A DNA stretch of 64,000 bases from an uncultured archaeon (GTDB taxonomy: Archaea; Nanobdellota; Nanobdellia; Woesearchaeales; UBA583): positions 616 to 64,615 of the forward strand of contig CAKZOW010000075.1 in NCBI GenBank assembly GCA_937138345.1, in the 5' to 3' direction. The notes under the pieces are model-generated. The model did not search any database and was not told the DNA's origin. It saw only the letters and a list, made by a program, of their open reading frames with translations. Below, in pieces: positions 1 through 64,000 of the stretch (positions within the stretch are counted from its first letter, which is position 1; every line of letters begins with the position of its first letter). The position numbers were made by a program, and so were the translations under genes.

Positions 1-75
1 AGCGTTTAGAGTATATAACGTGTTCTTCAAGGATTGAGGCAACTCAGCAATAGCTCAACGAGCTTGCCGTGGCCT

Positions 76-897
76 TTAAGAAGTACAAATATAAACAGGG
101 TTAAAAAAACAATTGTTTAATTTTGGAGTGCAAACTATGAAAACTCTTGGAAAAGCTATTGCTGCAGCTTCACTGGCTGCTATTAGTCTCAATCTTTCCC
201 TGTGCAAATTAGCATCATGTTTATCAGCTAATATTGGGCTTTTTCTTCTTTGTCTTGAACTCAATTGAGCATCAAGTAAGCTTTTATTTCCTTCTTCAAA
301 AATTGCTTTTAAGTTTAAACCAACTTCCATCGGTTCAATACCTAGACGAGTTAAAACACCAGCAAGATCTGCTGAAATTTCATCTCCTTCTTTAGCAACT
401 AATGAATCTTCCTTAATTTCTACCTTACCAGCATTAATACCAGCTTTAATTTTTAAAGCCCCTAATTCTCCAATAATTGGACCTGGTGCGAAAGAAGTAG
501 GACCTGCAGGAACTACAATATCATTTGGTGCAACTTGACCTGACTTAGCAGGTGCAGATGATTTATTTTTCTTAATAAATTTGTATAATGAGAAAGGATT
601 ATCATTTGTAAATACAAGACCTACAACTCCTGAACATTTACTAGCAAGTTCAGAAATTCCTTTGTGAGTTTCTTCTAATTCTCCTAATACTAATTCAATT
701 AAGTTTTTCTTTACAATAAGAACTTCAGCAGTTTTCTTTAGAGATGCTCTAATTCTTTGAAACTGAGGTGCAGGTAATCCAGTAACATCTACAACTCCCA
801 CAATGTTGTATTGTTTAGCATATGCTCTAATTTTATCAGCAAATACTTTGTTTCTAGGACTAACTTTTGCACTATAACTTGATACATCAACTACCAT
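76..897 (-). CDS. rplP0: 50S ribosomal protein P0 (uL10), archaeal type
   Basis: Track ORF is 76..936. I start at the internal ATG at 897 (MVVDVSS...), just downstream of the L1 stop at 899-901. Archaeal P0 core present (PAGPTSFAPGPIIGELGALKIKAGINAGKVEI). The C-terminus lacks the usual acidic stalk tail. Confidence 0.85.
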   Translation of the reverse strand: MVVDVSSYSAKVSPRNKVFADKIRAYAKQYNIVGVVDVTGLPAPQFQRIRASLKKTAEVLIVKKNLIELVLGELEETHKGISELASKCSGVVGLVFTNDNPFSLYKFIKKNKSSAPAKSGQVAPNDIVVPAGPTSFAPGPIIGELGALKIKAGINAGKVEIKEDSLVAKEGDEISADLAGVLTRLGIEPMEVGLNLKAIFEEGNKSLLDAQLSSRQRRKSPILADKHDANLHRERLRLIAASEAAAIAFPRVFIVCTPKLNNCFFNPVYICTS

Positions 898-898
898 T

Positions 899-1549
899 TT
901 ATAATACCACCACCTTACCCATAGTAAGTTTAACACCGATGTTCTTTACATTGTGTTCATGATTTGGAAGAGCATGAATCAATGCTTCTTGAACTGCAAT
1001 AATATTTTTTGCAATTGTTTCATCACTTTCTTTTTCAGAACCAATTGATGCTTGAATAACTAAGTTTTTCTTAGTTGTAATATGTGCAGTTTTTTGTAAT
1101 TTATCATATAATGGTTGCAGAGGTGTTTTTGAAGCAATAACCATACCTAATTTAGGTGAAGGCATTTTGTTCATAGGACCTAAGTAACGACCAAGAATCT
1201 GAGCAAATAAAGGCATGTGATTTGCTTGAACAACAAATTTATCATATTCGTGAGTTAGTTTTCTAATCTCAGTCATATTACCTTTAAGAGCAGTTAACTC
1301 GTCATTATATAATACTTTATCAAAAACTTCATCAGCACCCTCAACTCCGTGATCAACAATAACACAGATTTTGAGTTTTTTTGGTTTGATTTGAGAAGAA
1401 AGTGTTACACCAAGATCTACTTTATGATCTGGTCTTTTCAAATCCATTTGTTGTAGATTGAAAACTAGATCAAAAGTTTGTGTGAAATTTCTTGGTTTAG
1501 AAAGCTCTCTTGCTTCCTTAATTTTTTCAGTAACTTCTTTGATATTCAT
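899..1549 (-). CDS. rpl1: 50S ribosomal protein uL1
   Basis: 216 aa with full-length uL1-like sequence (MNIKEVTEKIKEARELSKPRNFTQTFDL...). GGAGGAG Shine-Dalgarno upstream. Tightly coupled to P0 downstream. Confidence 0.9.
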   Translation of the reverse strand: MNIKEVTEKIKEARELSKPRNFTQTFDLVFNLQQMDLKRPDHKVDLGVTLSSQIKPKKLKICVIVDHGVEGADEVFDKVLYNDELTALKGNMTEIRKLTHEYDKFVVQANHMPLFAQILGRYLGPMNKMPSPKLGMVIASKTPLQPLYDKLQKTAHITTKKNLVIQASIGSEKESDETIAKNIIAVQEALIHALPNHEHNVKNIGVKLTMGKVVVL

Positions 1550-1729
1550 TATATATCTCCTCCTATAAGCGCTATTTTTACATAATGTAAAAATCCCTGA
1601 GACCAGAAAAGACTGGAGACAAGGTCCCTAACTTATAGTCAAATAGAGTGGGATAGAAAAAATTAACACTAAATTCTTTATAAAACTTAGTGAAAGTGAC
1701 AGATAAACATAAGATAAAAAGCACCTAAA

Positions 1730-2662
1730 TTATGAAATTCCTAAAGACCTTGAATCCTGATCAAAACGAATAACTCCATCTTCTTTAATTGAATATATAT
1801 AAGAAAAAGAACCCGATGTTTTTGTATTTGTAATGGAGTCTAAATCATAATCTAGAGATGATACATCACATACCAACACTAACGAATCTAAACTTGAACT
1901 CAGAAGTGTCTCTTGAGCTTCAACATATTCTGAATCAATTACATAAAAATTCCTACAACTAAGTCTTTGACTCCCAAATTGAATTGAAATATCTTCTATT
2001 TGAACTACCGTCTCATCTAATAAACTTGAAGAATCTTCAATAGTGTAGAGAATTTGAAATATTGAATCATCATTTGTAGGTAAAATCTCTATTTTTCTCA
2101 TCTTCACTGGTGCTGCCTGAGATGGCCTATCAGTTTTAATAATATAATTTTCTAAATCTAATTCAACATTATTATCAAAAGTAGTTTCATAATCATAAAC
2201 TACCTTAAGCGTATAGATGAAATCTTCATTAGTATAATCTCTGTAGTACTCTTCACGAACATCAAGCACTCCTGAAAACGAAATTCTCTCGCCAGAGGGT
2301 GGAATTTGAACAGTATTCCCTCTTGAAAATAATTTCTCATAAAATGAAGTTAAAGAATCTTCTGTGAAAATGCTTTGCCCATCCAATCTCTCTTCTGTTG
2401 TAAAAATAACATTTTCTCGTAAAAGTTCAACTGGTTTATCTCCTGTATTTCTCATCTCAAAAGTATATCTTAATTTTGGAAGTAAAGTGTCATCAATATC
2501 AAGAGAAATCTCTAAACCATTCCCTGTTGTAGGTGTATCAATAGATCCTTGTTTTCCTTGTGATCCAAAAGTAAACCAACCTGAGAGCGAATTTGAAGAA
2601 TCAGTAGAACATCCAGAAATAAATACTACTAACAACAATATAGAAAATAACTTGTAATTCAT
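1730..2662 (-). CDS. secreted putative lipoprotein, function unknown
   Basis: Track ORF is 1730..2716. I start at the ATG at 2662 (MNYKLFSILLLVVFISGC|STDSS). Signal peptide ends in a lipobox-like ISGC. Confidence 0.6.
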   Translation of the reverse strand: MNYKLFSILLLVVFISGCSTDSSNSLSGWFTFGSQGKQGSIDTPTTGNGLEISLDIDDTLLPKLRYTFEMRNTGDKPVELLRENVIFTTEERLDGQSIFTEDSLTSFYEKLFSRGNTVQIPPSGERISFSGVLDVREEYYRDYTNEDFIYTLKVVYDYETTFDNNVELDLENYIIKTDRPSQAAPVKMRKIEILPTNDDSIFQILYTIEDSSSLLDETVVQIEDISIQFGSQRLSCRNFYVIDSEYVEAQETLLSSSLDSLVLVCDVSSLDYDLDSITNTKTSGSFSYIYSIKEDGVIRFDQDSRSLGIS

Positions 2663-2797
2663 AACATATAAGAAAAAAATGCATTTAAATAATTTCTCAA
2701 TAACTCCTAGAGACAACTCAAAAAATAATCTCTAAGCTAAATGACTCTATTAAGAGTTGTGACTAAGGTTTATAAAATAAAAATACTCAAAAAAAAT

Positions 2798-3391
2798 ATG
2801 TTTACAATAGAACTCCTAACACTTCTCAAATCCATAAAACAAAGCGACAATCCTACTTCTTACTATCCATCACTATATAAACTCATCTCAGAGAATGAAG
2901 ACAAATATCTAGCATTTAAACAAACTCCTGAATATACTCAAGAAATTGAAACCATCATTACTACAGCTATTGAAACTACAAAACAAAAAGAAGAAGAAGC
3001 AAAACTTGACATAATCGACGATGATTTCTCAAAAATAAAACAAGTATATCTCCTATGGCAACAAGAATACAACAAAACACAATCAATTTCACCCAAAAAC
3101 TCTGAACTCGTAGAAAGTATCATTAATTTCTATGCAGAAAACAGATTTGATGTTTTAGAGAAAATTCTAGAAATAGAAACAGATAGAGATTATGAATTAT
3201 TTAAAAATCATCTAAGAAATAAACTCAGAACATATTTTAGCAATAAAATGCTAGAGTACTCAAAGTCTCAACAATACAATAAGCTCAATTTCATTAATAA
3301 ATTTAAGAAAAAAAAAGAAGTAGTAGATCTACTCAATGAAATAAATGCTTACACATTTAATGTTAAAAAAATAAAAGAGGTGTTACAATGA
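2798..3391 (+). CDS. hypothetical protein (charged, coiled-coil-like)
   Basis: Track ORF is 2741..3391. The ATG at 2798 (MFTIELL) lies about 25 nt after an AT-rich TATA-like box. A 4-bp ATGA overlap joins it to the next ORF. Confidence 0.5.
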   Translation: MFTIELLTLLKSIKQSDNPTSYYPSLYKLISENEDKYLAFKQTPEYTQEIETIITTAIETTKQKEEEAKLDIIDDDFSKIKQVYLLWQQEYNKTQSISPKNSELVESIINFYAENRFDVLEKILEIETDRDYELFKNHLRNKLRTYFSNKMLEYSKSQQYNKLNFINKFKKKKEVVDLLNEINAYTFNVKKIKEVLQ

Positions 3392-4815
3392 GCCTAGAAG
3401 ATGCAATTAGAGAAAATACTCTAAGTAATGAGAGAATGCAAGATAGTATTGAAAGACAAGAGCATGAGAAAATTAAAAATCCTTATGAAATACTTTTTAG
3501 ACTAACTCAAATTTTTACAATAGTATTTGTATCATCTCTTCTTTGGAGATATGATTTTTTTTCATATTTTCCTGTATTACAAGAAACTTTATTTACTATA
3601 ATGCTAAGTATGAATCCTGCATTTGTATTTGTATATTCAACTTACGCAATACTACTAACATTTTTAATTTACTTTGACATCATTTGGTACCTTTTTATCA
3701 AAACATTTTTCTTTGGATTTGAAAAATCAATGAAATCATTTTCAAAATCATTTCAAACATACCAAGTACCCCTACTAATAATACTAGTATTTATTTTTGC
3801 AGTTGATATGTCGTTTTTTGATGGAGAAGAATACCTCTCTGCAGGAGAAGTAGAATTTAGAGCATCATGGGATGAAGAAGAAGGAGAAACTAAATCAAAA
3901 TTTGAGAGATGGATAGAACAAACATCATGTCAATTTTCACCTGCTTGTCTTCTTGAACAAAAAAATGTCAATGATGTTGAAGTAGTCGATAGTACTTCAT
4001 ATAGATTCAATTTAGATAAAGAAAAAATACTCAATAATTATAAAGAACAATACCTAAATAAAATTCCTATCCCTTACAGTGTTGAGGCTAAAGGAAATGA
4101 GATAATTCTCAACAAATTAGAATGCTACATCGACGGTGTAGATGAGAACAATTTAATAAATACTACAAATCTTAATGAAAGAATCATAAAGCACAATAAT
4201 GAAAGAATCATAGATGGCCTTTACTGCGATCTCTCATCACTTGCCACCGAACAATACTATGATAAAGAAGTAAAAATATATCCTGTACTCTATTATACAA
4301 TAATTACTGATTTTGCTCAAGAAATACCTTTTGTCGATTATAATGAATATAAACTAAAACATCCAGGAAAAGAAGAATTTGAAATTGAATCTCTCATCCA
4401 AGAAGAATATTCAATTCCAAAAGGAGTAAAAACAACAGACATCATAGAAATTGAACCAATACTCTCACCCGAACCACCTGTTATTTTACAAAATCCAAAT
4501 GAATTTGCAAGTAATGAACTTTTACTTCAAATTAAATTTAGATCATATACTACATCACTTGGAAGTATTGAGAAAACAACAATTTTGAATATGACATATC
4601 CAAACACATATCTAAATTTAATCGATGATATACAATATCCTAAAACAATTAGTTCAAGAAATGGAGAGAGTTCTGATTTTATTGAATTTGGAATCAATAG
4701 TGGGTCAACACTACAAGGATCAGAAATTGTTAGAGAAGATATTAAATTTTCAATTGAGACACAAATGAAACTAAGTAAAAATTATATTGAATTTGTAATA
4801 AATAAAAATTCCTAA
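3388..4815 (+). CDS. hypothetical membrane protein with large extracytoplasmic domain
   Basis: 475-aa ORF with N-terminal hydrophobic helices. Translationally coupled to the upstream ORF. No recognisable motifs. Confidence 0.5.
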   Translation: MSLEDAIRENTLSNERMQDSIERQEHEKIKNPYEILFRLTQIFTIVFVSSLLWRYDFFSYFPVLQETLFTIMLSMNPAFVFVYSTYAILLTFLIYFDIIWYLFIKTFFFGFEKSMKSFSKSFQTYQVPLLIILVFIFAVDMSFFDGEEYLSAGEVEFRASWDEEEGETKSKFERWIEQTSCQFSPACLLEQKNVNDVEVVDSTSYRFNLDKEKILNNYKEQYLNKIPIPYSVEAKGNEIILNKLECYIDGVDENNLINTTNLNERIIKHNNERIIDGLYCDLSSLATEQYYDKEVKIYPVLYYTIITDFAQEIPFVDYNEYKLKHPGKEEFEIESLIQEEYSIPKGVKTTDIIEIEPILSPEPPVILQNPNEFASNELLLQIKFRSYTTSLGSIEKTTILNMTYPNTYLNLIDDIQYPKTISSRNGESSDFIEFGINSGSTLQGSEIVREDIKFSIETQMKLSKNYIEFVINKNS

Positions 4816-5996
4816 TGTTGTAATTGAGATTCAATAGTTTGAATAAATCTTTTTTTAAATTCATCAAAATCTTGCTTATTAACAGAACAACCACCTGCTT
4901 GATCATGACCTCCACCTTGACCATTAAGTCCAATTAGTGAATCAGAAATTGGTTTATTTACAATATAAGGATATCTTGATCTAAATGAGCAAGAATACCA
5001 CTCTGAATCCATTTTTGTAAAAATAAGCCACAATACTTTTGCTTCAGGTATCCTGTAGAGTAACTCTTCTGAGAGTTGCCTATTATAAGATGTTTTTCCT
5101 TTATGTTCAAATACTACAAATTCACGGCCCTTATTTTTGTCAACTGCTTTTTTCATAAGTTCCTTATGTTTCTTCATAAAAGCTGCATAATCTTCAAACA
5201 AAAAACCTTGACCTGCATCAATTGATATAATTAAATCATTAAAATCAATTTTTCTAATAATATCAACAGCTCTAGGAATATTCTCTGATTCAAGCTTATA
5301 GATAAAATCAACTAAACCTCTAATTTTCCCTAAATTTGTCTCATACCAAATCATCTGGATAAGTTGAGTTCTCTTCTCTTGAACAGAGATGTCATTAAAT
5401 TCATATGTTTTAATAAAATCAACTAATTCTGTTTTTCTTTTATCATCAATATTAATTAAAAAATCAAACAAACCTCTCTTTAAAGTATATAAATCCAATA
5501 GACAATCGAGTAAAAAGAAATCTGAAACCGACCCAATACAAACTAAAGGTAAGTTTTTTTTACTATTTTGAGAAATTAGATATGCCCAATAACATGAAGG
5601 CCTAGAATCTTTTGAATCAATATGAAGAAGCGGATTGAAATAGGTAATAGAATACTTCTCAACTAAAGGCAACATTGCATTAGTATGATGATCAACATAA
5701 TACATTTTTCTCAGTGGATTTTGTCCTAGTAAATGCTCTAAAAGTTCTTCCTCAATATGAGGCGTATCAAAAAAAAAAATTACATCGTGGTCTGAGCTAA
5801 CACATTCCTCAAAAGCTTTTAATTGAACGTCTTTAGTTTTAGAAATTGAAGTGGCCTGGAGTTTTGAATTTAAGTTTTTTAATTGAAAATATGAAAAAGT
5901 ACCATCCGCATCAGAATCATGAAATAAAAAAGGTTTTTTTGCATCTTTGAGTGCTGAAGAAAAATCAGCTAAGCGTTCTTGATAAGAAATATCCAT
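4812..5996 (-). CDS. DHH/DHHA1 family phosphoesterase (RecJ-like)
   Basis: DHH motifs present: HDSDADG, FFFDTPH, YYVDHHTN, plus the DHHA1 motif GGGHDQAGG. Confidence 0.7.
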   Translation of the reverse strand: MDISYQERLADFSSALKDAKKPFLFHDSDADGTFSYFQLKNLNSKLQATSISKTKDVQLKAFEECVSSDHDVIFFFDTPHIEEELLEHLLGQNPLRKMYYVDHHTNAMLPLVEKYSITYFNPLLHIDSKDSRPSCYWAYLISQNSKKNLPLVCIGSVSDFFLLDCLLDLYTLKRGLFDFLINIDDKRKTELVDFIKTYEFNDISVQEKRTQLIQMIWYETNLGKIRGLVDFIYKLESENIPRAVDIIRKIDFNDLIISIDAGQGFLFEDYAAFMKKHKELMKKAVDKNKGREFVVFEHKGKTSYNRQLSEELLYRIPEAKVLWLIFTKMDSEWYSCSFRSRYPYIVNKPISDSLIGLNGQGGGHDQAGGCSVNKQDFDEFKKRFIQTIESQLQH

Positions 5997-6035
5997 AACA
6001 AAATAAATATTCTTTAATTTAAAAACATCTCCTAA

Positions 6036-6950
6036 TTATAAAAACAAAATTGTTACAATATAGAAGAAAAAAAGAGCTAAATCTGCACCAAAATGAAGCA
6101 GAACTGGATAAAAAAAATTCCCCTCATACTTCTTAGATTTAAAAGTATAAAAATACTGTGCCATAACCATGAAAATGAAAAGAAGAACATAATAGCTTGT
6201 AATAAAAAACAAATAAGAAGTTGCAAAATTTTCAAAATAATGTTTAACTAGTACTTCAAATCTTAAAAGGTGAAAACAAACAAAAAGAATTGATACTTGA
6301 AACATTGCATCCCATCTCGTTGTAATTGTTCTATAAGAATTATGTAAAAAGCCAGAAAAAATCATCTGCTCAGAGAGACCAATAATTAAAGAAGAAAAAA
6401 CAATAAATTTCATAAAATCAAAAAATGAACCTGAGGCCGCAATATCAATAAATAGTTGAGGTACTGGTTCATGAATTAAATAAAATAAAAAACCAAGTGA
6501 AAACCCAATTAAAAAAACTCCTCCTGCAATTTTATATGAAAATTTTTTTAAATTTCCCAAAAATGTTTGATGCTGTCCTGAAAAAACTAAAAAAATATAA
6601 GAAATCAAAACTGAATAAAACAAAATATAAATATAACTCTGAGATCCCAACAAATCTGTTAAAAATTGAGCAACATAAGGATAAAGAAAATAAAAAAAAA
6701 TAAACATATTTGTCAAAATCAATGTTTTAGAGAGTTTTCTTGAACGTTTAAAATAGAAATAGCCCAAAATTATTGTCAAAATAATAGTAAAATAAAAAAA
6801 ATAAGATAATTTAAAATCAAAGAGAAATGTAATAATTACTAGAAGAACTAAACCAAAATTAATAAGAAACACTAATTTCTTTTCTAACTCAAAAATTGAT
6901 TTTAAATCCATAGTATCTAAGAGTTGAGAGTTAAGAAAATTTATAAACAT
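6036..6950 (-). CDS. CPBP family intramembrane metalloprotease (CAAX/Abi-like)
   Basis: Polytopic membrane protein with CPBP-like motifs SEQMIFSGFL, FVCFHLL and LLHFGADL. The start may be the internal Met at 6911. Confidence 0.55.
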   Translation of the reverse strand: MFINFLNSQLLDTMDLKSIFELEKKLVFLINFGLVLLVIITFLFDFKLSYFFYFTIILTIILGYFYFKRSRKLSKTLILTNMFIFFYFLYPYVAQFLTDLLGSQSYIYILFYSVLISYIFLVFSGQHQTFLGNLKKFSYKIAGGVFLIGFSLGFLFYLIHEPVPQLFIDIAASGSFFDFMKFIVFSSLIIGLSEQMIFSGFLHNSYRTITTRWDAMFQVSILFVCFHLLRFEVLVKHYFENFATSYLFFITSYYVLLFIFMVMAQYFYTFKSKKYEGNFFYPVLLHFGADLALFFFYIVTILFL

Positions 6951-6968
6951 TTTTCACTCAAAAAATGT

Positions 6969-8882
6969 ATGATACTTAAAGAATTTAAGGATAAATACCT
7001 TACAAAAAATGTAATGGTCTCAATTTATTTTGTATTCTTCATTGCACTAAATATCTTCGATTTCTTAGGACTTTTAAGTCAAGATTTAGATTTTTTCAAA
7101 AAAATACTTTCATGGGCATTAATTTGTATATTGTTTTACCAAATCAGTTTAACAAAAATTTTCATAGGTGAAAAAATAAAAAAATATGATTTCTTTTATA
7201 TCTTAGGTTTTCTTATCCTAATTATCCCAAAAACACTCAAGCACTATTTCAATACTGTTTTTTTAGACCAGTTCGTTATTTTCTCAACCATAATTAGTTA
7301 CATTGAACTACTCCTTGATTCATATTTGAACTTTGTACCTTCATTTTTTTTAGGAATTATGATATTGCTGCTAACTAATTTCACTCTTTTAAGTAATCAC
7401 AGAGTAAAAGAACAAAGTTTTGTTGGAAGCCTACATCTTCAATCCACATTTGGACATAGAATCACAACACACATCACACTAACATTACTAGTGTTTTTCT
7501 TTGCTTTTGTAATTGCACCATTTTTCCTAGAGTGGTTTGCCCTAAGTGTTGATGCACTCATACTAATTATTGGACTTATGTATTATCTAAGTATATTTAT
7601 CCATAAATTTAGAGAAGGAGGTAAAGTTTCTAATTTCTTAAGTTTAGTTTCAAATACCGGATCGCAGTTTTTCAAAGATTTAATTCAAACATTTTCACAT
7701 AAAAAAACATTTTTCATCGGAGTTAGTTTTCTTTTAGCCCTACACCTTCTTGTAGATATTGGAATTTACATGATCCCATATTTACTTGGAACATCATCAC
7801 CTCTATACTTTGATTCTTTAGATGTTGGAGATGATAAAACACATATCCCTATTTTCAATATATTTAATTTTGAGAATTCTAGAATTTTCGCAGAAGTATC
7901 TGCAATAACTTCCCCTGAAAACAATTCTCCAGCACTCATTAAAATTATTCAATTTATATTTATCATCTGCCTTTATTTAAGCTCATATATTTTCATAATG
8001 CTCCTATTATTATTTCCATTTTATTATGTCTATAAAAGAATAAATAATGAACTAGTACATATACCAAACAAGATGATCATCTTTATTATTTCAATGACTC
8101 TTTTTGTAATCCTCTCGCAAGATATAATCATGAGTACAATATCCATGCCTATTTTAATTGGACCTACTCAAGTAGATAGTGTCGTAGGGGTAGATATATA
8201 CACTTCATCGATTTTTAAAGAAGGGCAAAGTTTAAGCTCAGTTGATTTTTCTGAGACAATTTCACTACTCATTTTTTTTATTTTACTCTTTGTATTATTT
8301 GTTGTAATCAAATTTCAAAAATACAAAAAAATATTCTCAACGATAACTTATTGTATTTTTCTTCTCTTTTTCATTGCATATACACTCACATTTTATTATG
8401 CATCAAATAATCAAGTAATGGGTAATCTTTTTAGTGAAAAAACAAGTTCTTATGAAAGATTTATAGAACTCGAAAAAGAAATTACTCCAGAGCTAGGGTA
8501 TCAAAAAATTAAAACTATTACCTTTGAGGATAACACTAAAATTGAAGGTTTTGCATATAATTTAGGAGAAAAAACTCTATTTTATGGAACTTATACCACA
8601 GACGAAGATACTGAAAAAAAACTAAGAAAAAACGATAATATAGCAATCTCAACAATTGATAAAAAAATAATAATCTCACTTGAAACAATCAAATATAACA
8701 ATGAAAACATAGAAGAAGCCATTCAGGAAAAACTCATAACAAATAACAATACTGTTCAAGAGACATTTATTCAATTCATCCTCTATATTGCATTTTTCTT
8801 CTCAACAATATTTTATGTTGTAGGAATAAGCATATTCTCATACCACTACATCAAAACACTTCTAAGACGAGAATTGAATTAA
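6969..8882 (+). CDS. large polytopic membrane protein, function unknown
   Basis: Track ORF is 6924..8882. The ATG at 6969 avoids overlap with the divergent gene. More than 12 hydrophobic segments. No recognisable motifs. Confidence 0.5.
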   Translation: MILKEFKDKYLTKNVMVSIYFVFFIALNIFDFLGLLSQDLDFFKKILSWALICILFYQISLTKIFIGEKIKKYDFFYILGFLILIIPKTLKHYFNTVFLDQFVIFSTIISYIELLLDSYLNFVPSFFLGIMILLLTNFTLLSNHRVKEQSFVGSLHLQSTFGHRITTHITLTLLVFFFAFVIAPFFLEWFALSVDALILIIGLMYYLSIFIHKFREGGKVSNFLSLVSNTGSQFFKDLIQTFSHKKTFFIGVSFLLALHLLVDIGIYMIPYLLGTSSPLYFDSLDVGDDKTHIPIFNIFNFENSRIFAEVSAITSPENNSPALIKIIQFIFIICLYLSSYIFIMLLLLFPFYYVYKRINNELVHIPNKMIIFIISMTLFVILSQDIIMSTISMPILIGPTQVDSVVGVDIYTSSIFKEGQSLSSVDFSETISLLIFFILLFVLFVVIKFQKYKKIFSTITYCIFLLFFIAYTLTFYYASNNQVMGNLFSEKTSSYERFIELEKEITPELGYQKIKTITFEDNTKIEGFAYNLGEKTLFYGTYTTDEDTEKKLRKNDNIAISTIDKKIIISLETIKYNNENIEEAIQEKLITNNNTVQETFIQFILYIAFFFSTIFYVVGISIFSYHYIKTLLRRELN

Positions 8883-8887
8883 TTAAA

Positions 8888-9634
8888 TTAATTCTTTTTT
8901 GAATGTAATTGCCACAAAAAAATTAAACCTACAACCATAAAAAGTAGTGAAAGTAGTTGTCCCATACCAATTGGCCCCACCCAAACTTCTGGTTCTCTAG
9001 TAAAATTAACTAAAAATCTCAAACCATTATAGAGAATTAAAAACCATGCTGTAAGAACTCCAGGTTTAAGTGATTTAAATACATATAAAAAAAGTAATAC
9101 TTGAAAAATAAAAAAGTTTTTTGCACTCTCATATAGTTGAGATGGATGTCTTAGTTGATCATCAACTAATGGGAAAGTTACTCCAAAAGACGATGATGTA
9201 ACCTTCCCAACTAATTCTTGATTAATATAATTAGTAATTCTTCCAAAAGCCATCACCAAAGTTAGAGGAATTACTAAAACATCTAATAATTTTAAAACAG
9301 GTACTCTATAATGCCTACATGCGTAAATAATTGCTACTGCACCACCAAAAATTCCTCCATGAATAGACATACCACCTTGATCCACACGAATAATTGCTAG
9401 AGGATTTGCTAAGAAATAATCTAAATTATAAAATAAAATATGACCTAATCTTCCACCAAGAAGTCCAAATAACATCCCATAAAACAAAATATTTTCCAGT
9501 GTCTCTTTTTTTGCTCCAATAAAATTACTCTGAGTTCTAACAAACCAATAAGTAAATAAAAAACCAAGAGCATAGACTAGACCATACCAGTAAATATCAA
9601 TTGGTCCAACACTAAGAGCAATAGGAGAAATCAT
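8888..9634 (-). CDS. lgt: prolipoprotein diacylglyceryl transferase (bacterial-type Lgt)
   Basis: Lgt signatures present: IYWYGLVYALGF, GGRLGH, SIHGGIFGG, FGRITNYINQELVG, RHPSQLYES. Confidence 0.85.
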   Translation of the reverse strand: MISPIALSVGPIDIYWYGLVYALGFLFTYWFVRTQSNFIGAKKETLENILFYGMLFGLLGGRLGHILFYNLDYFLANPLAIIRVDQGGMSIHGGIFGGAVAIIYACRHYRVPVLKLLDVLVIPLTLVMAFGRITNYINQELVGKVTSSSFGVTFPLVDDQLRHPSQLYESAKNFFIFQVLLFLYVFKSLKPGVLTAWFLILYNGLRFLVNFTREPEVWVGPIGMGQLLSLLFMVVGLIFLWQLHSKKN

Positions 9635-9636
9635 AG

Positions 9637-10188
9637 TTAATTATATTGAATTGGATTCTCATCATAATACTTTTCAAGTTGCTCTTTTAAAGTATTATCT
9701 TTTGAAAAAGTCATTTCTCTAAACTCATAAGAAGGATAATTTTTTTGAGATTCTTCATGAAGTGATTTTGTTTGTTTAACTAAATCAAGAGAAAATGGAT
9801 TTTCTACTACAAAAAAATCAATATATGCATTAATGAATTCCTCCCTTACTTTTTCATCTGGAAACCTTGTAGTAATTGTGATTTTTAAAAGCTCTTTTAA
9901 TGTGTATAAAATCATCTCTTCAGGTAAAATAGAATACTCAACAGTAATTGGTTCTGAAAATGATTTAAATTGTTCAGCCCTTACAATAAAAATATCTAAA
10001 GTCTCAGGTAAAACATAACCTAAAGTTTCTTCTAAGAATGTTTTATGTGTTTCTAATTCTGGTAATAATGGTAAGAATCTATCTTTATCTGAGAGTAAAG
10101 ATGCAAAATTTTTAATTTGCTCCATTTCATTAAATGTAGGATTTAAAATTTGGTTATATTCATAAGAATATTTTGGATTAAGTTTCAT
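9637..10188 (-). CDS. hypothetical protein
   Basis: 183-aa ORF directly downstream of lgt. No recognisable motifs. Confidence 0.45.
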   Translation of the reverse strand: MKLNPKYSYEYNQILNPTFNEMEQIKNFASLLSDKDRFLPLLPELETHKTFLEETLGYVLPETLDIFIVRAEQFKSFSEPITVEYSILPEEMILYTLKELLKITITTRFPDEKVREEFINAYIDFFVVENPFSLDLVKQTKSLHEESQKNYPSYEFREMTFSKDNTLKEQLEKYYDENPIQYN

Positions 10189-10206
10189 AAAAAATAGTAG
10201 ACTTAC

Positions 10207-10773
10207 TCATTTATAAGATTTGAGTTTAATTTGAAGAGGTTTTTGAAACACTTCAACATTAGAATAATAAGCATAAACATTTTGAAGAGTTGATTGAAAA
10301 GACCACCCACAAACTTTTTCTTTTGGTAGCGAAATTAAATCTTCTGGAAATGTTTTAGTATCAAAAATAACTGAGTCTAAAACAATATTATTTTTTTTAA
10401 CTTTTTCAACAATAGTAACACCATCATCTAAAATATATAAAGTGTCATGTAAAAATTCTAAAATAATACCATCATAAATACCTAAGAGTTTTAATGAAAA
10501 ATGAATTTTAATCTCATCATTTTCCTTAATAAATAACGTAATAATTTCTGAAGATAGAGATCTTTTTGTTAACTCTTCTTGTAAAATATAAGTAAAATAA
10601 ATACATGGTGCCAAAAAAGGAATCTTTTTACTCTTAGAAAGATTTTCTAAAAAAGTATGGGAATAAGACGCCATAACTTCTTCTTTAGAATGGAGTGAAT
10701 AAAAAACATACTCGTTATTTAATTTAGAAATAAAATCTAAAAGAATTCTTTTTAACACATCTAAATGTTCCAT
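10207..10773 (-). CDS. hypothetical protein
   Basis: 188-aa ORF. No recognisable motifs. Confidence 0.45.
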   Translation of the reverse strand: MEHLDVLKRILLDFISKLNNEYVFYSLHSKEEVMASYSHTFLENLSKSKKIPFLAPCIYFTYILQEELTKRSLSSEIITLFIKENDEIKIHFSLKLLGIYDGIILEFLHDTLYILDDGVTIVEKVKKNNIVLDSVIFDTKTFPEDLISLPKEKVCGWSFQSTLQNVYAYYSNVEVFQKPLQIKLKSYK

Positions 10774-10819
10774 AACATAATTTCATACTATGAGTTTAAA
10801 TATATTTGTTACAATAAAC

Positions 10820-10842
10820 AAACGTCAAGACTGGGATTTGAA
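10820..10842 (-). repeat. displaced duplicate of the tRNA-Ser 3' end (T-loop position 54 to discriminator, plus 3 nt)
   Basis: 23-bp exact copy (aaacgtcaagactgggatttgaa) of 10965-10987. Identity breaks exactly at the T-stem/T-loop boundary. Confidence 0.9.
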
Positions 10843-10964
10843 ACTTTTTGAGCAAAGCTCACAAAGTGCAAGAACAAATCTTGGATTTGTGTTTAGCATC
10901 AGAATGTAATTCTGGATAGAGAAAATTCTAGTCTTAGGTTTTATTGAAGCGGAGCTGAAAATAA
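10843..10964 (-). repeat. 122-bp insert X-A between tRNA-Ser and its displaced 3' fragment (candidate miniature insertion element)
   Basis: Alignable over its length with 62796-62898. A perfect 15-mer acaaagtgcaagaac lies at 10861-10875 and 62814-62828. Confidence 0.6.
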
Positions 10965-10967
10965 AAA

Positions 10968-11050
10968 CGTCAAGACTGGGATTTGAACCCAGAATTCCAT
11001 AAGGAACAAGATTTCCAGTCTTGCGCAATACCGGATTATGCGATCTTGAC
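10968..11050 (-). tRNA. tRNA-Ser (anticodon GGA)
   Basis: Cloverleaf read by hand. Acceptor GTCAAGA/TCTTGAC, anticodon arm CAAGA-CTGGAAA-TCTTG, long variable arm TTCCTTATGGAATT, T arm CTGGG-TTCAAAT-CCCAG. No encoded CCA. T-run follows. Confidence 0.9.
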
Positions 11051-11054
11051 GTAA

Positions 11055-11104
11055 TGCAATGAAGTCAATATAGCGACCAAGAATTTGAGTATCAAATTGT
11101 TGAG
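11055..11104 (+). repeat. 50-bp insert Y-T between the tRNA-Ser 5' end and its displaced 5' fragment
   Basis: gcgaccaagaatttgagtatcaaattgttgagtatg matches the dphB spacer at 12510-12545 (28/36 ungapped), and the second spacer less closely. Confidence 0.6.
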
Positions 11105-11122
11105 TATGCGATCTTGACGTAA
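11105..11122 (-). repeat. displaced duplicate of the tRNA-Ser 5' end (4 nt upstream plus tRNA positions 1-14)
   Basis: 18-bp exact copy (tatgcgatcttgacgtaa) of 11037-11054. Confidence 0.9.
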
Positions 11123-11247
11123 GTGTAATTTGTAGTAATTATCTTACTATAATAATAAAACTTAATTCACCTTTAAAAATATTGTGTATGATGAAATGTT
11201 ATCACTTGATAAGAAAAATATTTAAACAAAATATTTTTTATCTAACT

Positions 11248-11610
11248 ATGGAACCACAAATGGATTATAAAATACCTCTAAGAATTATTGAAACTAAAGA
11301 ATATCTCGACGATAAACTAGAAGTTGGAAATATTACCGATGATGAAAAAGTAATGATGGAAAGAATGGTAGCATTTTACAAATTATTACCTGAAGGAGCA
11401 GAAGATTTTGGAGAAATACCTTTCTATCCTCTAGAAGTAGATAGGGAAATGATAAGCAAGTTAAACACAAGAACAGTATATATGAAAAAAAGATGTAATG
11501 AATTTTGGTGTGAAAAAAAGAAAATAGAAGATGGAGATAGATTAACTACAAGAGTTTATTCTCATTTCAAAAGTGGTCTCGAAATCCTAGATTCAATGAT
11601 AAGATATTAA
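11248..11610 (+). CDS. hypothetical protein
   Basis: Track ORF is 11182..11610. I prefer the ATG at 11248 (MEPQMDYK). No recognisable motifs. Confidence 0.45.
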   Translation: MEPQMDYKIPLRIIETKEYLDDKLEVGNITDDEKVMMERMVAFYKLLPEGAEDFGEIPFYPLEVDREMISKLNTRTVYMKKRCNEFWCEKKKIEDGDRLTTRVYSHFKSGLEILDSMIRY

Positions 11611-11661
11611 TGAAGTAATCTTATAAATAAAGAAGCAGTTAATTAATTATATAAAATAAAA

Positions 11662-12501
11662 ATGTTACACGTAATGGGAATTGGTTATAAAAAAGAACAT
11701 CTAAGTCTAGAAATGATAAATGTTCTAAAAGAAGCAGACGAAGTATTCTTAGAGTACTATACCTCATTTTATGGTTCATCATTTGAAGAACTAGAAGAAT
11801 TAGTTGGTAAAAAAATTACTATTTGTGATAGAGAGATCATTGAAAGTAAAGTTGAAGAAGTAATTTTAAAACCAGCAAAAGAAAAATCAATTGTGTTAAT
11901 GGTAATTGGTGATCCTCTTGTAGCAACAACTCACACAGATTTATTACTTAGAGCAGAAGATTTAGAAGTAGAAGCACAAGTATACCACAATGTATCAATT
12001 GCAAATTTCATTGCAAGAACAGGACTTCAATTCTACAAATTTGGAAAAATTACTTCTATTCCATTCTTCTCAGAAAAATTCATGCCAAGAACACCTTATA
12101 TGGTATACCTAGATAATCACAAAATGGGAGCTCATTCTCTATTTTTACTTGATTTAAACCCATCAAATGACATTGCAAACAAAGGTCACGATAAATATTT
12201 ATCTGCAGGAAAATCTTTACAATTCTTACTTGATGTTCCAAAATTAATGCTAGAAAATGAAGAAATCGAAGAAAAAGACACTCTTGCATTAGATGAAGAA
12301 GATAGAGCGATAATTTGTTCAAGACTAGGACACAAAGATGAAAAAATTGTCTATGGATCGATGAAAGATTTAATTGCATTTGATTCAGAACACATGCTAA
12401 AAGAACCACTTTGCCTAATCATCCCTGGAGACCTCCACGAAATGGAGGAGAACTACTTAAGTCAATTTCAAATTTCTAAGTTTAAATCATATCAAGAGTA
12501 G
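11662..12501 (+). CDS. dphB: diphthine synthase
   Basis: MLHVMGIGY..., VFLEYYTS, IGDPLVATTHTDLLLRA, VYHNVSI. Typical archaeal Dph5/DphB methyltransferase. Confidence 0.9.
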   Translation: MLHVMGIGYKKEHLSLEMINVLKEADEVFLEYYTSFYGSSFEELEELVGKKITICDREIIESKVEEVILKPAKEKSIVLMVIGDPLVATTHTDLLLRAEDLEVEAQVYHNVSIANFIARTGLQFYKFGKITSIPFFSEKFMPRTPYMVYLDNHKMGAHSLFLLDLNPSNDIANKGHDKYLSAGKSLQFLLDVPKLMLENEEIEEKDTLALDEEDRAIICSRLGHKDEKIVYGSMKDLIAFDSEHMLKEPLCLIIPGDLHEMEENYLSQFQISKFKSYQE

Positions 12502-12699
12502 TTCTCAACCGACCAATAATTTGTATAGAAAATTATTGAGTATGGAAGAAAATTATTTATCACAGTTTCAAATCAGTAAATTCAAAAGTTACCAAGAATA
12601 AATAATTTTTTGCCGATCAAGAATCTCTGATTGTTGAATATGGAGGAGAACTACTTAAGTCAATTCCAGATTTCAAAATTTAAGTCTTACGAAGAATAG
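12502..12699 (+). repeat. two extra tandem copies of the dphB 3'-terminal 60 bp (12542-12601, 12640-12699) with 40- and 38-bp spacers
   Basis: Each copy starts with ATG and ends with a stop. They encode MEENYLSQFQISKFKSYQE and ...SYEE. They differ from the genic copy almost only at synonymous positions. Confidence 0.95.
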
Positions 12700-12703
12700 A
12701 TAA

Positions 12704-12880
12704 TTATTTTTTTATTAATTTAACAATAAAATAAACAAGTGCAGTAAAAAATCCTAAAAATACTGCAAAAATAGACCAAATAAGTTTCTTAATAATATTT
12801 TTTTCCCTAATCCATACATCTGCGATAACCCAAAGTCCCGAAATAACCCACAAAATCCAAAGTATAATGAAATAGTTCAT
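12704..12880 (-). CDS. small membrane protein (PLDc_N-like, two TM helices)
   Basis: 58-aa ORF not in the track (MNYFIILWILWVISGLWVIADVWIREKNIIKKLIWSIFAVFLGFFTALVYFIVKLIKK). Its ATG overlaps the TGA of the upstream ORF (ATGA). Confidence 0.5.
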   Translation of the reverse strand: MNYFIILWILWVISGLWVIADVWIREKNIIKKLIWSIFAVFLGFFTALVYFIVKLIKK

Positions 12881-13242
12881 TTTCTAAATAAAGAAAGAAT
12901 CTCAATTATTTGAGAAACTTTTGCACGGCCTCTTCTTACATTAAAGTTAAGTTTCCTAAGTAAATGTTTGTGTTCTAATTCTTTATCTTTTACTAGATTA
13001 TAAATAGCAACTATCCTCTCAGAGATTTTTTGACATTCTTCATGTGAAGGATATATTTCTTTAAAGATAAATCCTTTTTTTAGAGTTTTATCTGGTTTTT
13101 TTAATAAAATTTTTAGATAAGCAACTAAATCAGAAGCTAGTCTTTGGTAAGGTATAGAACTTACTGATTTATTTTGAGAACTATTAGTTAAATCATTTCT
13201 CCACTCTCTCTCTCCTGCCTCAGCCATTGCTCTTGATACCAT
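12877..13242 (-). CDS. hypothetical protein
   Basis: 121-aa ORF, 1 nt downstream of the PIN gene. No recognisable motifs. Confidence 0.45.
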   Translation of the reverse strand: MVSRAMAEAGEREWRNDLTNSSQNKSVSSIPYQRLASDLVAYLKILLKKPDKTLKKGFIFKEIYPSHEECQKISERIVAIYNLVKDKELEHKHLLRKLNFNVRRGRAKVSQIIEILSLFRK

Positions 13243-13243
13243 A

Positions 13244-13720
13244 TTATTTAATCTCCAGATATGATTTTTGCCTCATATACAAAACCCTACAAGGAACTTT
13301 CCATAATAGTTGTCTAAGTTCTTTATCATTTGTGGCAACTAAAATACCTTTACTAGAATTTTCTAAAATTTGATCATCTATATAGTTTTGTTCTGACTCA
13401 ATAATTTTAAAATTATATCTTCTAAACATTGTAGTAATTAAAGGTAAGAATTTTTTATTCTTATCTCCTTTTCTCTCAATATTTTCAAGTTCACTTAATG
13501 TACCCGCATAAATATAAAATTGAGTTTTAGTACCTACTAATCTCTCAATTTGTGCTATTAAATCAATATTAAATTCAAATGTTACAAAAAGAAAATTCGT
13601 ATCAAAGATAATTGGAACTATCTCTGTTGTTTTTTGTTCTTCTAAACTATTAAATTGTACTCTTTCTAACTCCACAGTTGCCTTATTAAAAGAATACTTT
13701 TCAAACTTATTTGATTTCAT
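13244..13720 (-). CDS. PIN-domain nuclease, Fcf1/Utp24-like
   Basis: PIIFDTNFL acidic motif and the ILVATNDKELRQ motif typical of archaeal Fcf1-type PIN proteins. Confidence 0.65.
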   Translation of the reverse strand: MKSNKFEKYSFNKATVELERVQFNSLEEQKTTEIVPIIFDTNFLFVTFEFNIDLIAQIERLVGTKTQFYIYAGTLSELENIERKGDKNKKFLPLITTMFRRYNFKIIESEQNYIDDQILENSSKGILVATNDKELRQLLWKVPCRVLYMRQKSYLEIK

Positions 13721-13848
13721 AATAAAAATAGGTATTCTCTATTTAAAAGCTTAGTCAAAAAGAAAATAATAAAGTAAATTCAGGGGGGCATGAGAGACAA
13801 GAAATTTTAGGGATAAGTGACTAGAGTTCCATAGGAAATTTATGGTCT

Positions 13849-15396
13849 TTATGCTGCTTTGTCTTCAAGAGATGTTTGATCATCATTAGCAGCTTCAACT
13901 TGATTTGAAATAAGTTCATATCTTTGCTGAACCATTTCCCAATTCCCAAAAAGCATTTTCTGGAATTTTTCCAAGTCTACAGTAAGGTTTTCTACAGGAG
14001 TATCATACTCTTGATATGAATCTTTTCCAATTTTTGCCATAAATGCTCTTGATTTTTTTTGTTTAAATTCTTTATCAACAACAATTCCTCCTGTTCCTTT
14101 ATGCCAATGACCCGAATGTGCAGTAATATCTCCTTCTTCATCTTTTTCAACATTAGTTTCAATATATGCTTCTAAACCTAAATGGATAACTCTATTATCA
14201 TTATTTATATTATATCCAACTACATCTCCTCTTTCATCATGAAGAAAAATCTTATCTACTCTTTGTTCTCCAATCTCATACCCCAACATAAGTCCTGCCA
14301 TTCTCTGAGCATCAATAGATTGACTAAAAATATCACTTAAATCAACTTTCCCTTCTAATTCTTTAAATTGATCTCTTGTTACATAAGTATTATCAAAGCA
14401 TTGTTGAAACATTAATTGTTGTTCTATTGGATTGTAAATCATCCCCACAAGTCCTGGAAAGTTACCTGGACAATGATTTGCTATTTGAAATGAAAATTTA
14501 TCCTCTCCTGAACCTAAATCAATTGATCCATGAATTTCCATTGCATTGTAAATTACTTCATCTGCTTTTTGTAAATTTGAACCCTCAACTAATTTATTGT
14601 ATTCTTGTCTAAATAGGTGTGTATCTGATAGAGAACCATGATTTCCACCTTCTTCAATTACCATTGTTGCTCCCCAACCATTTTCATGTGCCCTAATATT
14701 AGCATCATAGAGTACTTTTGCTTTTTCTTGAGCAATGTATTGGGCATTAGTAAAATCCATAGTAACTCCTAACCTTTTAACTTCACTTTCTGCTTTCTTA
14801 ATTTCATCTTGTTCTGATTCTAAAAGGTCTTCTACTCTTTGTCTAACATTATTTTGTTCAACATAATCTAATGCAGTAGAATATTGTTTTCTAAGATCAT
14901 CTGCTTGAATAGTATTACCCATTGCTTTTTGCATATATATTAATTCTTCCAAATCTCCACCATACTTTTTCTCAATTTGATGAACAAATGCATAATTTTG
15001 AACATCCTCAAGATCCATTTTTTGAGCCAAATAATTTAATTCAACTTGATCTGGCGTAGGTAGTTGAAATGTTTGATAAAGTCCACCTAAATGCTCTCTC
15101 CTATCGTTCGTATCTCCTAAAACTACTACATTTGTTTTTCCATTTGCTTCTTGTTGAAATTGATCTATTGCATTCTCTAAAGAAATCGTAGCAGTGTGAA
15201 TATCTGGTGCATAAAGGACTTGATTATATGCATTATCAATTTTAAATTCTTTTGGAGTGTATTCATATCCTGAATAGAATAAACTTTGCGTTAATTCAAC
15301 ATCTTTTCTCATCTGAATAACATCAGCTGTAGAAAAAACATCATCATTAGCAGCAATATCATAATTATTACCTGAGTCTTCTTGAGGTAAAGCCAT
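13849..15396 (-). CDS. metallophosphoesterase-domain protein (large, divergent)
   Basis: Calcineurin-like motif series: APDIH, VVVLGDTNDRRE, EEGGNHGS, AHSGHWHKG. Confidence 0.55.
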   Translation of the reverse strand: MALPQEDSGNNYDIAANDDVFSTADVIQMRKDVELTQSLFYSGYEYTPKEFKIDNAYNQVLYAPDIHTATISLENAIDQFQQEANGKTNVVVLGDTNDRREHLGGLYQTFQLPTPDQVELNYLAQKMDLEDVQNYAFVHQIEKKYGGDLEELIYMQKAMGNTIQADDLRKQYSTALDYVEQNNVRQRVEDLLESEQDEIKKAESEVKRLGVTMDFTNAQYIAQEKAKVLYDANIRAHENGWGATMVIEEGGNHGSLSDTHLFRQEYNKLVEGSNLQKADEVIYNAMEIHGSIDLGSGEDKFSFQIANHCPGNFPGLVGMIYNPIEQQLMFQQCFDNTYVTRDQFKELEGKVDLSDIFSQSIDAQRMAGLMLGYEIGEQRVDKIFLHDERGDVVGYNINNDNRVIHLGLEAYIETNVEKDEEGDITAHSGHWHKGTGGIVVDKEFKQKKSRAFMAKIGKDSYQEYDTPVENLTVDLEKFQKMLFGNWEMVQQRYELISNQVEAANDDQTSLEDKAA

Positions 15397-15567
15397 AATA
15401 TATACATATCTTCCAGATTTATAAACCTAACTATATTGTTACTACTCTATGTCAAACATAACACATAATCATAGTTTTTAAAGAGAAAATAGTTAAAGTT
15501 TCAAGTGGAGAAAGGACGTTTTAAGTGAGAATTACGAGATTTTATTAATAAAAAGAAATAATTGAAA

Positions 15568-16137
15568 TTATTTCTCAGATTTTTCTTCATCTAAAGAATC
15601 TTCAAGAGATTTTTCTTCAGGTGCTAAGTTTTCTTCACCTTCATGATGATGGTGGTGTCCATCAGGTCCGTGAACATGGCCATGATCTAATTCTTCTGGA
15701 GTTGCATCTCTTACTTCTAAGATTTCAACTTCAAAATTTAAAGTTTTACCAGCTAAAGGATGGTTAAAATCCATAACTACAGTTTCTTCTTTAACATCAG
15801 CAACTGTAACTGGAATCATACCTTGAGGTCCTTGTGCAGCTAGTTGCATACCTACTTGTAATTGACCTCTTACTTCTTCAGGTAATTGTTCTTTTGGCAT
15901 TTCTTGCATAGCTTCATCCATTCTAGGACCATAAGCTTTCTCAGCTGCAATGTTTTCTACTTTTTTCTTAGCTCCAACATCTAAACCTTCAATTCCTTCT
16001 TCTAAACCAGGAATAATCATACCTACTCCATAAATAAATTCTAATGGTTCTTTTCCTTCTGAGGAATCGAATTTTGTACCGTCTTCTAATGTTCCTGTGT
16101 AGTGCATTTTCACTACGCTATTTGCTTTAATTGCCAT
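15568..16137 (-). CDS. slyD: FKBP-type peptidyl-prolyl isomerase, SlyD-like with His-rich tail
   Basis: MHYTGTLEDGTKFDSS FKBP core, an insert-in-flap region, and the C-terminal tail HGHVHGPDGHHHHHEGE. Confidence 0.85.
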   Translation of the reverse strand: MAIKANSVVKMHYTGTLEDGTKFDSSEGKEPLEFIYGVGMIIPGLEEGIEGLDVGAKKKVENIAAEKAYGPRMDEAMQEMPKEQLPEEVRGQLQVGMQLAAQGPQGMIPVTVADVKEETVVMDFNHPLAGKTLNFEVEILEVRDATPEELDHGHVHGPDGHHHHHEGEENLAPEEKSLEDSLDEEKSEK

Positions 16138-16320
16138 TTTTTATTTTTACTTTGTATAACTAAAAAATGCAACAAAAAAACTAAGTTTTTTTGATCTCCA
16201 TTTTTAAAATAAAATAGAGTGCTATTTTTAATTAAAAAATTAATCGAATTAAGATCAATTATAGTAAAAACAAGGATAAGCTATTTTATAAGTTTAAGGT
16301 TTGAGAAATAATTTACAAAA

Positions 16321-16467
16321 GGCTAGCTACCCCAGAAGCATCGTCCACCCCGCGATTCCCAAGCACTTTTTAACAAGCTTAGTGCTGCTGAGTTCCCCCC
16401 CTGACACGATTCACTTGAAAAAAAGCCATGGAAGACAGAGCTTCTACCTTATCTTCTAGGACTAACC
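16321..16467 (-). ncRNA. signal recognition particle RNA, short form (S-domain only)
   Basis: Minus strand reads GUG-UCAGGGG-GGAA-CUCAGCAG-CAC, the helix-8 symmetric-loop/GNRA motif of SRP RNA. The 5' GGUUAGU pairs with the 3' GCUAGCC. A TATA-like TTTATAAATA lies about 22 nt upstream and UUUU follows. GC-rich island in AT-rich DNA. Confidence 0.6.
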
Positions 16468-16504
16468 AAAAATAAATAAAAAGTTGTGTATTTATAAAAG
16501 TTAT

Positions 16505-17689
16505 TTATTCTTTGTCTAAATAAGATACACCAATTGGTGCAACAATACCTATTAAAATCAAAACATAAAAAAAAATACTCCCAAAACCTACAAACAAATA
16601 AAGCAGATAAAGTAAAAAACACAAGATAATTTTAGCAGAATGTAAAAAAAATTCTCTAAATAAAATATAATCCATATAGTTCCAAGATTTTGCATTATTA
16701 TAAAATAAAGAAACAAAAGACAATGAAAAAATTGAATAAATTAACTTAAATATTCCTTCTACAACTAACAAAAAACTTGAAGATAAAGCTAACATGATAT
16801 ATCTCAAAAACCAGTTAAAACTAATATATTTAGAAGTCTTTTTCAAAAATATATGTTTATCCTTTAAATCTAACTTCGATTTAAAATATACGATACAAAT
16901 AACTGAAAAAATAGAGATTATTGTTATAAGAGAACCTAAAGCAAAAAAATTATTTTGTAAAAAAACAAATAAAACAATAGGCCACAATGAATGAATTAAA
17001 ATTGATTCAACCCCTTCAAAAAAAAAGGCTTTTTTTGATTTTTTTTTTGATGACATTTTAAGAAAATCAATATATCGTAAATAAGAAAAAGATAATTGTT
17101 TTGATTGAATATCTGGTGTGAAAAAAAAGGGTAATAAGCCAATTAGAATTAAAAAAATAGAAAATACTAATAAAGAATAATAGTTAACATATTCTAAAAA
17201 TACACCCCCAATAAATGGAGCTGATGCTGCAACAAGAGTAGTTAATAATTGAAGAGTTCCAATTTGTGAAGATCTATGTTTTGATGAACCATTGACTGCA
17301 ATTTCTGAATGGAATGCTGGCCAAAAAAAAGCCATATGTAAACCATAGGAAAACCATATTATATGAAAAAATACAATACTCTCTAAAACAAATTGCAAAG
17401 AAATTAACTGCAACATATACAAAGGTATAGAAAATAAAATAACATACTTAAAACCAATTTTTGAAATAAGCTTAACACTAAGCGGAGCAAATAATAAATA
17501 TGTTAATGAAGTTCCTGCTAAAAATAATAAAATCAAAGAAAAATCTACTCCAAGAGAATAAAGATATACTGGAATAAAAATTCCAATTAATGATTTAACA
17601 AATGTAAATAATGATTGGAAAAAATAAATCTTATTCATCTTTGAATGTAGAATTTTATGTAGGTCAAAATGATGATGGTCTGAGTGCAT
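16505..17689 (-). CDS. MFS-type transporter
   Basis: 394 aa with about 12 hydrophobic helices and a central charged loop (SSKKKSKK). Family assigned by topology only. Confidence 0.5.
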   Translation of the reverse strand: MHSDHHHFDLHKILHSKMNKIYFFQSLFTFVKSLIGIFIPVYLYSLGVDFSLILLFLAGTSLTYLLFAPLSVKLISKIGFKYVILFSIPLYMLQLISLQFVLESIVFFHIIWFSYGLHMAFFWPAFHSEIAVNGSSKHRSSQIGTLQLLTTLVAASAPFIGGVFLEYVNYYSLLVFSIFLILIGLLPFFFTPDIQSKQLSFSYLRYIDFLKMSSKKKSKKAFFFEGVESILIHSLWPIVLFVFLQNNFFALGSLITIISIFSVICIVYFKSKLDLKDKHIFLKKTSKYISFNWFLRYIMLALSSSFLLVVEGIFKLIYSIFSLSFVSLFYNNAKSWNYMDYILFREFFLHSAKIILCFLLYLLYLFVGFGSIFFYVLILIGIVAPIGVSYLDKE

Positions 17690-17747
17690 AATAAAAACAT
17701 AAAAAAAGTATTTTTAAATAAAAGCCAACATGACACAGTAGAGTATA

Positions 17748-18071
17748 TTATTTCTGTTCTTCATCTAATTTTTTTTGAGAAAATAATGCCGATTCAAGCA
17801 GAGCTTCTCGAATACCTGATGTTTTTTTAAGCTGTTCAACATAAGCTGATGCTTCTATTAATTCATCATAAAATACAAAAATGTCCTCTTCAGAGATTTC
17901 TCCTTCCCTAGGTTTCATTGATATAGAAAAATAGCCATCCTCCTTATCAATAAAGAAATAAAATTCATCCAAAAGAACATAACTTGCTTGAAATAAAATA
18001 TCTTTTGTATATAACTCTGAGTTAATTTTAATATACGCACAATTTTCTTTTATCTCAAAACTTGAATTCAT
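17748..18071 (-). CDS. HxsD-like small protein (radical SAM partner)
   Basis: 107 aa. The pattern ...YTKDILFQASYVLLDEFYFFIDKEDGYF... resembles the HxsD family as I recall it. Divergent from a SPASM maturase gene. Confidence 0.35.
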   Translation of the reverse strand: MNSSFEIKENCAYIKINSELYTKDILFQASYVLLDEFYFFIDKEDGYFSISMKPREGEISEEDIFVFYDELIEASAYVEQLKKTSGIREALLESALFSQKKLDEEQK

Positions 18072-18121
18072 ACTTTACTCTATTAACAAATCTTTATAAA
18101 TTTTCTTCATTAATATATACT

Positions 18122-19543
18122 ATGTTCAAACAAGTTGAAAATAATGATTATATTTCTAATTTTTATCGATATAAACTCTTTAATAAAAAAACAAAAACAT
18201 ATCTTCTCACCTCTGATTCTGGAGCATTTTGTTTTCTTAATTCTCAAGAATTTAGACAGCTCAAAAGAGGGACAATAACTTCTCAAAAAACATACCAACT
18301 CTTAGAAGAAAAAGGAATTATTATCTCAAAAAACAATATAAAAAAAACTCAAATTCAAATGGGGACCCGTTATTCGTTTCTACAAAATGGATGTTCACTC
18401 CATATTGTAATTCCAACTGCACGTTGCAATCTTGGCTGTGATTATTGTTTTGCAGATCCAAGTGAAATACATGCACCTAAAGGTGAAAATGACATGGATG
18501 AAGCAACTGCAAAAAAAACAGTAGAATTTATTTTAAACTCTCCCTCTAGTGCAATAACAATAGAATTTACAGGAGGGGAGCCACTTGCTAGATTTGATTT
18601 AGTAAAAATAATGGTAGAGCATGCTCAAAAACTAAATAAAAAATTAAAAAAAGATCTAAGATTCTCAATTGTCACAAATCTCTCATTGATGAACACATCA
18701 ATCATGGAATTTTTCATAGAACACAACATAAATATATGTACATCTCTTGACGGACCAAAACAACTCCACAATAAACATAGAATAATTCATGCAAAACAAG
18801 GAAAAGAAATTGGTACTTTTGATACAGTTATTCATTGGATGAAAACAATAAATAAAGAATACAAAAAAAGAAATATCAACAATAAAGTATATGCACTTAT
18901 GACAATTACAAAAGATTCCTTAAACTATTCAAAAGAGATAATAGATACATACCTAGAATTAGAAATAGAGATGGTAGATATCAGAGCAATGATGTATGTT
19001 GGAAGAATTACTGAAGAAAATAATAAACAATACCTCTACGAGTATAAAGATTTTATCACATTTTATCAAAAATGTTTAGATTATATTAAAGAACTACAAA
19101 AAAAAGGAATTGAAATAGAAGATAGAATGACTCATTTATATAAAAAAAAAATACTCACTGGAAAACCACAATACCACACCGATTATGAATCTCCTTGGGG
19201 TGCAGGTATTTCTGCATTAACATATCACTCAAATGGACACATTTACTGTTGTCATGAAGCCTTAGGTAACGATGACTTTTTACTAGGGAACGTACATCAA
19301 CAATGGTTAGAATTATTTCAAACAAAAGAAATGGCTTTTACAATTATGAGCTCAATGCTTGAGAGAAATCCCCAATGTGATCGTTGCGTATACAAACCTT
19401 ATTGTTCAACATCACCTATTGAAAATATATCTTCTCAAAAAGATATTAACTTTAGACCATCTAAGACAATAAGGCACCACGAAACACTCTTTCATTGTGA
19501 AAGGGAATTTAATAAAATATTAGAAAATGAAACTAGAGAATAA
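18122..19543 (+). CDS. radical SAM/SPASM-domain maturase (anSME / HxsB-C-like)
   Basis: CNLGCDYCF radical SAM cluster motif, GGEPL, and a C-terminal SPASM Cys pattern (IYCCHEALGNDDFLLGNV ... CDRCVYKPYCSTSP). Start moved to the ATG at 18122. Confidence 0.8.
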   Translation: MFKQVENNDYISNFYRYKLFNKKTKTYLLTSDSGAFCFLNSQEFRQLKRGTITSQKTYQLLEEKGIIISKNNIKKTQIQMGTRYSFLQNGCSLHIVIPTARCNLGCDYCFADPSEIHAPKGENDMDEATAKKTVEFILNSPSSAITIEFTGGEPLARFDLVKIMVEHAQKLNKKLKKDLRFSIVTNLSLMNTSIMEFFIEHNINICTSLDGPKQLHNKHRIIHAKQGKEIGTFDTVIHWMKTINKEYKKRNINNKVYALMTITKDSLNYSKEIIDTYLELEIEMVDIRAMMYVGRITEENNKQYLYEYKDFITFYQKCLDYIKELQKKGIEIEDRMTHLYKKKILTGKPQYHTDYESPWGAGISALTYHSNGHIYCCHEALGNDDFLLGNVHQQWLELFQTKEMAFTIMSSMLERNPQCDRCVYKPYCSTSPIENISSQKDINFRPSKTIRHHETLFHCEREFNKILENETRE

Positions 19544-19742
19544 GATAGATAAACCTTTTTCATATCTTGGGAATATACAAGAAATAAGTTTGCAATATTT
19601 AGAAAAACTTCCTTTTGAAAAAGCATTGGAATTTAGAAATGAAATGCTCAATCAATTTCCAAATTCTAGGAAGTATATCTCAGAAAAAGCATACGAAATA
19701 ATTTTACTGCAATACAATCCAAATAAAAAAACATTTCATTAA
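19527..19742 (+). CDS. hypothetical small protein
   Basis: 71-aa ORF overlapping the rSAM 3' end by 17 nt. No recognisable motifs. Confidence 0.35.
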   Translation: MKLENKIDKPFSYLGNIQEISLQYLEKLPFEKALEFRNEMLNQFPNSRKYISEKAYEIILLQYNPNKKTFH

Positions 19743-19794
19743 AAAAATCAAAGTAAAAAATAATATAATTGTATTTTTTGAAGAAAAAATAATT

Positions 19795-19921
19795 AAAAAT
19801 TAGCAAAGCTAATTTTTGTAGCTTTTTTGACAAAGTCAAGGATGTTCAAAAACTAACATAGTTAGTTTTTGTAGCTTTATTTCTAAGAAATAAAGTTCAA
19901 AAATTAGCAAAGCTAATTTTT
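19795..19921. terminator. array of five A5-stem-loop-T5 hairpins between convergent genes (likely bidirectional terminators)
   Basis: AAAAATTAGC-AAA-GCTAATTTTT occurs at 19795 and 19899. AAAAACTAAC-ATA-GTTAGTTTTT at 19848 has compensatory changes. These are interleaved with TTGAC-AAA-GTCAA and TTTATTTCT/AGAAATAAA. The last hairpin contains the ppa stop codon. Confidence 0.6.
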
Positions 19922-20440
19922 GTATTCTTTATCATAGAGCTCAAATGACTTTTGAATACTCTCAATTGCTGTTGCTCTATCTTCCCAAGCCCCAACTTCA
20001 ACTTCTTTTTTCTGTAAATTCTTATAAACTTTGAAAAACTCTTGCATCTCCGCTAAAAGGTGAGGTGCAACATCAGTAATTTCTTTCATATGAGCAAATC
20101 TTGGATCTTTTACAGGAACTGCTAAAACTTTGGCATCTCCTTCACCACCATCAATCATATCTAAAACACCAAGTGCTCTACATTTTACAATACAACCAGG
20201 AACTAATGGTTCTTCAGATAGTACTAATACATCAAGAGGATCACCATCTTCCCAAAGTGTTTGTGGAACAAATCCATAATTTGCAGAGTAATGCATAGGA
20301 GAGTATAATACTCTATCAAACATAATTAAACCTGTATCTTTATCTACTTCATACTTTACTCTAGATCCTTTAGAGATTTCAATTACAGCTGTAAATTCTT
20401 CTGAAGATTTTCTATCAACATCGTGCCATAAATTAACCAT
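19913..20440 (-). CDS. ppa: inorganic pyrophosphatase (family I)
   Basis: EDGDPLDVLVL and DGGEGDAKVLAVP motifs over a 175-aa length. Confidence 0.9.
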   Translation of the reverse strand: MVNLWHDVDRKSSEEFTAVIEISKGSRVKYEVDKDTGLIMFDRVLYSPMHYSANYGFVPQTLWEDGDPLDVLVLSEEPLVPGCIVKCRALGVLDMIDGGEGDAKVLAVPVKDPRFAHMKEITDVAPHLLAEMQEFFKVYKNLQKKEVEVGAWEDRATAIESIQKSFELYDKEYKN

Positions 20441-20492
20441 TTTCTGTAGTATTAAGATAAAGGCCCATGTTTATATACTTTGTTGTTACATA

Positions 20493-21302
20493 CTAATTTG
20501 ATTTACTAAAGCTTAAATTAAGAAATGCACTTCCCTCATCTTCTCCATAATAGAGAAAAAATGTTTCATTTCCATAGAGAGTGTAATTCTCAATAACATA
20601 ACTCTGTTTACTATCAAAAGTCTGTAAAACCAATATATCATCTATATAAAAATCTGCATAATCATCTGCCTTTAAACTAATAGTATAATTCCCAACTAAA
20701 TCATTTTTTTTAGAAAAATCCAAATATACAAAATCTTCTCCATAAGTAAACAAAGAATCATTACCCCAAGAAAAATCTAAACTTGAATTTAATGATTTAT
20801 TTATCCACAAAGAATCCTCTTCTGTTGATACAACTTCTAAAATCCAAGGAGTTGATGAAGGTTTAGTTTCTGATGAAGTAAAATAAAAAACATTATTTTC
20901 AAAATACATCTCTTCCCCAATTGTATTAGGAATTAATGAAATTGCAACTAAATCTGAAATATTCTCTACGAGAAAACTCTTGTTTAAACTACTTCCGACT
21001 TCTAAATAAGGTATTTCAAATATAGTTGAATAATTACTATAGTACAATTTTAAAATAGGAAAATAAGATACTTTATCTCCTTTATTTCCTAATTGAAATG
21101 TCAAATCAAAGCTTGAAGTATCATAAGTAACTTCATCAATAAAAAGATCTACATAAGAAAGAACTTCTTTCTTGTATTCAATAGAATTTGAATTTCCTTG
21201 CTCAAAGGCAAAGCCAATATTTTCTTCATAACTATCTCTATCAAAAGCAGATACTGTAAAAAAAGAGATAGTAAAAACTATAACAATAACAAATAATTTC
21301 AT
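20493..21302 (-). CDS. secreted protein with C-terminal PA14-like domain
   Basis: Signal peptide MKLFVIVIVFTISFFTVSA. C-terminus LDFSWGNDSL...GNYTISLKADDYADFYIDDILVL...YGEDEGSAFLNLSF matches the PA14 pattern. Confidence 0.55.
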   Translation of the reverse strand: MKLFVIVIVFTISFFTVSAFDRDSYEENIGFAFEQGNSNSIEYKKEVLSYVDLFIDEVTYDTSSFDLTFQLGNKGDKVSYFPILKLYYSNYSTIFEIPYLEVGSSLNKSFLVENISDLVAISLIPNTIGEEMYFENNVFYFTSSETKPSSTPWILEVVSTEEDSLWINKSLNSSLDFSWGNDSLFTYGEDFVYLDFSKKNDLVGNYTISLKADDYADFYIDDILVLQTFDSKQSYVIENYTLYGNETFFLYYGEDEGSAFLNLSFSKSN

Positions 21303-21306
21303 TTTT

Positions 21307-21609
21307 CTATAAAACCATAACTATTAAATAAGCTCCAAAAAGAGCTACTGCAAATAAAATTGCCATAAACGAACCTAGTAAAACTAATATTTTTATTAAA
21401 AGTGGATAAGAAGAAATATTCTTATAAAAATACATCAAAGCCAGATACATGAAAAAATAGACTACTGATATAAACAAGGATAATAAAAATCCTTCAAAAA
21501 AAGAATTCATATGTCTTCCTGGAAAATGTATCACAAAGTTTATTAAATTTAGTAATAATAACGAAATAAAAAAAATTAAAATTGAAATTTTCTTATTATT
21601 TAGTTTCAT
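21307..21609 (-). CDS. small membrane protein
   Basis: Track ORF is 21307..21654. The Met at 21609 (MKLNNKKISILIFF) gives three hydrophobic helices. Confidence 0.4.
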   Translation of the reverse strand: MKLNNKKISILIFFISLLLLNLINFVIHFPGRHMNSFFEGFLLSLFISVVYFFMYLALMYFYKNISSYPLLIKILVLLGSFMAILFAVALFGAYLIVMVL

Positions 21610-24277
21610 TTTTTCCCTCCAAGTAGTTTTTAATAATGAAAAATAGATTCTCATTATCTGTCATTTGAAAGTGTAGTTCATCCACTTCTTTATATATTTT
21701 ATTCACTGATTTAATGTTCTCAAAAATACTCTCCATATCCTTAGTTGAAACAATTACATCATTATCTGATAAGTATGGAGGGTTTCCCGCAATAAGTAAA
21801 ATATCATCTACTACAATACTTCCTGGTTGTTCATCTGAATCACTTTGAATCCAAGTAATATATTGTTCAAAGAGATTCAAAGAAATTTTAGTAGTATCCC
21901 CAAAATTCATATAAAAACCAGCCAAGTCTAATAATAGATCAAAGTTATTAACTAGACTATATTTACTTAGTGAATGTGCAACATCTCCTTGTGAAACATG
22001 AGTTAAATTCTTCAAATACAAATCTGATAAAGATGAATTTCCTCTATCATTGAGAATACCTCCAAAAAAAGATAAATCCTCAAAAGCTCCTGGGGCTCCA
22101 AGCAGTACTGTTTTTTCCAAAATTGAAGAATCGAAAAATCCTTGTGAAAGTGAGTCTAAAAACACCCTAGCTCCGTTACTATGACCAATATAAGAAATTG
22201 ACTGTGAAGAATCAATTTCTAATACATAAGAGAGCAACTCTGGAAAAATAATTGAAATTAAATCTTCATAATAATAATTATAGCAGCTATTACATTCTAA
22301 ATGATCTCCCCCATTCATTTCAATTAAATATACTGTATATCCTTCTTGAGCAAATTTTTTTCCCATAGAATAAAATGAATCTATTGAACTCCACAGACCA
22401 CCACTCATAACAATTGGAATTTGTTTAGCAGAGTCAAAAGATACAATGCTCGTAGGAGATATTTTCTTTATACTATAATTATAATATTCATTATTCAAAA
22501 AAATAGACTTAGCATAATCTTCTTCTACAATTGGAGAAAGTATACTCTTATTGAGCAAAGAAAAAAATTTCAAATAAGCATTAATATTTTCTGATCTTGA
22601 TTCTACAAATAGAGAATCTTGTTTAAAGGTATCTTCATATCTAATAAAATAATCTAAAGCAACTAATAAACCTTCAATTGTTGGGGACTTAATGTTAATT
22701 TGATTCAGCGAAGAATTAATATCAAAAGAATATGGTACCAAACTTCCAATATCTCCCAATGATAATACTAGAGATGTTGAAAATTGAGAATTTTCTGATA
22801 AGACAATCTCTTTTTTAATATACTCTTTTATAGTAAGGCTCTGCTCTTCTGAAATGTTTTTTAGTTGGAGATTATATCCTTCTAAATCGAAATTTTTTCT
22901 ATATACTTCTAAATGATTTTTTTTAATAAATATTGAAATAGAATCTACATTGTTTTTCCTAAGAATTGGAACTAATAAATTTTTTTGATAAAAAAAATTC
23001 AAAGTAATTTCATCTTCAAAAATAATTTTTCCCTCTTTTTCAAAAAAAATAATAATATCTTCATTTAAAAAACTCCTATCACTCAAATAAAAATCAAAAA
23101 CAAAGTGGGAACTATTCATTGATACTAAATTAGCAAAAATTTCTTGATCACTATGTTCTAGAGTATAAAAACCATCGATATTTACTCTAGAACTATCATA
23201 AATTCTTGATTCTATAAATTCCCTTGAATCTAATCCAAAATTATTATTTGTTGCATGAAGAAACGTAGTTCCATAATTATTGAAAATAGTATCTTTAGCA
23301 TAAATTGTAGAGTTCTCGATTCTCTCTGCTCTTGAAGTTCCCATAGTAGTATAATAATCAAATTCAACCCCAACATCAACATCAAAAATACTAACATTAT
23401 TAATTGTATTTCTATTTGAAATTTGATTATAATAACCATAATATTTTTTTGCTCTAGATTCATATGTGAAAAAAAATCCCTTAGTATAATTTGAAATTGT
23501 ACAACCATTAAATGTTGTAATCTCAGCACCCTTACCTATTACTCCAACTCCTTTTCCATCACCATATATATGAGTGCCAAGACATCTAGTATCTGATCTA
23601 GATCTGATTTCAATTCCACTTGGTAAATAATAACTTCCTGAACATAGTGTCTCATCTGAGTTAAATTTCATACCATCTAAAGGTATAAAACAACTACATG
23701 AAGAAGCTTTATCTCCTAAAAATATATTCTCATCACCATCATCACATAACTGTAACGAAGATGAATACGTGTAATTGAAAGTAGAATCATAAAAAGTATT
23801 ATTTACCACTAATGTTCTTGGAGAATTCGGCGCATAAATTGAAATAGTGTTTCCAATAAAAAAAGAACTAATGATATCTGTATCTACATGATATTTACCT
23901 AAATAAAAACCTACTTCATTATTTCTATAAGTATTATTGTAAAAATTATTATAAAAAGCTCTATCTCCTGAAGCATATGTAGAGAACAGTACTCCTTGTG
24001 AAAAATTATCAACAACACAACCATGCACATTTTTTTTATCAACAAAATCAAATTTGAGCCCAAAGCCATTTTTCTCACCACCTATTGTGAAACCATTACA
24101 ATTAAGATGGTTTTTAACAATAAGCCCATTGCCACTACAATGTAAATTTTCTTGCATAACATAAGATGAAGTAACTGTATCTCCACAAGAACATTGTACG
24201 CTCCCTCCGCAGTTTTTAGCATAAATTCCACTAGAAAAAAATGCTATTATGAAAACCAAACATATTATTCGTTTCAT
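21596..24277 (-). CDS. secreted fusion protein: right-handed beta-helix (NosD/CASH-like) N-domain plus alpha/beta-hydrolase (lipase/esterase) C-domain
   Basis: Start moved to the ATG at 24277 (MKRIICLVFIIAFFSSGIYA). Cys-rich beta-helix cap (CGGSVQCSCGDTV...NCNGFTIGG) with repeated N-rich turns. C-terminal GxSxG nucleophile elbow YIGHSNGA. Confidence 0.55.
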   Translation of the reverse strand: MKRIICLVFIIAFFSSGIYAKNCGGSVQCSCGDTVTSSYVMQENLHCSGNGLIVKNHLNCNGFTIGGEKNGFGLKFDFVDKKNVHGCVVDNFSQGVLFSTYASGDRAFYNNFYNNTYRNNEVGFYLGKYHVDTDIISSFFIGNTISIYAPNSPRTLVVNNTFYDSTFNYTYSSSLQLCDDGDENIFLGDKASSCSCFIPLDGMKFNSDETLCSGSYYLPSGIEIRSRSDTRCLGTHIYGDGKGVGVIGKGAEITTFNGCTISNYTKGFFFTYESRAKKYYGYYNQISNRNTINNVSIFDVDVGVEFDYYTTMGTSRAERIENSTIYAKDTIFNNYGTTFLHATNNNFGLDSREFIESRIYDSSRVNIDGFYTLEHSDQEIFANLVSMNSSHFVFDFYLSDRSFLNEDIIIFFEKEGKIIFEDEITLNFFYQKNLLVPILRKNNVDSISIFIKKNHLEVYRKNFDLEGYNLQLKNISEEQSLTIKEYIKKEIVLSENSQFSTSLVLSLGDIGSLVPYSFDINSSLNQINIKSPTIEGLLVALDYFIRYEDTFKQDSLFVESRSENINAYLKFFSLLNKSILSPIVEEDYAKSIFLNNEYYNYSIKKISPTSIVSFDSAKQIPIVMSGGLWSSIDSFYSMGKKFAQEGYTVYLIEMNGGDHLECNSCYNYYYEDLISIIFPELLSYVLEIDSSQSISYIGHSNGARVFLDSLSQGFFDSSILEKTVLLGAPGAFEDLSFFGGILNDRGNSSLSDLYLKNLTHVSQGDVAHSLSKYSLVNNFDLLLDLAGFYMNFGDTTKISLNLFEQYITWIQSDSDEQPGSIVVDDILLIAGNPPYLSDNDVIVSTKDMESIFENIKSVNKIYKEVDELHFQMTDNENLFFIIKNYLEGKNETK

Positions 24278-24697
24278 AACAATGCCTATAAAAATAATTA
24301 TAAAATAATTTTGAGATAAAAATTCATCAAAATAAAAAAATAGGATAACAAATTGTAATATGGAAACCCTAAAGTGTATATTTGTTGAGTAAAAAAATAA
24401 CTTAAAAATCATAAGAAAAAAACAAGATTCATTAACTTTTATTCTGTCATTAAACGTAAAAACACTATCTTATATAAGAAATAAATTGTAATAAACTATA
24501 AGTCAAACCAATAAGAACTTATTCTAAAATTCAAACGAAAAATGATCTTACCAAAAACTGAAGCAAAAACAAAAAAGAATCCTGAGCTAACAAAAGCAGA
24601 AAATGCCTTTATTGAAAATATGTTAAAAGGAACATATACAAAATAAATATTTTTAACTAAATCTTAATTTTTCTCCCCGCTTGTCTCTTGACTAATG

Positions 24698-25276
24698 TCA
24701 CTTGACTCGCATGTATTTGTGGCATCCTTGAAAATGATCATTAACAATTCCCACTGCTTGTAAATAGGCATAGATAATTGTTGATCCTACAAAATTCATA
24801 CCTCTTTTCTTTAAATCTTTTGAGATGGTATCAGACAAAGAAGTTGTTGCAGGAATATCACTTACTTCGCTCCAATTTCCTTTAATAGGTGTATTATCTA
24901 CAAAGGACCAAAGATACTTAGAAAAAGATCCAAATTCGTGTTTGATTTCAATAAACACTTTAGCATTTCTAGTAGCAGATCTCACCTTTAATTTATTTCT
25001 CACAATCCCTGGATTTTGCAATAATTCTTCAAATTTGTCCTCGTCGTATTGAGCTACTTTTTCTACATCAAATTGATCGAATGCTGTTCTATAATTTTCT
25101 CGTTTATTAAGAATTGTCTCCCATGAAAGCCCTGCATGTGCTCCTTCTAAAATAAGCATTTCAAAAAGGGTTCTATCATCATTAACAGGAACTCCCCATT
25201 CTTCATCATGATACTTTGCATATACTTCTGAATGTGATCCAAAACACCTTGTTTTACTGTCTATTGTTTGTTTCAT
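24698..25276 (-). CDS. tag: DNA-3-methyladenine glycosylase I
   Basis: YHDEEWGVPVNDDRTLFEMLILEGAHAGLSWETILNKRENYR, a typical Tag sequence. Confidence 0.9.
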   Translation of the reverse strand: MKQTIDSKTRCFGSHSEVYAKYHDEEWGVPVNDDRTLFEMLILEGAHAGLSWETILNKRENYRTAFDQFDVEKVAQYDEDKFEELLQNPGIVRNKLKVRSATRNAKVFIEIKHEFGSFSKYLWSFVDNTPIKGNWSEVSDIPATTSLSDTISKDLKKRGMNFVGSTIIYAYLQAVGIVNDHFQGCHKYMRVK

Positions 25277-25643
25277 GTTATTTTAATTATTCAAGATACA
25301 AGAACAAATTTTTCATAATATGTATGAGCAATATAAATTTATAAATATATGTTGGAAGAAAATAAAAGGAAAACCAAAATTTACCTTAAGAGAACAATAT
25401 ATGAATATTTCTGGAACATAACTATTTAATACTTATTAAGTATTTTATCTAGGTAAATAAAAAGTCATCAGTATCTACAAAGTAATTTGAATATGGCCTC
25501 TCTAAATCAATTGCTTTATCTACTTTCAAATATATAAACATAAACATTTTGCACTAAAAAAAATTAAAATTAAAATTAAATTAAAAGTTGACGAAAATTC
25601 TTCTAAATATAATTATTAATTATAATATTTAATTGAATAAACA

Positions 25644-26603
25644 TTATTTTTTATTCCTTCTATTATATTCTATTATATCAAATTGCATTTCATAGGGAAC
25701 TGCAGACAATCCATTATTCTTCATAGTTTTTAAAACTGAACTAGAAAACTTAACCCTTGAAGGTCCACTAAGTAAATTTACTTTCAAAGAATTTGGTGAA
25801 TGTTCAACTTCATTTACTACTGTATCTATTGCATCCCCCATAGAAGATGCCAATACGTTCATAATTCTATAATTTTCTGATGGCAGTTGTTTATGGTAAT
25901 TAATTATAGAATAAAAATTTACATCATCATATAAATCTGGAATATGATATGCAGAATCTGGAATAGTTGTAGAATCCCCACATAATAAAAGAGGGCATAT
26001 TTCTTCATTCCCATATAAATACAAATTTTGAGTTGAATTTAACTTTCCTAGAGATAAAGAGAAATAGCTATTTTGAGGAATATCGTTATAATCCACACCA
26101 TTAAGTCTTTCTAAAACTTTCTCTGAGACAATAAATAGCTCACTTAACAATTTTGGTTTTGGAAGCGGTTTAAAAGCAAAAGGGTTTTCTAAGTGTTCTA
26201 AATAATGCTTAGAAAATTTAGAAATATTCTTTAATGTGATTTGTTCAAGAAGATCGCTAGCAACATGCTCTGATTGAAATTCCTTAAAAAAATCTTCTAA
26301 AGAAGTTTTTCTTAAAGGATGGAAATATGCTAATAATTCTCTTGTATCCTCAATATCAAGATTTCTTTGTGGAAATAGTTTTTTTAAAAAAGAAATATAT
26401 GATTCAGTGTTATATTTTTCTTCATCTGAGAAATTTCCTAAAAAAGCCAATGTGTTTTTTACTGAATACTTCATCTCTGCTAAAATTAGACTAGTATTAC
26501 TTTGAATCCGCATATTTTTCATGTTTTCATACTTTGCTTCAATTTCATCTTCATTACATATAATAACATTATCACCTATACCATAAGCATTTATTCCTTG
26601 CAT
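25644..26603 (-). CDS. hypothetical protein
   Basis: 319-aa ORF. No recognisable motifs. Confidence 0.45.
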   Translation of the reverse strand: MQGINAYGIGDNVIICNEDEIEAKYENMKNMRIQSNTSLILAEMKYSVKNTLAFLGNFSDEEKYNTESYISFLKKLFPQRNLDIEDTRELLAYFHPLRKTSLEDFFKEFQSEHVASDLLEQITLKNISKFSKHYLEHLENPFAFKPLPKPKLLSELFIVSEKVLERLNGVDYNDIPQNSYFSLSLGKLNSTQNLYLYGNEEICPLLLCGDSTTIPDSAYHIPDLYDDVNFYSIINYHKQLPSENYRIMNVLASSMGDAIDTVVNEVEHSPNSLKVNLLSGPSRVKFSSSVLKTMKNNGLSAVPYEMQFDIIEYNRRNKK

Positions 26604-26694
26604 AGAAAAAAGATTTTAGTTAAATAGATAAATGTTACTATTAAAAAATAATAAAATATCATTGTTTTTAAGAGACTACAACATAACTAAATTT

Positions 26695-28137
26695 TTATTT
26701 TTGAGAACCTAAGTCTTTAGGAGGACTATAGATATGAATAGCTTTGCCTTCAACAACTTCTGCTGCTTCAGATAAACCTTCTGAAATAGTTGGATGTGGA
26801 TGAATGGTCAGAGTTAAATCCTTAACTGTAGCTCCCATCTCAATAGCAAGAGTTGCCTCAGCAATAATCTCAGATACATGAGGTCCCGCTGCATGAACCC
26901 CTAAAACTAAATCTGATCCTTCTTCTGCAACTACTTTAATAAAACCATCTGCTCTATCGAACATATGTGCACGAGCTAAAGCAGCATAAGGGAACTTCTT
27001 CTCAATTACTTTAATTCCTCTCTGCTCAGCTTCTACTTTTCTCATACCAACAGAAACTAATTCTGGATCATTAAATACCACTGCCGGAATTACTTGGTTA
27101 TCAAAGTAAGTTTTTTTACCAGCTACTACTTCTCCTGCAACTTTTGCCTCAGCTGATGCTTTATGTGCAAGCATTGGATTACCAACTACATCTCCAATTG
27201 CTAAAATTGAGTCAATATTTGTTTTTTGTTGTTTATCAACTTCAATAAAACCTCTCTCATTTACAGTAACTCCTGCTGCTTCTAAATTCAATCCTGAAGA
27301 GTTTGGTTTTCTACCAACAACTACCATTACTTTATCTGCTTCAATTGATTCTTGTTTACCTTCACTCTCAAAATGAACAATAACTCCAGAATCTGTTTTA
27401 TCACACCCTGTTGCCTTTGAATTATAATGAATAGTTACTCCAAATTCTGGCAATCTTTTTGCAACAACATCAACAATATCTTTATCCATAACTCCAATTA
27501 ATTGGTTTGTCCCTTCTAAGATATGGACTTCAGATCCCAATTTACCATACACAGTACCAAGTTCTGTTCCAATATAACCACCACCTATGATAACTACTTT
27601 TTTAGGTACTTCTTGCAAATTAATTCCTTCATTTGAAGATATTACTTTATCACCATCAAACTCAAACCCAGGAATTTGAATAGGGCTTGAACCTGTAGCT
27701 ACAATTGCATGTTTAAAAGAAATTGTCTCAACATCACTTTGTCCAGAAATTGCCAGAGTATTTTTATCTTTAAATGACGCTACTCCTTCAATAACTTCAA
27801 TTCCATATTTATCAAAAAGACCTTTAATACCTCTCTCCATTTTAGAAATAATACCTTCTTTCCATTCATTCATTTTAGAGAGATCAATATTAATATCTTT
27901 TGCTGAAATACCCATGTTTTCTAAGTCTTTTAAAACATTAAAATAATCTGAGGAAGTAATCAAGGCCTTAGTTGGGATACAACCTACATTAAGACACACA
28001 CCTCCTAACTTTTTTTCTTTTTCAATAACCATAACATCGAGTCCCTGTTGTGCTGCTCTAATTGCTGCAACATATCCTCCAGGCCCTGATCCAATTACTA
28101 CTACATCTGTTTCTACTGTTAAACTTCCAACTACCAT
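26695..28137 (-). CDS. lpdA: dihydrolipoyl dehydrogenase (E3)
   Basis: GSGPGGYVAAIRAAQ FAD motif, redox disulfide GGVCLNVGCIPTK, C-terminal HPHPTISE. Confidence 0.95.
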   Translation of the reverse strand: MVVGSLTVETDVVVIGSGPGGYVAAIRAAQQGLDVMVIEKEKKLGGVCLNVGCIPTKALITSSDYFNVLKDLENMGISAKDINIDLSKMNEWKEGIISKMERGIKGLFDKYGIEVIEGVASFKDKNTLAISGQSDVETISFKHAIVATGSSPIQIPGFEFDGDKVISSNEGINLQEVPKKVVIIGGGYIGTELGTVYGKLGSEVHILEGTNQLIGVMDKDIVDVVAKRLPEFGVTIHYNSKATGCDKTDSGVIVHFESEGKQESIEADKVMVVVGRKPNSSGLNLEAAGVTVNERGFIEVDKQQKTNIDSILAIGDVVGNPMLAHKASAEAKVAGEVVAGKKTYFDNQVIPAVVFNDPELVSVGMRKVEAEQRGIKVIEKKFPYAALARAHMFDRADGFIKVVAEEGSDLVLGVHAAGPHVSEIIAEATLAIEMGATVKDLTLTIHPHPTISEGLSEAAEVVEGKAIHIYSPPKDLGSQK

Positions 28138-28242
28138 TTAGCACATCACCTCAAAAAATGCAACGCATTTTTTATCTTGTCTTCCTAGACTCCTAGCTTT
28201 CCCGGCTCCAGACTTCATATTATTTGCAATTATTTTTGTCAT
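28138..28242 (-). CDS. possible 34-aa basic micro-ORF between E2 and E3
   Basis: MTKIIANNMKSGAGKARSLGRQDKKCVAFFEVMC. Its TAA abuts the E3 ATG. It sits in a locally GC-rich patch that also contains the hairpin AAAAAATGC-AAC-GCATTTTTT. It could be RNA structure instead. Confidence 0.2.
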   Translation of the reverse strand: MTKIIANNMKSGAGKARSLGRQDKKCVAFFEVMC

Positions 28243-28255
28243 TTTCTTATTCTAT

Positions 28256-30079
28256 TTATAGCCCCATAAATAATCTTAGCGGATCCTCTAAAACTTCTTT
28301 TAAATCTTTGAGAAATTTAGCCGCCTCTGCTCCATCTATTACCCTGTGATCAAAAGTCAATGAGAAAGTAACCATATCTGCAACATCAATATGATCTAAT
28401 CCCTTAACTACTGGTTTTTTAACAATTCTTCCAATACCTAAAATTGCTGCTTGTGGGTAATTTAAAATTGGAGTAAAAAATTGTCCTGCCATAGATCCAA
28501 CAGAAGTAATTGTGATAGTTCCTCCCGATTGTGAGATTGGTTTTCCTGCTCTTGCATCTCCTGCAACTAAGATAACCTCTTTAGCTAAATCCATTATTGA
28601 TTTTTTATCAATGTCTCTAATAACTGGAACCATTAAACCTTTTTCAGTATCAACTGCTACACCCATATGAAAATCTTCTCTAAGATGAAGTTCTTCTTGT
28701 TCATCATCTAAAAGAGCATTAAATTTAGGATATTTTCTTGCAACTTCTACAAAAGCCTTCATAAAAAAAGGCAAATATGTTAATTTAACTCCTTCTTGTG
28801 CCATTGCCTCTTTTTCTTTTGCTCTGAGTTCAACCAATTCAGTAACATCAAATTCTTCACACATTGTAACTTGAGCTGTTTTCTCTAAAGATTTCATCAT
28901 ATTTTTAGCAATAGCTGATCTAATTCCTGTCTTATATGAAATAATCCCTGAAGCTTGGTTTCTATCAACAACTTGCGCGCTAGTCTTAGATTCCATAGGT
29001 GCACTTGTCTCTATTTTTTGAGGTTCACTTGAGCTCACAGTCTGAGCAACTTCGTTACTAACTTGTGTTTTTTGAACCATTGGTGCTGCTTTGTTTTTAT
29101 CTTTACTCTCTTTTGCTCTTCTAACATCTTCCTCAGTTACTCTAGAATTCTCCCCAGTTCCTAAAACAAATTCAATATCAACATCTAACTCTCTTGCAAG
29201 TGCTCTTACACTTGGTGTTGCAATCACTCTTGTATTTTGACTCTCGGTTTCATGAACAAGCGATTCACTGGCCTCTTGACCCACATTCTCGCTTGTCTCA
29301 TTTACGCTTGTCTGTTGACTCGGAACTTGTGACACATTCTCTCTCATCTCTTGACTCTTAGTCATATTTTCTCCTACTTTGCCTGTTTCTCTAAGGTCTG
29401 ACATTAAAATTTGTCCATGATTCCCAGATCCTTTAATTGTAGATAAATCAATTCCTCTCTCTTTTGCAGCATGTTTAACATTAGGCATCGCAAGAATTTC
29501 TGAAGATTGTTCTTGTGGGTGAGCTAAAGGTGTTTCTTGAGATTGTTCTACAACTTCCTCAGAAGTCTCTTTTTTTGTCTCCTGACTTACAACATCACTT
29601 GTCTCCGAGCTAACTTCTACAGTTGTCTGTTTTTCTGTCTCTTTATTTATCCATTTCTTCTGAACTGCATCATAAAACGTAGAATCCTTTTTACTCTCAT
29701 CTTTTGGAGGAATAGAACTTACATCATCAACTTCCTCAATAGAAAAATTAGTCTCTCCTGCATTAGTACTTTCTTCAACACTTGTCTCTTGACTCTGAGT
29801 CTCTTTTGACTCTTGATTCACAGGCTCACTAGTCTCATTATTGTTTTCATCAATTTTCATGAAAAGGTCTCCTACATCAATCATGTCTCCCTCATTACCT
29901 ACTAACTCAACAACTTTTCCTGAAACTGGTGCTGGAATACCTACTGTTGCCTTATCTGTTTCAACATCAGCTACAGATTCGTCAACTTTAATAGTATCTC
30001 CTACCTTTACTTTCCATGTAACTAATCTTCCTTCTGCAATTCCTTCTCCCACATCAGGAAATTTAAATTCGTATGACAT
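28256..30079 (-). CDS. dihydrolipoamide acyltransferase (E2) with one lipoyl domain and two subunit-binding domains
   Basis: Lipoyl-Lys motif VETDKATV. Two PSBD-like segments (AMPNVKHAAKERGIDLSTIKGSG..., ATPSVRALARELDVDIEFVLGTG...). Catalytic DHRVIDGAEAAKFL. Long S/E/T/Q-rich linkers. Confidence 0.9.
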   Translation of the reverse strand: MSYEFKFPDVGEGIAEGRLVTWKVKVGDTIKVDESVADVETDKATVGIPAPVSGKVVELVGNEGDMIDVGDLFMKIDENNNETSEPVNQESKETQSQETSVEESTNAGETNFSIEEVDDVSSIPPKDESKKDSTFYDAVQKKWINKETEKQTTVEVSSETSDVVSQETKKETSEEVVEQSQETPLAHPQEQSSEILAMPNVKHAAKERGIDLSTIKGSGNHGQILMSDLRETGKVGENMTKSQEMRENVSQVPSQQTSVNETSENVGQEASESLVHETESQNTRVIATPSVRALARELDVDIEFVLGTGENSRVTEEDVRRAKESKDKNKAAPMVQKTQVSNEVAQTVSSSEPQKIETSAPMESKTSAQVVDRNQASGIISYKTGIRSAIAKNMMKSLEKTAQVTMCEEFDVTELVELRAKEKEAMAQEGVKLTYLPFFMKAFVEVARKYPKFNALLDDEQEELHLREDFHMGVAVDTEKGLMVPVIRDIDKKSIMDLAKEVILVAGDARAGKPISQSGGTITITSVGSMAGQFFTPILNYPQAAILGIGRIVKKPVVKGLDHIDVADMVTFSLTFDHRVIDGAEAAKFLKDLKEVLEDPLRLFMGL

Positions 30080-30182
30080 TTTAATCTAGTAAAATATCAA
30101 AATCAACACTTATAGAGTTTCTTCATCGTTATTTAGTAGAGAAAAAGCAAATTATTAAAAAACAAAAAACAGACAAAAAAAT

Positions 30183-31013
30183 ATGAGCAAAAAACTACAA
30201 TATATTTCTCTAGGTAACAATGTTTCTCTAGAATCAATACTTGAACTTCAAAGAAAAATATGTAGTTTTTATAGGCAATATCCTGGAGTTAACTGTATGT
30301 ATTCTTTCTCACCAAAACCAACAATTACTCTTGGAAGTTACCACAGGGACAACAAATTACATCCGAGTTTAAATTCTCCAGTAATGAAACAAGAAGCAGG
30401 TGAACAAAGAACTCAAGAGATTGCTACTTATTTAAGAGATAAGTTAGATAATGAAATTTCAGTGTTAAATAATTCTAATCAAAGGCCCGGTGGAAGTACA
30501 TATAATGGGCCTGGACAATTAAGCTTCTTTTTTAATCTTGACCTAACACAAGAAAGTATTCATTTTGATGAACTCAAAAAAGTACTTGATGAATCTATGA
30601 TTGAAACTCTAAAATCATATAGAAATGATCTAAATTTTAACTATAAAAAACAAATTGATATCTTTACTACAATCGAGGGAACTGATTATAAAATTGCATC
30701 TCAAGGATTCAAAGTTTCAACTAATGAGTCTAAAGTTGAACATACAAGATACGGAGTCACATTTCATCTTTCTCAGGATTCCATTAAACCCTTTGATTCT
30801 TGGATTTTACCTTGTGGAGTTGAACCACATGAAGGAAAAGCAATAGCTCTTGAACAACTTATTGAAGAACCTGTAAATCAAGAACTCTTTGAAAATAAAT
30901 TTCTAGAAATATTTTCATCAAAACTAGGCTTTGAAGTTGATTCAACAAATATCATTGGAGATGTTATAAAAAAAGAGTTTGAAGAGATAGAGAGAAAATT
31001 AAAACTTAAATAG
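30183..31013 (+). CDS. lipB: octanoyl/lipoyl transferase LipB-like
   Basis: RPGGSTYNGPGQL (compare RGGxxTYHGPGQ), DYKIASQGFKV (catalytic Lys region), ILPCGV (catalytic Cys region). Confidence 0.6.
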   Translation: MSKKLQYISLGNNVSLESILELQRKICSFYRQYPGVNCMYSFSPKPTITLGSYHRDNKLHPSLNSPVMKQEAGEQRTQEIATYLRDKLDNEISVLNNSNQRPGGSTYNGPGQLSFFFNLDLTQESIHFDELKKVLDESMIETLKSYRNDLNFNYKKQIDIFTTIEGTDYKIASQGFKVSTNESKVEHTRYGVTFHLSQDSIKPFDSWILPCGVEPHEGKAIALEQLIEEPVNQELFENKFLEIFSSKLGFEVDSTNIIGDVIKKEFEEIERKLKLK

Positions 31014-31739
31014 CCAATCATCAGATTGTAAAAAATCTTTTTTTTCTTGTGCCATAAAAATTTCTTCTTTTGTAAAAGGTTGTTCAAGATAATCTAGACC
31101 TTTTAAAAAAGATTTTTCTAAATGTTTTTTTAATTCATCAAAAGAAACTGAAGAGAGATCAGAAATAGAAGTTACTTGCTTATCCTTTTCTAGAATTTTT
31201 TCTTGTTTTTGGTGATCATTTTCAGGTTTTAATAAATCATTTAAAATAGTTTTATCAACATCAAATAAAAGTGTTCCATGTAATTGAATTGCTCCATTAT
31301 CTTTTCTTATAGCAGAACCAGAAATTTTTCCCTTCTCTGTCATAATATCATTAATTGGTTTATGCCATGCTTTAATTCCTATTTGTTTTAAAGCATCAAT
31401 TATCTTTGAAGTACCATATTGATAGATTTCCTGTAAATTTTTACCTTCAAAGTAATCCTCTGGTACTGTGATTCCCCAACTTAAATCATGACGAGACAGA
31501 AAAGTAACACCTCCTGAAGATTTTCTTCTAAGAATCGCAATATTATTTTTTTGACATTTATCAACATCTAAAACATCTCTAATTTTTTGCGAGTAACCTA
31601 CATTGGCACAATCTCGATCCCATCCCGTAAAAGAGATAACTCCATTTCCAGTTTCTTTTACATAATCTAAAACAACATCATTTAATGCAATTCTCTCATA
31701 TATATCATAATACTTAAAGGGAAAATATCTCCATTTCAT
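30999..31739 (-). CDS. lplA: lipoate-protein ligase A (catalytic domain)
   Basis: RRKSSGGVTFLSRHDLSWG and GKISGSAIRKDNGAIQLHGTLLFDVD motifs. Its 3' end overlaps lipB by 15 bp (convergent). Confidence 0.8.
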   Translation of the reverse strand: MKWRYFPFKYYDIYERIALNDVVLDYVKETGNGVISFTGWDRDCANVGYSQKIRDVLDVDKCQKNNIAILRRKSSGGVTFLSRHDLSWGITVPEDYFEGKNLQEIYQYGTSKIIDALKQIGIKAWHKPINDIMTEKGKISGSAIRKDNGAIQLHGTLLFDVDKTILNDLLKPENDHQKQEKILEKDKQVTSISDLSSVSFDELKKHLEKSFLKGLDYLEQPFTKEEIFMAQEKKDFLQSDDWLFKF

Positions 31740-31788
31740 AATTAAAAATAGAAAAAAGAATAATATAAAACTTTGTAACTAAAAAATA

Positions 31789-32760
31789 TTAGAAATCAAC
31801 TACTTCCTTAATTTTAGTTTTAATTCTCGTTGTATTTGGTAAAAAGTATTTCTCTAGTGCAAACTGTGGAAAAGGCAGATCAAATGCAGTAACTCTTTTA
31901 ACAGGAGCCTCTAATTTTAACACACATCTCTCTTGAATTTGAGCTACAATCTCTGATGATAATGAACAAGCTCTTGTTGCTTCTTGAACAACAACTGCTC
32001 TTTTAGTTTTCTCAACTGATTTAACAATTGTATCAATATCAAATGGCCACAGAGTTCTAAGATCTATAATCTCACAACTCACATCTCCTAATTCTTCAAC
32101 TGCTTTTTTAGTTGCTCTAGTCATTGCACCCCAAGTAACAATAGTTACATCGCTTCCTTCTTGAACAACATTTGCCTTACCTAATTCTATTTCATAGGCC
32201 TCTTCAGGAACTTCTTCTTTAAATGATCTATAAATTGATTTTGGTTCTAAAAATACTACAGGATTATTATCTTTAATTGCTGCAATAAGTAAACCTTTAG
32301 CATCTTTTGGACCAGATGGCATAACTACTTTAATTCCTTGAGCATGGATATAATATGACTCAGGTGATTCCGAGTGATGTTCTAATGCTCTAATTCCACC
32401 CGCACATGGTGCTCTTAAAACCATTGGAAGAGATGCTGTTGAATTAGATCTTTGTCTAAATCTAGACATATGCTGGATTACATGATGCAAAGCTTGATAA
32501 GAAAATCCTGAGAATTGCATCTCACACACAGGCCTCATTCCATTAATTGCAAGTCCAATTGATGAACCAACAATTCCTGCTTCTGCAAGTGGTGTATCTA
32601 CAACTCTCTCTTTTCCAAATTCTTCTTGGAGTCCTTCAGTTACTCTAAAAACTCCTCCATCAACACCAACATCCTCTCCTAAGATGACAACCTTGTCATC
32701 TTGAGACATTGTGTGACGAAGAGCAGAATTAAGTGCTGCGACCATATGCATCTTAACCAT
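31789..32760 (-). CDS. 2-oxoacid dehydrogenase E1 component, beta subunit
   Basis: Start moved to the ATG at 32760 (MVKMHMVAALNSAL...), preceded by GGAGGAGG and 1 nt after the E1-alpha stop. VVILGEDVGVDGGVFRVT. Confidence 0.9.
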   Translation of the reverse strand: MVKMHMVAALNSALRHTMSQDDKVVILGEDVGVDGGVFRVTEGLQEEFGKERVVDTPLAEAGIVGSSIGLAINGMRPVCEMQFSGFSYQALHHVIQHMSRFRQRSNSTASLPMVLRAPCAGGIRALEHHSESPESYYIHAQGIKVVMPSGPKDAKGLLIAAIKDNNPVVFLEPKSIYRSFKEEVPEEAYEIELGKANVVQEGSDVTIVTWGAMTRATKKAVEELGDVSCEIIDLRTLWPFDIDTIVKSVEKTKRAVVVQEATRACSLSSEIVAQIQERCVLKLEAPVKRVTAFDLPFPQFALEKYFLPNTTRIKTKIKEVVDF

Positions 32761-32761
32761 T

Positions 32762-33880
32762 TTACTTATTACCTCCTCCTGTCGCCTGACTCCTTTGCTC
32801 AATCTCTTGGAGTTCTGCTTCAAGTTCTGCTTGTTGTTCTTTTAACATCCAAGGCATCTCTCCTTCAAATACATCTTCAAACATTTGTTTATATGTTGGT
32901 GCCTCAACACTTAGTCCACCTTCAACTGCTTCCTCAACTTCTTTTGCAACAGTCTCCTCAACCCAAGTTTTATAATCTTCAGACCAAGTACCAATTGCTT
33001 TAAAATAATTTTGAAGTCTCTCAATTGGATCTTTTTTAGCCCACTGAGCTTTTAATTCATCTGATCTATATTTAGAAGAATCATCTGAAGTTGTATGATC
33101 CCCCATTCTAAATGTTTCAGCTTCAATAAGAGTCGGACCTTGTCCTTCTCTTGCCCTAGTCAAAGCCTCGCTTGTCGCCTTGTATACTGCTAACACATCA
33201 TTCCCATCAACTTTAATTGCATTCATATCATAAGCAAAAGCTTTTTGTGCTACAGTTTCTGAATTCATCTCACCAGATGTTGGAGTTGAAATTGCCCAAC
33301 CATTATTTTGACAAAAAAATACTACTGGTAATTGAAACTGTGCTGCAAAATTAAGTGCTTCATGAAAATCTCCCTCAGATGTTGCACCATCTCCAAAATA
33401 CACAATTGAAGCTGACTTTTCTTTTTTTAATTTAGATGCCCAAGCAATACCTGTTGCATGTAAACACTGAGATGCAATTGGAATTGCAGTTGGCAGTGCA
33501 TGTGCTTTTGTCATATCAGCATAAGCCCTAGTATCTCCATTCCATGATTGAACTAATTTTTTTCTATCAGCACCTCTTGCAATAAAAACACCCATTTCCC
33601 TAAAAGAAGGGATAATCCAATCTTCTTCTTTAAGTGCCATCCCTGATCCTATCTGACTAGCCTCTTGTCCTTTCGCCTGTGCATAAGTCCCAATCTTACC
33701 TGTTCTTTGTAAATTGAAAAGTTTTTCATCCATAGTTCTAAGTAAAACCATTAAATGATACATCTCTTTTACTTTATCCTCATTTAACTCTTTAGGATAT
33801 AAATCATGATCTACTTGACCATCTTGAGTTAAAACTTGCATATACTCTAATGAACAAGTTTTGATTTCTTTTCTCACCAT
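32762..33880 (-). CDS. 2-oxoacid dehydrogenase E1 component, alpha subunit (TPP-dependent)
   Basis: TPP-binding motif YFGDGATSEGDFHEALNFAAQFQLPVVFFCQNNGWAIS. Confidence 0.9.
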   Translation of the reverse strand: MVRKEIKTCSLEYMQVLTQDGQVDHDLYPKELNEDKVKEMYHLMVLLRTMDEKLFNLQRTGKIGTYAQAKGQEASQIGSGMALKEEDWIIPSFREMGVFIARGADRKKLVQSWNGDTRAYADMTKAHALPTAIPIASQCLHATGIAWASKLKKEKSASIVYFGDGATSEGDFHEALNFAAQFQLPVVFFCQNNGWAISTPTSGEMNSETVAQKAFAYDMNAIKVDGNDVLAVYKATSEALTRAREGQGPTLIEAETFRMGDHTTSDDSSKYRSDELKAQWAKKDPIERLQNYFKAIGTWSEDYKTWVEETVAKEVEEAVEGGLSVEAPTYKQMFEDVFEGEMPWMLKEQQAELEAELQEIEQRSQATGGGNK

Positions 33881-33949
33881 TCTAATAAATCTTAATACTT
33901 TAAACTTATAAGAAATTAGTGCTATTTTAAAGTGGAGAATTAATAAAAA

Positions 33950-34312
33950 CTATCTACCAAAAAGTCTTCTCCAAAAACTTTTAGGGCCAGTTGGATTAGA
34001 TTGTGATTTTTTAGGTTCTAAAGAAAAGGTATTTGAAAATTCTTGGCCTTCTCCTGCATCAAAATATAATGTTTTTCCCTTTGTTAATTCAAACTCTTCT
34101 CGTGTAGCTTGCCCAATAGTTACTCCAAATGAAATCCCTGAATTAACATAATCTACTTTTTGATGATTAGCTTCAATTTGACCAAAAGTATAGATTTTTC
34201 CATTGAGCTCAATGGTATTTCCTACTCTTAATTCTCCTTCAACAACTTTTCCTGTTAAAACAACTCCTACTCCTCTAATGAAATATACTTCATTTACTTT
34301 TATTGATGCCAT
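33950..34312 (-). CDS. stand-alone EF-Tu domain-2-like beta-barrel protein
   Basis: Start at the ATG at 34312 (MASIKVNEVYFIRGVGVVLTGKVVEGELRVGNTIEL). Resembles the translation-GTPase domain II fold motif. Confidence 0.45.
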   Translation of the reverse strand: MASIKVNEVYFIRGVGVVLTGKVVEGELRVGNTIELNGKIYTFGQIEANHQKVDYVNSGISFGVTIGQATREEFELTKGKTLYFDAGEGQEFSNTFSLEPKKSQSNPTGPKSFWRRLFGR

Positions 34313-34313
34313 A

Positions 34314-35054
34314 TTACTTTCTCTTTTTTTTTGGTTTATCACCATTGAGTCTTCTAAGCTGTTTTTTCACTTCAAATCCTAAAATAACAAGTAAAATAAC
34401 ATTTACTAGTGCCCAGAAAATAAGTGAACCTGCAAAACTTCCAATTTTTAGAGGAATAAATGAATATTCAAAAGTAAGTAGATTTGGTGAATTTTGCTCT
34501 AAAGAAAAAGCAGCACTATTTCCTTCAATTGTAGTATTATTATTTTCGTAACTCAAATACGTAAAAGATTTACCTTCTGGAATTTCAATCAAAACCTCAC
34601 CATTTAAAATTGGAACTCTTGTATCTTCTTTAAGTGGAATTTCAACTCGTTTAAAAAAAATACCTGATGATTCATATTCTAAGATATATGTCAGAGTAAT
34701 ATCATATTCAAAACCTGGTAAAATTGGTTGAAAAATATCTAAAACAATTGAAGTATAATCATTTGTTTTAACAACCCTAGATCGAATATCATCATTATAT
34801 CTATTTTTTGCAGAATACTCAACAATATTGAGTGGGTTTTGAGAATCTGCATTAAAAATTTTAAATTCTACTTGACCTGGAATAATTCCTGAATCATGGA
34901 CATTTCTAATTGAAATATGTTTTTCAATTTGAATAGTGTTATCATCTAAAATTGTTACGATAGAATCATATTTTGTAAATTGTTCAACATCATAAGAAAA
35001 AGCCGAAGATAGTGAAGCTATTACAAGTAAAAATACTAATAATCGTTTAATCAT
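34314..35054 (-). CDS. secreted, C-terminally membrane-anchored protein, function unknown
   Basis: Start at the ATG at 35054 (MIKRLLVFLLVIASLSSAFS). C-terminal TM helix plus a basic tail (KKQLRRLNGDKPKKKRK). Immediately downstream of the giant gene. Confidence 0.5.
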   Translation of the reverse strand: MIKRLLVFLLVIASLSSAFSYDVEQFTKYDSIVTILDDNTIQIEKHISIRNVHDSGIIPGQVEFKIFNADSQNPLNIVEYSAKNRYNDDIRSRVVKTNDYTSIVLDIFQPILPGFEYDITLTYILEYESSGIFFKRVEIPLKEDTRVPILNGEVLIEIPEGKSFTYLSYENNNTTIEGNSAAFSLEQNSPNLLTFEYSFIPLKIGSFAGSLIFWALVNVILLVILGFEVKKQLRRLNGDKPKKKRK

Positions 35055-35110
35055 AATAAATTTTAGTAAATATAATTTAAATACTTTTGCGATAATTGTA
35101 AATAACAACA

Positions 35111-38100
35111 TCATTCTAATCCTACTAACACCTCTTTAAAGAATTCTCTTCTTGTTTGAGATGAAATATTTACTCTTAGTTCCCAAGAATTATCTAACGT
35201 TCGACTACCAGTATATGCACTAAATACTCCTTGATTTAGCATCAAAGAATAGAGCTCAAATTCATACAATGTTCCATTAGTTGAATATACATCAATTAGG
35301 TTTTCATTTTCTTGGAAAACGCTATATCTAAGTGAGCTTCCAACATCAAAACTACTTACAGAAACATAGTCTGGAACATAAAGATGCAATGTAATATTCT
35401 TATCAAGAGTAGTTTGATCAGATAATAAATTATTTACTCTAAAAATTGTATCATATACTCCTTCACCTAATTGAGTAGATTCTATTTCTAAAGATAAATT
35501 TGTATCAAAATTAATTTCATCAATTATCTCAACTGTTGTTAGTTGAGTTTGATCACCATTACTTAATTCTCCAAAAATATCATATGATGTATTAATATCA
35601 CCTGATGCATTAAGAAGATAACCAAGAACGATACTCTCACCAAATACTAAATTCAAATTCACTGGGTTTGGACCTTCAATGAACAACGGCAATTCTGCAC
35701 TCGTATTTGAAATTAATGAATATCTCCTCTCTTCAGATGAAAAAGAATAACTAGGATCTGATCCAAAATATTCTCTAATAAAAATATCATCTGTTAAATA
35801 CTCATTTCCACCATGAATTGTAAATCTACTAAATGATGAAAATGTATTATCATTTCCAGTCATAAAATTTAATTGAGTATAACTAGAATCAAAAATTTCA
35901 AATTCTATATCTTGGTTGAAATAAGAAAATCTTTGTGTATACCACGCATTCTGAGATGTTGCAAAATTAGTTCCTGTTGCAACAGTTGATGCTACGTCCC
36001 CTGTTCTCTCTTCAATTTGAAATTGTGTACTTGCCCCAAAATTATTCAGATAAGGACCATACCCATTCCCAGAATTGTCACTTAGTGCATACCGATTAGC
36101 ACCTCCACCATTAGTATTAATTCTATTTGTTTTCAGATACATTTCATAATTTACAAAGTTAAATCCTACATCTACAAATCCTCCATTAGGATCATCATTT
36201 GTATCTTTAAGCAAGGCTCTATTCCCACTAGTCTCTGTAGCTAATCGCACTACTCCCGAATCCAAGTCACTCCACCCAACTGGGAGACTTCCGTCTAATT
36301 GACTGACAAAATTTTCAAAGTCCTCAAAATACAAAAACGTCTCAGCACCGTCACTTCTACTGATAGCCTCATCATTACCATAATAAAATTCAAAATTATA
36401 TTGTTGAGAAACTACTAAAGGAATATGTGATTCAATAAAAATTCTAGCTACTTGAGATCCGAAATCACAGTAATCAACATAATAATCAAGTTCTAATCCT
36501 GATGATGAAAATAAAAAATCATTACATTGGTTATTCCAATTAAAATTAGACCCAACATTTGAATTATTTAACTCAAGTAGATATACAAAATTCTCAGTTG
36601 TTGTGGCAGGTGCTGTAAAGGAGATATTTTGCCTATATGCATAACTCCTATTAAACCAAGGTTTATCTAAATCATCAAAATATAAACTTGAAGTAATATT
36701 TGAGCAACCTAAAACATCTTGACAAGATACATTTACGCTAACTAAAAGAGTCGTATTTTGAATAACTTGAGTAGTAGATAATGGTAGAGGATTTACTAAA
36801 TCAATATCTAATGATTTAACTACAATTGAACATTGAAGTGTAAGAGTATCTGTAGTTGAAGTATCATCTGAACTAACTTCAAAAACTGCACTAACAGTAC
36901 CCACATTAGAATCTAAGCATGAAAAGAATACTTCCGAGCTTTGATTTTCTACAAGAGAAGATCCTTGAGTAAAACTTGTTGAAAAAGAAGAACAATTTCC
37001 TGAAATACAAGTAATAAAAATATTTGAATTTGCATATCTTGAAAATAAATTTGTAGAGTTGATTTCATTACCTTCACTTTGAAAAACTTCATCAAAAGTA
37101 ATTAATGAATCCTCAAAAGTTAACTGGTTTTCTCCTAAAATTCTCAATTCAAGTCTTTGAGTATCTACTAAATTACCTAACTCCCCAAACATAACATGTC
37201 TACTATCAACAGGACCTGTTGCATTAAGAAGATATGTTACAAGAGATGATGTTCCTGAACTTACATTGATGAACTGAGGATTACTATCTAAGTAAAAAGG
37301 AGTTGAGCCAAGAATTGGAGAAACTAATTCTTTAGAACCAATAGTCATCAAACCTTCTTCTAAAGTAAACCATGCAACATCTTCATTTGCGTGAGTATCA
37401 CAATCACCAGCACCATCTTGCTCACAATACCTCACCTCAGCACTAGTGCCGGACACGAGTCTAGCGCTTGGGTATTGAGGGTCCTGTGCTCCATTATCTG
37501 AGTTTTGATACACAGCAATAACTGGATCTACAAATGTCTCAGAAAAACTAACAGGAGTCCATTCAGAATTTCCAATACTCTCTTCTCCATTTGAAAACCT
37601 AGAAAAATCTGCATTTGAAAAATCAATTGCAACATATCCATAAGTCTCACTAAAAGTACCCGAACACGTATCGCCAGTCCCCGCATGATCACATGCAATA
37701 AGTGTAGCACCACTTGTTGTAATTGTTCCATCAACCCAACCACTAGGTGCAATCTGACCTGTTGCACTGGAATAGTCTTGAGCTTGTGCAAATACACTCG
37801 GAACATTAGAAAATGTTTTTGAAAAACTAAATGCGGTATCTGATCCATCAGTTGGAACATTAGAGAGAGTTCCAACATCAATCCAACTCAATCCTGAAAT
37901 AACATCAGAATCAAAAACCATGTAATGAACTTCTTCTTGTTCAACAACTGATGAACAAGTACTAGCACCAGCATCTTCACAAAGTGCAATAGTAAATCCC
38001 GTAGTATCTAGTGAAGTGATAACTGGAATTAAAGCATTATTGTCTGAATCTGTATCACTTACAGGAGTTGCAATTACAACAGGATTTGATGAATATTCTC

Positions 38101-41100
38101 TCTCAAAAGTAATTCTCTGTGATTCAAAATTCTCTAAAGTTACACTACCCGTCTCACCAATAGATTGCAAATCATAATACAAACTAACATTAACATCTAT
38201 ACAATCAACTACATCTGCACAAGTAACATTTAATGTAATTGGGAAGGTAGTATTTTGTTCAACATCAAAAAGAACATCTGGATCTGGATTTTGCATAGTA
38301 ACATAAAGTGGTAGCTCAGTTGCTTCACAATCTAAAGCAATAGTATCTCCACTTGAATCCTGATTAGAAAATACTTGAAATACAGCGCTAAAGTTTCCTG
38401 CAACAGATGCTGAACAGATAAATTCAATTTCTGAAGTGTTTAAAGAGTCAATAGTAGAACCTTGAGCAAACGGAGTTGAAAATAAAGAACAATCTCCACT
38501 CAAACAACTAACCTGAACATTAGTATGATCTACTACACTTGCATCAAGTTGAGTAGATAAACTAACAGGATTATAATTTACAACAACCCCATTAAAATTT
38601 AAAGTATCATCTACAAAAGAAATTCTTGGCCTATCAACAATACTAACATTTACTAAATTTGAAATAACTTCTGGAAGAGATGACTTTGTTCTAACTTCTA
38701 ATTCATGGAATGAACCCAAAGGACCTGTACTATTAACTTGAAAAGAAACTACACAAGAACCATCAATTGGCACTAAACAAGAATCAGTAGTAGAACCCAG
38801 GATTCTAAATGGAGATAACGAACTATTTGTAACTTGGATGCTATTTGCATACAAACTAACATCCACATCCCCACAAGAGCCATTACATGATAAATTTACA
38901 TCAAGGTTAAAACTTTGATTTTGAAGAACTTCAGTATTTGAAATTGGAGAAATAATTGTAGCATTTAATGAACTCTCACGAATAATAACACTCACATTAT
39001 TTGAAATTGGACCATAATTTGTTAAGCCAAATAATGTAAACAATGAATTCTCTGGAGCATTTGATGAAAGACTAAATGTTCTTGACTCTGAACTCCCCGC
39101 AGATACACTAAATGCTTGAGGATTCTGAGCAGTCCATAATGGATAAGTATTATTTATAGTAGAGATACTATCTTGACTTGAACTCATAGTTTGAATTAAA
39201 CCTTCCTCTAAAGCAAACCAAGCAACATCTTCATTTGCGTGAGTATCACAATCACCAGCTCCATCTTGTTCACAATACCTCACCTCTGCACTAGTGCCGG
39301 ACACGAGTCTAGCGCTTGGGTATTGTGGATCTTGACCCCCATTATCTGAGTTTTGATACACAGCAATAACAGGATCTACAAATGTCTCAGAAAAACTAAC
39401 TGGAGTCCATTCAGAATTTCCAATACTCTCCTCTCCATTTGAAAACTTAGAAAAATCTGCATTTGTAAAATCAATTGCAACATATCCATAAGTCTCACTA
39501 AAAGTCCCAGAACACGTATCGCCAGTCCCCGCATGATCACATGCAATAAGTGTAGCACCACTTGTTGTAATTGTTCCATCAACCCAACCACTAGGTGCAA
39601 TCTGACCTGTTGCACTGGAATAGTCTTGAGCTTGTGCAAATACACTCGGAACATTAGAAAATGTTTTTGAAAAACTAAATGCGGTATCTGATCCATCAGT
39701 TGGAACATTAGAGAGAGTTCCAACATCAATCCAACTCAATCCTGAAATAACATCAGAATCAAAAACCATGTAATGAACTTCTTCTTGTTCAACAACTGAT
39801 GAACAAGTACTAGCACCAGCATCCTCACATAATGAAAATTCAACATGTGTTGTATTAAGGTTATGAATAACTGGAATTAAAGCATTATTGTCGGAATCTG
39901 TATCACTTGCAGGAGTTGCAATTACAACAGGTGTTGAATTATATGTTTTCATAAATTCAATCAATACCCTTTGATTATTCTGAGTTGTAAATGAACCTGT
40001 CTCACCAATTGATTCTACTCCATCATAAATCAAATCTATAGTAACACCTGAACAATCAAGTGCACCTACACAACTAACATTAAATACAACATCAAGTCCT
40101 TCATTTAAATAAAAATCACTTGGATTAGCAATAGGAGATACAACATCAATAGTAATTGTTGAAGGTGGAGAAATTACAAAAGTATCTTCTAAATTAATTG
40201 TTGGTAATGTAGCATGAGAACAACTCACATTATAAAAAAAACTTCCTGCACTTGGAAAAGTTGAATAAAAATCATATTGCCCAATTGATGTATTATAGTT
40301 CATTGGAGAAAAAGAGCCATAACTTCCATTTGTATTAAATTGAATTTGACAATTTGCATCATCAACTTGTGATGTATTAACAAAACTATAATTTGCAAAA
40401 AAACCAATCTCAGTATTTATACCAACTGGAAAAAAATCACTATAATCATAAATTGATAAGGAACTATTTTCTACAACAGTATAATTTGAAAAATGAGGTA
40501 CACCTACTTCTAAAATTCCTCCAGAATAAGTTAAAATACTACATTGAGTACAAATACTATTTCCGTTAACCAATACAATCGGTTCAACTTCATCGATATT
40601 GTAAAATCTCAAAATAGCAGACACATTGTAGTTGGTAAGAACCTGAGAATCTAAGCTCATAAATGAATCAGAAATTGTAACATAAGTATCTAGATCTGCA
40701 TTGTCTGCATCAATACATTGTGTAAATTCAATACTCCCAAAAGAAGTATTTTCAAGAATTAAGTTACAAACATTTGAGATATTTGACACTAATGATAAAT
40801 CTGTTGTAGTACCATCAAAAGTTTCATAAGAAACATTCAATGGACTAATTAAAGTAATCTGTCTTGATAGTAATTCTACCTGAGATGAAGTTCTATCTTC
40901 TGCTCTTAGCGTAAAATTATAATTCCCAGGAGTTATTGAAATAGTTGTGGTGACATCGCTACAATCTGAACATAAAGAAACAAATGAACCACCATTTAAT
41001 GAATATGAGAAATCAGAACTTTTCGTTGCAAAAGCATCAACTAAAATTGAATTTCCAATAGATGTCAAATTCTCAAGCGGAGATATTAATGATACAACAT

Positions 41101-44100
41101 AAGGAATTACTACAGGTTCTAATACTTCAAAACTAACATCATCATTATCATAATACTGGCCCACATTTGCACAAAAATCATTTTCTCCATCCCAATCAAC
41201 AATACATCTTACATAATGAGTACCTGTTACATCATCCACAGTAAATGTTTGAGAAACAGAGTTAGGGTTTCCATCTACAGCATTACCACTGAAGAGCTGA
41301 GTCCAGTCTGTTGAATTGTAGTAATACATATATATCTCAGTTCCAGCGTCATAAGGATCATAAAAACAAGTAGCTTCAACACTAGTTCCCCAAAACATAG
41401 TTGACATATTAATTTCTACCTCTTGTACATTTTCATCACCAGCATTACCCAAACTACTTGAGCACGAATCAAAGGTATTATCTCCCTCGCTTGTTGCAGG
41501 CCACAAAGAACAATCAAAGCCAAAAGTATCACTACATGTCCTACCAGAAGTATTTATAAGAGTTAATGGATCTACATAAAAAACACTGAAATTTATTGTT
41601 TCATTGATAATTTCTGAAGTTAAAATGTCCTGAGCAAATAGTGTTAATGAATAATTACCATTTCTAAATACTTCATCAATTAGGAATGTATCACAAGATG
41701 AACATATCTCAACGCCTGGTCCACCATTAATTGAATAAGAAATATCTGCATTTTTTGAAGTAAGTCCTGAAATACTAATAACTGGATTAGTATATTCTAT
41801 ATTCAAAGGAGAAAGAAGAGATAATGTAAATGGGATTTCAACTAATTCTAAAACCTCAATACTTGCATCATCATTATCATAATAAGAACCACCATCTCCG
41901 CATTGATCATTCTCACCATCCCAGTCAACAATACACCTGTAATAATGAGTACCAACAACTGAGTCAACCTGATGAACAACACTCACATTATGAACATTAG
42001 CATCTGGAGCATTACCACTGTAGAGCTGAGTCCAATCTGTTGTGTTATAATAATAGATATACTCCTCAGTTCCTGCACCATAAGGATCAAATTGACATGT
42101 TACCTCAACACTATCTCCACCATACACTAATGTTGAATTAATAAAAACCTCGTCAACATGCTCGTCTCCAGCACCTCCTATCGCGCTTGGGCATGAGTCA
42201 AAGGTATTATCCCCCTCACTTGTTGCAGGCCACAAAGAACAATCAAAGCCAAAAGTATCACTACAAGTTCTCTGTGTACTATCAGCTGGAGGATTAATTA
42301 TATCACTAGTTACACTAAATGATTCTATCCATATATTTTCTTCCAATGTACTATCTGCTACTGCTCTAACTTCAATATCATAAGAACCAATAGTCAAAAA
42401 TATTATTTCATCAAAACTAATACAATTAGAACAAATTTCAATAAAAGAACCGCCATTAATTGAATAAGAAATAGTAGAGCTAACATCTGTAGTTCCAGCT
42501 ACAGTGATCAATGGTGATGAATATGCTAAGTTTTGAGGTGAAGTGATATTTAAAAACGGATTTAGTACTTCAAAACTAACATCATCATTATCATAATATT
42601 GTCCTGTCTCAGCACAAAAATCATTCTCACCATCCCAATCAATAATACATCTTACGTAATGAGTACCTGAAACTAAAGAAACGGGAATTGTCGCACTCAC
42701 TTGATGAACATTACCATCAGGAGCATTCCCAGCATATAATTGAATCCAATCTGTTGTATTGTAGTAATAAATATACTCTTCAGTTCCTGCACTATATGGA
42801 TCAAACGTACAAGTAGCTTCAACAGATTCTCCAAAATAAACCAAGGAAGAATTTACAATAACACTATCAACATGCTCATCATTAGCACCCCCAGTACTTG
42901 AAGGACATGAGTCAAAAGTATTATCTCCTTCGCTTGTTGCAGGCCAATCTGAGCAATCAAAGCCAAAAGTATCGGTACATGATCTCTGAGTTCCCTGTAC
43001 TAGTGGATCAATTGCAAAAAGCCATGATCTATTTTCAAGAAAGTAATCCTGTGTTCCATAAGAAATTTGAGCTCTTCCTAATTCATATAAATATGGAGTT
43101 AGCAGAGGAGTTTGAGAATAATAAAAGAAATTTTCATGTGTAGAAATATTATCCCAAATAAGATATTTTCTTGATTTATCTTCTGATTGTTCTACCCTAT
43201 CTGCATTAGTATCTGTAATCTCAAATGTTGAAGGAATACTTTCCCTTAATTCAGTTATTTGGTTTAACTCATAATTGGTTAAAGTAAATTCATTTCTAAA
43301 AGGCCCTAAAAAAGGATCAATTGTCGCTGGCACATTTCTTATAATATCAAAAGGAATAGTATCAACAACATTCACATAACTTTTTCTATTTAATTCATAA
43401 TCTCCTACCTGTGTCGTAACATCAATGAGATATTTTCCAGTCTCAGTTACATTATAATATGCAAAATATACACCATTTTTTTTACTCTCAACAATTCCTC
43501 TATCTTGTGTTGTTATTTGTATGAAATCCCCTCCTGGAGTTTCTAACTGAAGTGATATATTTGAAGAAGAAACTAAATAACCATTAGGATCTAAAACTAC
43601 AATTACAAATTTTACAATAGATTGTACTTCATAAAGAGGCTTTTGAGTATTAATTGAAACCAACCCATATGCAAAAAATTCATCATCTCCCATTATCGTT
43701 TCTTTCTTATAAATACCTGGAGTTAAATTTTGTAAACTTGAATTTACAAAAACCTCCTTAGTATTTAAGTTAATATAAGTATTTTCTTGAGATTGATTTT
43801 CTAAATCTTGAGATTCTAAAGAAGGTAGAAAAACTTTTTCCTGAGATCTAGCATTTGTCTCCTCGTCTAAAAATATTACTGTTGAATTCTCCAAAAGAAT
43901 AATCTCTTCATCTTTTTCAATAAGAACTTTTTCTTCAGTACCATCTAAATTAATTTTTGTAATTTCTCTTTGAGTATCAATACTCTGTTCTCTAAAAGAA
44001 GAATTAAATAAAGAAGTAGTATTTACACTTCTTGGTTTTTTAATTGGTTTCTCAACTTCCTCTTTTTTCTCAATAATACTCTCAAGTTCAGAATCATCTT

Positions 44101-44806
44101 GCTCGATAGAACCTGTATTTTCTCCCTCATCATCAAAATATCCTAATTCGAAACTATAAAGGCTCTCACCAAAATCACTATAAACATTAACCTGATATTC
44201 TCCTAAAATTAATGGCTGAGATACATTAAAAGAAAAACTACATTGATATATACAGTTGAGTGAAAATGATGTTTTTTGATCTGGAACAGATTTTGGAAAA
44301 ATATCAAAAAAAAATTCTCCTTCTTGAGTTGAAGTAAGAAATCCATTGACTTTAGTTGTAATAGAATCCCTAGTTACTTCTACCCTTTTTGGAAGGGACA
44401 CACTATAAATTTCATTTTTTATCTCCTCTAAAACAAAAGAACTTCTTTGTGTAAATTTATTTCTCTCATATCTTGTAGAAACAATAATTTCATGAACTCC
44501 AAATGTGGTTCTTCCAATTCTTAATTTTTCAAAACAACTATAACCTGAACAAGAAAATTTTCTTGATGAAATTACAATATTTTCAGAGTTAATAATTTCT
44601 ACATCAAATGTAATCTCAGTATCAATTTCTTTACTAATTCCTAAATCTAAAAAGTAACTTGAATCTTCAAAAACTACTTCAACATTAGATATTGAAAATA
44701 AACCATCAGATACTCGCTGCGTTGCTGAAAACAATGAAAATAGTAATAGTAATACAACAAATATACTAATACCTATTCTCTTTGAAATCTTCATAGAAGA
44801 TTTCAA
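35111..44806 (-). CDS. giant secreted surface protein (3231 aa) with multiple repeat classes and a DUF2341 + LamG-like region
   Basis: Uninterrupted 9.7-kb ORF with an N-terminal signal peptide. Contains three Cys-rich ~240-aa units, two ~275-aa near-identical units and recurring ~45-aa Ig/CARDB-like modules. The segment KPWFNRSYAYRQNISF...FYYGNDEA (about 36330-36670) fits DUF2341 and is followed by a ConA/LamG-like segment. Confidence 0.85.
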   Translation of the reverse strand: MKSSMKISKRIGISIFVVLLLLFSLFSATQRVSDGLFSISNVEVVFEDSSYFLDLGISKEIDTEITFDVEIINSENIVISSRKFSCSGYSCFEKLRIGRTTFGVHEIIVSTRYERNKFTQRSSFVLEEIKNEIYSVSLPKRVEVTRDSITTKVNGFLTSTQEGEFFFDIFPKSVPDQKTSFSLNCIYQCSFSFNVSQPLILGEYQVNVYSDFGESLYSFELGYFDDEGENTGSIEQDDSELESIIEKKEEVEKPIKKPRSVNTTSLFNSSFREQSIDTQREITKINLDGTEEKVLIEKDEEIILLENSTVIFLDEETNARSQEKVFLPSLESQDLENQSQENTYINLNTKEVFVNSSLQNLTPGIYKKETIMGDDEFFAYGLVSINTQKPLYEVQSIVKFVIVVLDPNGYLVSSSNISLQLETPGGDFIQITTQDRGIVESKKNGVYFAYYNVTETGKYLIDVTTQVGDYELNRKSYVNVVDTIPFDIIRNVPATIDPFLGPFRNEFTLTNYELNQITELRESIPSTFEITDTNADRVEQSEDKSRKYLIWDNISTHENFFYYSQTPLLTPYLYELGRAQISYGTQDYFLENRSWLFAIDPLVQGTQRSCTDTFGFDCSDWPATSEGDNTFDSCPSSTGGANDEHVDSVIVNSSLVYFGESVEATCTFDPYSAGTEEYIYYYNTTDWIQLYAGNAPDGNVHQVSATIPVSLVSGTHYVRCIIDWDGENDFCAETGQYYDNDDVSFEVLNPFLNITSPQNLAYSSPLITVAGTTDVSSTISYSINGGSFIEICSNCISFDEIIFLTIGSYDIEVRAVADSTLEENIWIESFSVTSDIINPPADSTQRTCSDTFGFDCSLWPATSEGDNTFDSCPSAIGGAGDEHVDEVFINSTLVYGGDSVEVTCQFDPYGAGTEEYIYYYNTTDWTQLYSGNAPDANVHNVSVVHQVDSVVGTHYYRCIVDWDGENDQCGDGGSYYDNDDASIEVLELVEIPFTLSLLSPLNIEYTNPVISISGLTSKNADISYSINGGPGVEICSSCDTFLIDEVFRNGNYSLTLFAQDILTSEIINETINFSVFYVDPLTLINTSGRTCSDTFGFDCSLWPATSEGDNTFDSCSSSLGNAGDENVQEVEINMSTMFWGTSVEATCFYDPYDAGTEIYMYYYNSTDWTQLFSGNAVDGNPNSVSQTFTVDDVTGTHYVRCIVDWDGENDFCANVGQYYDNDDVSFEVLEPVVIPYVVSLISPLENLTSIGNSILVDAFATKSSDFSYSLNGGSFVSLCSDCSDVTTTISITPGNYNFTLRAEDRTSSQVELLSRQITLISPLNVSYETFDGTTTDLSLVSNISNVCNLILENTSFGSIEFTQCIDADNADLDTYVTISDSFMSLDSQVLTNYNVSAILRFYNIDEVEPIVLVNGNSICTQCSILTYSGGILEVGVPHFSNYTVVENSSLSIYDYSDFFPVGINTEIGFFANYSFVNTSQVDDANCQIQFNTNGSYGSFSPMNYNTSIGQYDFYSTFPSAGSFFYNVSCSHATLPTINLEDTFVISPPSTITIDVVSPIANPSDFYLNEGLDVVFNVSCVGALDCSGVTIDLIYDGVESIGETGSFTTQNNQRVLIEFMKTYNSTPVVIATPASDTDSDNNALIPVIHNLNTTHVEFSLCEDAGASTCSSVVEQEEVHYMVFDSDVISGLSWIDVGTLSNVPTDGSDTAFSFSKTFSNVPSVFAQAQDYSSATGQIAPSGWVDGTITTSGATLIACDHAGTGDTCSGTFSETYGYVAIDFTNADFSKFSNGEESIGNSEWTPVSFSETFVDPVIAVYQNSDNGGQDPQYPSARLVSGTSAEVRYCEQDGAGDCDTHANEDVAWFALEEGLIQTMSSSQDSISTINNTYPLWTAQNPQAFSVSAGSSESRTFSLSSNAPENSLFTLFGLTNYGPISNNVSVIIRESSLNATIISPISNTEVLQNQSFNLDVNLSCNGSCGDVDVSLYANSIQVTNSSLSPFRILGSTTDSCLVPIDGSCVVSFQVNSTGPLGSFHELEVRTKSSLPEVISNLVNVSIVDRPRISFVDDTLNFNGVVVNYNPVSLSTQLDASVVDHTNVQVSCLSGDCSLFSTPFAQGSTIDSLNTSEIEFICSASVAGNFSAVFQVFSNQDSSGDTIALDCEATELPLYVTMQNPDPDVLFDVEQNTTFPITLNVTCADVVDCIDVNVSLYYDLQSIGETGSVTLENFESQRITFEREYSSNPVVIATPVSDTDSDNNALIPVITSLDTTGFTIALCEDAGASTCSSVVEQEEVHYMVFDSDVISGLSWIDVGTLSNVPTDGSDTAFSFSKTFSNVPSVFAQAQDYSSATGQIAPSGWVDGTITTSGATLIACDHAGTGDTCSGTFSETYGYVAIDFSNADFSRFSNGEESIGNSEWTPVSFSETFVDPVIAVYQNSDNGAQDPQYPSARLVSGTSAEVRYCEQDGAGDCDTHANEDVAWFTLEEGLMTIGSKELVSPILGSTPFYLDSNPQFINVSSGTSSLVTYLLNATGPVDSRHVMFGELGNLVDTQRLELRILGENQLTFEDSLITFDEVFQSEGNEINSTNLFSRYANSNIFITCISGNCSSFSTSFTQGSSLVENQSSEVFFSCLDSNVGTVSAVFEVSSDDTSTTDTLTLQCSIVVKSLDIDLVNPLPLSTTQVIQNTTLLVSVNVSCQDVLGCSNITSSLYFDDLDKPWFNRSYAYRQNISFTAPATTTENFVYLLELNNSNVGSNFNWNNQCNDFLFSSSGLELDYYVDYCDFGSQVARIFIESHIPLVVSQQYNFEFYYGNDEAISRSDGAETFLYFEDFENFVSQLDGSLPVGWSDLDSGVVRLATETSGNRALLKDTNDDPNGGFVDVGFNFVNYEMYLKTNRINTNGGGANRYALSDNSGNGYGPYLNNFGASTQFQIEERTGDVASTVATGTNFATSQNAWYTQRFSYFNQDIEFEIFDSSYTQLNFMTGNDNTFSSFSRFTIHGGNEYLTDDIFIREYFGSDPSYSFSSEERRYSLISNTSAELPLFIEGPNPVNLNLVFGESIVLGYLLNASGDINTSYDIFGELSNGDQTQLTTVEIIDEINFDTNLSLEIESTQLGEGVYDTIFRVNNLLSDQTTLDKNITLHLYVPDYVSVSSFDVGSSLRYSVFQENENLIDVYSTNGTLYEFELYSLMLNQGVFSAYTGSRTLDNSWELRVNISSQTRREFFKEVLVGLE
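37345..38170 (-). repeat. intragenic repeat copy R2 (~825 bp)
   Basis: Matches 39193-40018 at a fixed 1848-bp offset. 37663-37975 is identical to 39511-39823 (313 bp). Confidence 0.9.
39193..40018 (-). repeat. intragenic repeat copy R1 (~825 bp)
   Basis: See R2. The protein segments SIGETGS...VAWF(A/T)LEEGL are nearly identical. Confidence 0.9.
40850..42995 (-). repeat. three tandem ~720-bp units encoding a Cys-rich module plus an Ig-like domain
   Basis: Units start near 42995, 42277 and 41548. Conserved block C(T/S)DTFGFDCSxWPATSEGDNTFDSC ... GTHYVRCI(I/V)DWDGENDFC ... YYDNDDVSFEVL. Confidence 0.85.
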
Positions 44807-44916
44807 GATAATACTACTTTTAAAGTTACGTTGTCTAAAAAAAGAAAAACCAAAATAATAGAAAAAATAACCTTGTAGATTAGTTAAAAAAGAAAAAGAA
44901 AAGTAATGTTAAAACA

Positions 44917-46734
44917 TTACATAAATAATACTAAAGCACCAATTACTAGAGCTAAAACTCCCAAGATATATTCTACTTTTGCTGATGCAAAGGAATAAGC
45001 CCCTTCAACAACAACTGCTTGAGTTCCTCCTACTTGATCAACAGCAAGAGGGTCGACTCCCGTTAGGAATAAATCGTCAAAATTAAACTCACCTGAACCT
45101 GAAACATTATATGTCAGTGTCCAAGTATTATTTACATTTGAAGCACCTCCGTATAAATCAAGTGATGAATTTGAAGGATTACCCGCAGCAATTAAACCAT
45201 ATTGAAACATTGTACCATTGTAAATTGTATCATTTAATGTCTCATTTGCAGCATTTGTAGTATACCATGGTGAATTTGAAAATACAAATGGTGAAGTTAA
45301 AGTGAAAGTATTAGGAATAAAGTTGTAAACAACTACTGCTTGATCTGCAGGCGTTGGTGATGAACCTAAATTAGTAACTGTAATTAAAACATTAAAGTTA
45401 TCATCACTGAGTCTAGTAATATTTCTAGAAATTTCTAACCAATAACCTGTTGCTAAATAAAGCTCTTTAATGTATACAACATCTTGTCCATAGGAAACTG
45501 ATCTATTTTGAATTTGAAGACCATCATCAATAACTAAAGCATCAAAATCCATCCAAACAATAGGTGATGAACTAAATGTATAATTAAAATACCACTCTGA
45601 ACCTGAGTTATTCCAAGGCACAGTTGATGAGTTTAGTAATACATTAGGAAAGTAATCATTAGTTAGAGTTGTTCCTGAAATTGTATCATTATCAATAATT
45701 GAAGGGTTTGTAAAACCTGTTCCTGTTCCATCTCTTACCGATACCCATAATGAAACTTGAGTTAAATTAACATCAATGTCTGTAGGGTTTGAAACTTCTG
45801 AAGTAATTTGCCATGTTGCATTATCTCCAGTTAAGGTATTGTTTAAGAATTTCTCAAATTCTAAATCTAAGTCAACTAAAGCTTCAGTTGAAACTAAACC
45901 AATTCTTGAGAAAGTTCCATTGTACTGATAAGTCATAGTAGTATTTACAATATCATATGTTCCTGCAGTATTTACTCCTGGAGGTGTAATCGTATCATAG
46001 GAAATATCAGTTGTAGTTGCTGCATTTAAACAACCACCTGCTAATGCTGACCAAGTAATAGACCTATTATCTCCTGAAACTACTGCATTACCTGAGTCAG
46101 ATCCTGCAACTGATGAATCATCAAATGTCACGTTTTCAAGAGTTCCTGAATTATTAATTGATAAAGCATTATGAACTAATGAAATATTATAAACACAATT
46201 ATTTGGATATGCTGTAGCATTCATAACATTTTGAACAGTATCAGTAATTGTAATTGGTTGACCTGCAAATACTCTAGAATCTGAATATGATGCTGTTAAA
46301 TTCAAAGCAGGTGCAATTAATGAAGTATTTACATCATAAGTAAATTCAACAAAATTACCAGCACCAATATCTGGAATAAATAATAACATATAATCTGATG
46401 CTGTATTAAATTCTGAAACAAAACCAGAACCAGAACTATTAACAACATTTGAAATTGTACTAATTCCTGAAATATTAATTAAAACATCCTGTGCAGCTTG
46501 AGTTGCATGAATATTTGAAATATTAATACTTCCTGATGCACTGTAATTAGACTGGTTTTCACCCGCATCAGCATATAATCCAGAAGTTGAACCAAGAGGG
46601 TCATATCTAACATTCTCGGCAATAGTTTCTGAAAAATCAATATTTAGAATTGGTGATGCTGAAGATGCAGCAGACAATCCTACTAATAACACAAAAAGAA
46701 TTTGCATTAACCTTAACTGAAAACTTGTATTCAT
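44917..46734 (-). CDS. secreted N-x-S/T-rich surface protein with C-terminal TM anchor (S-layer-like candidate)
   Basis: Signal peptide MQILFVLLVGLSAASSASP, dozens of N-x-S/T sequons, and a C-terminal helix YILGVLALVIGALVLFM. Confidence 0.5.
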   Translation of the reverse strand: MNTSFQLRLMQILFVLLVGLSAASSASPILNIDFSETIAENVRYDPLGSTSGLYADAGENQSNYSASGSINISNIHATQAAQDVLINISGISTISNVVNSSGSGFVSEFNTASDYMLLFIPDIGAGNFVEFTYDVNTSLIAPALNLTASYSDSRVFAGQPITITDTVQNVMNATAYPNNCVYNISLVHNALSINNSGTLENVTFDDSSVAGSDSGNAVVSGDNRSITWSALAGGCLNAATTTDISYDTITPPGVNTAGTYDIVNTTMTYQYNGTFSRIGLVSTEALVDLDLEFEKFLNNTLTGDNATWQITSEVSNPTDIDVNLTQVSLWVSVRDGTGTGFTNPSIIDNDTISGTTLTNDYFPNVLLNSSTVPWNNSGSEWYFNYTFSSSPIVWMDFDALVIDDGLQIQNRSVSYGQDVVYIKELYLATGYWLEISRNITRLSDDNFNVLITVTNLGSSPTPADQAVVVYNFIPNTFTLTSPFVFSNSPWYTTNAANETLNDTIYNGTMFQYGLIAAGNPSNSSLDLYGGASNVNNTWTLTYNVSGSGEFNFDDLFLTGVDPLAVDQVGGTQAVVVEGAYSFASAKVEYILGVLALVIGALVLFM

Positions 46735-46798
46735 ATATTCAAAACTAAAAATAACGATTTTTATATAATATTAACAACTCATAAGTAGTAGGTATGAA

Positions 46799-47569
46799 TC
46801 ATAATCTCTCATAAGCAGGTTTTTTCTCAAATTCATCTGGGTTTGAAACTGAATTTTTTCTTATTTCTTTTAATTTCTCTTTTGTATCCAAAGGTAATTT
46901 CTCAGTTGCAGCTCCAAAAGCATCTGCAGAAATATCTTTAATATAAATTTCTAAGAAGTCTAGTGTCTCTTCGGGATATAAGGTATAAAGTTCTTTTAAT
47001 GTCCATCCAAGTCCTTTTTGAACATAATAATCTTTTTCTGATAGAAGCATTTTAACCTTTTGAATAACTAATTCAAATTGTAAAATATTTTTTCTCTGAG
47101 AAGCATAATAGAGAAGAGAAGTAAGTGAGAGTCTTTTTTGCCAGGAATTCCCATTAATTGTAAATTCTCCTAAAAAATGAAGAAAAGATTTTTTATAATC
47201 AACTAACTTAGCATAAATTTTTGAGAGCAAATCACTATGCACCCAGTGTTCAATATCATAAGACAATTTTACAACATCTTCTTTTCTAGAAAATAGAAAA
47301 TCAACTTCAATAAGATCTAACTGCATTAATACATAAGTGAGCACTTCAAATATATCCGAAGTATGAAAACAATAGGTAAAAATCTCAAATTGATCTTCAA
47401 CTGAGAGTAAATATATTTCTTCAATTTTCAGTTTTCTTAAATGTGTATGAGAAATTCCCAAATATTGTAATTCCAAATCTCTAAAATCCTTAGTAATAGT
47501 AACATTTTTTCTTGGCAGTTTTCCTATTTCAAGTTCTATAATTCTTCTGTATTTTTCTAAATCAATCAT
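46799..47569 (-). CDS. DNA alkylation repair protein (AlkD-like HEAT repeats)
   Basis: SWQKRLSLTSLLYYA and YYVQKGLGWTLKELY motifs typical of the family. Confidence 0.6.
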   Translation of the reverse strand: MIDLEKYRRIIELEIGKLPRKNVTITKDFRDLELQYLGISHTHLRKLKIEEIYLLSVEDQFEIFTYCFHTSDIFEVLTYVLMQLDLIEVDFLFSRKEDVVKLSYDIEHWVHSDLLSKIYAKLVDYKKSFLHFLGEFTINGNSWQKRLSLTSLLYYASQRKNILQFELVIQKVKMLLSEKDYYVQKGLGWTLKELYTLYPEETLDFLEIYIKDISADAFGAATEKLPLDTKEKLKEIRKNSVSNPDEFEKKPAYERL

Positions 47570-47997
47570 TTCTCAAGTTTTGATATTCTTCTTTTATGTC
47601 TCTCTAATTGTGAAAATTCTGTTAATAAAAAAGCTTTGATAATTTGAGGATATAAATCATGATTAAATTCCCTTGCTCTAAGACATAATATATTTGCATC
47701 ATTATCATATCTTGCCATCATTGCTGAGTATTCATCAAAACATTGAGCTGCCCTAATACCTCTCACTTTATTTGCAGCAATTGCCATTCCAGTTCCAGAA
47801 CCACAGATTAAAATTCCAAAAGAATGAGGAGTTGTTAAAACTTCTCTTGCAACAGCCCTAGCATACAGTGGATAATCAACAGGAGCATCATCAAAAGGAC
47901 CAAGGTCTTGATATACACACTCAAGTCCCTCCAGGACGCCAAGGATTTTTTGTCTCACGTCTACTCCAGTGTGGTCTGATGCAATAAAGATATTCAT
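47566..47997 (-). CDS. rpiB: ribose-5-phosphate isomerase B
   Basis: MNIFIASDHTG... and ILICGSGTGMAIAANKVRGIRAA. Confidence 0.9.
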   Translation of the reverse strand: MNIFIASDHTGVDVRQKILGVLEGLECVYQDLGPFDDAPVDYPLYARAVAREVLTTPHSFGILICGSGTGMAIAANKVRGIRAAQCFDEYSAMMARYDNDANILCLRAREFNHDLYPQIIKAFLLTEFSQLERHKRRISKLEK

Positions 47998-48104
47998 AAC
48001 AAAATAAAAAAGAAAATAGTATATATACTTTTAGTATTGTACTTTGGTGATGAGGGAGAGAAATATAATTATAATAAATAAATTAAAAAAATAACTAAAA
48101 TACT

Positions 48105-49058
48105 TTACTCAACAATTAAATTAATTGCTTGAGCAAATTCTCCTTTTTTCTTATTCTCTAAAATATAAGATTTAAGAGATTCTTTGAAGTAAGGATGCTT
48201 TCCTCTCTGAATTTTACCAATAACATAATAACCAATTGCCATTACATGAGCATTTGTAAAATTCTCTGGCAGAGGAACTCTAAACGTATTTTCTTCATAT
48301 ACATGAACTGGTAATTCTCCCTCTCCAAATGCTAAACAATATTGTGGTGCAATCACTGTTTTAGCATGCATTGAAGTCTCAAATGTGTGTGTTTGCCAAG
48401 GAACTAAAGTTCCAAAAAGTTCTTCAAATTTAACATCAAATAAATTTCCAACATAACCTGCAGTATTTGGAACAAGCAAATAATATCCAAAATGTTCCTG
48501 AATATTTTTTGGAATTATTGGGTCAACTTCTTGTAAAATAAAATCATATAACTCTTTTACATCCCGAACATTCATAGAAACACCACTAAACATCCAACCT
48601 AAATATGTTGAAGTATTATAGGTATAAGGTTCTCTGTTTTTTTTAGTTGTAATAGTTTTCTCTTGTCCCACAATCCCTTCCACTTGTGACTCATATGTGC
48701 ACGTAACAGCATACGTATCCAAACCTAATTCCTGAAATTGTTTCGCTAAAATTGGCGCATGTTTTCCTCCTGATGCACTAAATACAATTGCTCCATCACA
48801 TTGTTTAGCTAGAGATTCTACATCTTCCCTTAAAGTATTCTCATCTACGTATTGAGCCCTCTCACCAAAAAGCATTTTTGCTGTAGTGAGTGCATTAACA
48901 CTTGCACCAATGAGAGGTTTATCAAAATTTGGAAACTCAATTTCACTTAAACCATATCTCATAAATTTCTCCAAAGCACCAAGTAAAACAACATCTAAAT
49001 CCGGAATAGAGTTTTCATCAAAATGTTCCATGATTTCTAAATTTGAATACTGAGACAT
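48105..49058 (-). CDS. SIS-like sugar-phosphate isomerase candidate
   Basis: The VFSASGGKHAPILAKQFQELGLDTYAVTC segment resembles a SIS nucleotide/sugar-phosphate fold. Lies inside the pentose-phosphate gene cluster. Function is inferred only. Confidence 0.35.
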   Translation of the reverse strand: MSQYSNLEIMEHFDENSIPDLDVVLLGALEKFMRYGLSEIEFPNFDKPLIGASVNALTTAKMLFGERAQYVDENTLREDVESLAKQCDGAIVFSASGGKHAPILAKQFQELGLDTYAVTCTYESQVEGIVGQEKTITTKKNREPYTYNTSTYLGWMFSGVSMNVRDVKELYDFILQEVDPIIPKNIQEHFGYYLLVPNTAGYVGNLFDVKFEELFGTLVPWQTHTFETSMHAKTVIAPQYCLAFGEGELPVHVYEENTFRVPLPENFTNAHVMAIGYYVIGKIQRGKHPYFKESLKSYILENKKKGEFAQAINLIVE

Positions 49059-49742
49059 TTACTTTTTACCTCCTAAATCTTTTGTATAAGAATTCCAATC
49101 TGATTGGAATTTCTCAAGCCCCATATCTGTTAAAGGGTTATAATAAAGCTTGTCAAATACTGATTTTGGAATTGTTGCAATATCACAACCAAGTTGAGCG
49201 CATTCATGAACATGATGTGGAGACCTCACTGATGCTGCTAAAATTTTTGTCTCAAAACCATAATGATCATACATTTTTTTAATCTCTCGAATTAACTCGA
49301 CACCATCATAACCCTCATCATCAACTCTTCCTAAAAATGGAGATACACACCATGCTCCTGATTTTGCTGCAAGTAATGCCTGATTTGCTGAAAAGCATAA
49401 GGTAACATTACATCTTATCCCTTCTCGTGATAATAAAGTTACTGCTTCAAGTCCCACTTTTGTAAGTGGCACCTTAACTAAAATATGTTTTGAAATTTTA
49501 GCATAAGCCCTACCTTCTTTAATAATTGAATCAACGCTAGAAGTATCAATAACTTCTGCAGATAAAGTAAAATCTTTTGGAGAATATTCCTTTAAAATTG
49601 AGTGAATTTCTCTTAAAGTTTCAATAAAGTCACGACCTGTCTTTGCAATAAGTGATGGGTTTGTAGTAACTCCATCTAAAATTCTACTCTGAGCAACTGT
49701 TTGAATTTCTTCAACCATCCCAGTATCTAAATATAATTTCAT
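49059..49742 (-). CDS. tal: transaldolase / fructose-6-phosphate aldolase (short TalC/Fsa type)
   Basis: MKLYLDTG..., DGVTTNPSLI, ILVKVPLT (Schiff-base Lys), NVTLCFS, VSPFLGRVDD. Confidence 0.9.
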   Translation of the reverse strand: MKLYLDTGMVEEIQTVAQSRILDGVTTNPSLIAKTGRDFIETLREIHSILKEYSPKDFTLSAEVIDTSSVDSIIKEGRAYAKISKHILVKVPLTKVGLEAVTLLSREGIRCNVTLCFSANQALLAAKSGAWCVSPFLGRVDDEGYDGVELIREIKKMYDHYGFETKILAASVRSPHHVHECAQLGCDIATIPKSVFDKLYYNPLTDMGLEKFQSDWNSYTKDLGGKK

Positions 49743-49806
49743 ACAATAATTGAAATTTTCTCTTTAAAAATAATTTCTCTAACCTTTGTGGTGAAGATTA
49801 GTAGAT

Positions 49807-50448
49807 TTATTTTAAATTAGATAGTGAATCAAAGTTTTTTTTAGGACTCTGAGAACTTGAAATAAAAGAACCAACACTTAAAACATCAATTCCTGCATCA
49901 AGACTTAGTTTCCCAGTTTCTAAATTAATTCCACCATCAATTTGAATAAGAATATCTTCTTTTAAAACTCTAATTTGCCTTACTTTATCTAGTACATGTT
50001 CCATAAAACTTTGACCCTCAGCTCCGGGAATAACTGACATTAACATAATATGATTTACCTGACCAATAAAAGGAAGAGCATTCTCCACTTGTGTCTCTGG
50101 ATTTAAAACTAGAGCAACTTCAATTCCTTTTTTCTCAAAAGAGTTTTTAACTTCAATAAAATCACCTATTTCAAAGAAGATCTCTCTATGAATAAATACC
50201 TTAAAAACTCCTAATCTAATACAATCATCCAAATAATCCAAAGGTTTCTCAACCATTAAATGTACTTCCACATCATGGTCTAAAAAATCTGAATCAGTAG
50301 AATTTTTAAGATTAATAGTTTTTGTTTTGACAAAATGTCCATCACAAATATCTAGATGGATTACTTTAGAAAAGTTAAGCAACTCCAATTTTTTTTTATA
50401 TATATCAATTGATGTTGCAAAAATAGTAGGAGAAATAAGTTGTTTCAT
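49807..50448 (-). CDS. rpe: ribulose-phosphate 3-epimerase
   Basis: Start moved to the ATG at 50448 (MKQLISPTIFA). HLDICDGHFV, HLMV, MSVIPGAEGQ, IDGGIN. Confidence 0.85.
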   Translation of the reverse strand: MKQLISPTIFATSIDIYKKKLELLNFSKVIHLDICDGHFVKTKTINLKNSTDSDFLDHDVEVHLMVEKPLDYLDDCIRLGVFKVFIHREIFFEIGDFIEVKNSFEKKGIEVALVLNPETQVENALPFIGQVNHIMLMSVIPGAEGQSFMEHVLDKVRQIRVLKEDILIQIDGGINLETGKLSLDAGIDVLSVGSFISSSQSPKKNFDSLSNLK

Positions 50449-50486
50449 GATAAAAAGAAAAAAATAAATTATATAAAAAAATAGCA

Positions 50487-50963
50487 CTACTTCTTAGAAA
50501 ATTTTAACCTGCAAATTTGTAGATCACGAACTCCTACAATATTTGCGTAAATTAACATTAAAAAACCTAATACCTTAAGTTCAATTCCATAATAAGGCAA
50601 AAATGAAATAACTGCGCCCAAACCTAAATAACTCGCAACAGTAAGAGAACATGCTGCACAGCCACCTACTAAGACACCAAAAAATGTTCCGATAAAAGAA
50701 GTTGCTGATTGTTTTTTATCAAATGAAGAAAACTTAATATACTTGTAAATAAAAAAAGTGAAATATAGTGCAAAAAGTAAAGAAATCATAATTTGCAAAC
50801 TATAATTTACATAAAAATAACTTAAACCCATATTTCCTTTAATTAACGCATCATCTGTCAATATCTCAAATAAAAAATAAAGAGAAGAAAATAAAATAAT
50901 AAATAAAATAGTATATCTATAATTTGAAAATACTAACCTGAAATTTTCCAAATATTGTTTCAT
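50487..50963 (-). CDS. four-TM membrane protein with intramembrane CxxC (GGCAACS)
   Basis: 158 aa with four hydrophobic helices. The CAAC motif is in helix 3. A DsbA-like gene lies upstream on the same strand. Confidence 0.5.
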   Translation of the reverse strand: MKQYLENFRLVFSNYRYTILFIILFSSLYFLFEILTDDALIKGNMGLSYFYVNYSLQIMISLLFALYFTFFIYKYIKFSSFDKKQSATSFIGTFFGVLVGGCAACSLTVASYLGLGAVISFLPYYGIELKVLGFLMLIYANIVGVRDLQICRLKFSKK

Positions 50964-51103
50964 AAAGAAATCATAATAATTTTCTTATATAAACTATTTG
51001 TTTAATTGTGAAAAAAAAGAATAAGTTAAGAACATAAAATATAGATAAATTCTATATTATTTATTGAAACTCAACAACATTAATTAAAAATTAATGAACT
51101 AAA

Positions 51104-51946
51104 TTAGTTTGCTAATTCAGCTTCAATAACTTGTTCAAAAGCACTAAATGGTTGTGCTCCAACTAAAAGTTGCCCATTAATAATAAATGATGGTGTTCCT
51201 GAAACTCCAAAAGATTGTCCTTCTGAGAAATCAGCTTGAACTTGAGCTGCAACTTCTGGGTCTGCGTAACATGAATCATAAGCTTCTTCTGAAACTCCTG
51301 TCTCCATTGCCCAAACTTTTAAATTAGCAACACTTAGTGATTGTTGGTTTTCAAATACTGTATCGTGGAATACAAAGAATGCATCATTTCCTGCTTCTCT
51401 AAATACACATTTACCTGCAATTCCTGCTGGTTCTGCTAATTGGTGAAATGACAGAGGGAAGTCTTTGAATACAATTTTCACATCTCCTGATTCAACATAT
51501 GTCTCTTTTAATTGTTGATAAGCATCTGAGTAGAATCTAGCACAGAATGGACATTCAAAATCTGAATATTCAACAATTGTAACTGGTGCATCTGCTGAAC
51601 CTAATGTAGGTCTGTTTTCAATATCTGGCTCTCCTACTTGAGGAGCTGAAGGTGCTACTTCTTGTCCACCAGCACTTGGTGCAGCTGCAGAACCATCTCC
51701 GTATCCTGGAGCATTTGTAGCAAAGAAGTTATCTAATCTGTCGATTTTTTCTTCAGCTTCTGAGGAAATACCTGAATTTCCTCCTCCAATCATTGTTAAT
51801 GTAACAAGTAATTGAATCACTCCTAAAATCAGAATTACAACTAATAATAATGTAGTAGTACTTGATTCTGAAGACTCTGTTTTAACAGCTTTAGAAGGTG
51901 CTGTTGTTTTTGAAACAGTTGTTTTCTTTTTTGTAGATTCTTTCAT
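51104..51946 (-). CDS. membrane-anchored DsbA-family thiol:disulfide oxidoreductase
   Basis: N-terminal TM anchor, then a thioredoxin fold with active site EYSDFECPFCARFY, and GTPSFIING near the C-terminus. Confidence 0.8.
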   Translation of the reverse strand: MKESTKKKTTVSKTTAPSKAVKTESSESSTTTLLLVVILILGVIQLLVTLTMIGGGNSGISSEAEEKIDRLDNFFATNAPGYGDGSAAAPSAGGQEVAPSAPQVGEPDIENRPTLGSADAPVTIVEYSDFECPFCARFYSDAYQQLKETYVESGDVKIVFKDFPLSFHQLAEPAGIAGKCVFREAGNDAFFVFHDTVFENQQSLSVANLKVWAMETGVSEEAYDSCYADPEVAAQVQADFSEGQSFGVSGTPSFIINGQLLVGAQPFSAFEQVIEAELAN

Positions 51947-52168
51947 ACAGAGATATCCAAAAAATTTAAGATTTATAAATTATTGCTTAAACTAACAATA
52001 GTAAAATTTCATTTTATTAAATTTTGAGTAAAACCTTATTTTAAGCTTATAAATGTAAGCTTATATGAGCATAATGGAGGATAAATATGAACACTTTAAA
52101 GAGTTCCTAAAAATTCATCATTATCAATTAAAAATAGTATTTATAAAAAAAAGAATCCACGTTAACTT

Positions 52169-53431
52169 ATGACATCATATAAAAAAAATCCATATGTAAT
52201 ATGTAAATCTTGTCAAAATGAACTTGACAAAGTAAAAGAAAGAGAGAATATTGAAAATAATAATTTTAATTTATTATCTAATCCTAGAAGAGTATTCCAA
52301 TTTAATTATCCTGTAAAAATGGATGATGGAAGAATTGAAGTAATTAGTGGTTTTAGAGTTCAATTTAATGATGCACTAGGACCAACAAAAGGAGGAATTA
52401 GGTTTCATGAAACAGTTGACCTCTCAGAAGTTACTCAACTTGCATTTTTAATGTCTCTAAAAACATCACTTGTTAGATTGCCTTATGGTGGTGCAAAAGG
52501 AGGAGTTAGAATTAATCCTAAAGAATTATCTGAAGGAGAGCTTGAAAGAGTAACTCGAGGATATATGAGAGAACTTCATAAGTATATTGGAGTAGATGTC
52601 GATATACCAGCACCTGATGTAAATACAAATCCAAAAGTAATGGGGTGGATGCTAGATGAATATGAAAAGCTCGTTGGATTCAAAGCTCCAGGTATTGTAA
52701 CTGGTAAGCCTCTTAAACTTGGAGGATCAAAAGGAAGAGATGTTGCAACGAGTTTAGGTGCATTCTACATTATTGAAGAAAAATACAAAGATGTAAAAGA
52801 TAAATCAGAAATTAAAGTTGCAATTCAAGGGTTTGGAAATGCTGGATCTCATTTAGCAAAAGAACTCCAAGATTTAGGATTCACAATAGTTGCAATTTCT
52901 GACTCTTCATCTGGACTCTACAGTAGAGAAGGGCTTGAAGTAGACCATTTTATTGGGTATAAACAATCAAGAAAACATTTCTCTGATTATGAAGAAAAAA
53001 ATGGAATTAAAAAAATTACAAATAAAGAACTACTTGAACTTGAATGTGATATTTTAATTCCTGCAGCCCTTGGTGGAGAAATTACATCTGAAAATGCAAA
53101 TAACATTAAAGCTAAAACAATTGTAGAAGTTGCAAATGGTCCAATTACCGTAGAAGCAGATCAAACTCTAGAAGATAAAGGAATTGAAGTAATTCCAGAT
53201 ATTCTAGCAAATGCAGGTGGAGTAATTGTATCTTATTTTGAATGGGTTCAAAATAGACAATATCTCTATTGGAGTGAAGATGAAGTCAAAGTAGAATTAA
53301 AAGACTATATTTTAAAAGCTTACAAAAAAGTTAAATACCATGTTGAAGATACAAATACAACACTTAGATCTGCGAGTTATTCAATTGCAATTAATAGAAT
53401 ATTAGAAGCTGAAACACTCCGAGGGAATTAA
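52169..53431 (+). CDS. gdhA: glutamate dehydrogenase
   Basis: GPTKGGIRFH, YGGAKGG, and the Rossmann motif IQGFGNAGS. Confidence 0.95.
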   Translation: MTSYKKNPYVICKSCQNELDKVKERENIENNNFNLLSNPRRVFQFNYPVKMDDGRIEVISGFRVQFNDALGPTKGGIRFHETVDLSEVTQLAFLMSLKTSLVRLPYGGAKGGVRINPKELSEGELERVTRGYMRELHKYIGVDVDIPAPDVNTNPKVMGWMLDEYEKLVGFKAPGIVTGKPLKLGGSKGRDVATSLGAFYIIEEKYKDVKDKSEIKVAIQGFGNAGSHLAKELQDLGFTIVAISDSSSGLYSREGLEVDHFIGYKQSRKHFSDYEEKNGIKKITNKELLELECDILIPAALGGEITSENANNIKAKTIVEVANGPITVEADQTLEDKGIEVIPDILANAGGVIVSYFEWVQNRQYLYWSEDEVKVELKDYILKAYKKVKYHVEDTNTTLRSASYSIAINRILEAETLRGN

Positions 53432-53434
53432 TTT

Positions 53435-53884
53435 CTAATTTCCTTCTCTTAAATATTCACCAACATGAAACTCATTTACAAGTCTCAAATTTCCATTCTC
53501 ACTTATGCATTGAACATAACCTAGAATTTCTCCTTGATAATCTACCAAGTATCTTTTTCCTTCTTCCAGTTTTACCCCATAATCTAAATGAGCAGGCAAA
53601 TCTTTTCCATAAAGAAATTTTAAAGAAACATCCCTTGATTTTAAAAATAAAGATCTTGAGACTAATCCTTTTAATTCTAATAAAAAATATTTAGAAGGTA
53701 ACAATTTCTCTAATTGAATATATAATAATTGATTGTCACTTACCTTTTTTCCAGAAAAACCTTTTTCAACTAAAAAAATATGATTAAATTTAACAAAGAG
53801 TTTTTTATTCTCTAAAAACAAATTTACTTCTTCTTCATCAACAGTAAAAGAAGAAATAAAAGTTCTAATAGTATCTAAATTCAT
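53435..53884 (-). CDS. NIP7-like pre-rRNA processing protein (PUA domain, UPF0113)
   Basis: C-terminal KFLYGKDL..., ILGYV and HVGEYLRE parallel eukaryotic NIP7 (SFLYGNHV..., PLGFG..., DIGEYVRHE). Confidence 0.6.
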   Translation of the reverse strand: MNLDTIRTFISSFTVDEEEVNLFLENKKLFVKFNHIFLVEKGFSGKKVSDNQLLYIQLEKLLPSKYFLLELKGLVSRSLFLKSRDVSLKFLYGKDLPAHLDYGVKLEEGKRYLVDYQGEILGYVQCISENGNLRLVNEFHVGEYLREGN

Positions 53885-53922
53885 AGTAAAAAAAGTAATG
53901 ATATATTTATAAGAGTACGGGA

Positions 53923-54300
53923 TTACTCTTTTGGTAATTGATACCTTCCAGTCTCAGAATTATAATTAGATTGTGGGGGTGCTCGATTATCACTAAAAAC
54001 ACCATAAAGAATAGTAGCAGCCAATCCAACTCCAACTACTCCTGCAACAACCCCCAAACCAATTTTTTTTCCTGAAGAAGATCTATTCACAGTAAGTGGT
54101 CTATATCCTTCAAAACTGTCTTGATTATCTCTAATCAAACCTTTAACCGATAAAGCTTCATCTGAACACTTTACTTTTTCCCATTCACCTTTTAACTCTT
54201 TTGAGAGTTTTGAAGCATCATTAACTAATTCATCTAAAGATCTATTTGAACACCTTTTACTATTGTACAAAGGACCCCTAAAACCTTCCGTATTATTCAT
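53923..54300 (-). CDS. hypothetical tail-anchored membrane protein
   Basis: 125-aa ORF with a Gly/Val-rich TM helix near the C-terminus. Confidence 0.4.
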   Translation of the reverse strand: MNNTEGFRGPLYNSKRCSNRSLDELVNDASKLSKELKGEWEKVKCSDEALSVKGLIRDNQDSFEGYRPLTVNRSSSGKKIGLGVVAGVVGVGLAATILYGVFSDNRAPPQSNYNSETGRYQLPKE

Positions 54301-54469
54301 AAATAAAATAAGTCAGGATATATTTTTAAATGTTACTCTTAAGTAACAAAAATAAATCTCTTTGAAATGAAGCTCTCAGACACCTCAATTAATAAAAAGT
54401 GCTAAAAACAAAAATTCACTTAAAAAAGTAGTAACAAAACCATTAAACCCCCTAACTTAAAAAATTACT

Positions 54470-56905
54470 ATGGATAGAAATCTAAGAACTCAAGATATTT
54501 TCATTGAAGAAGAAATGAAAGATGCATATCTAAGATATGCAATGAGTGTAATTGTAGGAAGGGCACTTCCTGATGTAAGAGATGGACTAAAACCAGTTCA
54601 CAGAAGAATTGTATATGCAATGCACAAAGAAGGTCTTCACCCAAATAAAAAATATTCTAAATCAGCCGGAGTTGTTGGAGAAGTATTAAAAAAATATCAC
54701 CCTCACGGAGATTCATCTGTATATGATGCAATGGTTCGTATGGCTCAAGAGTGGAACATGAGATATCTTTTAGTAGATGGTCAAGGAAACTTTGGATCAA
54801 TTGATGGTGATAACGCAGCTGCATATAGATATACTGAAGCAAAGATGATGAAAATTACTCAAGAATTTCTTCAAGATATTGACAAAGAAACAGTACCTAT
54901 GCAAAAAAACTTCGACGAAACTGTAGAAGAACCAACAGTACTCCCGACAAAAATTCCAACATTAATGGCAAATGGATCTCAGGGTATTGCTGTAGGTATG
55001 GCTACAAATATTCCACCTCACAATATTACAGAGTTACTAAATGCAGCAATTGATGTAATTGATAATCCTGAACAAACAGTAGAAGAACTTGTAAGAAAAA
55101 ATATTATTAAAGGGCCTGATTTTCCAACAGGCGCTACAATCTTATCCAATAAAGGAATTCAAGACTTCTACTTAACTGGTGAAGGATCAATTACTATGAA
55201 GGCAATTTGTTCAACTGAAGATATTGGAAAAGGAAAATCTGCAGTAATCGTAGAAGCCCTACCATACCAAGTAAACAAGTTAACACTTATTAACAACATG
55301 GTTGCCTTAGCAAAAGAAGGTAAAATAAAAGACATTACAGATATTCGTGATGAATCAAATAAAAAAGGAATTAGAATTGTTATTGAAATTAAAAAAGATG
55401 TTGATCCAAACATTGTACTCAATCAACTCTACAAATTTACAGCACTCAAAGGAAATTTCTCAGCTAAAATGCTAGCAATTGTAAATGGTGTTCCAACAAT
55501 TTTAAACCTACTGGAATATATGCACAACTTCATTGCATTTAGAAAAGATGTAGTAATTAAAAGGACAACATACGATTTAAGAAAAGCAGAAGAAAGACTC
55601 CATCTATTAGAAGGTCTCAAAATTGCACTCGATAATATTGATGATGTAATTGCTCTTATTAAAGGATCAAAATCAGGTTCTGAAGCAAAAGAAGGACTAA
55701 TGAATAAATATTCATTCTCAGAACTCCAAGCTCAAGCAATTTTAGATATGAGGTTACAAAAATTAACTGGACTTGAAATGGAGAAAATCAAAGAAGAATA
55801 TGATGAAATTCTAAAAGCAATTACAAGACTTAAATTTATTTTAGATAACGACTCCGAACAATATAAAATTATTAAAGATGAATGTCTAGAAATAAAAGAA
55901 AAATTTGGTGATGAGAGAAAAACAACATTAATATCAGATGATTCAAATATCTCTGTTGAAGATTTAATTCAAGATGAAGATTTAGTAATTATGATTACAC
56001 AAAATGACTATATTAAAAAAGTACCTCTTGAATCATACAAATCCCAAAAAAGAGGTGGTAAAGGAATCAACGCACACATCAAAGATGAAGATATTGTTAA
56101 AAATCTCTTTGTTGCAAATTCCAAAGACTCATTACTTATCTTCACAAATGATGGAAATATTAACTGGATGAAAGCATATGAAGTACCTGCAGTAACTGGA
56201 CAATCTAAAGGAAGACCTATTGTAAATTATATTGATCTTAAAGGAAAGAAAATCACCAATGTAATTAATGTTTCAAATTTAAATGAAGGATACCTAGTGT
56301 TCCTAACTAAAAAAGGAATTATTAAAAAAACAGATATGTCAAACTTTGCAAAACCAAGATCTGGTGGTATCAAGGCCATTAATTTAGATGAAGGAGATAC
56401 TGTACTTAGTGTGTTATATACAAAAACAGCAACAGAAGATATTATTATTGAATCAAATGTTGGATATTCAATTAGATTTAAACAAGATGACCTCTCAGTA
56501 CTTGGAAGAACTGCAAGAGGAGTTAAGTCTATGAATCTCAAAGATGGTGAAGAAGTAGTAGGAATTGAACTAGCTAGACCTGGAAAAACAATGCTTACAA
56601 TCTCAGAAGCTGGATTTGGAAAAAGAACACTACTCTCAGAATATCCTACAATTAAAAGAGGAGGAAGAGGAGTAATTGATATCAAAACTGACGCCAGAAA
56701 TGGTAAAGTTGTAACTATGAAAGCAGTAGGGGAAGAAGACGAAGTCCTCATTATGACATCACAAGGTAAAATCATCAGAACACCAGTAAGTGATGTAAGA
56801 ATTATTGGAAGAAACACAAAAGGGGTTAAAATCGTAAACTTAGCTGATGGGGACCATGTTGAGAGAATCGAGAGAATCGCAACAGATCATGAAGTAGAGG
56901 AATAA
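54470..56905 (+). CDS. gyrA: DNA gyrase subunit A
   Basis: YAMSVIVGRALPDVRDGLKPVHRR, HPHGDSSVYDAMVRMAQ, AAAYRYTEAKM (active-site Tyr), and C-terminal beta-pinwheel repeats. Confidence 0.95.
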   Translation: MDRNLRTQDIFIEEEMKDAYLRYAMSVIVGRALPDVRDGLKPVHRRIVYAMHKEGLHPNKKYSKSAGVVGEVLKKYHPHGDSSVYDAMVRMAQEWNMRYLLVDGQGNFGSIDGDNAAAYRYTEAKMMKITQEFLQDIDKETVPMQKNFDETVEEPTVLPTKIPTLMANGSQGIAVGMATNIPPHNITELLNAAIDVIDNPEQTVEELVRKNIIKGPDFPTGATILSNKGIQDFYLTGEGSITMKAICSTEDIGKGKSAVIVEALPYQVNKLTLINNMVALAKEGKIKDITDIRDESNKKGIRIVIEIKKDVDPNIVLNQLYKFTALKGNFSAKMLAIVNGVPTILNLLEYMHNFIAFRKDVVIKRTTYDLRKAEERLHLLEGLKIALDNIDDVIALIKGSKSGSEAKEGLMNKYSFSELQAQAILDMRLQKLTGLEMEKIKEEYDEILKAITRLKFILDNDSEQYKIIKDECLEIKEKFGDERKTTLISDDSNISVEDLIQDEDLVIMITQNDYIKKVPLESYKSQKRGGKGINAHIKDEDIVKNLFVANSKDSLLIFTNDGNINWMKAYEVPAVTGQSKGRPIVNYIDLKGKKITNVINVSNLNEGYLVFLTKKGIIKKTDMSNFAKPRSGGIKAINLDEGDTVLSVLYTKTATEDIIIESNVGYSIRFKQDDLSVLGRTARGVKSMNLKDGEEVVGIELARPGKTMLTISEAGFGKRTLLSEYPTIKRGGRGVIDIKTDARNGKVVTMKAVGEEDEVLIMTSQGKIIRTPVSDVRIIGRNTKGVKIVNLADGDHVERIERIATDHEVEE

Positions 56906-56983
56906 TCAACCTTGTTACTAATCTTTGATTATTTTACAAAGTAGAAGAGTAATTTACTCCTTTTTTCTTATTTATATTTAAAA

Positions 56984-57487
56984 TTAACAATATTTTTCAA
57001 AATATGTTTTTCTTGTAATAACAAATAAATTTTCCTTTAAATCCAGATAAAACATTTTTTTCTTAAAACCTAGATTCAGAAATAAAGGAATATGAGCAGT
57101 TACTTTTTTGTCAATATAGAGATTTAACTGATTAAAAGAACAATCAACAAAAAGATACCTCATAAAAAGTAAAGTTGCTTTTTTTGAAATCCCTTTTGAG
57201 AGAAATTCCCTAATAATAAAACAATTAATAGATGCATCTTTTTCTTCATCATCATAATTTTCTAAAGAAATCAAACCCGCACATTCTCCCTCATAAGATA
57301 TTGTTAAAAATAATTCTCCACTTGTTTGGAAATAAGGACCCATCCTAGCTTTGCTTTTTAAAAAAGAAATAATTTTGTGAAGGTCTCTATCTTTAAAATA
57401 TGTCTGCTTCAACTCTGATGCAATGGGTAAAATATCTTCTTGAGTTATTTGTCTTAAAATTAAATGATCATCTTTTAACTCAAACAT
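56984..57487 (-). CDS. GNAT family N-acetyltransferase (RimJ/RimL-like)
   Basis: 167 aa. Assigned from the overall GNAT-like pattern (LRQITQEDI..., GLISLENYD..., KGISKKATLLFMRYLF) without a search. Confidence 0.5.
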   Translation of the reverse strand: MFELKDDHLILRQITQEDILPIASELKQTYFKDRDLHKIISFLKSKARMGPYFQTSGELFLTISYEGECAGLISLENYDDEEKDASINCFIIREFLSKGISKKATLLFMRYLFVDCSFNQLNLYIDKKVTAHIPLFLNLGFKKKMFYLDLKENLFVITRKTYFEKYC

Positions 57488-57535
57488 AAATAAAGATGAT
57501 TTTTTTACTATATAAGTTTAATTGAATTTAGAATT

Positions 57536-58027
57536 TCAAAAAGAATTATCAAATAACTTCGATTCTATTTTTTTTAAATTATCTAAAAATTCTGTTGGAG
57601 AATGTACATGATTATATAATATTGAAGTATATCCATGAACACTAGAATCTGAAACTTTTGATTCTTCAAAATCAAAGGTATTATTTAAGTAGTGTGCAAA
57701 AGGACTTTGAGAAAAATTTTGAAAATTGGTATTTAATACTACTTTCATTCTTGCATCTGTTTCTTGAGGAAACACAGTAGTAACTAAAACTTCCTCTATT
57801 GGAAATATAATTCCGCCAATTGGACTTTCTTGAACGTATTGTCCATTAATTTTAGAAACCAGATCTGAATTTTCCCACCAGTTTGTTCTAATTGTATGAA
57901 TTCCACTTTGAACTTTATTTCCAAAAACTAAAGGGTTTAACCCTTCTCTTACAGCACATTGATTTAAGTAATTTAAGTTACCTTGAGAAAATCCTTCTGC
58001 TCTTGTAGGAAATTTATCATTAATCAT
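57536..58027 (-). CDS. hypothetical protein
   Basis: 163-aa ORF. No recognisable motifs. Confidence 0.4.
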   Translation of the reverse strand: MINDKFPTRAEGFSQGNLNYLNQCAVREGLNPLVFGNKVQSGIHTIRTNWWENSDLVSKINGQYVQESPIGGIIFPIEEVLVTTVFPQETDARMKVVLNTNFQNFSQSPFAHYLNNTFDFEESKVSDSSVHGYTSILYNHVHSPTEFLDNLKKIESKLFDNSF

Positions 58028-58146
58028 ATGAAAAGAGAGTTCTTTCTATTTATAAAAATATCTTAAAAGTACTTCTCCCAAGTAACAAAAAGTTTAGTTC
58101 TAAATTCAAACCTTACCTTTATATATCTAGAAATACTATAATTTGT

Positions 58147-58758
58147 ATGGCAACATTCAAAGTTGAATTACCAAATTTACCTTACGAACATAATGCACTT
58201 GAACCAGTTATTTCAAGTGAAACACTTCAAGTACACCATGGAAAACACCATCAAACATATGTTGATAAATTCAATGCTGCATTAGAAGCAGAAGGTATTG
58301 AAACAGAAGATGTCCTTAACTTATTTGAAATCGTATCTAAATTATCTCCGGCAATTAGAAACCACGGTGGAGGATACTGGAATCATAAATTCTACTGGGA
58401 ATCACTAAGATCTCCAAATGAAGATAATAAACCAACAGGAAAAATTGCAGAATTAATCAACGAGTCCTTTGGATCATACGAAAATTTCGTAGAGAAATTT
58501 TCAGCCTCTGGTGCAGCCCTTTTTGGCTCCGGATGGACGTGGTTAGGACAAAAAGAAGATGGTTCTCTAATTATCCACAATACTCCAAACCAAGACAATA
58601 CATACATGGACATTGTAGAAGAAAAATACAACCCATTACTCACAATGGATGTTTGGGAACATGCATACTATATTGATTACCAAAACAAAAGACCAGTACA
58701 TATCCAAGAATTTTTCAAAATAATCAACTGGGATAAAGTTAATGATAGATTAAACTGA
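58147..58758 (+). CDS. sodA: Fe/Mn superoxide dismutase
   Basis: LPYEHNALEP, HHGKHHQTYV, DVWEHAYYIDYQN. Confidence 0.95.
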   Translation: MATFKVELPNLPYEHNALEPVISSETLQVHHGKHHQTYVDKFNAALEAEGIETEDVLNLFEIVSKLSPAIRNHGGGYWNHKFYWESLRSPNEDNKPTGKIAELINESFGSYENFVEKFSASGAALFGSGWTWLGQKEDGSLIIHNTPNQDNTYMDIVEEKYNPLLTMDVWEHAYYIDYQNKRPVHIQEFFKIINWDKVNDRLN

Positions 58759-58872
58759 GATACTCTGTTTCTCTTTTAAAATTTTTAATTTTTGTAAAGA
58801 CTTAGTTAAGTCTTGAAAAATAAATTCTATTTTTTCACACATTTTTATAAATAAAAACAAATTATTTTTACT

Positions 58873-59061
58873 ATGGCAAAAAAATTAACAAAAAATATGT
58901 CCGATAAAAAAATTTCAGGAGTATGTTCTGGAATTGCAAAGTACTTTAATGTAGATGCTACATTAGTAAGAATTGTTACAATTCTTGTAATTATCTTCAC
59001 AGCAGTAGTTCCAGGTCTTATTGCATACGCATTAGCTGCTTGGATTATGCCTGAAAAATAA
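58873..59061 (+). CDS. PspC-domain membrane protein
   Basis: [25 protein letters not shown] followed by one TM helix. Confidence 0.75.
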
Positions 59062-59122
59062 ATTTTTTCAGAGAAAGGAGAATTACATCTCCCTCAAATT
59101 TCTTTAATTCTAATAATAAACA

Positions 59123-59484
59123 TTATCTATCTCTATTAGTATAAAAATCTCTAAATTGAGGATTTGTGATAAATAAATAATCCAAAAGCTGTGTTGACAA
59201 TTCTGGATCAACTTCATCTAAAATAAAAGATAATCTCTTATATGTCTCCTCCTTATTATATGGCAATAAAAGAAAAGGTTTCTGATTTCTCATATGCGAT
59301 ATATACCTAGTAAGTAACCCATTACCTAGCCCGTTCTAGCAGAAACTCTTGAAACAATTGGAATTAATGAATTTGTATCTTTTAAATATTGGTTGAAAGT
59401 TAAAGAAAAATGTTCTAAAGCAAGTTGCTTTTTATAAAAACTATCTAAAGAAGTATCCTCAATAATCCTATCATCTAAAGTCAT
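59123..59484 (-). pseudogene. possible disrupted gene: two short ORFs (52 aa at 59326-59484, 56 aa at 59123-59293) in different frames
   Basis: The first ORF starts at a TAATG overlap with the upstream yhbY-like gene and ends at TAG 59326-59328. A second ORF follows 32 nt later in another frame. Neither is in the track. Confidence 0.25.
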
Positions 59485-59732
59485 TATTCTTTATACAATG
59501 TAAAAGTATATCCTCTTGTTTCAACTAATGTTGCTCCTAGTTCTTTAGCAACTTCTTGTGCATAATACTTCAGAGCATCTTTATCTTCCGCCAAAGAACA
59601 TTTAATTTTAGTTAATGAATGAGCTTGTAGGTTTTTGTTAATTGAGTCTAAAAACGTATCTGTAATTCCATTTTTTCCTAAGTTAAACTCTGCTTTTAAA
59701 TCTGCAGCAGCTTTTTTTAATTCTTTATCCAT
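59484..59732 (-). CDS. CRM/YhbY-like RNA-binding protein
   Basis: Start moved to the ATG at 59732 (MDKELKKAAADLKAEFNLGKNGITDTFLDSINKNLQAHSLTKIK). GKxGxT...LxKxK pattern of the YhbY fold. Confidence 0.65.
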   Translation of the reverse strand: MDKELKKAAADLKAEFNLGKNGITDTFLDSINKNLQAHSLTKIKCSLAEDKDALKYYAQEVAKELGATLVETRGYTFTLYKE

Positions 59733-59766
59733 AAAAAAGAAAAGAAAGAGGAATTTATAAATAATA

Positions 59767-60840
59767 TTATTGAGAAATCCTAAAATAATCATCCCTGAAT
59801 TCTCGAGCAATCTCAACAGAATCAATTACTACCATAAATTCATCATTGTAGTTAACTCCAGAACTTGAAGGATTCATAGAACCAGTTACTACATATCTTG
59901 AATCTACAATAAAATATTTATTATGCATTGTCTTTGGATTTGAATCTCTTGTTAAATTAAAAATATCATCTAACTCTTCTGCCCTTGAACCCTTAGATTT
60001 GTACATCCTATTTTCAATTACACCCTGAACTTCAACTCCTAATGAATTTTTTTCTATCAGCAAATCTTCAATTGAATCCAAAGTTAAAACAAAATTTGCA
60101 AATAAAATCTCAGATTCTGCCTTTTGTAAAACATCTAAAATCTCTTGTTCACATAAATCTTGGGGACAAAAAAACACATCAAATGTCTCATTACCATCTA
60201 AAATTCCTTTTATTGATCTTTTTTGAACTTTATTGTAACCAAAATTTCCAGAAATCAATTGGTCAAATTCTTTTTGAAACTCTTGAGATAATTCTCGAGA
60301 TTCCAGCAACAAAAGATTATTATCATTATAATAGAGTCCATTTTCCGTAGGATTTGCTGAAGAGAGTAATAACTCAGTATCATCAACAATACAAAATTTA
60401 TGATGCATATAATTATTATATCTTGTCCCTCTATCTTTATCTGAAAATACTTCAATTCCTGCTGCTTCTAAATCAATAATGCTTTGTTCCTCTAAATATC
60501 TATCATCAATAACTAAAGATAAACTAACGCCACTAGAATATTTTTCAATAAGTAAATCAGAAATATTCTCATTATCTAACTCATAAAGAGCACAAGTAAT
60601 ACTTGATTGAGCTCCTTCCAAAAAATCTAGGAAAACAAGGTCACAAGACTCATTTGGACAAAAATAAGTGTCTTTAAAATCACCATCAATTCTAGATAAC
60701 GAAGAAATAGCAATAGGTTTTGATTGCTCTTCTTCAATAAGCTCCAAAACTTCAGCACCTATCTCTAAAGTAGTCTCTACATCATTCATATCACATGAAG
60801 CAAAAAAAAACATCAAAACTATCAAAAAATATACTTTCAT
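59767..60840 (-). CDS. secreted phospholipase D-family protein with two HKD motifs (putative lipoprotein)
   Basis: Start moved to the ATG at 60840 (MKVYFLIVLMFFFASC|D). HKD motifs HHKFCIVDDTELLLSSANPTENG and MHNKYFIVDSRYVVTGSMNPSSSG. Confidence 0.75.
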   Translation of the reverse strand: MKVYFLIVLMFFFASCDMNDVETTLEIGAEVLELIEEEQSKPIAISSLSRIDGDFKDTYFCPNESCDLVFLDFLEGAQSSITCALYELDNENISDLLIEKYSSGVSLSLVIDDRYLEEQSIIDLEAAGIEVFSDKDRGTRYNNYMHHKFCIVDDTELLLSSANPTENGLYYNDNNLLLLESRELSQEFQKEFDQLISGNFGYNKVQKRSIKGILDGNETFDVFFCPQDLCEQEILDVLQKAESEILFANFVLTLDSIEDLLIEKNSLGVEVQGVIENRMYKSKGSRAEELDDIFNLTRDSNPKTMHNKYFIVDSRYVVTGSMNPSSSGVNYNDEFMVVIDSVEIAREFRDDYFRISQ

Positions 60841-60956
60841 AAAAAATAAAAGGGAACAAACAATATAAATGATTCTTATTACATGGGATAACAACAAGAA
60901 AAAAATTGAAAAATAATGAGCAATAATCTATAAAATTAAAAAACTATAAAAAAATA

Positions 60957-61304
60957 ATGTTAGCATCAAAAAAAATAAAATATTATCTTCTCACAACTCT
61001 GATTCTATTCCTATCTTGTATAATACTCGAAGAAAAAATGGACATCAAAAAAAGTCCAATAGAAAACATTTCTCTAAAAAGTATCAATAAAGTAATGTTG
61101 CTTGAAGGAACTCTTGTAAAACAAAGAATACACAATAATCATTCATTTATGACATTTAAAGAAAACAACTCCTACATAGACATAGTTATGTTTTCATTAA
61201 ATACAACATTAAAGAAAGGAGAATATAAAATAATTGGTAAAATAATACCTTATCAAAATAAGGCGCAACTTTTAGCATATGAGATTAAACTTCTACATCA
61301 ATAG
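60957..61304 (+). CDS. membrane-anchored small protein, OB-fold-like
   Basis: N-terminal TM helix, then MLLEGTLVKQRIHNNHSFMTFKENNSYIDIVMF...GEYKIIGKIIPYQNKAQLLAYEI, reminiscent of tRNA_anti-type OB folds. Confidence 0.35.
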   Translation: MLASKKIKYYLLTTLILFLSCIILEEKMDIKKSPIENISLKSINKVMLLEGTLVKQRIHNNHSFMTFKENNSYIDIVMFSLNTTLKKGEYKIIGKIIPYQNKAQLLAYEIKLLHQ

Positions 61305-62019
61305 TTTGTTCTTTGCTCTCCCCATCAATTTCTGTAATTCTAATAATACTTCCTTTTCTAATTGCTAACTTTCTAGCTTCTTCAAAATTTTTACTATCTT
61401 TTGGAAGTTCAATGTCATCAATATTAATATGGTGAGAAATCTTAATTTCCTTTGTTTTTAATGGACAATCAAATGCAAATTCCCCCATAATTTTTTCTGC
61501 AAAATCTTTTGGGAATTTAGCTTTAACAAAATCAGGTCCAAACTCCTTATTTGGTTTTGGAAATGAAGATTTAGTTACAAATGTCAAATCATCTTCTTTT
61601 ACGGTTAATAAAAGGTGATAAGAACCAAAAGTATTTACAAACTCTTTAAATGGAACTTCATTATCTAAAACATACTTAAAAATACCTCTTGATTTTGTAA
61701 CTTTTGAATATTTAATTCCTAAATCTTCTAATTCTCTACCCAAATCAGAATTCCAAACAAGAGAACCTTTAACATGAACTTGTCTATTTCCAATAACTTG
61801 AGTAGCAAGCATTAATAATTCATCAACAAAGTGAAATGACGCTGAAACTTTAACTCCTGAAGACATTGCTTTAATATTAACAAGAGGTCCAACAAAAGAT
61901 CCTTTAGAATATCTCACAAATTTATTATGAGCATGTTCTGTAATATTACCTTCAAATATATCTTTGATGTAGTGCATAGTGAATTTGAGTCTAAAATCTT
62001 TATATATCTTTGTTTTCAA
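61285..62019 (-). CDS. hypothetical protein
   Basis: 244-aa ORF (possible start at the Met at 61977). No recognisable motifs. Confidence 0.45.
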   Translation of the reverse strand: MKTKIYKDFRLKFTMHYIKDIFEGNITEHAHNKFVRYSKGSFVGPLVNIKAMSSGVKVSASFHFVDELLMLATQVIGNRQVHVKGSLVWNSDLGRELEDLGIKYSKVTKSRGIFKYVLDNEVPFKEFVNTFGSYHLLLTVKEDDLTFVTKSSFPKPNKEFGPDFVKAKFPKDFAEKIMGEFAFDCPLKTKEIKISHHINIDDIELPKDSKNFEEARKLAIRKGSIIRITEIDGESKEQTIDVEV

Positions 62020-62245
62020 AAGAAGGAGAAAATGAAAATGAAAATAGGATTATATTGTTACTCTTTTAAAGTAATAAAAATAATAATCTTTATAAAAAAG
62101 AAACTATTAACTCTACTATGGTAGAATCAGAATTACTTGCATTACTAGCAATTTTCCTCTCTGGATTTTTCTTAGGAATTAAAATAAATACTAAACTCTC
62201 AGCCCTAAGAAAATATGAATTATAAAAATAAATAAAATTCAATAA

Positions 62246-62608
62246 TTAATTTAAAGAATTTTTCCAAGTATTTAAACTTGATTTCAAATTATCAAAATAA
62301 TTTTCAACATTTCTCTCAATATCTGAGACAATTTCGTTTTTATTTTTTGAAAAGTATACAAACATAAATCCTCTATCTAAGTTCATTTGTCTTTTCATTA
62401 AAAGATCTCTTTTAAGTAACTTAGTTAAAATTTTTTGAACAGTAGTTCTATCTTTATCTACTTTTTCTACTAACTCTTTCACACTAAGTCCTCTTTGAGA
62501 TTCCATCAATTGTGAAAAAATATCATACTCAGAATCATTTAAATTATAATTACATTGAACTAAATCTCTTAGCTCAACTTTTTTACAGGTAAAATCTATT
62601 TTCCTCAT
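62246..62608 (-). CDS. winged-helix transcriptional regulator (TrmB/MarR-like)
   Basis: LSVKELVEKVDKDRTTVQKILTKLLKRDLLMKRQ helix-turn-helix plus wing. Confidence 0.55.
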   Translation of the reverse strand: MRKIDFTCKKVELRDLVQCNYNLNDSEYDIFSQLMESQRGLSVKELVEKVDKDRTTVQKILTKLLKRDLLMKRQMNLDRGFMFVYFSKNKNEIVSDIERNVENYFDNLKSSLNTWKNSLN

Positions 62609-62775
62609 AGTGAATATTAATGCACATCTCTTTAAAAAGATTTCTTAAACTCCAAAATAGCAACACTAGAAGCTTTATAAACACTTTATAAAGGAATAGA
62701 AAATAGTCAAATTTCACTAAAATTTTGATAAACAAAATACTTGAAAATAGAAAAACTCTAAAATAATGTAATAAG

Positions 62776-62795
62776 CCCTCCGACCGGGATTTGAA
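62776..62795 (-). repeat. displaced duplicate of the tRNA-Glu 3' end (T-loop position 54 to discriminator)
   Basis: 20-bp exact copy (ccctccgaccgggatttgaa) of 62899-62918. Identity breaks at the same T-loop position as at tRNA-Ser. Confidence 0.9.
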
Positions 62796-62898
62796 ACTTT
62801 GAGAGTGAAACGAACAAAGTGCAAGAACGAGCTTGGCGAGTGTCTGGCATAATGTTGAAAATTACACATAGAAAAATATCGTTGCTAAGCTATAAATA
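62796..62898 (-). repeat. 103-bp insert X-B between tRNA-Glu and its displaced 3' fragment (homologue of X-A)
   Basis: Begins actttgagag... (X-A begins actttttgag...). Shares acaaagtgcaagaac, gtgt.t.gcat..aatgt and atagaRaaaat blocks with 10843-10964. Confidence 0.6.
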
Positions 62899-62973
62899 CC
62901 CTCCGACCGGGATTTGAACCCGGGTCACAGCCGTGAGAGGGCTGCATGATTGGCCGGACTACACTATCGGAGG
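62899..62973 (-). tRNA. tRNA-Glu (anticodon CUC)
   Basis: CCTCCGA-TA-GTGTAGTCCGGCCAATCAT-G-CAGCC-CTCTCAC-GGCTG-TGAC-CCGGG-TTCAAAT-CCCGG-TCGGAGG-G. The D-arm is typical of archaeal tRNA-Glu. First pair reads C1-G72. TATA-like TTTTATTATAG upstream. No encoded CCA. Confidence 0.85.
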
Positions 62974-63170
62974 TAGAAAAAATCTGCCGGCTATAATAAA
63001 ACAAACAAAAATCTCTTTTTAAATGTTTTCTAGTTATCTCACTTCTAAAACATAACTCAAATAGAGCATAAAAGAAAAAAAGCCAAAAATTGACAATAAT
63101 AATTTTTACCATGCCACACCTCACCTAGGTTTATAAACTTAGAAAACCATAAGTATAACGGTGATAACCA

Positions 63171-64000
63171 ATGCTCACAAATCATTATTCAATAGAGGAA
63201 GATACAAGTGTGGCAGCATTCCTAAAAGGGATGAATGAAAAAAAAAACATACATTATATTATTTTAGATACAAACCCGAAATCTGTAATTGATGTGAGAA
63301 CATTTTCTCTCAAAATCCATAACAGAGACGAAAAATTAAAAAACTTAAAAAAAAATCTTGCATGGTGCGAGTCAACAAATGATAAAGAAATTGTAGATTT
63401 TTTAATAAATACTGGTGACTATGTAGTTGAACATCAAAATGGATATTTTGACTTTTTAGATGGACTCAAGTTCATCAAAAATAGCAACTCTGCATTACTT
63501 AAAAGCTCAATGAAACAAATTGCCCCAAAGGAAATTTATGCTCTTAACCAAGATGATTCAATAGCTTCTGCAAAAGCATTATTTTCACAGAAAAAAGTAA
63601 ATATCTTACCAGTAATTAAGAATTTAGAATTAATTGGAGAGGTCAGAACAAATGACTTATTGGCCTCAGATTTATTTGAAAAAAGCGATAATAAGGATTT
63701 TTATAATGAAAACCATGAAAACTCTGTATTTTCACTAAGCATCGAAAATATCTACAATCCAAAACCACTAACTATTGGAAAAGAAGACACAATAGAAAAA
63801 GCAATTGAAATTATGCTTGAGAAAAAGTTGCCTTCTTTAATAGTAACTAGTGACGAGAATCAACTTTACTCAATTATCTCATTTAAAGACATATTCAAAC
63901 TCTACAAAAAAGAACATAAAGAACAAGAATATGAAATAAACTTTGTAGGTGAAGATATTCTCTATGAAGATGAACTCTCAATGGTAAGAGGATTTGCACT
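63171..64000 (+). CDS. CBS-domain protein (partial, runs off the window)
   Basis: Open frame from the ATG at 63171 to the window edge. CBS-pair-like segments (...ALNQDDSIASAKALFSQKKVNILPVIKNLELIGEV..., ...TIGKEDTIEKAIEIMLEKKLPSLIVTSDENQLYSIISFKDI...). Confidence 0.55.
   Translation, partial: MLTNHYSIEEDTSVAAFLKGMNEKKNIHYIILDTNPKSVIDVRTFSLKIHNRDEKLKNLKKNLAWCESTNDKEIVDFLINTGDYVVEHQNGYFDFLDGLKFIKNSNSALLKSSMKQIAPKEIYALNQDDSIASAKALFSQKKVNILPVIKNLELIGEVRTNDLLASDLFEKSDNKDFYNENHENSVFSLSIENIYNPKPLTIGKEDTIEKAIEIMLEKKLPSLIVTSDENQLYSIISFKDIFKLYKKEHKEQEYEINFVGEDILYEDELSMVRGFA

Follow-up and report, generated by a model that had tools for sequence, protein, structure and literature searches.

Partial copies of tRNA genes routinely flag integrated mobile elements, and annotation pipelines handle them accordingly. 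In archaea, such copies are documented as attR sites of mobile elements, and archaeal att sequences range from 8 to 243 bp (PMC9897764, PMC8371274). The closest described systems are the elements with SSV1-type ("suicidal") integrases (fuselloviruses, pTN3, and the TKV-type elements of Thermococcales), in which a repeat of the tRNA 3' end regenerates the gene and one tRNA can be occupied in tandem. According to a review, this integrase family has been described mainly from thermophilic archaea. Casposons are a second system with a taste for tRNA genes: they generate duplications of 14 to 35 nt, including a 15-bp duplication that overlaps the 3' end of tRNA-Pro and for which a TψC-loop segment is required, and they leave tandem arrays and solo-end remnants, including in strains without full elements (PMC5137440, PMC4779613). 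In Caldiarchaeum, population heterogeneity at tRNA-Thr, with a 5' tRNA fragment upstream of an intact gene, has been blamed on a mobile element (Sugahara et al. 2012, PMC3293823).

Here we describe a tRNA-Ser(GGA) locus in a 64-kb stretch of archaeal DNA (the window, meaning that whole stretch) at which both ends of the gene are duplicated. Like SSV1-type elements, the locus has a tRNA 3'-end repeat that regenerates the gene, and tandem occupancy of the tRNA occurs in relatives. In contrast to those elements, which place 5 to 25 kb between the repeats, the DNA between the repeats here and in related loci is noncoding and 50 to 160 bp long, one unit adjoins the gene's 5' end, and homologous units bear different tRNA ends. 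The likeness to casposons lies in the long duplications, the target at the TψC loop and 3' end, the arrays split by a duplicated segment, and the short remnants; however, the duplicated segment here is the T-loop-to-discriminator segment itself, whereas casposons mostly duplicate DNA after the gene. The intervening DNA at the Caldiarchaeum locus is 1.8 kb long and encodes a recombinase, and introns were gained there, whereas the present inserts are tiny and leave the gene unaltered. In Streptococcus, CIMEs, which are non-autonomous and bounded by att sites, are said to be stacked at an attachment site by accretion-mobilization. Such stacks and integron cassette arrays resemble the present loci in being reorderable through recombination between repeated sites, but they are kilobase-scale, bacterial, and gene carrying, and neither a dedicated integron integrase nor an attC-like folded site was identified here. 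The "elements" here are gene free and 50 to 160 bp long, are present at both gene ends, and form families common to different tRNAs and genomes. These units are gained, lost, and reordered between otherwise nearly identical strains.

RESULTS

The genome has archaeal ribosomal protein P0 and diphthine synthase, and relatives are named Nanoarchaeota or Woesearchaeota; the host is a nano-sized archaeon of this type. A bacterial host, suggested by an LGT gene and by a match to a bacterial-type small SRP RNA, was rejected on the same grounds. ARAGORN and the Rfam tRNA model identified a sole intact tRNA-Ser(GGA) gene of 83 nt at the locus (Table 1), in which a 7-bp acceptor stem, a long variable arm, and the discriminator G73 were recognized by eye and CCA is not encoded. 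A preliminary description of this DNA had reported one intact gene bracketed by exact 18-bp and 23-bp copies of its own ends, with inserts of 50 bp and 122 bp and with a 3' duplicate that spans the start of the T-loop to the end of the gene, and each of these observations was reproduced. Within the 64 kb, TTCAAATCCCAGTCTTGACGTTT and TTACGTCAAGATCGCATA were each present in two exact copies, with no further copy of either at three or fewer mismatches; the matches expected by chance were 0.00 for the 23-nt repeat and 0.01 for the 18-nt repeat, and no shuffle reached two. The 3' copy begins at T-loop base 1 (nt 54) and ends past G73 with TTT, and the 3' insert measures 125 bp when the shared TTT is included.

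Table 1 Features of the tRNA-Ser(GGA) and tRNA-Glu(CTC) loci in the window
Feature	Positions	Strand	Remarks
tRNA-Ser(GGA), intact	10968..11050	-	ARAGORN; Rfam RF00005, 57.3 bits (gathering score 29)
3' repeat, gene-side copy (tRNA-Ser nt 54-73 + TTT)	10965..10987	-	Exact 23-nt pair
3' repeat, distal copy (nt 54-73 + TTT)	10820..10842	-	Exact; adjoins host flank
Unit S1, 122 bp, noncoding	10843..10964	-	Collinear homologue of the tRNA-Glu unit
5' repeat, gene-side copy (TTAC + tRNA-Ser nt 1-14)	11037..11054	-	Exact 18-nt pair
5' repeat, outer copy (TTAC + nt 1-14)	11105..11122	-	Exact
Unit I5, 50 bp, noncoding	11055..11104	-	Homologous to S3 of L025
Conserved native upstream block, including AAAGGTGAATTAAGTTTTATTATTATAGTAAGATAATTACTACAAATTACAC	11123..11180	-	Kept in the window, L004, L015, and L021
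tRNA-Glu(CTC), other tRNA gene of the window	62899..62973	-	ARAGORN/Rfam
tRNA-Glu nt 54-73, gene-side copy of 20-nt repeat	62899..62918	-	
Unit SGlu, 103 bp, S1 homologue, immediately after tRNA-Glu	62796..62898	-	
Distal 20-nt copy of tRNA-Glu nt 54-73, TTCAAATCCCGGTCGGAGGG	62776..62795	-	Exact

On the 5' side, the insertion totals 68 bp (the 50-bp unit I5 plus the 18-bp repeat). The outer 5' fragment remains joined to the native upstream region, and the alignment showed that the upstream block is continuous with that of insertion-free strains. This block, presumably the archaeal promoter/TATA region, has been displaced 68 bp from tRNA-Ser by the I5 insertion. A TATA-like GCTATATT lies inside I5, about 20 nt upstream of the tRNA-Ser start, and I5 may now supply or space the tRNA-Ser promoter. 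On the 3' side, the left flank of the distal fragment is that of fragment 1, and its right flank is that of fragment 2, of the two-unit variants described below.

The identical structure was present in at least four independent assemblies that differ in sample and assembler (MEGAHIT contigs from ENA, a SPAdes NODE contig, and Logan), and the alternative structures of the locus were each found more than once. [quoted passage not shown] However, because independent assemblies reproduce the structure, there is next to no likelihood that it is an assembly artifact, an objection raised in the preliminary description, or a chimera of strain variants.

A functional RNA was also considered, in which the fragments and inserts would be pieces of a tRNA that is split, permuted, or interrupted by an intron, or of a processing or decoy structure cotranscribed with the tRNA. 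Nanoarchaeota are known for split tRNA genes, and in an RNA fold of the whole locus a further acceptor stem can form between the outer fragments (z = -4.5), but such a value is expected from the duplication itself. The inner tRNA-Ser lacks no part and has the score of a normal tRNA, tRNA was the sole Rfam family matched at this locus, in the TARA element, and in the L004 locus, and the consensus RNA structure for S1 and SGlu is uninformative because it rests on two sequences. Units are moreover present, absent, or reordered in near-identical strains, with the 5' and 3' sides varying independently, and a functional RNA is very improbable.

The other tRNA gene of the window, tRNA-Glu(CTC), has a comparable design. 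A repeat of its nt 54 to 73 gave two exact matches in the window, with 0 expected by chance, and the copies enclose SGlu. S1 and SGlu are homologous (z = 10.5) and have the 15-mer GTTCTTGCACTTTGT in common; they are collinear over nearly their full length and have the same boundaries (right after G73 and right before the T-loop), yet each is bordered by nt 54 to 73 of its own tRNA. SGlu is missing, with a precise junction, from five related contigs (L037, L039, L040, L045, and L046) and was found in L038 and in L042 to L044; in L041, a diverged 161-nt variant takes its place at tRNA-Glu. The preliminary description proposed a whole-genome search for other tRNA genes followed by a T-loop-to-3'-end duplicate; tRNA-Glu, with its 20-nt copy, is one such gene within the window itself.

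S1 terminates in the stem-loop ACTTT-G-TGAGC-TTT-GCTCA-A-AAAGT, directly against the distal repeat, and copies of S1 in the TARA contig L027 and in L004 are 100% identical. I5 opens with the module CTCAACAATT-palindrome-AATTCTTGGT. Over its whole 50 bp, I5 is homologous to the spacer S3, which adjoins a tRNA-Ser fragment in another genome (L025; z = 8.2), and its first 29 nt match the reverse complement of one end of a further unit, S2 (z = 5.9); with respect to the tRNA, the terminal module common to I5 and S2 is found in either orientation. Unit termini read CTCAAMAATT…CTTGGT and TTTTTATTTTCAGC…GCACTTTGT…AAAGT. The first 35 nt of each unit were compared with the reverse complement of its last 35 nt, and no terminal inverted repeats were detected in S1, SGlu, or S2 (z ≤ 0.2) or in two S3 spacers (z = 2.2); I5 scored z = 3.4, but its two 35-nt ends overlap and have one internal palindrome in common. 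In searches of the window and of fetched loci, no unit copies were found away from tRNA ends. The units are short and noncoding like a MITE but have neither its terminal inverted repeats nor its dispersed copies in this DNA.

The states of the tRNA-Ser locus in relatives were compared with synteny anchored on the neighboring diphthine synthase gene; a neighboring 188-aa protein was of no use for synteny because it has no homologues outside its own cluster. The window, L001, and L005 carry the 5' unit and tRNA-S1-fragment; L003 and L004 carry the 5' unit and tRNA-S1-fragment-S2-fragment; and L015 has tRNA-S2-fragment without the 5' unit. In the TARA strain, also without the 5' unit, an integrase gene and a 53-nt partial tRNA are followed by S2-fragment-S1-fragment and the same 188-aa gene. 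S1 is thus missing next to tRNA-Ser in L015 and S2 is missing from the window, S1/S2 arrays exist in either order, and variation on the 5' side is independent of that on the 3' side. I5 is absent from L015, L021, and L022. Scans with the tRNA end returned from genome contigs mostly bacterial tRNA-Ser genes (Nostoc and Pseudomonas) with the same 18-mer, L015 and L018 being the relevant matches, and from metagenomes one locus, L025. Duplications of 18, 19, and 20 to 23 nt were observed, specific to the respective tRNA in homologous units, and the four non-tRNA bases of the 5' repeat are TTAC in the window and TCAT or TCAC in sister strains.

Several statements of the preliminary description could be judged against these states. 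Its proposed comparison with relatives did uncover empty sites, since the 5' unit is missing in L015, L021, and L022. The 122-bp DNA, described as encoding nothing obvious, is indeed noncoding, but it is not the leftover of a single event: it is a discrete unit, S1, that has a homologue at tRNA-Glu and coexists with S2. Nor is the 5' duplication a unique extra; it belongs to one of several units and marks a separate, recent 68-bp insertion.

The same description had warned that the outer fragments might belong to a tandem tRNA-Ser duplication whose outer copies had decayed. There is a weak, near-register likeness of I5 to tRNA nt 32 to 60 (z = 3.5; equaled by 6 of 1,000 shuffles) and of S2 to nt 14 to 54 (z = 2.6; equaled by 23 of 1,000), but S1 has no likeness to tRNA-Ser (z = 0.8). 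The boundary of identity is sharp, from 100% over 18 to 23 nt to about 55 to 60% or none, and I5 is homologous to spacers of unrelated contigs. A strain with 99% identity in the neighboring gene lacks the 68-bp insertion; there has been no time for decay of this kind, and the insertion is foreign DNA rather than a gene decayed in place. Tandem decay is therefore largely refuted and highly unlikely.

Integrase genes were found at both tRNAs in relatives. In the sister strain L027, which has 99% identity in the neighboring gene, the gene for a tyrosine integrase of the SSV1 type (Pfam PF16795, 105.8 bits) adjoins the 53-nt partial tRNA-Ser copy, in the same position before the same downstream gene as in the window. 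In a relative (L036), a related integrase open reading frame (ORF) comes immediately after tRNA-Glu(CTC) at the syntenic Spt4-Rpb7-CBS locus. The proteins of L027, L036, and L033 match PF16795 at 92 to 106 bits, and the family profile matches the SSV1 integrase structures 3UXU, 3VCF, and 4DKS (E about 1e-23); by family and fold, they are predicted SSV1-type integrases. Full-length relatives encode tRNA T-arm sequence within the ORF (GSNPS, GIEPTT, RVRIP, and DLNSGPP), which places attP inside the int gene, as in SSV1-type elements. In other Nanoarchaeota contigs, integrase-adjacent partial copies of tRNA-Ser(GCT) are accompanied by a spacer of about 81 to 107 nt and a short T-loop-to-3' fragment (12 to 20 nt, partly decayed). 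The preliminary description likened the 3' duplicate to an att identity block, and this likeness is supported; tRNA-Ser is indeed an integration site, as the integrase element in the sister strain shows.

Two features of tRNA-integrating elements are therefore present, namely, a repeat that completes an intact gene and a precise unoccupied site in relatives. An integrase gene between or beside the repeats was found in L027 and L036, but tblastn and Pfam searches detected no recombinase gene in the 64-kb window, and a kilobase-scale, gene-carrying insert with a free form was not found. Four DNA-pattern scans of viral contigs yielded no free element with units or att, and a protein-profile scan of viral contigs yielded no integrase relatives; single scans of metagenome and genome collections, which used the 18- to 19-nt tRNA-end pattern only, likewise revealed no free element. 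One 20-mer identical to S1 was present in a phage contig of high GC content (L026), but its flanks are unrelated, and it was dismissed as a chance match.

The possibility that the units are the N-terminal piece of a split SSV-type integrase was examined and rejected. Both S1 and SGlu are crossed by open frames; in SGlu, a TATA-like start is followed after about 26 nt by an ATG in the same frame as the L036 integrase. However, a blastx comparison with 42 integrase relatives yielded no match (best E value 0.2 in this tiny database). The true N-terminal parts of full-length relatives carry the conserved motif KxRVxITLD…LINxLL, which by eye may be a ribbon-helix-helix fold and which the units cannot encode. 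Over the units of 50 to 161 bp, no coding or protein-level similarity to integrases was detected.

DISCUSSION

The best explanation of the outer fragments is that they are the far-side copies of short direct duplications from two independent insertions, I5 and S1. The tRNA-Ser gene is intact, its end repeats are exact, the units are discrete, sites without each unit exist, and arrays occur in both orders; homologous units sit at different tRNAs, and integrase elements occupy the same tRNAs in relatives. We are confident that these are footprints of mobile-DNA insertion. Our leading reading, to which we give roughly even weight, is that they are miniature non-autonomous units at tRNA attachment sites, likely minimal att-bearing derivatives or hitchhikers of integrase elements. 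The enzyme that acted, and whether the duplicated bases arrived with the unit as att or were copied from the target, can only be inferred.

The miniature att units would have spread as follows: (i) the host tRNAs serve as attachment sites of plasmid- or virus-like elements with SSV1-type tyrosine integrases; (ii) unit families in this group of Nanoarchaeota sit at tRNA gene ends between 18- to 20-bp end copies, the duplicated segment being nt 54 or 56 to 73 on the 3' side and -4 to +14 on the 5' side; (iii) the units would most likely have been put in place in trans by the site-specific recombination machinery of these elements; (iv) at tRNA-Ser, tiny noncoding DNA would have been inserted twice, as I5 at the 5' end and as S1 at the 3' end, with each insertion regenerating the gene so that tRNA-Ser stays functional; and (v) the repeated tRNA ends would then act as recombination sites (site specific or short homology), at which units are added, deleted, and reordered across the population. 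A circle or tandem junction would read unit end-single repeat-unit start, e.g., AAAAAGT-TTCAAATCCCAGTCTTGACG-TTTTTATTTTCAG.

That tyrosine-integrase att recombination made the duplications is, in our estimate, a balanced proposition. It is favored by exact repeats far above chance in independent assemblies, by the range of tRNA-Ser states in the population together with integrase elements at tRNA-Ser and tRNA-Glu of relatives, by the like design of unit and duplicate at tRNA-Glu, where the unit is missing in five contigs and replaced by a diverged variant in L041, and by the spacers with T-loop-to-3' fragments beside the integrase-adjacent tRNA-Ser(GCT) copies. The weak, roughly in-register tRNA-Ser-like sequence of I5 and S2 by the identity block is reminiscent of tRNA-derived attP arms. 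Against it stand the window without a recombinase, the scans without a free element, and the units without protein-level similarity to integrases. The integrase element at tRNA-Ser has a longer identity block (nt about 29 to 73, or about 45 to 53 nt from the anticodon arm) than the 18 to 20 nt from the T-loop in the units, and circles of 68 to 145 bp would be very small substrates for a tyrosine recombinase. Since S1 and SGlu are homologous but flanked by their own tRNAs, an att model needs an att switch in an element of roughly 100 bp. The terminal module in both orientations is a further difficulty, and the strain-variable TTAC of the 5' repeat fits more naturally with a duplication of target sequence.

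The last points lead to a possible though less probable alternative, in which the units are miniature non-autonomous transposons and an enzyme (casposase/Cas1-like or otherwise unknown) makes true target-site duplications by recognizing the T-arm/acceptor region and nicking with a stagger of 18 to 20 bp, the tRNA body corresponding to a CRISPR leader and the gene end to the repeat. Collinear S1 and SGlu, each with nt 54 to 73 of its own tRNA, would follow: every tRNA measures 20 nt from the first T-loop base to the discriminator, and a fixed 20-nt ruler on the shared TTCAAATCC would fit both. The 5' duplication holds four strain-variable non-tRNA bases, and because the acceptor stem is self-complementary, the 5' target has on its other strand TCTTGACGT as in the 3' end; both targets thus contain TCTTGACGT, and the terminal module is found in both orientations. 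Diverged family members occupy the same tRNA-Glu site across strains, and casposons offer a precedent for the target. On the other hand, the units lack terminal inverted repeats, Pfam detected no Cas1, PolB, or transposase gene in the window, and a literature search found no report of casposons in this lineage. Duplication length varies (18, 19, and 20 to 23 nt), the weak tRNA-like sequence by the repeat in I5 and S2 is not expected of a transposon, and tyrosine-integrase elements are demonstrably at these tRNAs. A bolder version, which we consider doubtful, is that the tRNA ends are the leader and repeat of a primitive insertion array, in which a dedicated T-arm-anchored integrase, Cas1/casposase-like or of an unknown kind, inserts short units and duplicates about 20 bp up to the gene end. 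If true, such an array would be a present-day counterpart of the proposed casposon-to-CRISPR transition, with the 5' end also struck via acceptor-stem self-complementarity and with reorderable arrays beside an intact tRNA.

The inserts could instead be passive scars of kilobase-scale proviruses or plasmids, left by random internal deletions that spared both att copies. Small DPANN genomes may be deletion prone, and integrase-bearing elements do occur at these tRNAs. Loss of the integrase gene and erosion are documented for integrated archaeal elements (PMC8371274). However, two independent random deletions would not reproduce the collinearity and both common boundaries of S1 and SGlu, I5 and S3 of L025 match over their full length, no unit contains an integrase coding remnant, and at least six cases all of 50 to 160 bp would be a coincidence. 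We regard such scars as improbable.

If the units are minimal att cassettes of SSV-type integrases, they would show how small a mobilizable unit can be, and the family would extend to marine and other DPANN archaea. If, instead, the target is the source of the duplicated bases, an undescribed integrase that measures tRNA ends would be implied, resembling casposon or CRISPR spacer insertion. The loci also bear on the idea that mobile elements drive tRNA gene fragmentation. On either reading, they provide a compact, population-variable marker of the traffic at tRNA attachment sites in uncultured archaea.

Duplicated ends at two tRNA genes

The tRNA-Ser(GGA) gene of the window, as read from its sequence, has a 7-bp acceptor stem (GTCAAGA/TCTTGAC), a long variable arm, and discriminator G73 and lacks an encoded CCA. 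The 23-mer TTCAAATCCCAGTCTTGACGTTT (tRNA nt 54-73 plus TTT) occurs exactly twice, as does the 18-mer TTACGTCAAGATCGCATA (four upstream bases plus tRNA nt 1-14); chance expectations are 0.00 and 0.01 matches, respectively, and no further copy with up to three mismatches was found within the 64-kb window. The DNA between the repeats measures 122 bp on the 3' side (S1) and 50 bp on the 5' side (I5). The preliminary description of one intact gene with exact repeat pairs and inserts of these lengths was accurate.

The second tRNA of the window, tRNA-Glu(CTC), shows the same design of unit plus duplicate, here with the unit SGlu. The collinear alignment of S1 with SGlu spans about 90 nt (score, 24.5; z = 10.5; no shuffle as good), and the two units share the 15-mer GTTCTTGCACTTTGT and the end ...CAAAGT/TTCAAATCC. 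They are homologous, yet the repeat flanking each is the end of its own tRNA. When the tRNA-Glu locus was compared in ten further contigs, five (L037, L039 from TARA, L040, L045, and L046) had an unoccupied site at which the tRNA joins CTTATTACATT precisely, and four (L038 and L042-L044) had a 123-bp insertion with the SGlu unit as in the window. In the remaining contig (L041) the site is occupied, with the same 20-nt repeat, by a 161-nt variant that has diverged and contains internal duplications; the flanks of this variant diverge far less than the unit.

Coordinates of features in the window and in related contigs
Sequence	Feature	Coordinates	Strand	Remarks
Window	LGT (prolipoprotein diacylglyceryl transferase), full-length	8888-9634	minus	PF01790, E = 1.7e-65; three genes from tRNA-Ser
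Window	23-mer copies	10965-10987; 10820-10842		
Window	tRNA-Ser(GGA) gene	11050-10968	minus	ARAGORN; Rfam 57.3 bits (gathering score, 29)
Window	18-mer copies	11037-11054; 11105-11122		
Window	SRP RNA match (bacterial small model)	16344-16441	minus	Rfam 48.8 bits (gathering score, 40)
Window	Lipoate-protein ligase ORFs	30183-31013; 30999-31739	plus; minus	
Window	tRNA-SeC call (ARAGORN)	30805-30899	minus	Almost certainly a false positive
Window	3231-aa ORF	35111-44806	minus	Internal repeats
Window	Identical 117-aa internal ORFs	37528-37881; 39376-39729		1848 bp apart
Window	tRNA-Glu(CTC)	62973-62899	minus	
Window	Unit SGlu, 103 bp	62898-62796	minus	Follows tRNA-Glu; homologous to S1
Window	Exact 20-nt copy of tRNA-Glu nt 54-73	62795-62776	minus	None expected by chance
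L024	tRNA-Ser(TGA)	1764-1846		
L025	Interrupted tRNA-Ser(GCT)-like sequence	4884-4990	minus	
L027	Iteron array	255-305		
L027	G+C-rich segment	540-800		
L031	bAvd/23S_rRNA_IVP-fold gene	10537-10893		Adjoins integrase gene
L032	bAvd/23S_rRNA_IVP-fold gene	3730-4080		About 2.8 kb from integrase gene
L036	Iteron array	13425-13640		

States of the tRNA-Ser locus in relatives

The tRNA-Ser locus was recovered from several metagenomes by exact look-ups of neighbor proteins, and its states are given in tRNA orientation. State A, in a related Nanoarchaeota MAG (L015), reads promoter block, tRNA, S2 (a second 3' unit, 93 bp), decayed fragment (CAAACCTCAGTCTTGACG), and flank, with no 5' duplication. State B (L003 and L004) reads 5' duplication, tRNA, S1, fragment, S2 (95 bp), fragment, and flank. 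State C (the window, L001, and L005) reads 5' duplication, tRNA, S1, fragment, and flank; on its left the single fragment is flanked like the first fragment of state B, and on its right like the second. State D is a TARA strain with a 99% identical diphthine synthase and a 98% identical 188-aa neighbor. Its contigs L021 and L022 lack the 5' duplication and stop at the tRNA 3' end, and in contig L027 an integrase gene is followed, 17 nt on, by a 53-nt partial tRNA (nt about 29-73), after which come S2, a fragment, S1, another fragment, the flank, and the 188-aa gene. The 68-bp 5' insertion is a clean gap in L015 and L021 (alignment A4). States A to D and this gap demonstrate that the units are discrete, each present or absent, with S1 and S2 in both orders. 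An assembly artifact is excluded by recovery of the structure in independent assemblies.

In a relative with an 80% identical diphthine synthase (L024), the syntenic tRNA is tRNA-Ser(TGA), not tRNA-Ser(GGA); it lies beside the 120-aa gene and the diphthine synthase gene, closely resembles tRNA-Ser(GGA) in its body, and lacks duplicated ends. At this orthologous locus the anticodon seems to have changed or the gene to have been replaced.

The inserts are foreign DNA

The preliminary description had named, as a refuting scenario, outer fragments that belong to a decayed tandem tRNA-Ser gene with alignable D and anticodon arms. Local alignment of the inserts with tRNA-Ser gave z values of 0.8 for S1, 2.6 for S2 (23 of 1000 shuffles as good), and 3.5 for I5 (6 of 1000; I5 15-44 on tRNA nt 32-60), and identity falls sharply at the repeat boundary, from 100% to about 55 to 60%. 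Because of this boundary, and because a strain with a 99%-identical neighbor gene lacks the 5' insertion, in-place decay was rejected, and the inserts are foreign DNA. The weak, near-register tRNA-likeness of I5 and S2 is comparable to that seen in the arms of tRNA-derived attP sites.

I5 matches end to end the 58-nt spacer between tRNA-Ser fragments of a metagenome contig, L025 (z = 8.2), and its first 29 nt match the reverse complement of the S2 right end (z = 5.9); I5 and S2 share a module consisting of CTCAACAATT, a palindrome, and then AATTCTTGGT. Integrase-linked loci of other Nanoarchaeota (L033, L034, L035, and L025) carry a partial tRNA-Ser(GCT), a spacer, and a short, partly decayed fragment from the T-loop (12-20 nt). 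The spacers are mutually related (z = 4.6-8.4); they measure 81-107 nt in L033-L035, and the L025 spacer, of 58 nt, interrupts the partial tRNA. No dispersed unit copies away from tRNA ends were found in the window and fetched loci searched, nor did the units show protein-level similarity to integrases. On L025, a tRNA-Ser(GCT)-like anticodon and variable arm are broken at the T-stem by the spacer, beyond which a fragment from the T-loop to the 3' end matches that of tRNA-Ser(GGA) exactly; the contig has no intact tRNA.

Source organism and gene content

The source organism is a DPANN archaeon, because the contig extension encodes ribosomal protein L10 with the archaeal P0 insertion domain, the gene adjoining tRNA-Ser is a diphthine synthase whose relatives are named Woesearchaeota/Nanoarchaeota, and one related contig comes from "Nanoarchaeota archaeon DS_MAG177." A bacterial origin, suggested by the LGT gene and by a bacterial-type small SRP RNA match, was rejected on the P0 domain, the diphthine synthase, and the named relatives. 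LGT is typically a bacterial enzyme, here in an archaeal genome. The best Rfam SRP match is to the bacterial small (4.5S-type) model, over its full length, and outscores two overlapping same-clan matches. The RNA is perhaps a reduced SRP RNA of a DPANN archaeon. The window (G+C, about 29%) encodes a pyruvate/2-oxoacid dehydrogenase complex, pentose-phosphate enzymes, GyrA, SOD, and GDH among its housekeeping genes. Neither tblastn with five integrases nor Pfam searches found an integrase, transposase, or Cas1 gene in the window. The tRNA-SeC call lies inside lipoate-protein ligase ORFs and has no Rfam tRNA match. The giant 3231-aa ORF gave identical weak tblastn matches at the same spacing as its internal ORFs.

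SSV-type integrases at the same tRNAs

The L027 integrase matches Pfam PF16795 (archaeal phage integrase; 105.8 bits), and a profile of it and 20 relatives matches SSV1 integrase catalytic-domain structures 3UXU, 3VCF, and 4DKS (E, about 1e-23). Several of its 42 relatives are named Nanoarchaeota/Woesearchaeota. Full-length relatives (340-365 aa) have a conserved N-terminal motif, KxRVxITLD...LINxLL, which looks ribbon-helix-helix-like. C-terminal to it come peptides that simply translate tRNA T-arm DNA, in one orientation or the other (GSNPS, RVRIP, GIEPTT, and DLNSGPP). The attachment site therefore lies inside the int ORF, the trait by which SSV-type "suicidal" integrases are recognized (PMC7253208, PMC8371274). 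Such T-arm peptides, GFEPGT among them, occur in the integrase relatives P0131, P0136, P0138, P0139, P0140, P0144, and P0162. In L036, a relative with a syntenic Spt4-Rpb7-CBS locus, 5 nt separate tRNA-Glu(CTC) from a related integrase ORF downstream, and in the GSNP frame this ORF stays open back across the tRNA.

Arrays of TATGTAC iterons, with ACTATGTACTT repeated, occur in both the L027 and the L036 element and may mark the replication origin of one element family or a region where regulators bind. Inside the L027 element, about 250 nt far richer in G+C than the surroundings, with long complementary segments, may be an element-encoded structured RNA; no Rfam family matched at E ≤ 0.1. Two Nanoarchaeota contigs (L031 and L032) carry both SSV-type integrase genes and genes of the bAvd/23S_rRNA_IVP fold, that of accessory proteins of diversity-generating retroelements.

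Insertion and origin of the duplicated bases

It is firmly supported that discrete mini-units were inserted independently and the fragments are the distal copies of the duplications on either side of them, that the tRNA gene is regenerated at each insertion, and that the repeated ends permit unit gain, loss, and reordering. State C can be derived from B by recombination between fragments; unequal exchange, or excision followed by re-insertion, can turn single-unit alleles into B and likewise into D.

We give roughly even chances to the duplicated bases being att copies left by a tyrosine integrase. Such an origin would be in keeping with the SSV-type elements carried by the same tRNAs in relatives, with repeats that begin at the loop boundary and extend to the gene end, with the tRNA-like arms in I5 and S2, and with the 8- to 243-bp range of archaeal att blocks (PMC8371274). 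That the units were placed by transposition, the duplicated bases being true target-site duplications, seems unlikely but deserves weight: collinear homologs lie at two tRNAs, each with its own tRNA's end; the 5' repeat holds four non-tRNA bases, TTAC (TCAT or TCAC in sister strains); the I5/S2 module is found in either orientation; the units are tiny; and in any tRNA the stretch from T-loop to discriminator measures 20 nt. On the opposite strand, the 5' target (TATGCGATCTTGACGTAA) also shares TCTTGACGT with the 3' end, since the acceptor stem is self-complementary. Casposons offer a precedent, with a duplication of 15 bp that overlaps the 3' end of tRNA-Pro and requires the T-psi-C-loop segment, duplications of up to 35 nt, tandem arrays, and solo-end remnants (PMC5137440, PMC4779613). 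However, the units have no terminal inverted repeats, and no Cas1 or transposase gene was seen in the window. Passive erosion of large elements to the present inserts is improbable; a functional RNA, tandem decay, and artifact jointly take the little that remains.

Likely effect on the gene and relation to known systems

In the window, a conserved upstream block with TTTTATTATTATAG is shifted 68 bp farther from tRNA-Ser. Transcription could start at this block, giving a leader with nt 1-14 plus I5 that RNase P cuts off; alternatively, I5 itself holds a TATA-like GCTATATT, about 20 nt before +1, that could take over as promoter. S1 starts with a T-run, which may terminate the tRNA transcript.

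Partial tRNA copies are well known as attR sites of 9- to 23-kb archaeal elements (PMC9897764), and a Caldiarchaeum population has a 5' tRNA fragment beside a 1.8-kb recombinase element (PMC3293823). We found no description of families of gene-less 50- to 160-bp units between tRNA-end repeats at both gene ends, of such mini-units common to different tRNAs in reorderable arrays, or of their linkage to SSV-type integrases in Nanoarchaeota. A 2021 review of archaeal tyrosine recombinases makes no mention of DPANN or Nanoarchaeota. The T-arm-encoded peptides document attP-within-ORF integrases in DPANN archaea.

Follow-up and report, generated by a model that had tools for sequence, protein, structure and literature searches.

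The stretch of DNA analysed here as a whole (the window; 64,000 nt of contig CAKZOW010000075.1, GCA_937138345.1, positions 616 to 64,615, forward strand) originates from a marine DPANN archaeon of the Woesearchaeales. It carries five short inserts, each separating the intact end of a conserved gene from a displaced copy of that end (Table 1). At the 3' end of tRNA-Ser, positions 10820-10842 repeat 10965-10987 (23/23 nt) across the 122-nt insert X-A, whose module, read on the minus strand, finishes ...GTTCTTGCACTTTGTGAGCTTTGCTCAAAAAGT, flush against the displaced tRNA end. At the 5' end of the same gene, 11037-11054 recur at 11105-11122 (18/18 nt) beyond the 50-nt insert Y-T. The 3' end of tRNA-Glu is likewise repeated, 62776-62795 being identical to 62899-62918 (20/20 nt), with the 103-nt insert X-B between them. 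At dphB two units, S1 and S2, are stacked in an array with a period of about 100 bp; the first 10 nt of S2, ATAATTTTTT, are similar to the native flank downstream of the stop codon. All five gene-terminus duplications of the original prediction were confirmed, coordinates included, as was the polarity that it assigned to the inserts: intact end, insert, conserved module, displaced copy.

Table 1. Target genes, inserts and duplicated gene ends in the window.
Feature	Position	Strand	Remarks
Displaced tRNA-Ser 3' end copy	10820..10842	-	T-loop to discriminator base + 2 T
X-A insert, 122 nt	10843..10964	-	T-rich trailer, then conserved X module
tRNA-Ser(GGA), intact target gene, units at both ends	10967..11051	-	ARAGORN; Rfam tRNA 57.3 bits
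Y-T insert, 50 nt	11055..11104	+	Y-type hairpin core CGACCAAGAATTTGAGTATCAAATTGTTGAGT at ~11074-11105
Displaced tRNA-Ser 5' end copy + 3-4 nt leader	11105..11122	+	Repeat of 11037-11054
dphB, diphthine synthase, 279 aa	11662..12501	+	In-frame tail = last 20 codons, 12442-12501 (copy 1)
S1 insert, 40 nt	12502..12541	+	Hairpin core CGACCAATAATTTGTATAGAAAATTATTGAGT at 12510-12541
dphB tail copy 2	12542..12601	+	19 nt, 0 amino acids different from copy 1
S2 insert, 38 nt	12602..12639	+	Hairpin core CGATCAAGAATCTCTGATTGTTGAAT at 12614-12639
dphB tail copy 3, most distal	12640..12699	+	9 nt, 1 amino acid different from copy 1
Displaced tRNA-Glu 3' end copy	62776..62795	-	T-loop exactly to final tRNA base
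X-B insert, 103 nt, homologous to X-A	62796..62898	-	Sequence comparison
tRNA-Glu(CTC), intact target gene	62899..62973	-	ARAGORN; Rfam

A protein-level scan revealed no further gene-terminus duplications in the 64-kb window. The 'tRNA-SeC' call (30805-30899) lies within an ORF and is spurious, so that both genuine tRNA genes of the window bear units. The comparison was extended to about 85 kb of the window species and a dozen relatives; no additional copies of the units were detected in the ~85 kb, and every unit found lies in a conserved gene end, none in intergenic DNA. No unit contains an ORF, and Pfam analysis of the window ORFs revealed no integrase, transposase, reverse transcriptase, Cas protein, TnpB or other recombinase. 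An assembly artefact was rejected, as evidenced by the identical structures in MEGAHIT, SPAdes, TARA and Logan assemblies of different samples.

The inserts had been proposed to form one family. Their architecture and polarity are indeed common, but at the sequence level there are two families of one design, X-A/X-B and Y-T/S1/S2. Homology between X-A and X-B extends over ~85 nt, most of their length (0/1000 shuffles reached the score), whereas the similarity of either to any Y-type unit was not significant, with 259-632 of 1000 shuffles scoring as well. What the X and Y classes have in common is a terminal hairpin flush with the junction and AGT at the end. Y-T, S1 and S2 contain a ~32-nt hairpin of the form CGAYCAA-stem/loop-TTGART, the 3' end of which is flush with the displaced duplicate. 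In its strict form this pattern is confined to these three sites of the 64 kb. The looser form is in excess, with six matches (at least one of them not a hairpin) against 0.36 expected in dinucleotide shuffles; three matches were reached in just one of 200 shuffles.

The Y/S motif is a genuine hairpin, with DNA-fold z-scores ranging from -2.8 to -6.9. Compensatory changes occur at 4 of the 10 consensus pairs of the Y-type hairpin: its foot exchanges AC/GT for AT/AT with the structure kept, and its apical stems interchange between CTCC/GGAG, TTTC/GAAA, TTTGA/TCAAA and AACGAG/CTCGTT. In S1 of strain L004 the stem interior is wholly different and pairing is maintained. Y-type hairpins are found at the dphB tail, the tRNA-Ser 5' end and the tRNA-Ser T-loop, and X-type modules at the T-loops of tRNA-Ser and tRNA-Glu; the choice of target goes with the segment carried by the unit. 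The inserts have no Rfam match, either at gathering thresholds or at E<=10. A hairpin beside tRNA-Gly in L152 was rejected as an unrelated local stem. The pyrophosphatase gene has a comparable small hairpin array overlapping its stop codon.

The step from an empty to a filled allele is precisely one unit, 68, 113 or 123 bp in size. Y-T (68 bp including the repeat) is missing from strain L004, where a precise empty site is found. X-B (123 bp including the repeat) is carried by the window, L009, L013 and L016, while six strain contigs (L008, L010, L011, L014, L015 and L017) have the precise empty site and L012 (GCA_041253975.1) has a longer variant of about 162 nt. The presence/absence polymorphism sought on the basis of the original prediction is thus evident for X-B and Y-T among near-identical strains. 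A sixth unit, X-C (113 bp, with a Y-type hairpin), lies inside the displaced tRNA-Ser 3' copy of strains L002 and L021, two units being stacked at this tRNA end in some strains; it is missing from the window, L001 and L003, the flanks of which are otherwise identical to those of L002 and L021. The dphB sites are empty in both sister species, L006 (85% amino-acid identity) and L007 (80%), and the tRNA-Ser of L007 is uninterrupted. As judged from these two species, the empty site is the apparent ancestral state. Presence/absence could in part reflect loss via direct-repeat recombination rather than recent gain.

Further dphB loci, 11 in number, were obtained in a metagenome scan. In two other species-level lineages, L154 and L163-L169, whose dphB has about 72% nucleotide identity to that of the window, CGACCAAGAAT...ATTGTTGAGT directly precedes a repeated copy of the lineage's own MEERYLKTFHS tail. 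This Y-type unit occupies the dphB codon homologous to the window site, bringing the total to three lineages. Taken together, the strain and species comparisons indicate that the units are mobile. The units of L154 and L163 have diverged to about the same degree as the host genes, so that vertical descent, selection having somehow preserved the distal copies, may account for their distribution.

The origin of the tail copies is clearest in these two lineages. Compared with the tail of L152, an empty-site relative, the distal tail of L154 agrees at 33 of 36 nt and its proximal tail differs at 11 of 36; the distal tail of L163 is similar to that of the empty-site lineage L190. Between L154 and L163, the proximal tails differ at 2/36 nt and the distal tails at 9/36. 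TTG, TTC, TCA and TAG codons are present in both proximal tails and in none of the four native tails. By comparison of the tails, the proximal copies of L154 and L163 were shown to be a separate tail type common to both lineages, and the distal copies to be native-like. The tail differences in L154 and L163 are all synonymous (P<5e-5 by randomisation). Recoding of the proximal protein-coding copies reaches 14/20 and 8/12 codons with no amino-acid change, and is moderate (6/12 codons) in L163. A 'designed' maximal recoding was rejected, given this L163 value; saturation-level synonymous divergence suffices. The unit boundaries are sharp at both ends. Proximal and distal copies of L154 and L163 are identical in their first 9 nt. 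At the junction, native and unit tails have only a very short stretch in common: ATGGA in the window and ATGGAAGAA in these two lineages.

In the window species the sole comparable signal is the better conservation between strains of copy 2 plus S2 than of copy 3. Copy 2 plus S2 differ between the window and L004 at 2/98 nt, which is below the third-position divergence of 9.6% (P=0.003), and copy 2 is unchanged (60/60) across strains with 4% divergence. In copy 3, 9/60 positions differ (Fisher P=0.003 against copy 2 plus S2), and the L004 version has an in-frame stop. In several lineages the distal copies are intact at the protein level. Each tail copy appears to have diverged while it was the in-frame end of a functional dphB gene.

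These data are interpreted here, with a probability of about 50%, in terms of non-autonomous, miniature site-specific insertion cassettes of a 'terminus-replacing' kind that are mobilised in trans. A unit of 68-182 bp comprises three parts: a replacement copy of the target gene end, which begins at the recombination point, extends to the end of the gene and often includes a few bases of the terminator or promoter flank; a short spacer; and a structured 3' module, either the Y-type hairpin (~32 nt) or the X module (~60-85 nt). The final base of this module adjoins the displaced native gene end. Insertion would keep the gene intact and shift its original end downstream as a fragment, and repeated insertion at one point would stack the units in arrays. 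A recombinase encoded elsewhere, on the chromosome, a plasmid or a virus, would move the units in trans. It would recognise the structure of the hairpin, probably in single-stranded DNA, and exchange strands between the foot of the hairpin and the opening bases of the matching gene segment. The whole unit would in effect be a bare attP site with its own repair patch.

Among the three hypotheses put forward originally, miniature integrative elements that rebuild the gene end are favoured because of the precise one-unit alleles, the X-A/X-B homology and the use of the same dphB codon in three lineages, although the description of such elements as decayed does not hold, the units being small by nature. 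A retroposon-like origin disagrees with the lineage comparison, in which the proximal dphB copy is not derived from the local target, and a host processing signal is contradicted by the presence/absence polymorphism and the unit-free sister species. None of the three had seemed to explain the synonymous recoding at dphB; if the mobile unit consists of a replacement gene end, spacer and hairpin, it brings its own tail, and the apparent recoding is therefore explained. Several observations speak against such mini-cassettes. Neither a recombinase nor a circular form nor an autonomous relative emerged from the sequences examined. A single-stranded or other intermediate must be assumed, because double-stranded circles as small as 70-180 bp are physically unfavourable. 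The junction identity, ATGGA or ATGGAAGAA, is short for a tyrosine-recombinase overlap, and several unrelated targets per hairpin family are unusual for protein-determined site specificity.

On the best reading, the units resemble target-rebuilding integrative elements, and they have the defining features of no described family. Elements that regenerate gene ends include e14 and phage 21 in the icd 3' end of E. coli and the dusA islands at a gene 5' end. Like the units, integrative elements produce direct repeats that begin at the crossover point (in a T-loop or within a coding sequence) and reach the gene end, and they supply a functional 3' or 5' end, mostly synonymous in its differences from the native end, which is displaced. 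Archaeal proviruses and islands located in tRNA genes, such as PYG1, have 44-bp repeats around inserts of 9-23 kb (PMC9897764). Integrative elements are, however, kilobases long and carry their own integrase, whereas the units are gene-free and of 68-182 bp, have a covarying hairpin exactly at one junction, with one hairpin family serving several targets, and stack in arrays with a period of ~100 bp. The CIMEs of Streptococcus thermophilus, located in the fda 3' end, are formed with ICEs via site-specific accretion. They are similar to the units in retaining att sites alone, with the integrase acting in trans, and in yielding tandem arrays by accretion, with three att copies at the end of a protein-coding gene, but they are kilobase-sized and have a known partner ICE, while the units are little more than an att site.

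Integron cassettes also carry at their 3' end a structure-specific hairpin of variable sequence with conserved unpaired bases; attC hairpins are roughly 57-141 nt long, in contrast to 26-36 nt here. As in integrons, the arrays could expand from a single point, the newest unit being proximal (here this order is inferred), the integrase may be missing from the locus, and recombination of a folded single strand would solve the small-circle problem. Cassette clusters without an integrase have been reported in archaeal MAGs, including Nanoarchaeota (PMC9668308). The targets of the units are tRNA and dphB ends rather than attI, and their 'cassettes' are copies of the target gene's own end. With respect to the attC boxes RYYYAAC...GTTRRRY, GTTGAGT fits GTTRRRY in some units, with no RYYYAAC partner. 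The integron G|TT crossover was rejected, as the junction follows the last hairpin base and the native targets lack TTRRRY. No cassette ORFs or IntI integrase were found within the 64-kb window.

Homing-endonuclease insertions in phage and organelle genomes leave duplicated or replaced gene ends, and a similar principle underlies synthetic 'home-and-rescue' drives. They have in common with the units a position near a conserved gene end, a diverged or recoded replacement, a native end left downstream and sharp boundaries; they differ in that no nuclease gene is present in or near the units and in that tRNA units cannot be recoded, leaving them without protection from cleavage. A rather doubtful explanation along these lines is a natural 'home-and-rescue' drive, in which the hairpin would be a guide-RNA scaffold and the adjoining native gene end the guide; a trans-acting TnpB, IscB, Cas12 or IS110-like nuclease or recombinase would target empty alleles, and the unit would be copied in by repair, with the recoded proximal copy as an uncleavable rescue. 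More generally, and with similarly low likelihood, the structured module plus gene-end copy would direct entry into that gene end elsewhere by base-pairing, the partner of which may be a putative hairpin-plus-guide RNA or the carried segment as single-stranded DNA. Such a system would be an ORF-less drive in which a new specificity arises from whatever adjoins the hairpin. The position of the hairpin, flush with the 5' end of the target copy as in scaffold-then-guide RNAs, is consistent with guided homing, as are the guide-like length of the tRNA repeats (18-23 nt), the several unrelated targets of a single hairpin family, the heavy recoding of proximal protein-coding copies (14/20 and 8/12 codons) and the sharp boundaries at both unit ends. 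However, the intact tRNA gene matches the putative guide perfectly in its native upstream context, and therefore a guided nuclease would cut the filled allele itself. The would-be seed, the first 9 nt, is identical in the proximal and distal copies of L154 and L163, recoding in L163 is only moderate (6/12 codons), and neither an Rfam RNA family match nor a TnpB or Cas gene in the window was found.

It is unlikely that the units are deletion scars of large viruses or plasmids once inserted by an integrase in tRNA and dphB ends, even though repeats from the T-loop to the tRNA end and an element-borne replacement of the gene end are classic marks of integrase elements. At least seven independent cases are all shorter than 185 bp, the mini-unit itself is the polymorphic entity, the hairpin is invariably exactly at the junction, and the X-A/X-B homology spans most of their length, which is not expected of random remnants. 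No kilobase-sized version occurs at ~16 dphB loci or in the strain contigs, and the modules and tRNA ends were not found in IMG/VR, phage or plasmid collections: IMG/VR scans with the X-box 15-mer, two Y-hairpin patterns and two tRNA 3' ends gave chance matches in coding DNA or nothing, and BLAST of positions 10800-11130 against phage and plasmid collections gave no match. A scan of GTDB genomes with ACTTTN{10,16}ACAAAGTGCAAGAAC, a pattern that is probably too strict, returned five chance bacterial matches and none in DPANN.

Hairpin elements mobilised in trans include the IS200/IS605-derived PATE and REP/REPIN. Together with MITEs they resemble the units in being short, ORF-less, hairpin-bearing and trans-mobilised, with an imperfect palindrome and a conserved mismatch or bulge. 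Unlike the units, they have hairpins or inverted repeats at both ends and no target duplication or a short fixed one, and are dispersed intergenically without a copy of a target gene. The units have a single terminal module and do have target duplications, which argues against IS200/IS605, and in place of the fixed 4-5 nt target of those elements, the bases upstream of the insertion points (CGAA, GATT, GGTT and GGG) show no common motif. As to MITEs, the 5' end agrees with the reverse complement of the 3' end at 5-7 of 20 positions, the palindrome is internal to one end, and the repeats are 18-70 nt, all in gene ends, instead of being short and fixed. A transposon- or retroposon-like hairpin element making long target-site duplications of variable length, from nicks 17-70 nt apart, with filled alleles spreading later via homologous recombination, is quite improbable. 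It would generate its own repeat for each target automatically, which would explain X units on two tRNAs, and is in agreement with the exact tRNA repeats of similar lengths (18, 19, 20 and 21-23 nt), with conservation greatest at the end beside the downstream repeat and with the closeness of dphB copies 1 and 3 (85%). Against it, the proximal dphB copy of L154 and L163 is not derived from the local target; the units lie only in conserved gene ends, though intergenic insertion would be harmless; they are not associated with terminal inverted repeats, poly-A, reverse transcriptase or transposase; and the tRNA 3' repeats end at the last tRNA base and vary in their starts (54, 56), unlike a fixed stagger.

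Specific mechanisms involving reverse transcription were rejected as well. For a target-primed, non-LTR retroposon-like process, the dphB proximal copies are not local, and neither an A-tail nor, in the window, a reverse transcriptase is present. Priming by tRNA is inconsistent with repeats starting at T-loop position 54 or 56 instead of 59 and with the lack of CCA after them. A diversity-generating retroelement is excluded by the substitutions, only 2-5 of 7-20 being from A and all types occurring, with the protein unchanged. A CRISPR array was likewise rejected, since its 'repeats' would be gene-tail copies 68-85% identical and its 'spacers' have a common conserved hairpin.

A non-mobile origin, either by local tandem duplication or replication slippage at hairpins followed by gene conversion, or as a host-encoded regulatory or processing cassette with both tails selected, e.g., a reversible switch, is very improbable: it accords with distal copies intact at the protein level in several lineages, L154 and L163 units about as diverged as their hosts and the similar small hairpin array overlapping the pyrophosphatase stop codon, but the inserts are unrelated to the native flanks and are thus not tandem copies, one module occurs at unrelated loci and in species ~72% identical in dphB (nucleotide), the sister species lack the module, copy 3 of L004 has a stop codon, and the junctions, read directly in the sequence, bear no bulge-helix-bulge or other splice signal. 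A bulge-helix-bulge intron was rejected on the further grounds that the post-junction sequences are alike and not complementary, and that L154 lacks a helix there.

If mobile, the terminus-replacing mini-cassettes would be the smallest known elements that enter genes and repair them, with a gene end and a hairpin as their only cargo. Gene-rebuilding site-specific integration would then be reducible to ~70-180 bp mobilised in trans, and an enzyme using a minimal hairpin and an exchangeable target segment could serve targeted insertion. Such units would account for short tRNA and gene-end fragments that are misread by annotation pipelines and, in genomes deemed poor in mobile DNA, for allele turnover concentrated at local hot spots like the dphB tail; they would also mark a new recombination activity in DPANN archaea.

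All gene-terminus duplications listed in the original prediction are present in the window, each at its predicted position, and a protein-level scan of all ORF ends in the window detected no further ones. The 3'-end region of tRNA-Ser (23 nt) recurs beyond the 122-nt insert X-A, the first 14 nt of the same gene with 3–4 leader bases recur beyond the 50-nt insert Y-T, and the last 20 nt of tRNA-Glu recur beyond the 103-nt insert X-B. Of the final 20 codons of dphB there are three copies, parted by S1 (40 nt) and S2 (38 nt), copy 1 being the in-frame tail. The predicted common polarity also holds: in every case the intact gene end is followed by the insert and then by the displaced copy, to which the conserved part of the insert adjoins. 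The tRNA 3' repeats begin at differing T-loop positions and stop at the final tRNA base; this is clear for X-B and for X-C (an additional unit found in two other contigs), and X-A is ambiguous by two T.

The window is AT-rich (26–36% G+C) chromosomal DNA of an uncultured marine DPANN archaeon, and several independent marine metagenome assemblies hold contigs identical or near-identical to it. It contains ordinary host genes, such as those for ribosomal proteins, the 2-oxoacid dehydrogenase complex, pentose-phosphate enzymes and gyrase A, while no integrase, transposase, reverse transcriptase or Cas protein was detected by Pfam among its ORFs. The product of dphB is a TP_methylase-family protein (Pfam), with closest relatives labelled as diphthine synthase from Woesearchaeota or Nanoarchaeota. 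Beside the tRNA-Ser/dphB locus, the window and all strain contigs encode a homologue of prolipoprotein diacylglyceryl transferase (LGT), an enzyme typical of bacteria. Only two real tRNA genes, tRNA-Ser and tRNA-Glu, are present; a tRNA-SeC(TCA) call is a false positive, since it lies inside an ORF for a lipoyl protein ligase A/B catalytic domain (LplA-B_cat) and has no Rfam tRNA match. The sole SRP RNA match in the window was to the bacterial small (4.5S-like) model (full 97 positions, 48.8 bits), with no archaeal match reported by Rfam, which suggests that the SRP RNA of this archaeon is strongly reduced. A single 3227-aa ORF with long internal repeats (families D2, D3 and D17, ~37.5–39.7 kb) likely encodes a giant surface protein. 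About 5–8 kb past the left end of the window, contig L188 carries a 23S rRNA gene followed by tRNA-Ala(TGC); the 660 nt upstream, AT-rich and ORF-free, contain no 16S gene, so the rRNA genes appear unlinked. No unit was seen at the 5' side of this tRNA-Ala or in the 49 nt on hand at its 3' side.

Coordinates of the features discussed, in the window and in strain or relative contigs
Feature	Contig	Position	Strand	Basis
LGT homologue	window	8888-9634	minus	PF01790
tRNA-Ser (anticodon GGA)	window	10967-11051	minus	ARAGORN + Rfam
tRNA-Ser (anticodon TGA)	L007	1764-1846
515-aa ORF	window	13849-15396
Region corresponding to the 515-aa ORF	L004	2811-3476
SRP RNA	window	16344-16441	minus	Rfam
Palindrome array	window	19790-19925
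Pyrophosphatase gene	window	19913-20440	minus
LplA-B_cat ORF	window	30183-31013	plus	Pfam
tRNA-SeC(TCA), rejected	window	30805-30899	minus	ARAGORN
3227-aa ORF	window	35111-44794	minus
X-B	window	62796-62898
X-B, longer variant	L012	2031-2192
tRNA-Glu	window	62899-62973	minus	ARAGORN + Rfam
23S rRNA gene, then tRNA-Ala(TGC)	L188	17799-20884

Inserts Y-T, S1 and S2 have in common a Y-type hairpin of 26–32 nt, 5'-CGAY-CAA-n-stem-loop-stem-n-TTG-A-RT-3', whose final base is the final base of the insert. Its folding is well above that of shuffled sequences (z -2.8 to -6.9), and an alignment of eight members of the Y family reveals compensatory changes in four of ten pairs, with an internal mismatch and a bulged A kept throughout. 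In the 64 kb a strict pattern of this hairpin matches only the Y-T, S1 and S2 sites. The expectation that such a motif exceeds its chance frequency was borne out by a looser pattern, with six matches (at least one not a hairpin) against 0.36 expected; one of 200 shuffles reached three. X-A and X-B are homologous over ~85 nt, with a score reached in none of 1000 shuffles, and each ends in two small hairpins, the second of which (ACTTTG...CAAAGT) is flush with the junction. A shuffle test detected no significant sequence similarity between X-A/X-B and the Y-type units, and therefore two sequence families follow one design: of the single insert family originally proposed, the common design stands and the single sequence family does not. 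The inserts had no match in Rfam. The pattern of gene-end duplication plus insert is real and beyond chance.

Presence/absence polymorphism, suggested earlier as a check, is found when the window is compared with conspecific contigs from other samples, each kind of unit being a precise whole-unit difference. Both alleles are represented in the samples ERR2094167-9, the ERZ650160/1 runs and TARA SAMEA6044955. The tRNA-Glu site is uninterrupted in six contigs (...aataag|ccctccgaccggg...), and the window and three contigs carry the 123-bp X-B addition. An X-B variant in the MAG L012 (GCA_041253975.1) is ~59 nt longer and has an internal partial duplication: the TTATGCCAGACACT box and the GTTCTTGCAyyTTGTTC...CAAGAGT terminal module each occur in a second, diverged copy, as though an X module had entered another one or been duplicated inside it. 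Y-T is missing from strain L004, which is 96% identical to the window in dphB. Two contigs, L002 and L021, contain the extra 113-bp unit X-C within the displaced tRNA-Ser 3' copy. With a Y-type hairpin as its terminus (GGTACCAAGAATTCTATGTAATAGAATTGTTGAGAA|CAAATCCCAG), X-C shows that the tRNA T-loop, the X family's class of target, serves the Y family as well; no other observation links the two classes better.

Strain L004 keeps the dphB array, with an S1 hairpin whose interior is wholly different yet pairing (CCAAAAACGAGACTCGTTTTTGAGC). Between L004 and the window, copy 2 with S2 differs at 2 of 98 nt, copy 1 at 8 of 60 and copy 3 at 9 of 60. Against a third-position divergence of 9.6% in dphB, the middle unit is better conserved than expected of neutral DNA (P = 0.003) and also better than copy 3 (Fisher P = 0.003). 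In L004 a 515-aa ORF downstream of a PIN-domain gene has been replaced or has diverged strongly, with 60–100 differences per 100 nt across ~13.8–15.5 kb versus 1–12 elsewhere; it is a strain-variable gene beside the dphB hot spot.

The dphB tail is unduplicated in sister species L006 (amino-acid identity 85%) and L007 (80%), the tRNA-Ser of L007 is uninterrupted, and most of the more distant relatives have an empty dphB site. The syntenic tRNA-Ser carries a TGA anticodon in L007 and the more distant relatives, versus GGA in the window, reflecting either an anticodon shift or gene replacement at the locus. A Y-type unit is present at dphB in two lineages of another clade, L154 and L163–L169 (seven contigs), with dphB ~72% identical to that of the window at the nucleotide level. 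It occupies precisely the codon homologous to the window's site, ahead of the ATG in the conserved ...HEMEE... motif, and after it the clade's own shorter tail, MEERYLKTFHS, appears for a second time. The distal tail of L154 agrees at 33 of 36 nt with the tail of L152, a relative with an empty site, from which the in-frame proximal tail departs at 11 of 36; the distal tail of L163 resembles that of L190, an empty-site lineage. Between L154 and L163, the proximal tails differ at 2 of 36 nt and the distal ones at 9 (Fisher P = 0.046), and codons TTG, TTC, TCA and TAG, common to both proximal tails, occur in none of the four native tails. The mobile unit therefore comprises the tail copy, spacer and hairpin, with the resident tail left as the distal copy.

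All differences among these tail copies are synonymous (P < 5e-5, randomisation). This recoding, a puzzle in the original prediction, is answered by each copy having diverged while it was the in-frame end of a working dphB somewhere. The L154/L163 differences probably arose in separate lineages, not in situ; for the window species this holds less firmly, as copy 2 may once have been in frame in the ancestors of that species. Recoding is not maximal (6 of 12 codons in L163), so no special recoding process is needed.

A perfect 23-nt palindrome, AAAAAyTArC-www-GyTArTTTTT, also occurs three times between convergent genes of the window, at a spacing of 51–53 nt, and every spacer forms a small hairpin of its own. 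At its stop codon the pyrophosphatase gene overlaps with the first palindrome, and each copy repeats the last codons of this gene, TAC AAA AAy TAr (YKN and stop); changes in the middle copy are compensated and synonymous. At this place the 85%-identical sister species L006 has just one hairpin, a different one. The array may represent the gene-end phenomenon in a third, very short form, or an ordinary tandem repeat.

ORF-less units of 68–182 bp sit at specific positions in conserved gene ends, each carrying a functional replacement of the target gene end. The units stack, strains differ by whole units, and there is recurrence across species with both boundaries sharp. We consider the units to be trans-mobilised, site-specific terminus-replacing cassettes, with a probability of about 0.5; our confidence in any particular enzyme class is much lower. 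The earlier idea of miniature or decayed integrative elements rebuilding the gene end is essentially right and can be sharpened: the units include the replacement gene end, are miniature by nature, are polymorphic within a species and recur between species. Insertion would be site-specific and catalyzed in trans. The hairpin is the likely recognition element, because its structure is kept while the stem sequence is not and it is positioned exactly at the junction; it probably acts as folded single-stranded DNA, which would sidestep the closing of double-stranded circles of 70–180 bp. The hairpin foot would exchange strands with the first bases common to the carried and native gene segments. 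The junction of any excised circle would read as the hairpin joined to its own carried end (...ATTATTGAGT|ATGGAGGAGAACTACTTAAGTCAATTT), with copy-1 codons setting it apart from the chromosomal junction. Cassettes leave unexplained the few bases shared at the junction (ATGGA, or ATGGAAGAA), the common end of the tRNA 3' repeats despite their differing starts, and the use of one hairpin family on at least three unrelated targets, by which target choice follows the carried segment, not the hairpin.

In rebuilding their target the units behave like integrase-type elements, but they lack an integrase and are below kilobase size. Among such elements, e14 and phage 21 are located in icd, and dusA islands at a 5' gene end; their cis-mobilisable derivatives also form arrays by accretion. 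In archaeal tRNA-integrated islands, 44-bp repeats flank 9–23 kb of DNA (PMC9897764). Integron attC sites exist in archaeal MAGs, including Nanoarchaeota (PMC9668308), and resemble the units in the hairpin at the cassette end and in forming arrays; the R''/R' boxes and G|TT junction of integron cassettes are, however, absent. Neither the terminal inverted repeats and fixed short duplication of MITEs, nor the second hairpin end and fixed target motif of IS200/IS605-type elements, nor the adenine-specific changes of diversity-generating retroelements are found, and the units thus lack defining features of each known family compared. Full-text literature searches found no account of such units, which is weak negative evidence.

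The flush hairpin, the guide-like lengths of the tRNA repeats and the multiple targets could also be accounted for by a guide RNA, with the hairpin as scaffold, the distal copy as guide and the recoded proximal copy as rescue. This is unlikely: the intact tRNA gene would stay a perfect target at the tRNA units, and neither RNA nor protein evidence supports it. Slightly less probable still is an origin as remnants of large integrated elements: every unit is short, X-A can be aligned with X-B as a homologue for most of its length, no large version appeared in the strain contigs or at about 16 dphB loci, and the IMG/VR, phage and plasmid collections gave no viral source. Insertion of a transposon or retroposon with long duplications of its target agrees with the exactness of the tRNA repeats, but neither with the imported dphB tails nor with the restriction to gene ends, and is more doubtful again. 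Purely local duplication or a host-encoded cassette is the least probable, the inserts being foreign, polymorphic and recurrent across species, even if intact distal copies and the host-like divergence of the L154 and L163 units keep alive a scenario with both tails under selection.

Overall, we rate the cassette system as gene-rebuilding site-specific insertion reduced to a hairpin and a patch. Should the units instead represent a programmable, base-pairing-directed system, which we think improbable, the finding would rank far higher in importance.

Follow-up and report, generated by a model that had tools for sequence, protein, structure and literature searches.

The end of the archaeal gene dphB, which occurs here in three tandem copies, probably represents a series of hairpin cassettes that were inserted one after another, are non-autonomous, rebuild the end of the gene they enter, and are placed site-specifically by an enzyme acting in trans. 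The array lies in a stretch of 64,000 nt, referred to below as the window (contig CAKZOW010000075.1 of assembly GCA_937138345.1, forward-strand positions 616 to 64,615), which is AT-rich archaeal DNA with 30% G+C. Insertion is precise, the junction between the foot of a hairpin and the copy displaced behind it being fixed (mostly GAGT/ATG), and it recurs at one codon of dphB across lineages, as well as in other genes and in tRNAs.

Organization of the tail array and its hairpins

DphB of the window matches solved diphthine synthases over residues 1 to 275, and its homologs (PF00590), named diphthine synthase, come from Woesearchaeota and Nanoarchaeota. The copies of the dphB tail are 60 nt each and recur with periods of 100 and 98 nt (Table 1). 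Between copies 1 and 2 there are 19 nucleotide differences, which fall in 14 codons, all of them changed synonymously, including three switches between Ser codon families and a change of the stop codon from TAG to TAA. Copies 1 and 3 are identical over their first 26 nt and differ at 9 nt in 9 codons, where 8 changes are synonymous and one replaces Q with E, so that 22 of the 23 changed codons in both comparisons pooled are synonymous. Only 14% of the single substitutions possible in copy 1 are synonymous, and the peptide was kept in none of 100,000 random variants of copy 1 carrying 19 substitutions; the synonymous pattern of the copies is therefore not due to chance. The coordinates of the copies, their periods, the difference counts, the Ser switches, and the 26-nt identity had all been given in an original prediction made from the letters of the window, and all of them hold on recount.

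Table 1. Coordinates of the array, the tRNA-Ser cassette, and neighboring features in the window
Feature	Coordinates	Strand	Details
Ribosomal proteins P0 and L1	76-1549		
tRNA-Ser(GGA)	10967-11051	minus	
Cassette at tRNA-Ser 5' end, 68 bp	11038-11105	plus	Covariance model 58.5 bits
Replacement tRNA-Ser 5' end with diverged upstream flank	11038-11073		
tRNA-Ser hairpin	11074-11105		CGACCAAGAATTTGAGTATCAAATTGTTGAGT
Displaced original tRNA-Ser 5' end	11106-11122	plus	ATGCGATCTTGACGTAA; directly after hairpin; z 8.4
dphB, diphthine synthase, 279 aa	11662-12501	plus	ORF; copy 1 is the final 19 codons plus stop
Cassette 1	12442-12541	plus	Copy 1 (12442-12501, in use), 8-nt flank TTCTCAAC, hairpin 1
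Hairpin 1	12510-12541		CGACCAATAATTTGTATAGAAAATTATTGAGT; covariance model 52.7 bits; DNA fold -5.1 kcal/mol, z -5.7
Cassette 2	12542-12639	plus	Copy 2 (12542-12601), 12-nt flank ATAATTTTTTGC, hairpin 2
Hairpin 2	12614-12639		CGATCAAGAATCTCTGATTGTTGAAT; covariance model 44.3 bits
Copy 3, displaced distal tail	12640-12699	plus	Runs directly into native downstream flank
Stop codon of next gene	12704	minus	Just past copy 3

A conserved, imperfect hairpin, CGACCAAGAAT-(variable apex)-ATTGTTGAGT, is found in both spacers, and its last nucleotide is followed immediately by the ATG of the next copy. The base of the hairpin is conserved (CGAC-CAAGAAT...ATTGTTG-AGT), with CAAGAAT and ATTGTTG forming a stem that contains a G.G mismatch, and with an outer AC/GT pairing that carries a bulged A. 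The apex varies freely yet remains paired, and the whole hairpin measures 26 to 41 nt. Compensatory changes were found at 6 of 10 stem pairs in 24 hairpin copies (20 of them distinct). Pairing was observed in 93.7% of stem cells, compared with 82.5% in shuffles and 38 to 60% when the partner was slid, and the folds of the hairpin DNA range from -4 to -7.7 kcal/mol (z -2.6 to -5.9). A full-sensitivity covariance-model scan returned only three hairpin copies within the 64-kb window. Rfam, searched over the whole window, matched only tRNAs and the SRP RNA and gave no match to the hairpin; it was also run at a permissive threshold on positions 10700 to 12800 and on six other loci. The view in the original prediction that the spacers had diverged freely does not stand, as both hold this conserved element, which recurs beside tRNA-Ser and in other lineages. 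The prediction had missed the hairpin, along with its spread to tRNAs and other genes.

At tRNA-Ser(GGA), a hairpin is bordered on one side by a replacement for the 5' end of the tRNA gene and on the other by the displaced original end. This 68-bp insertion is missing in four relatives that carry the same tRNA (L001, L190, L188, and L189). In L190, a hairpin adjoins a displaced 3' fragment of tRNA-Ser, and the junction reads GAGA/ACA, not GAGT/ATG. The tRNA-Ser and tRNA-Glu genes of the window also bear displaced 3' fragments.

Polarity, turnover, and recurrence of the cassettes

The order in which the copies arrived was approached by comparison with array-free relatives. Three codons, all synonymous, separate the single tail of L186 (ATGGAAGAACGTTATTTAAAAACATTTCATAGCTAA) from the distal copy of L128, whereas 8 separate it from the gene-attached copy of L128. 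In the window, the distal copy continues into the native downstream flank, ATAATTATTTTTTTATTAATTT, which is shared with the array-free strain L190. The L186/L128 comparison and the native flank of the distal copy together identify the distal copy as the resident tail. The second half of copy 3 is similar to the native tail of the sister lineage L188, and the 12-nt flank of cassette 2 is similar to the native downstream flank. The gene-attached copy, with its short flank and its hairpin, is the imported insertion. Of the two readings that the original prediction had offered, it is thus the stacking of already-diverged orthologous tails at the 3' end of the gene that survives, now in the form of hairpin cassettes with an imported proximal copy and a native distal one.

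Close strains, in which DphB is 99% identical and the genome about 95% identical in nucleotides, differ in the state of the array. Three copies are present in the window and in L001/L002, two in L124, and a single tail without an array in L190. Copy 1 of the window is only 85% identical to that of L001 against the 95% background, and the apex of hairpin 1 is wholly different in L001/L002 (AAACGAGACTCGTTT). Copy 2 is identical in L001, where hairpin 2 differs by one nucleotide and the 12-nt flank by one more. Copy 3 of L001/L002 carries an in-frame TAA at codon 10; the second copy of L124 is a chimera of copies 2 and 3 with a TAA at codon 2; copy 2 is interrupted in L191; and the lone tail of L190 is a chimera of copies 1 and 3. 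These differences between strains indicate that units are gained, exchanged, and lost by in-register recombination. Empty and occupied sites are found in close relatives at both dphB and tRNA-Ser. At dphB, the sequence upstream of the insertion ATG is conserved, which hides the left junction.

The copies are more dissimilar than saturation would predict. Of the 18 degenerate codons, 13 are not the same in copies 1 and 2, compared with 7.0 expected at full saturation under the codon usage of this genome (P = 0.0026, a value affected by ascertainment, as the window had been chosen for that pattern). In L128, 7 of 10 degenerate codons differ (P = 0.07 alone; combined P = 4e-4). In whole-gene comparisons, the fraction of same-residue codons that differ never exceeded 0.49, even at 68% protein identity. 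The tail peptide is unchanged across the 90% cluster, including a sub-lineage that is about 93% identical, and only synonymous differences separate the displaced copies of L128 and L129. The restriction to synonymous differences would follow from earlier service of each copy as the working tail of a related genome, where it diverged under purifying selection. Loss of arrays by recombination between copies is evident from the collapses in L124 and L190, and we infer that arrays are seen mainly when adjacent copies are too dissimilar to recombine.

Recurrence at dphB was surveyed in 22 Woesearchaeota-type lineages, comprising 18 GTDB species representatives and four others. The hairpin was present just past the dphB stop, at the same codon, in 5 of the 22 (the species of the window, L126, L128/L178, L129/L180-185, and L130). 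A second tail copy is visible in four of these five lineages, where it starts at the Met codon of the conserved HEMEE; the contig of L126 ends eight bases into the copy. Relatives at 80 to 93% identity (L003, L004, L186, L188, and L189) have one tail and the same downstream genes, and L187 also has a single tail, on a contig that stops 27 nt past the stop codon.

A scan of public metagenomes for the hairpin motif returned eight loci. At seven of them, two copies of the neighboring sequence flank the hairpin, the second beginning from the ATG that ends the motif; the remaining one, L175, has a canonical hairpin and no detectable flanking duplication. The loci include a 33-nt gene tail in three to four repeats with a 65-nt period (L172/L176), the 5' start of an RNase Z-like gene (L173), an oxidoreductase tail in a stack of three (L174/L179), a 27-nt gene tail duplicated around the hairpin (L177), and dphB again (L178). 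Other targets of the hairpin are the tail of an AAA ATPase gene and further gene ends. Overall, of 20 instances open to testing, 18 have a copy upstream of the hairpin with significant similarity to the sequence that follows it, and most of these alignments begin exactly at the ATG after the hairpin; the exceptions are L175 and a weak-scoring variant motif in L179. One locus, L139, was considered as a cargo-carrying version, with dphB tails 1.5 to 1.7 kb apart and AAA_14/DUF4143 ATPase genes between them, and was rejected: the hairpin there is part of the ATPase gene tail, and L139 thus represents a separate, larger duplication.

Proposed mechanism and competing explanations

A cassette consists of the end of the target gene (for dphB, 19 codons plus stop), 0 to 27 nt of 3' flank, and the hairpin. 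In the mechanism that we propose, entry into dphB would take place at the ATG of the conserved HE-M-EE codon. The incoming tail would take over as the working end of the gene, while the older tail would be shoved downstream to a position right behind the hairpin where, out of service, it would decay or recombine away. Mobilization would fall to a hairpin-recognizing, site-specific enzyme supplied in trans, and the substrate would probably be folded single-stranded DNA; both the enzyme and the strandedness of the intermediate are guesses. A single-stranded intermediate is likely because units of 65 to 100 nt are too small for ordinary double-stranded circles. Integron attC sites, the attP site of CTX phage, and the substrates of HUH/Y1 enzymes are all acted on as folded single strands. 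Spread between strains may also involve import of a larger fragment by ordinary homologous recombination. No cassette was seen in free or circular form.

More tentatively, the cassettes could constitute an undescribed class in Woesearchaeota (DPANN), namely non-coding, hairpin-ended mini-cassettes of 65 to 150 nt, each of which carries a working end for its target gene or tRNA, is transferred as folded single-stranded DNA by a hairpin-reading recombinase or nuclease, and persists only if synonymously recoded past homologous recombination. We regard this joint reading as possible rather than probable; if true, it would amount to natural selection for synonymous dissimilarity. The original prediction had stated that no described system has this architecture. 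That statement is correct in part: stacking by serial site-specific integration is known, and a limited literature search found no description of a non-coding cassette of 65 to 100 nt that stacks gene ends.

Several other origins can be weighed against serial insertion of hairpin cassettes. According to one that we consider improbable, the spacers are scars of full-size integrative elements, such as a virus or plasmid with a tyrosine integrase, that brought in a replacement tail and lost their interior by deletion, leaving two att-proximal arms. A rebuilt gene end, an insert, and a displaced end do form the layout of integrase-mediated integration, and displaced 3' fragments accompany tRNA-Ser and tRNA-Glu in the window. 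Re-use of a site in tandem is known, archaeal elements are known to enter the 3'-distal part of protein genes, in one case a gene for diphthamide biosynthesis (PMC6563490), and tycheposons stack by successive integrations (bioRxiv 10.1101/2020.12.28.424599). However, more than 20 cassette copies at no fewer than 10 loci include no unit with a coding interior, the inserts are merely 26 to 60 nt plus the copy of the gene end, and the same hairpin always adjoins the displaced copy. The same boundaries in all units argue against independent deletions.

Searches for a parent element bear on the same question. The hairpin motif had no match in 2.9 million viral contigs. Scans of viral contigs also gave 0 matches to copy 2 or to the second insert family, and a 15-mer scan of them returned 119 chance matches, none with extended similarity. 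The 321-nt array region, including both hairpins, had no match in plasmid and phage collections. A full-size element with terminal inverted repeats would leave the two hairpin halves apart, and no such separated halves were found in 846 kb of related DNA. In a Pfam search of about 40 ORFs of the window and 10 neighbors of other hairpin copies, no recombinase, transposase, reverse transcriptase, or HUH protein was found, only housekeeping genes.

A MITE- or REP-like palindrome is another candidate, and an unlikely one. Its insertion, or template switching, would duplicate the stretch between the nearest upstream ATG and the insertion point as a target duplication that is long and variable, and the copies would later diverge by allele exchange. 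Some loci fit this description: the flanking copies are identical in units 1 and 2 of L172 and in L176 and differ at 2 of 27 nt in L177, the left copy mostly extends right to the hairpin, and a half-motif in L176 comes with an 8-nt duplication that starts from an ATG. The duplications nevertheless range from 8 to about 72 nt, rather than being of fixed length, and those of 15 to 72 nt match no known transposase stagger. The tRNA-Ser insertion, although recent (it is absent at 95 to 99% identity), already has a strongly diverged left flank, its two copies being diverged. The proximal copy of L128 is an outlier and not the sister of the distal copy, and drift after duplication could not have produced copies 1 and 2, which are unlike at 19 of 60 nt without any replacement.

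We find it highly improbable that copies 2 and 3 are functional, either as translated 19-aa micro-ORFs or as selected alternative tails, which was the other reading in the original prediction. The three copies of the window are all intact and ATG-started, with their almost entirely synonymous codon changes (22 of 23), and the same restriction to synonymous differences is seen between the displaced copies of L128 and L129, but former service as working tails explains this pattern. Nonsense codons, which the prediction itself had named as evidence against selected micro-ORFs, interrupt displaced copies in strains whose DphB sequences are 99% identical, as the TAA codons of L001/L002 and L124 illustrate. 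The interrupted copy of L191 and the loss of the array in L190 also speak against peptide-level selection, as do the different or truncated peptides encoded by displaced copies in L130, L172, L179, and L139. Between positions 11000 and 13000, there were no terminator-like sites and no more promoter-like sites than in shuffles, a weak indication that concerns bacterial signals only.

An assembly or strain-collapse artefact that stacked allelic tails, conceivable because the genome was assembled from a metagenome whose population shows strain divergence of about 5%, can be set aside with near certainty, since the 279-nt array shows 0 differences across three independent ENA assemblies made with different assemblers (one of them only 98% identical over the 2.6-kb locus), variants of the dphB array were recovered from a TARA scaffold, from Logan contigs, and from an NCBI MAG, the copies are separated by a structured conserved hairpin, and the same design is found in other lineages and genes. 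Two further candidates were rejected: a bulge-helix-bulge intron, by inspection, as the junctions are direct repeats that are unable to pair, and a CRISPR array, as the would-be spacers are mutually homologous and the hairpin apex varies by unit.

If the dphB array does consist of serially inserted hairpin cassettes, DPANN archaea would be predicted to have an enzyme able to recognize a small DNA hairpin, and the contig breaks and 'duplicated gene tails' that recur in DPANN MAGs would be explained. The cassettes would serve as a marker of strain-level recombination and would provide a natural test of the synonymous divergence at which direct repeats become stable. In the annotation of these genomes, short ORFs that begin with ATG and follow a gene end would have to be treated with caution, as displaced pseudo-tails and not small proteins.

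Comparison with known systems

Diversity-generating retroelements, which are common in DPANN, combine a variable repeat at the 3' end of a gene with a nearby template repeat. They resemble the dphB locus in having a near-copy of a gene 3' end nearby and a hairpin beside the repeat. This assignment was rejected, as the changes between the tails involve all four bases and are synonymous, not confined to adenines; no reverse transcriptase was found among the ORFs of the window scanned or near the other hairpin copies. The enzymes of REP and IS200/IS605-type systems recognize folded single-stranded DNA and cleave it at a set distance from a hairpin. As these systems are commonly described, they share with the cassettes a short imperfect palindrome past stop codons, a conserved 5' tetranucleotide, and a mismatch in the stem. 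Here, in contrast, the hairpin is low-copy (three in 64 kb) and has a gene-end duplication attached; the window showed neither a RAYT nor a TnpA gene.

The rhs and cdiA loci (e.g., PMC3150448) offer a parallel at the level of the gene end, as an incoming C-terminal piece replaces the tail and older tails are left orphaned downstream. Their tails are distinct toxins that come with immunity genes and are kept for diversity, whereas the dphB tails all encode one housekeeping peptide, carry no extra genes, and belong to a unit defined by a hairpin.

Integron cassettes are similar in more respects. Like attC sites, the hairpins occur in arrays, with one imperfect hairpin per unit, a conserved base, mismatched or extrahelical bases, and a free apex; like integron cassettes, the units have their junction at the foot of the hairpin, insert beside a fixed site, and can be lost. 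The 3' foot of the hairpin, GTTGAGT, also fits the R' consensus GTTRRRY. The differences are equally concrete. An attC site is 57 to 141 nt long, whereas the hairpin described here measures 26 to 41 nt, has the 5' arm CGACCAAG, and lacks a complementary R'' (RYYYAAC) box. The cassette junction falls after GAGT, 6 nt beyond the integron cleavage point G/TT. The cargo here is the end of the target gene itself, and the targets are scattered instead of lying on one platform; neither an IntI gene nor an attI platform was found among the ORFs of the window scanned. Integrons also occur in Archaea, including Nanoarchaeota (PMC9668308).

The closest overall layout is that of integrative elements (PMC6563490; tycheposons), in which the incoming copy rebuilds the gene and the old end lies beyond the insert. 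Newer arrivals are likewise gene-proximal, with older ones pushed outward, and sites are found empty or occupied in close strains. Integrative mobile elements of archaea are known to target both the 3' and the 5' ends of tRNA genes, the latter in a tRNA-Ser, along with the 3'-distal part of protein genes, one of which functions in diphthamide biosynthesis (PMC6563490). The dphB inserts differ in being gene-free and only 38 to 40 nt long, with no integrase nearby, and in their duplicated segment, which can reach 72 nt and represents a diverged allele where integrative elements have a short, identical att core. As in integrative elements, however, direct repeats of the gene end flank the insert, and the proximal repeat completes the gene. 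We therefore class the cassettes with site-specific integrative elements, even though they lack what defines each known family (an integrase, the R''/R' pair or attC length, adenine-specific changes, or a target duplication of fixed size); if this placement is right, the strategy by which integrative elements supply a spare gene end extends down to a gene-free unit.

A second insert family at tRNA genes

A second family of inserts, approximately 100 to 120 nt in length, shares its design with the dphB cassettes. In its members a hairpin of variable sequence at the terminus comes after the core ..CCAAG..GTTCTTGCACTTTGT.., and those in the window lie between a tRNA gene and a displaced copy of that tRNA's 3' end (see table). 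In the conspecific strain L190, a first-family hairpin cassette (a gene-end copy with a short flank and an imperfect hairpin) is stacked in front of the second-family insert. The contigs of the conspecific L001/L002 stop exactly at tRNA-Ser(GGA). In a further conspecific strain (L191:1387-1456), dphB copy 2 is broken off after ..TTATCACAGT and interrupted by second-family sequence (GCCAGACACTTCGC..CCAGACACTCGCGAGCTCGTTCTTG) immediately before the contig end. This interruption may represent either a real insertion at a TTTCAAATC pseudo-target within copy 2 or an assembly join.

Inserts, RNA gene calls, and the long repeat-containing ORF
Feature	Location	Strand	Context or source
Second-family insert	window 10821-10966		between tRNA-Ser(GGA) and displaced copy of tRNA 3' 25 nt
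Second-family insert	window 62776-62898		between tRNA-Glu(CTC) and displaced copy of tRNA 3' 20 nt
Second family, further occurrences	L188:1655-1800 (sister lineage); L190:1-215		
SRP RNA	window 16344-16441	-	Rfam RF00169, 48.8 bits
tRNA-SeC call	window 30805-30899	-	ARAGORN
3227-aa ORF	window 35111-44794		contains 1848-nt-offset repeat

Variation around dphB

A strain-variable slot lies 1.2 kb from the dphB array, where a 515-aa gene adjoining a PIN_9 gene (window 13849-15396) is swapped for an unrelated 221-aa gene in L001 (L001:2811-3476); outside the swapped gene, L001 is approximately 95% identical to the window.

A separate, larger duplication was seen in another lineage, L139, whose DphB is 63% identical. 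There the final stretch of dphB, approximately 130 nt long, is present three times, spaced 1.5 to 1.7 kb apart (L139:10740-14108), with the displaced ends frameshifted and each interval holding an AAA_14/DUF4143 ATPase gene on the minus strand. The two ATPases are near-identical to each other in their C-terminal third; a separate hairpin cassette with a displaced ATPase tail accompanies each of them.

Other repeats and RNA gene calls

Three tandem units of 51 to 53 nt, each with the palindrome AAAAATTAGCAAAGCTAATTTTT, lie in the gap between a plus-strand 473-aa ORF and a pyrophosphatase gene (window 19776-19939); they are weak matches to the covariance model of the first-family hairpin (15 to 18 bits). 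The counterpart of this ORF in the relative L003 has a radical SAM domain. The repeat within the 3227-aa ORF (window 37532-39719) has nested 54- and 279-nt sub-repeats.

Because the tRNA-SeC call sits within a lipoate-protein-ligase-like coding sequence (30183-31013) and Rfam called no tRNA-SeC at that position, it is probably a false positive. The SRP RNA matched the model of the bacterial small SRP, yet the genome is archaeal.
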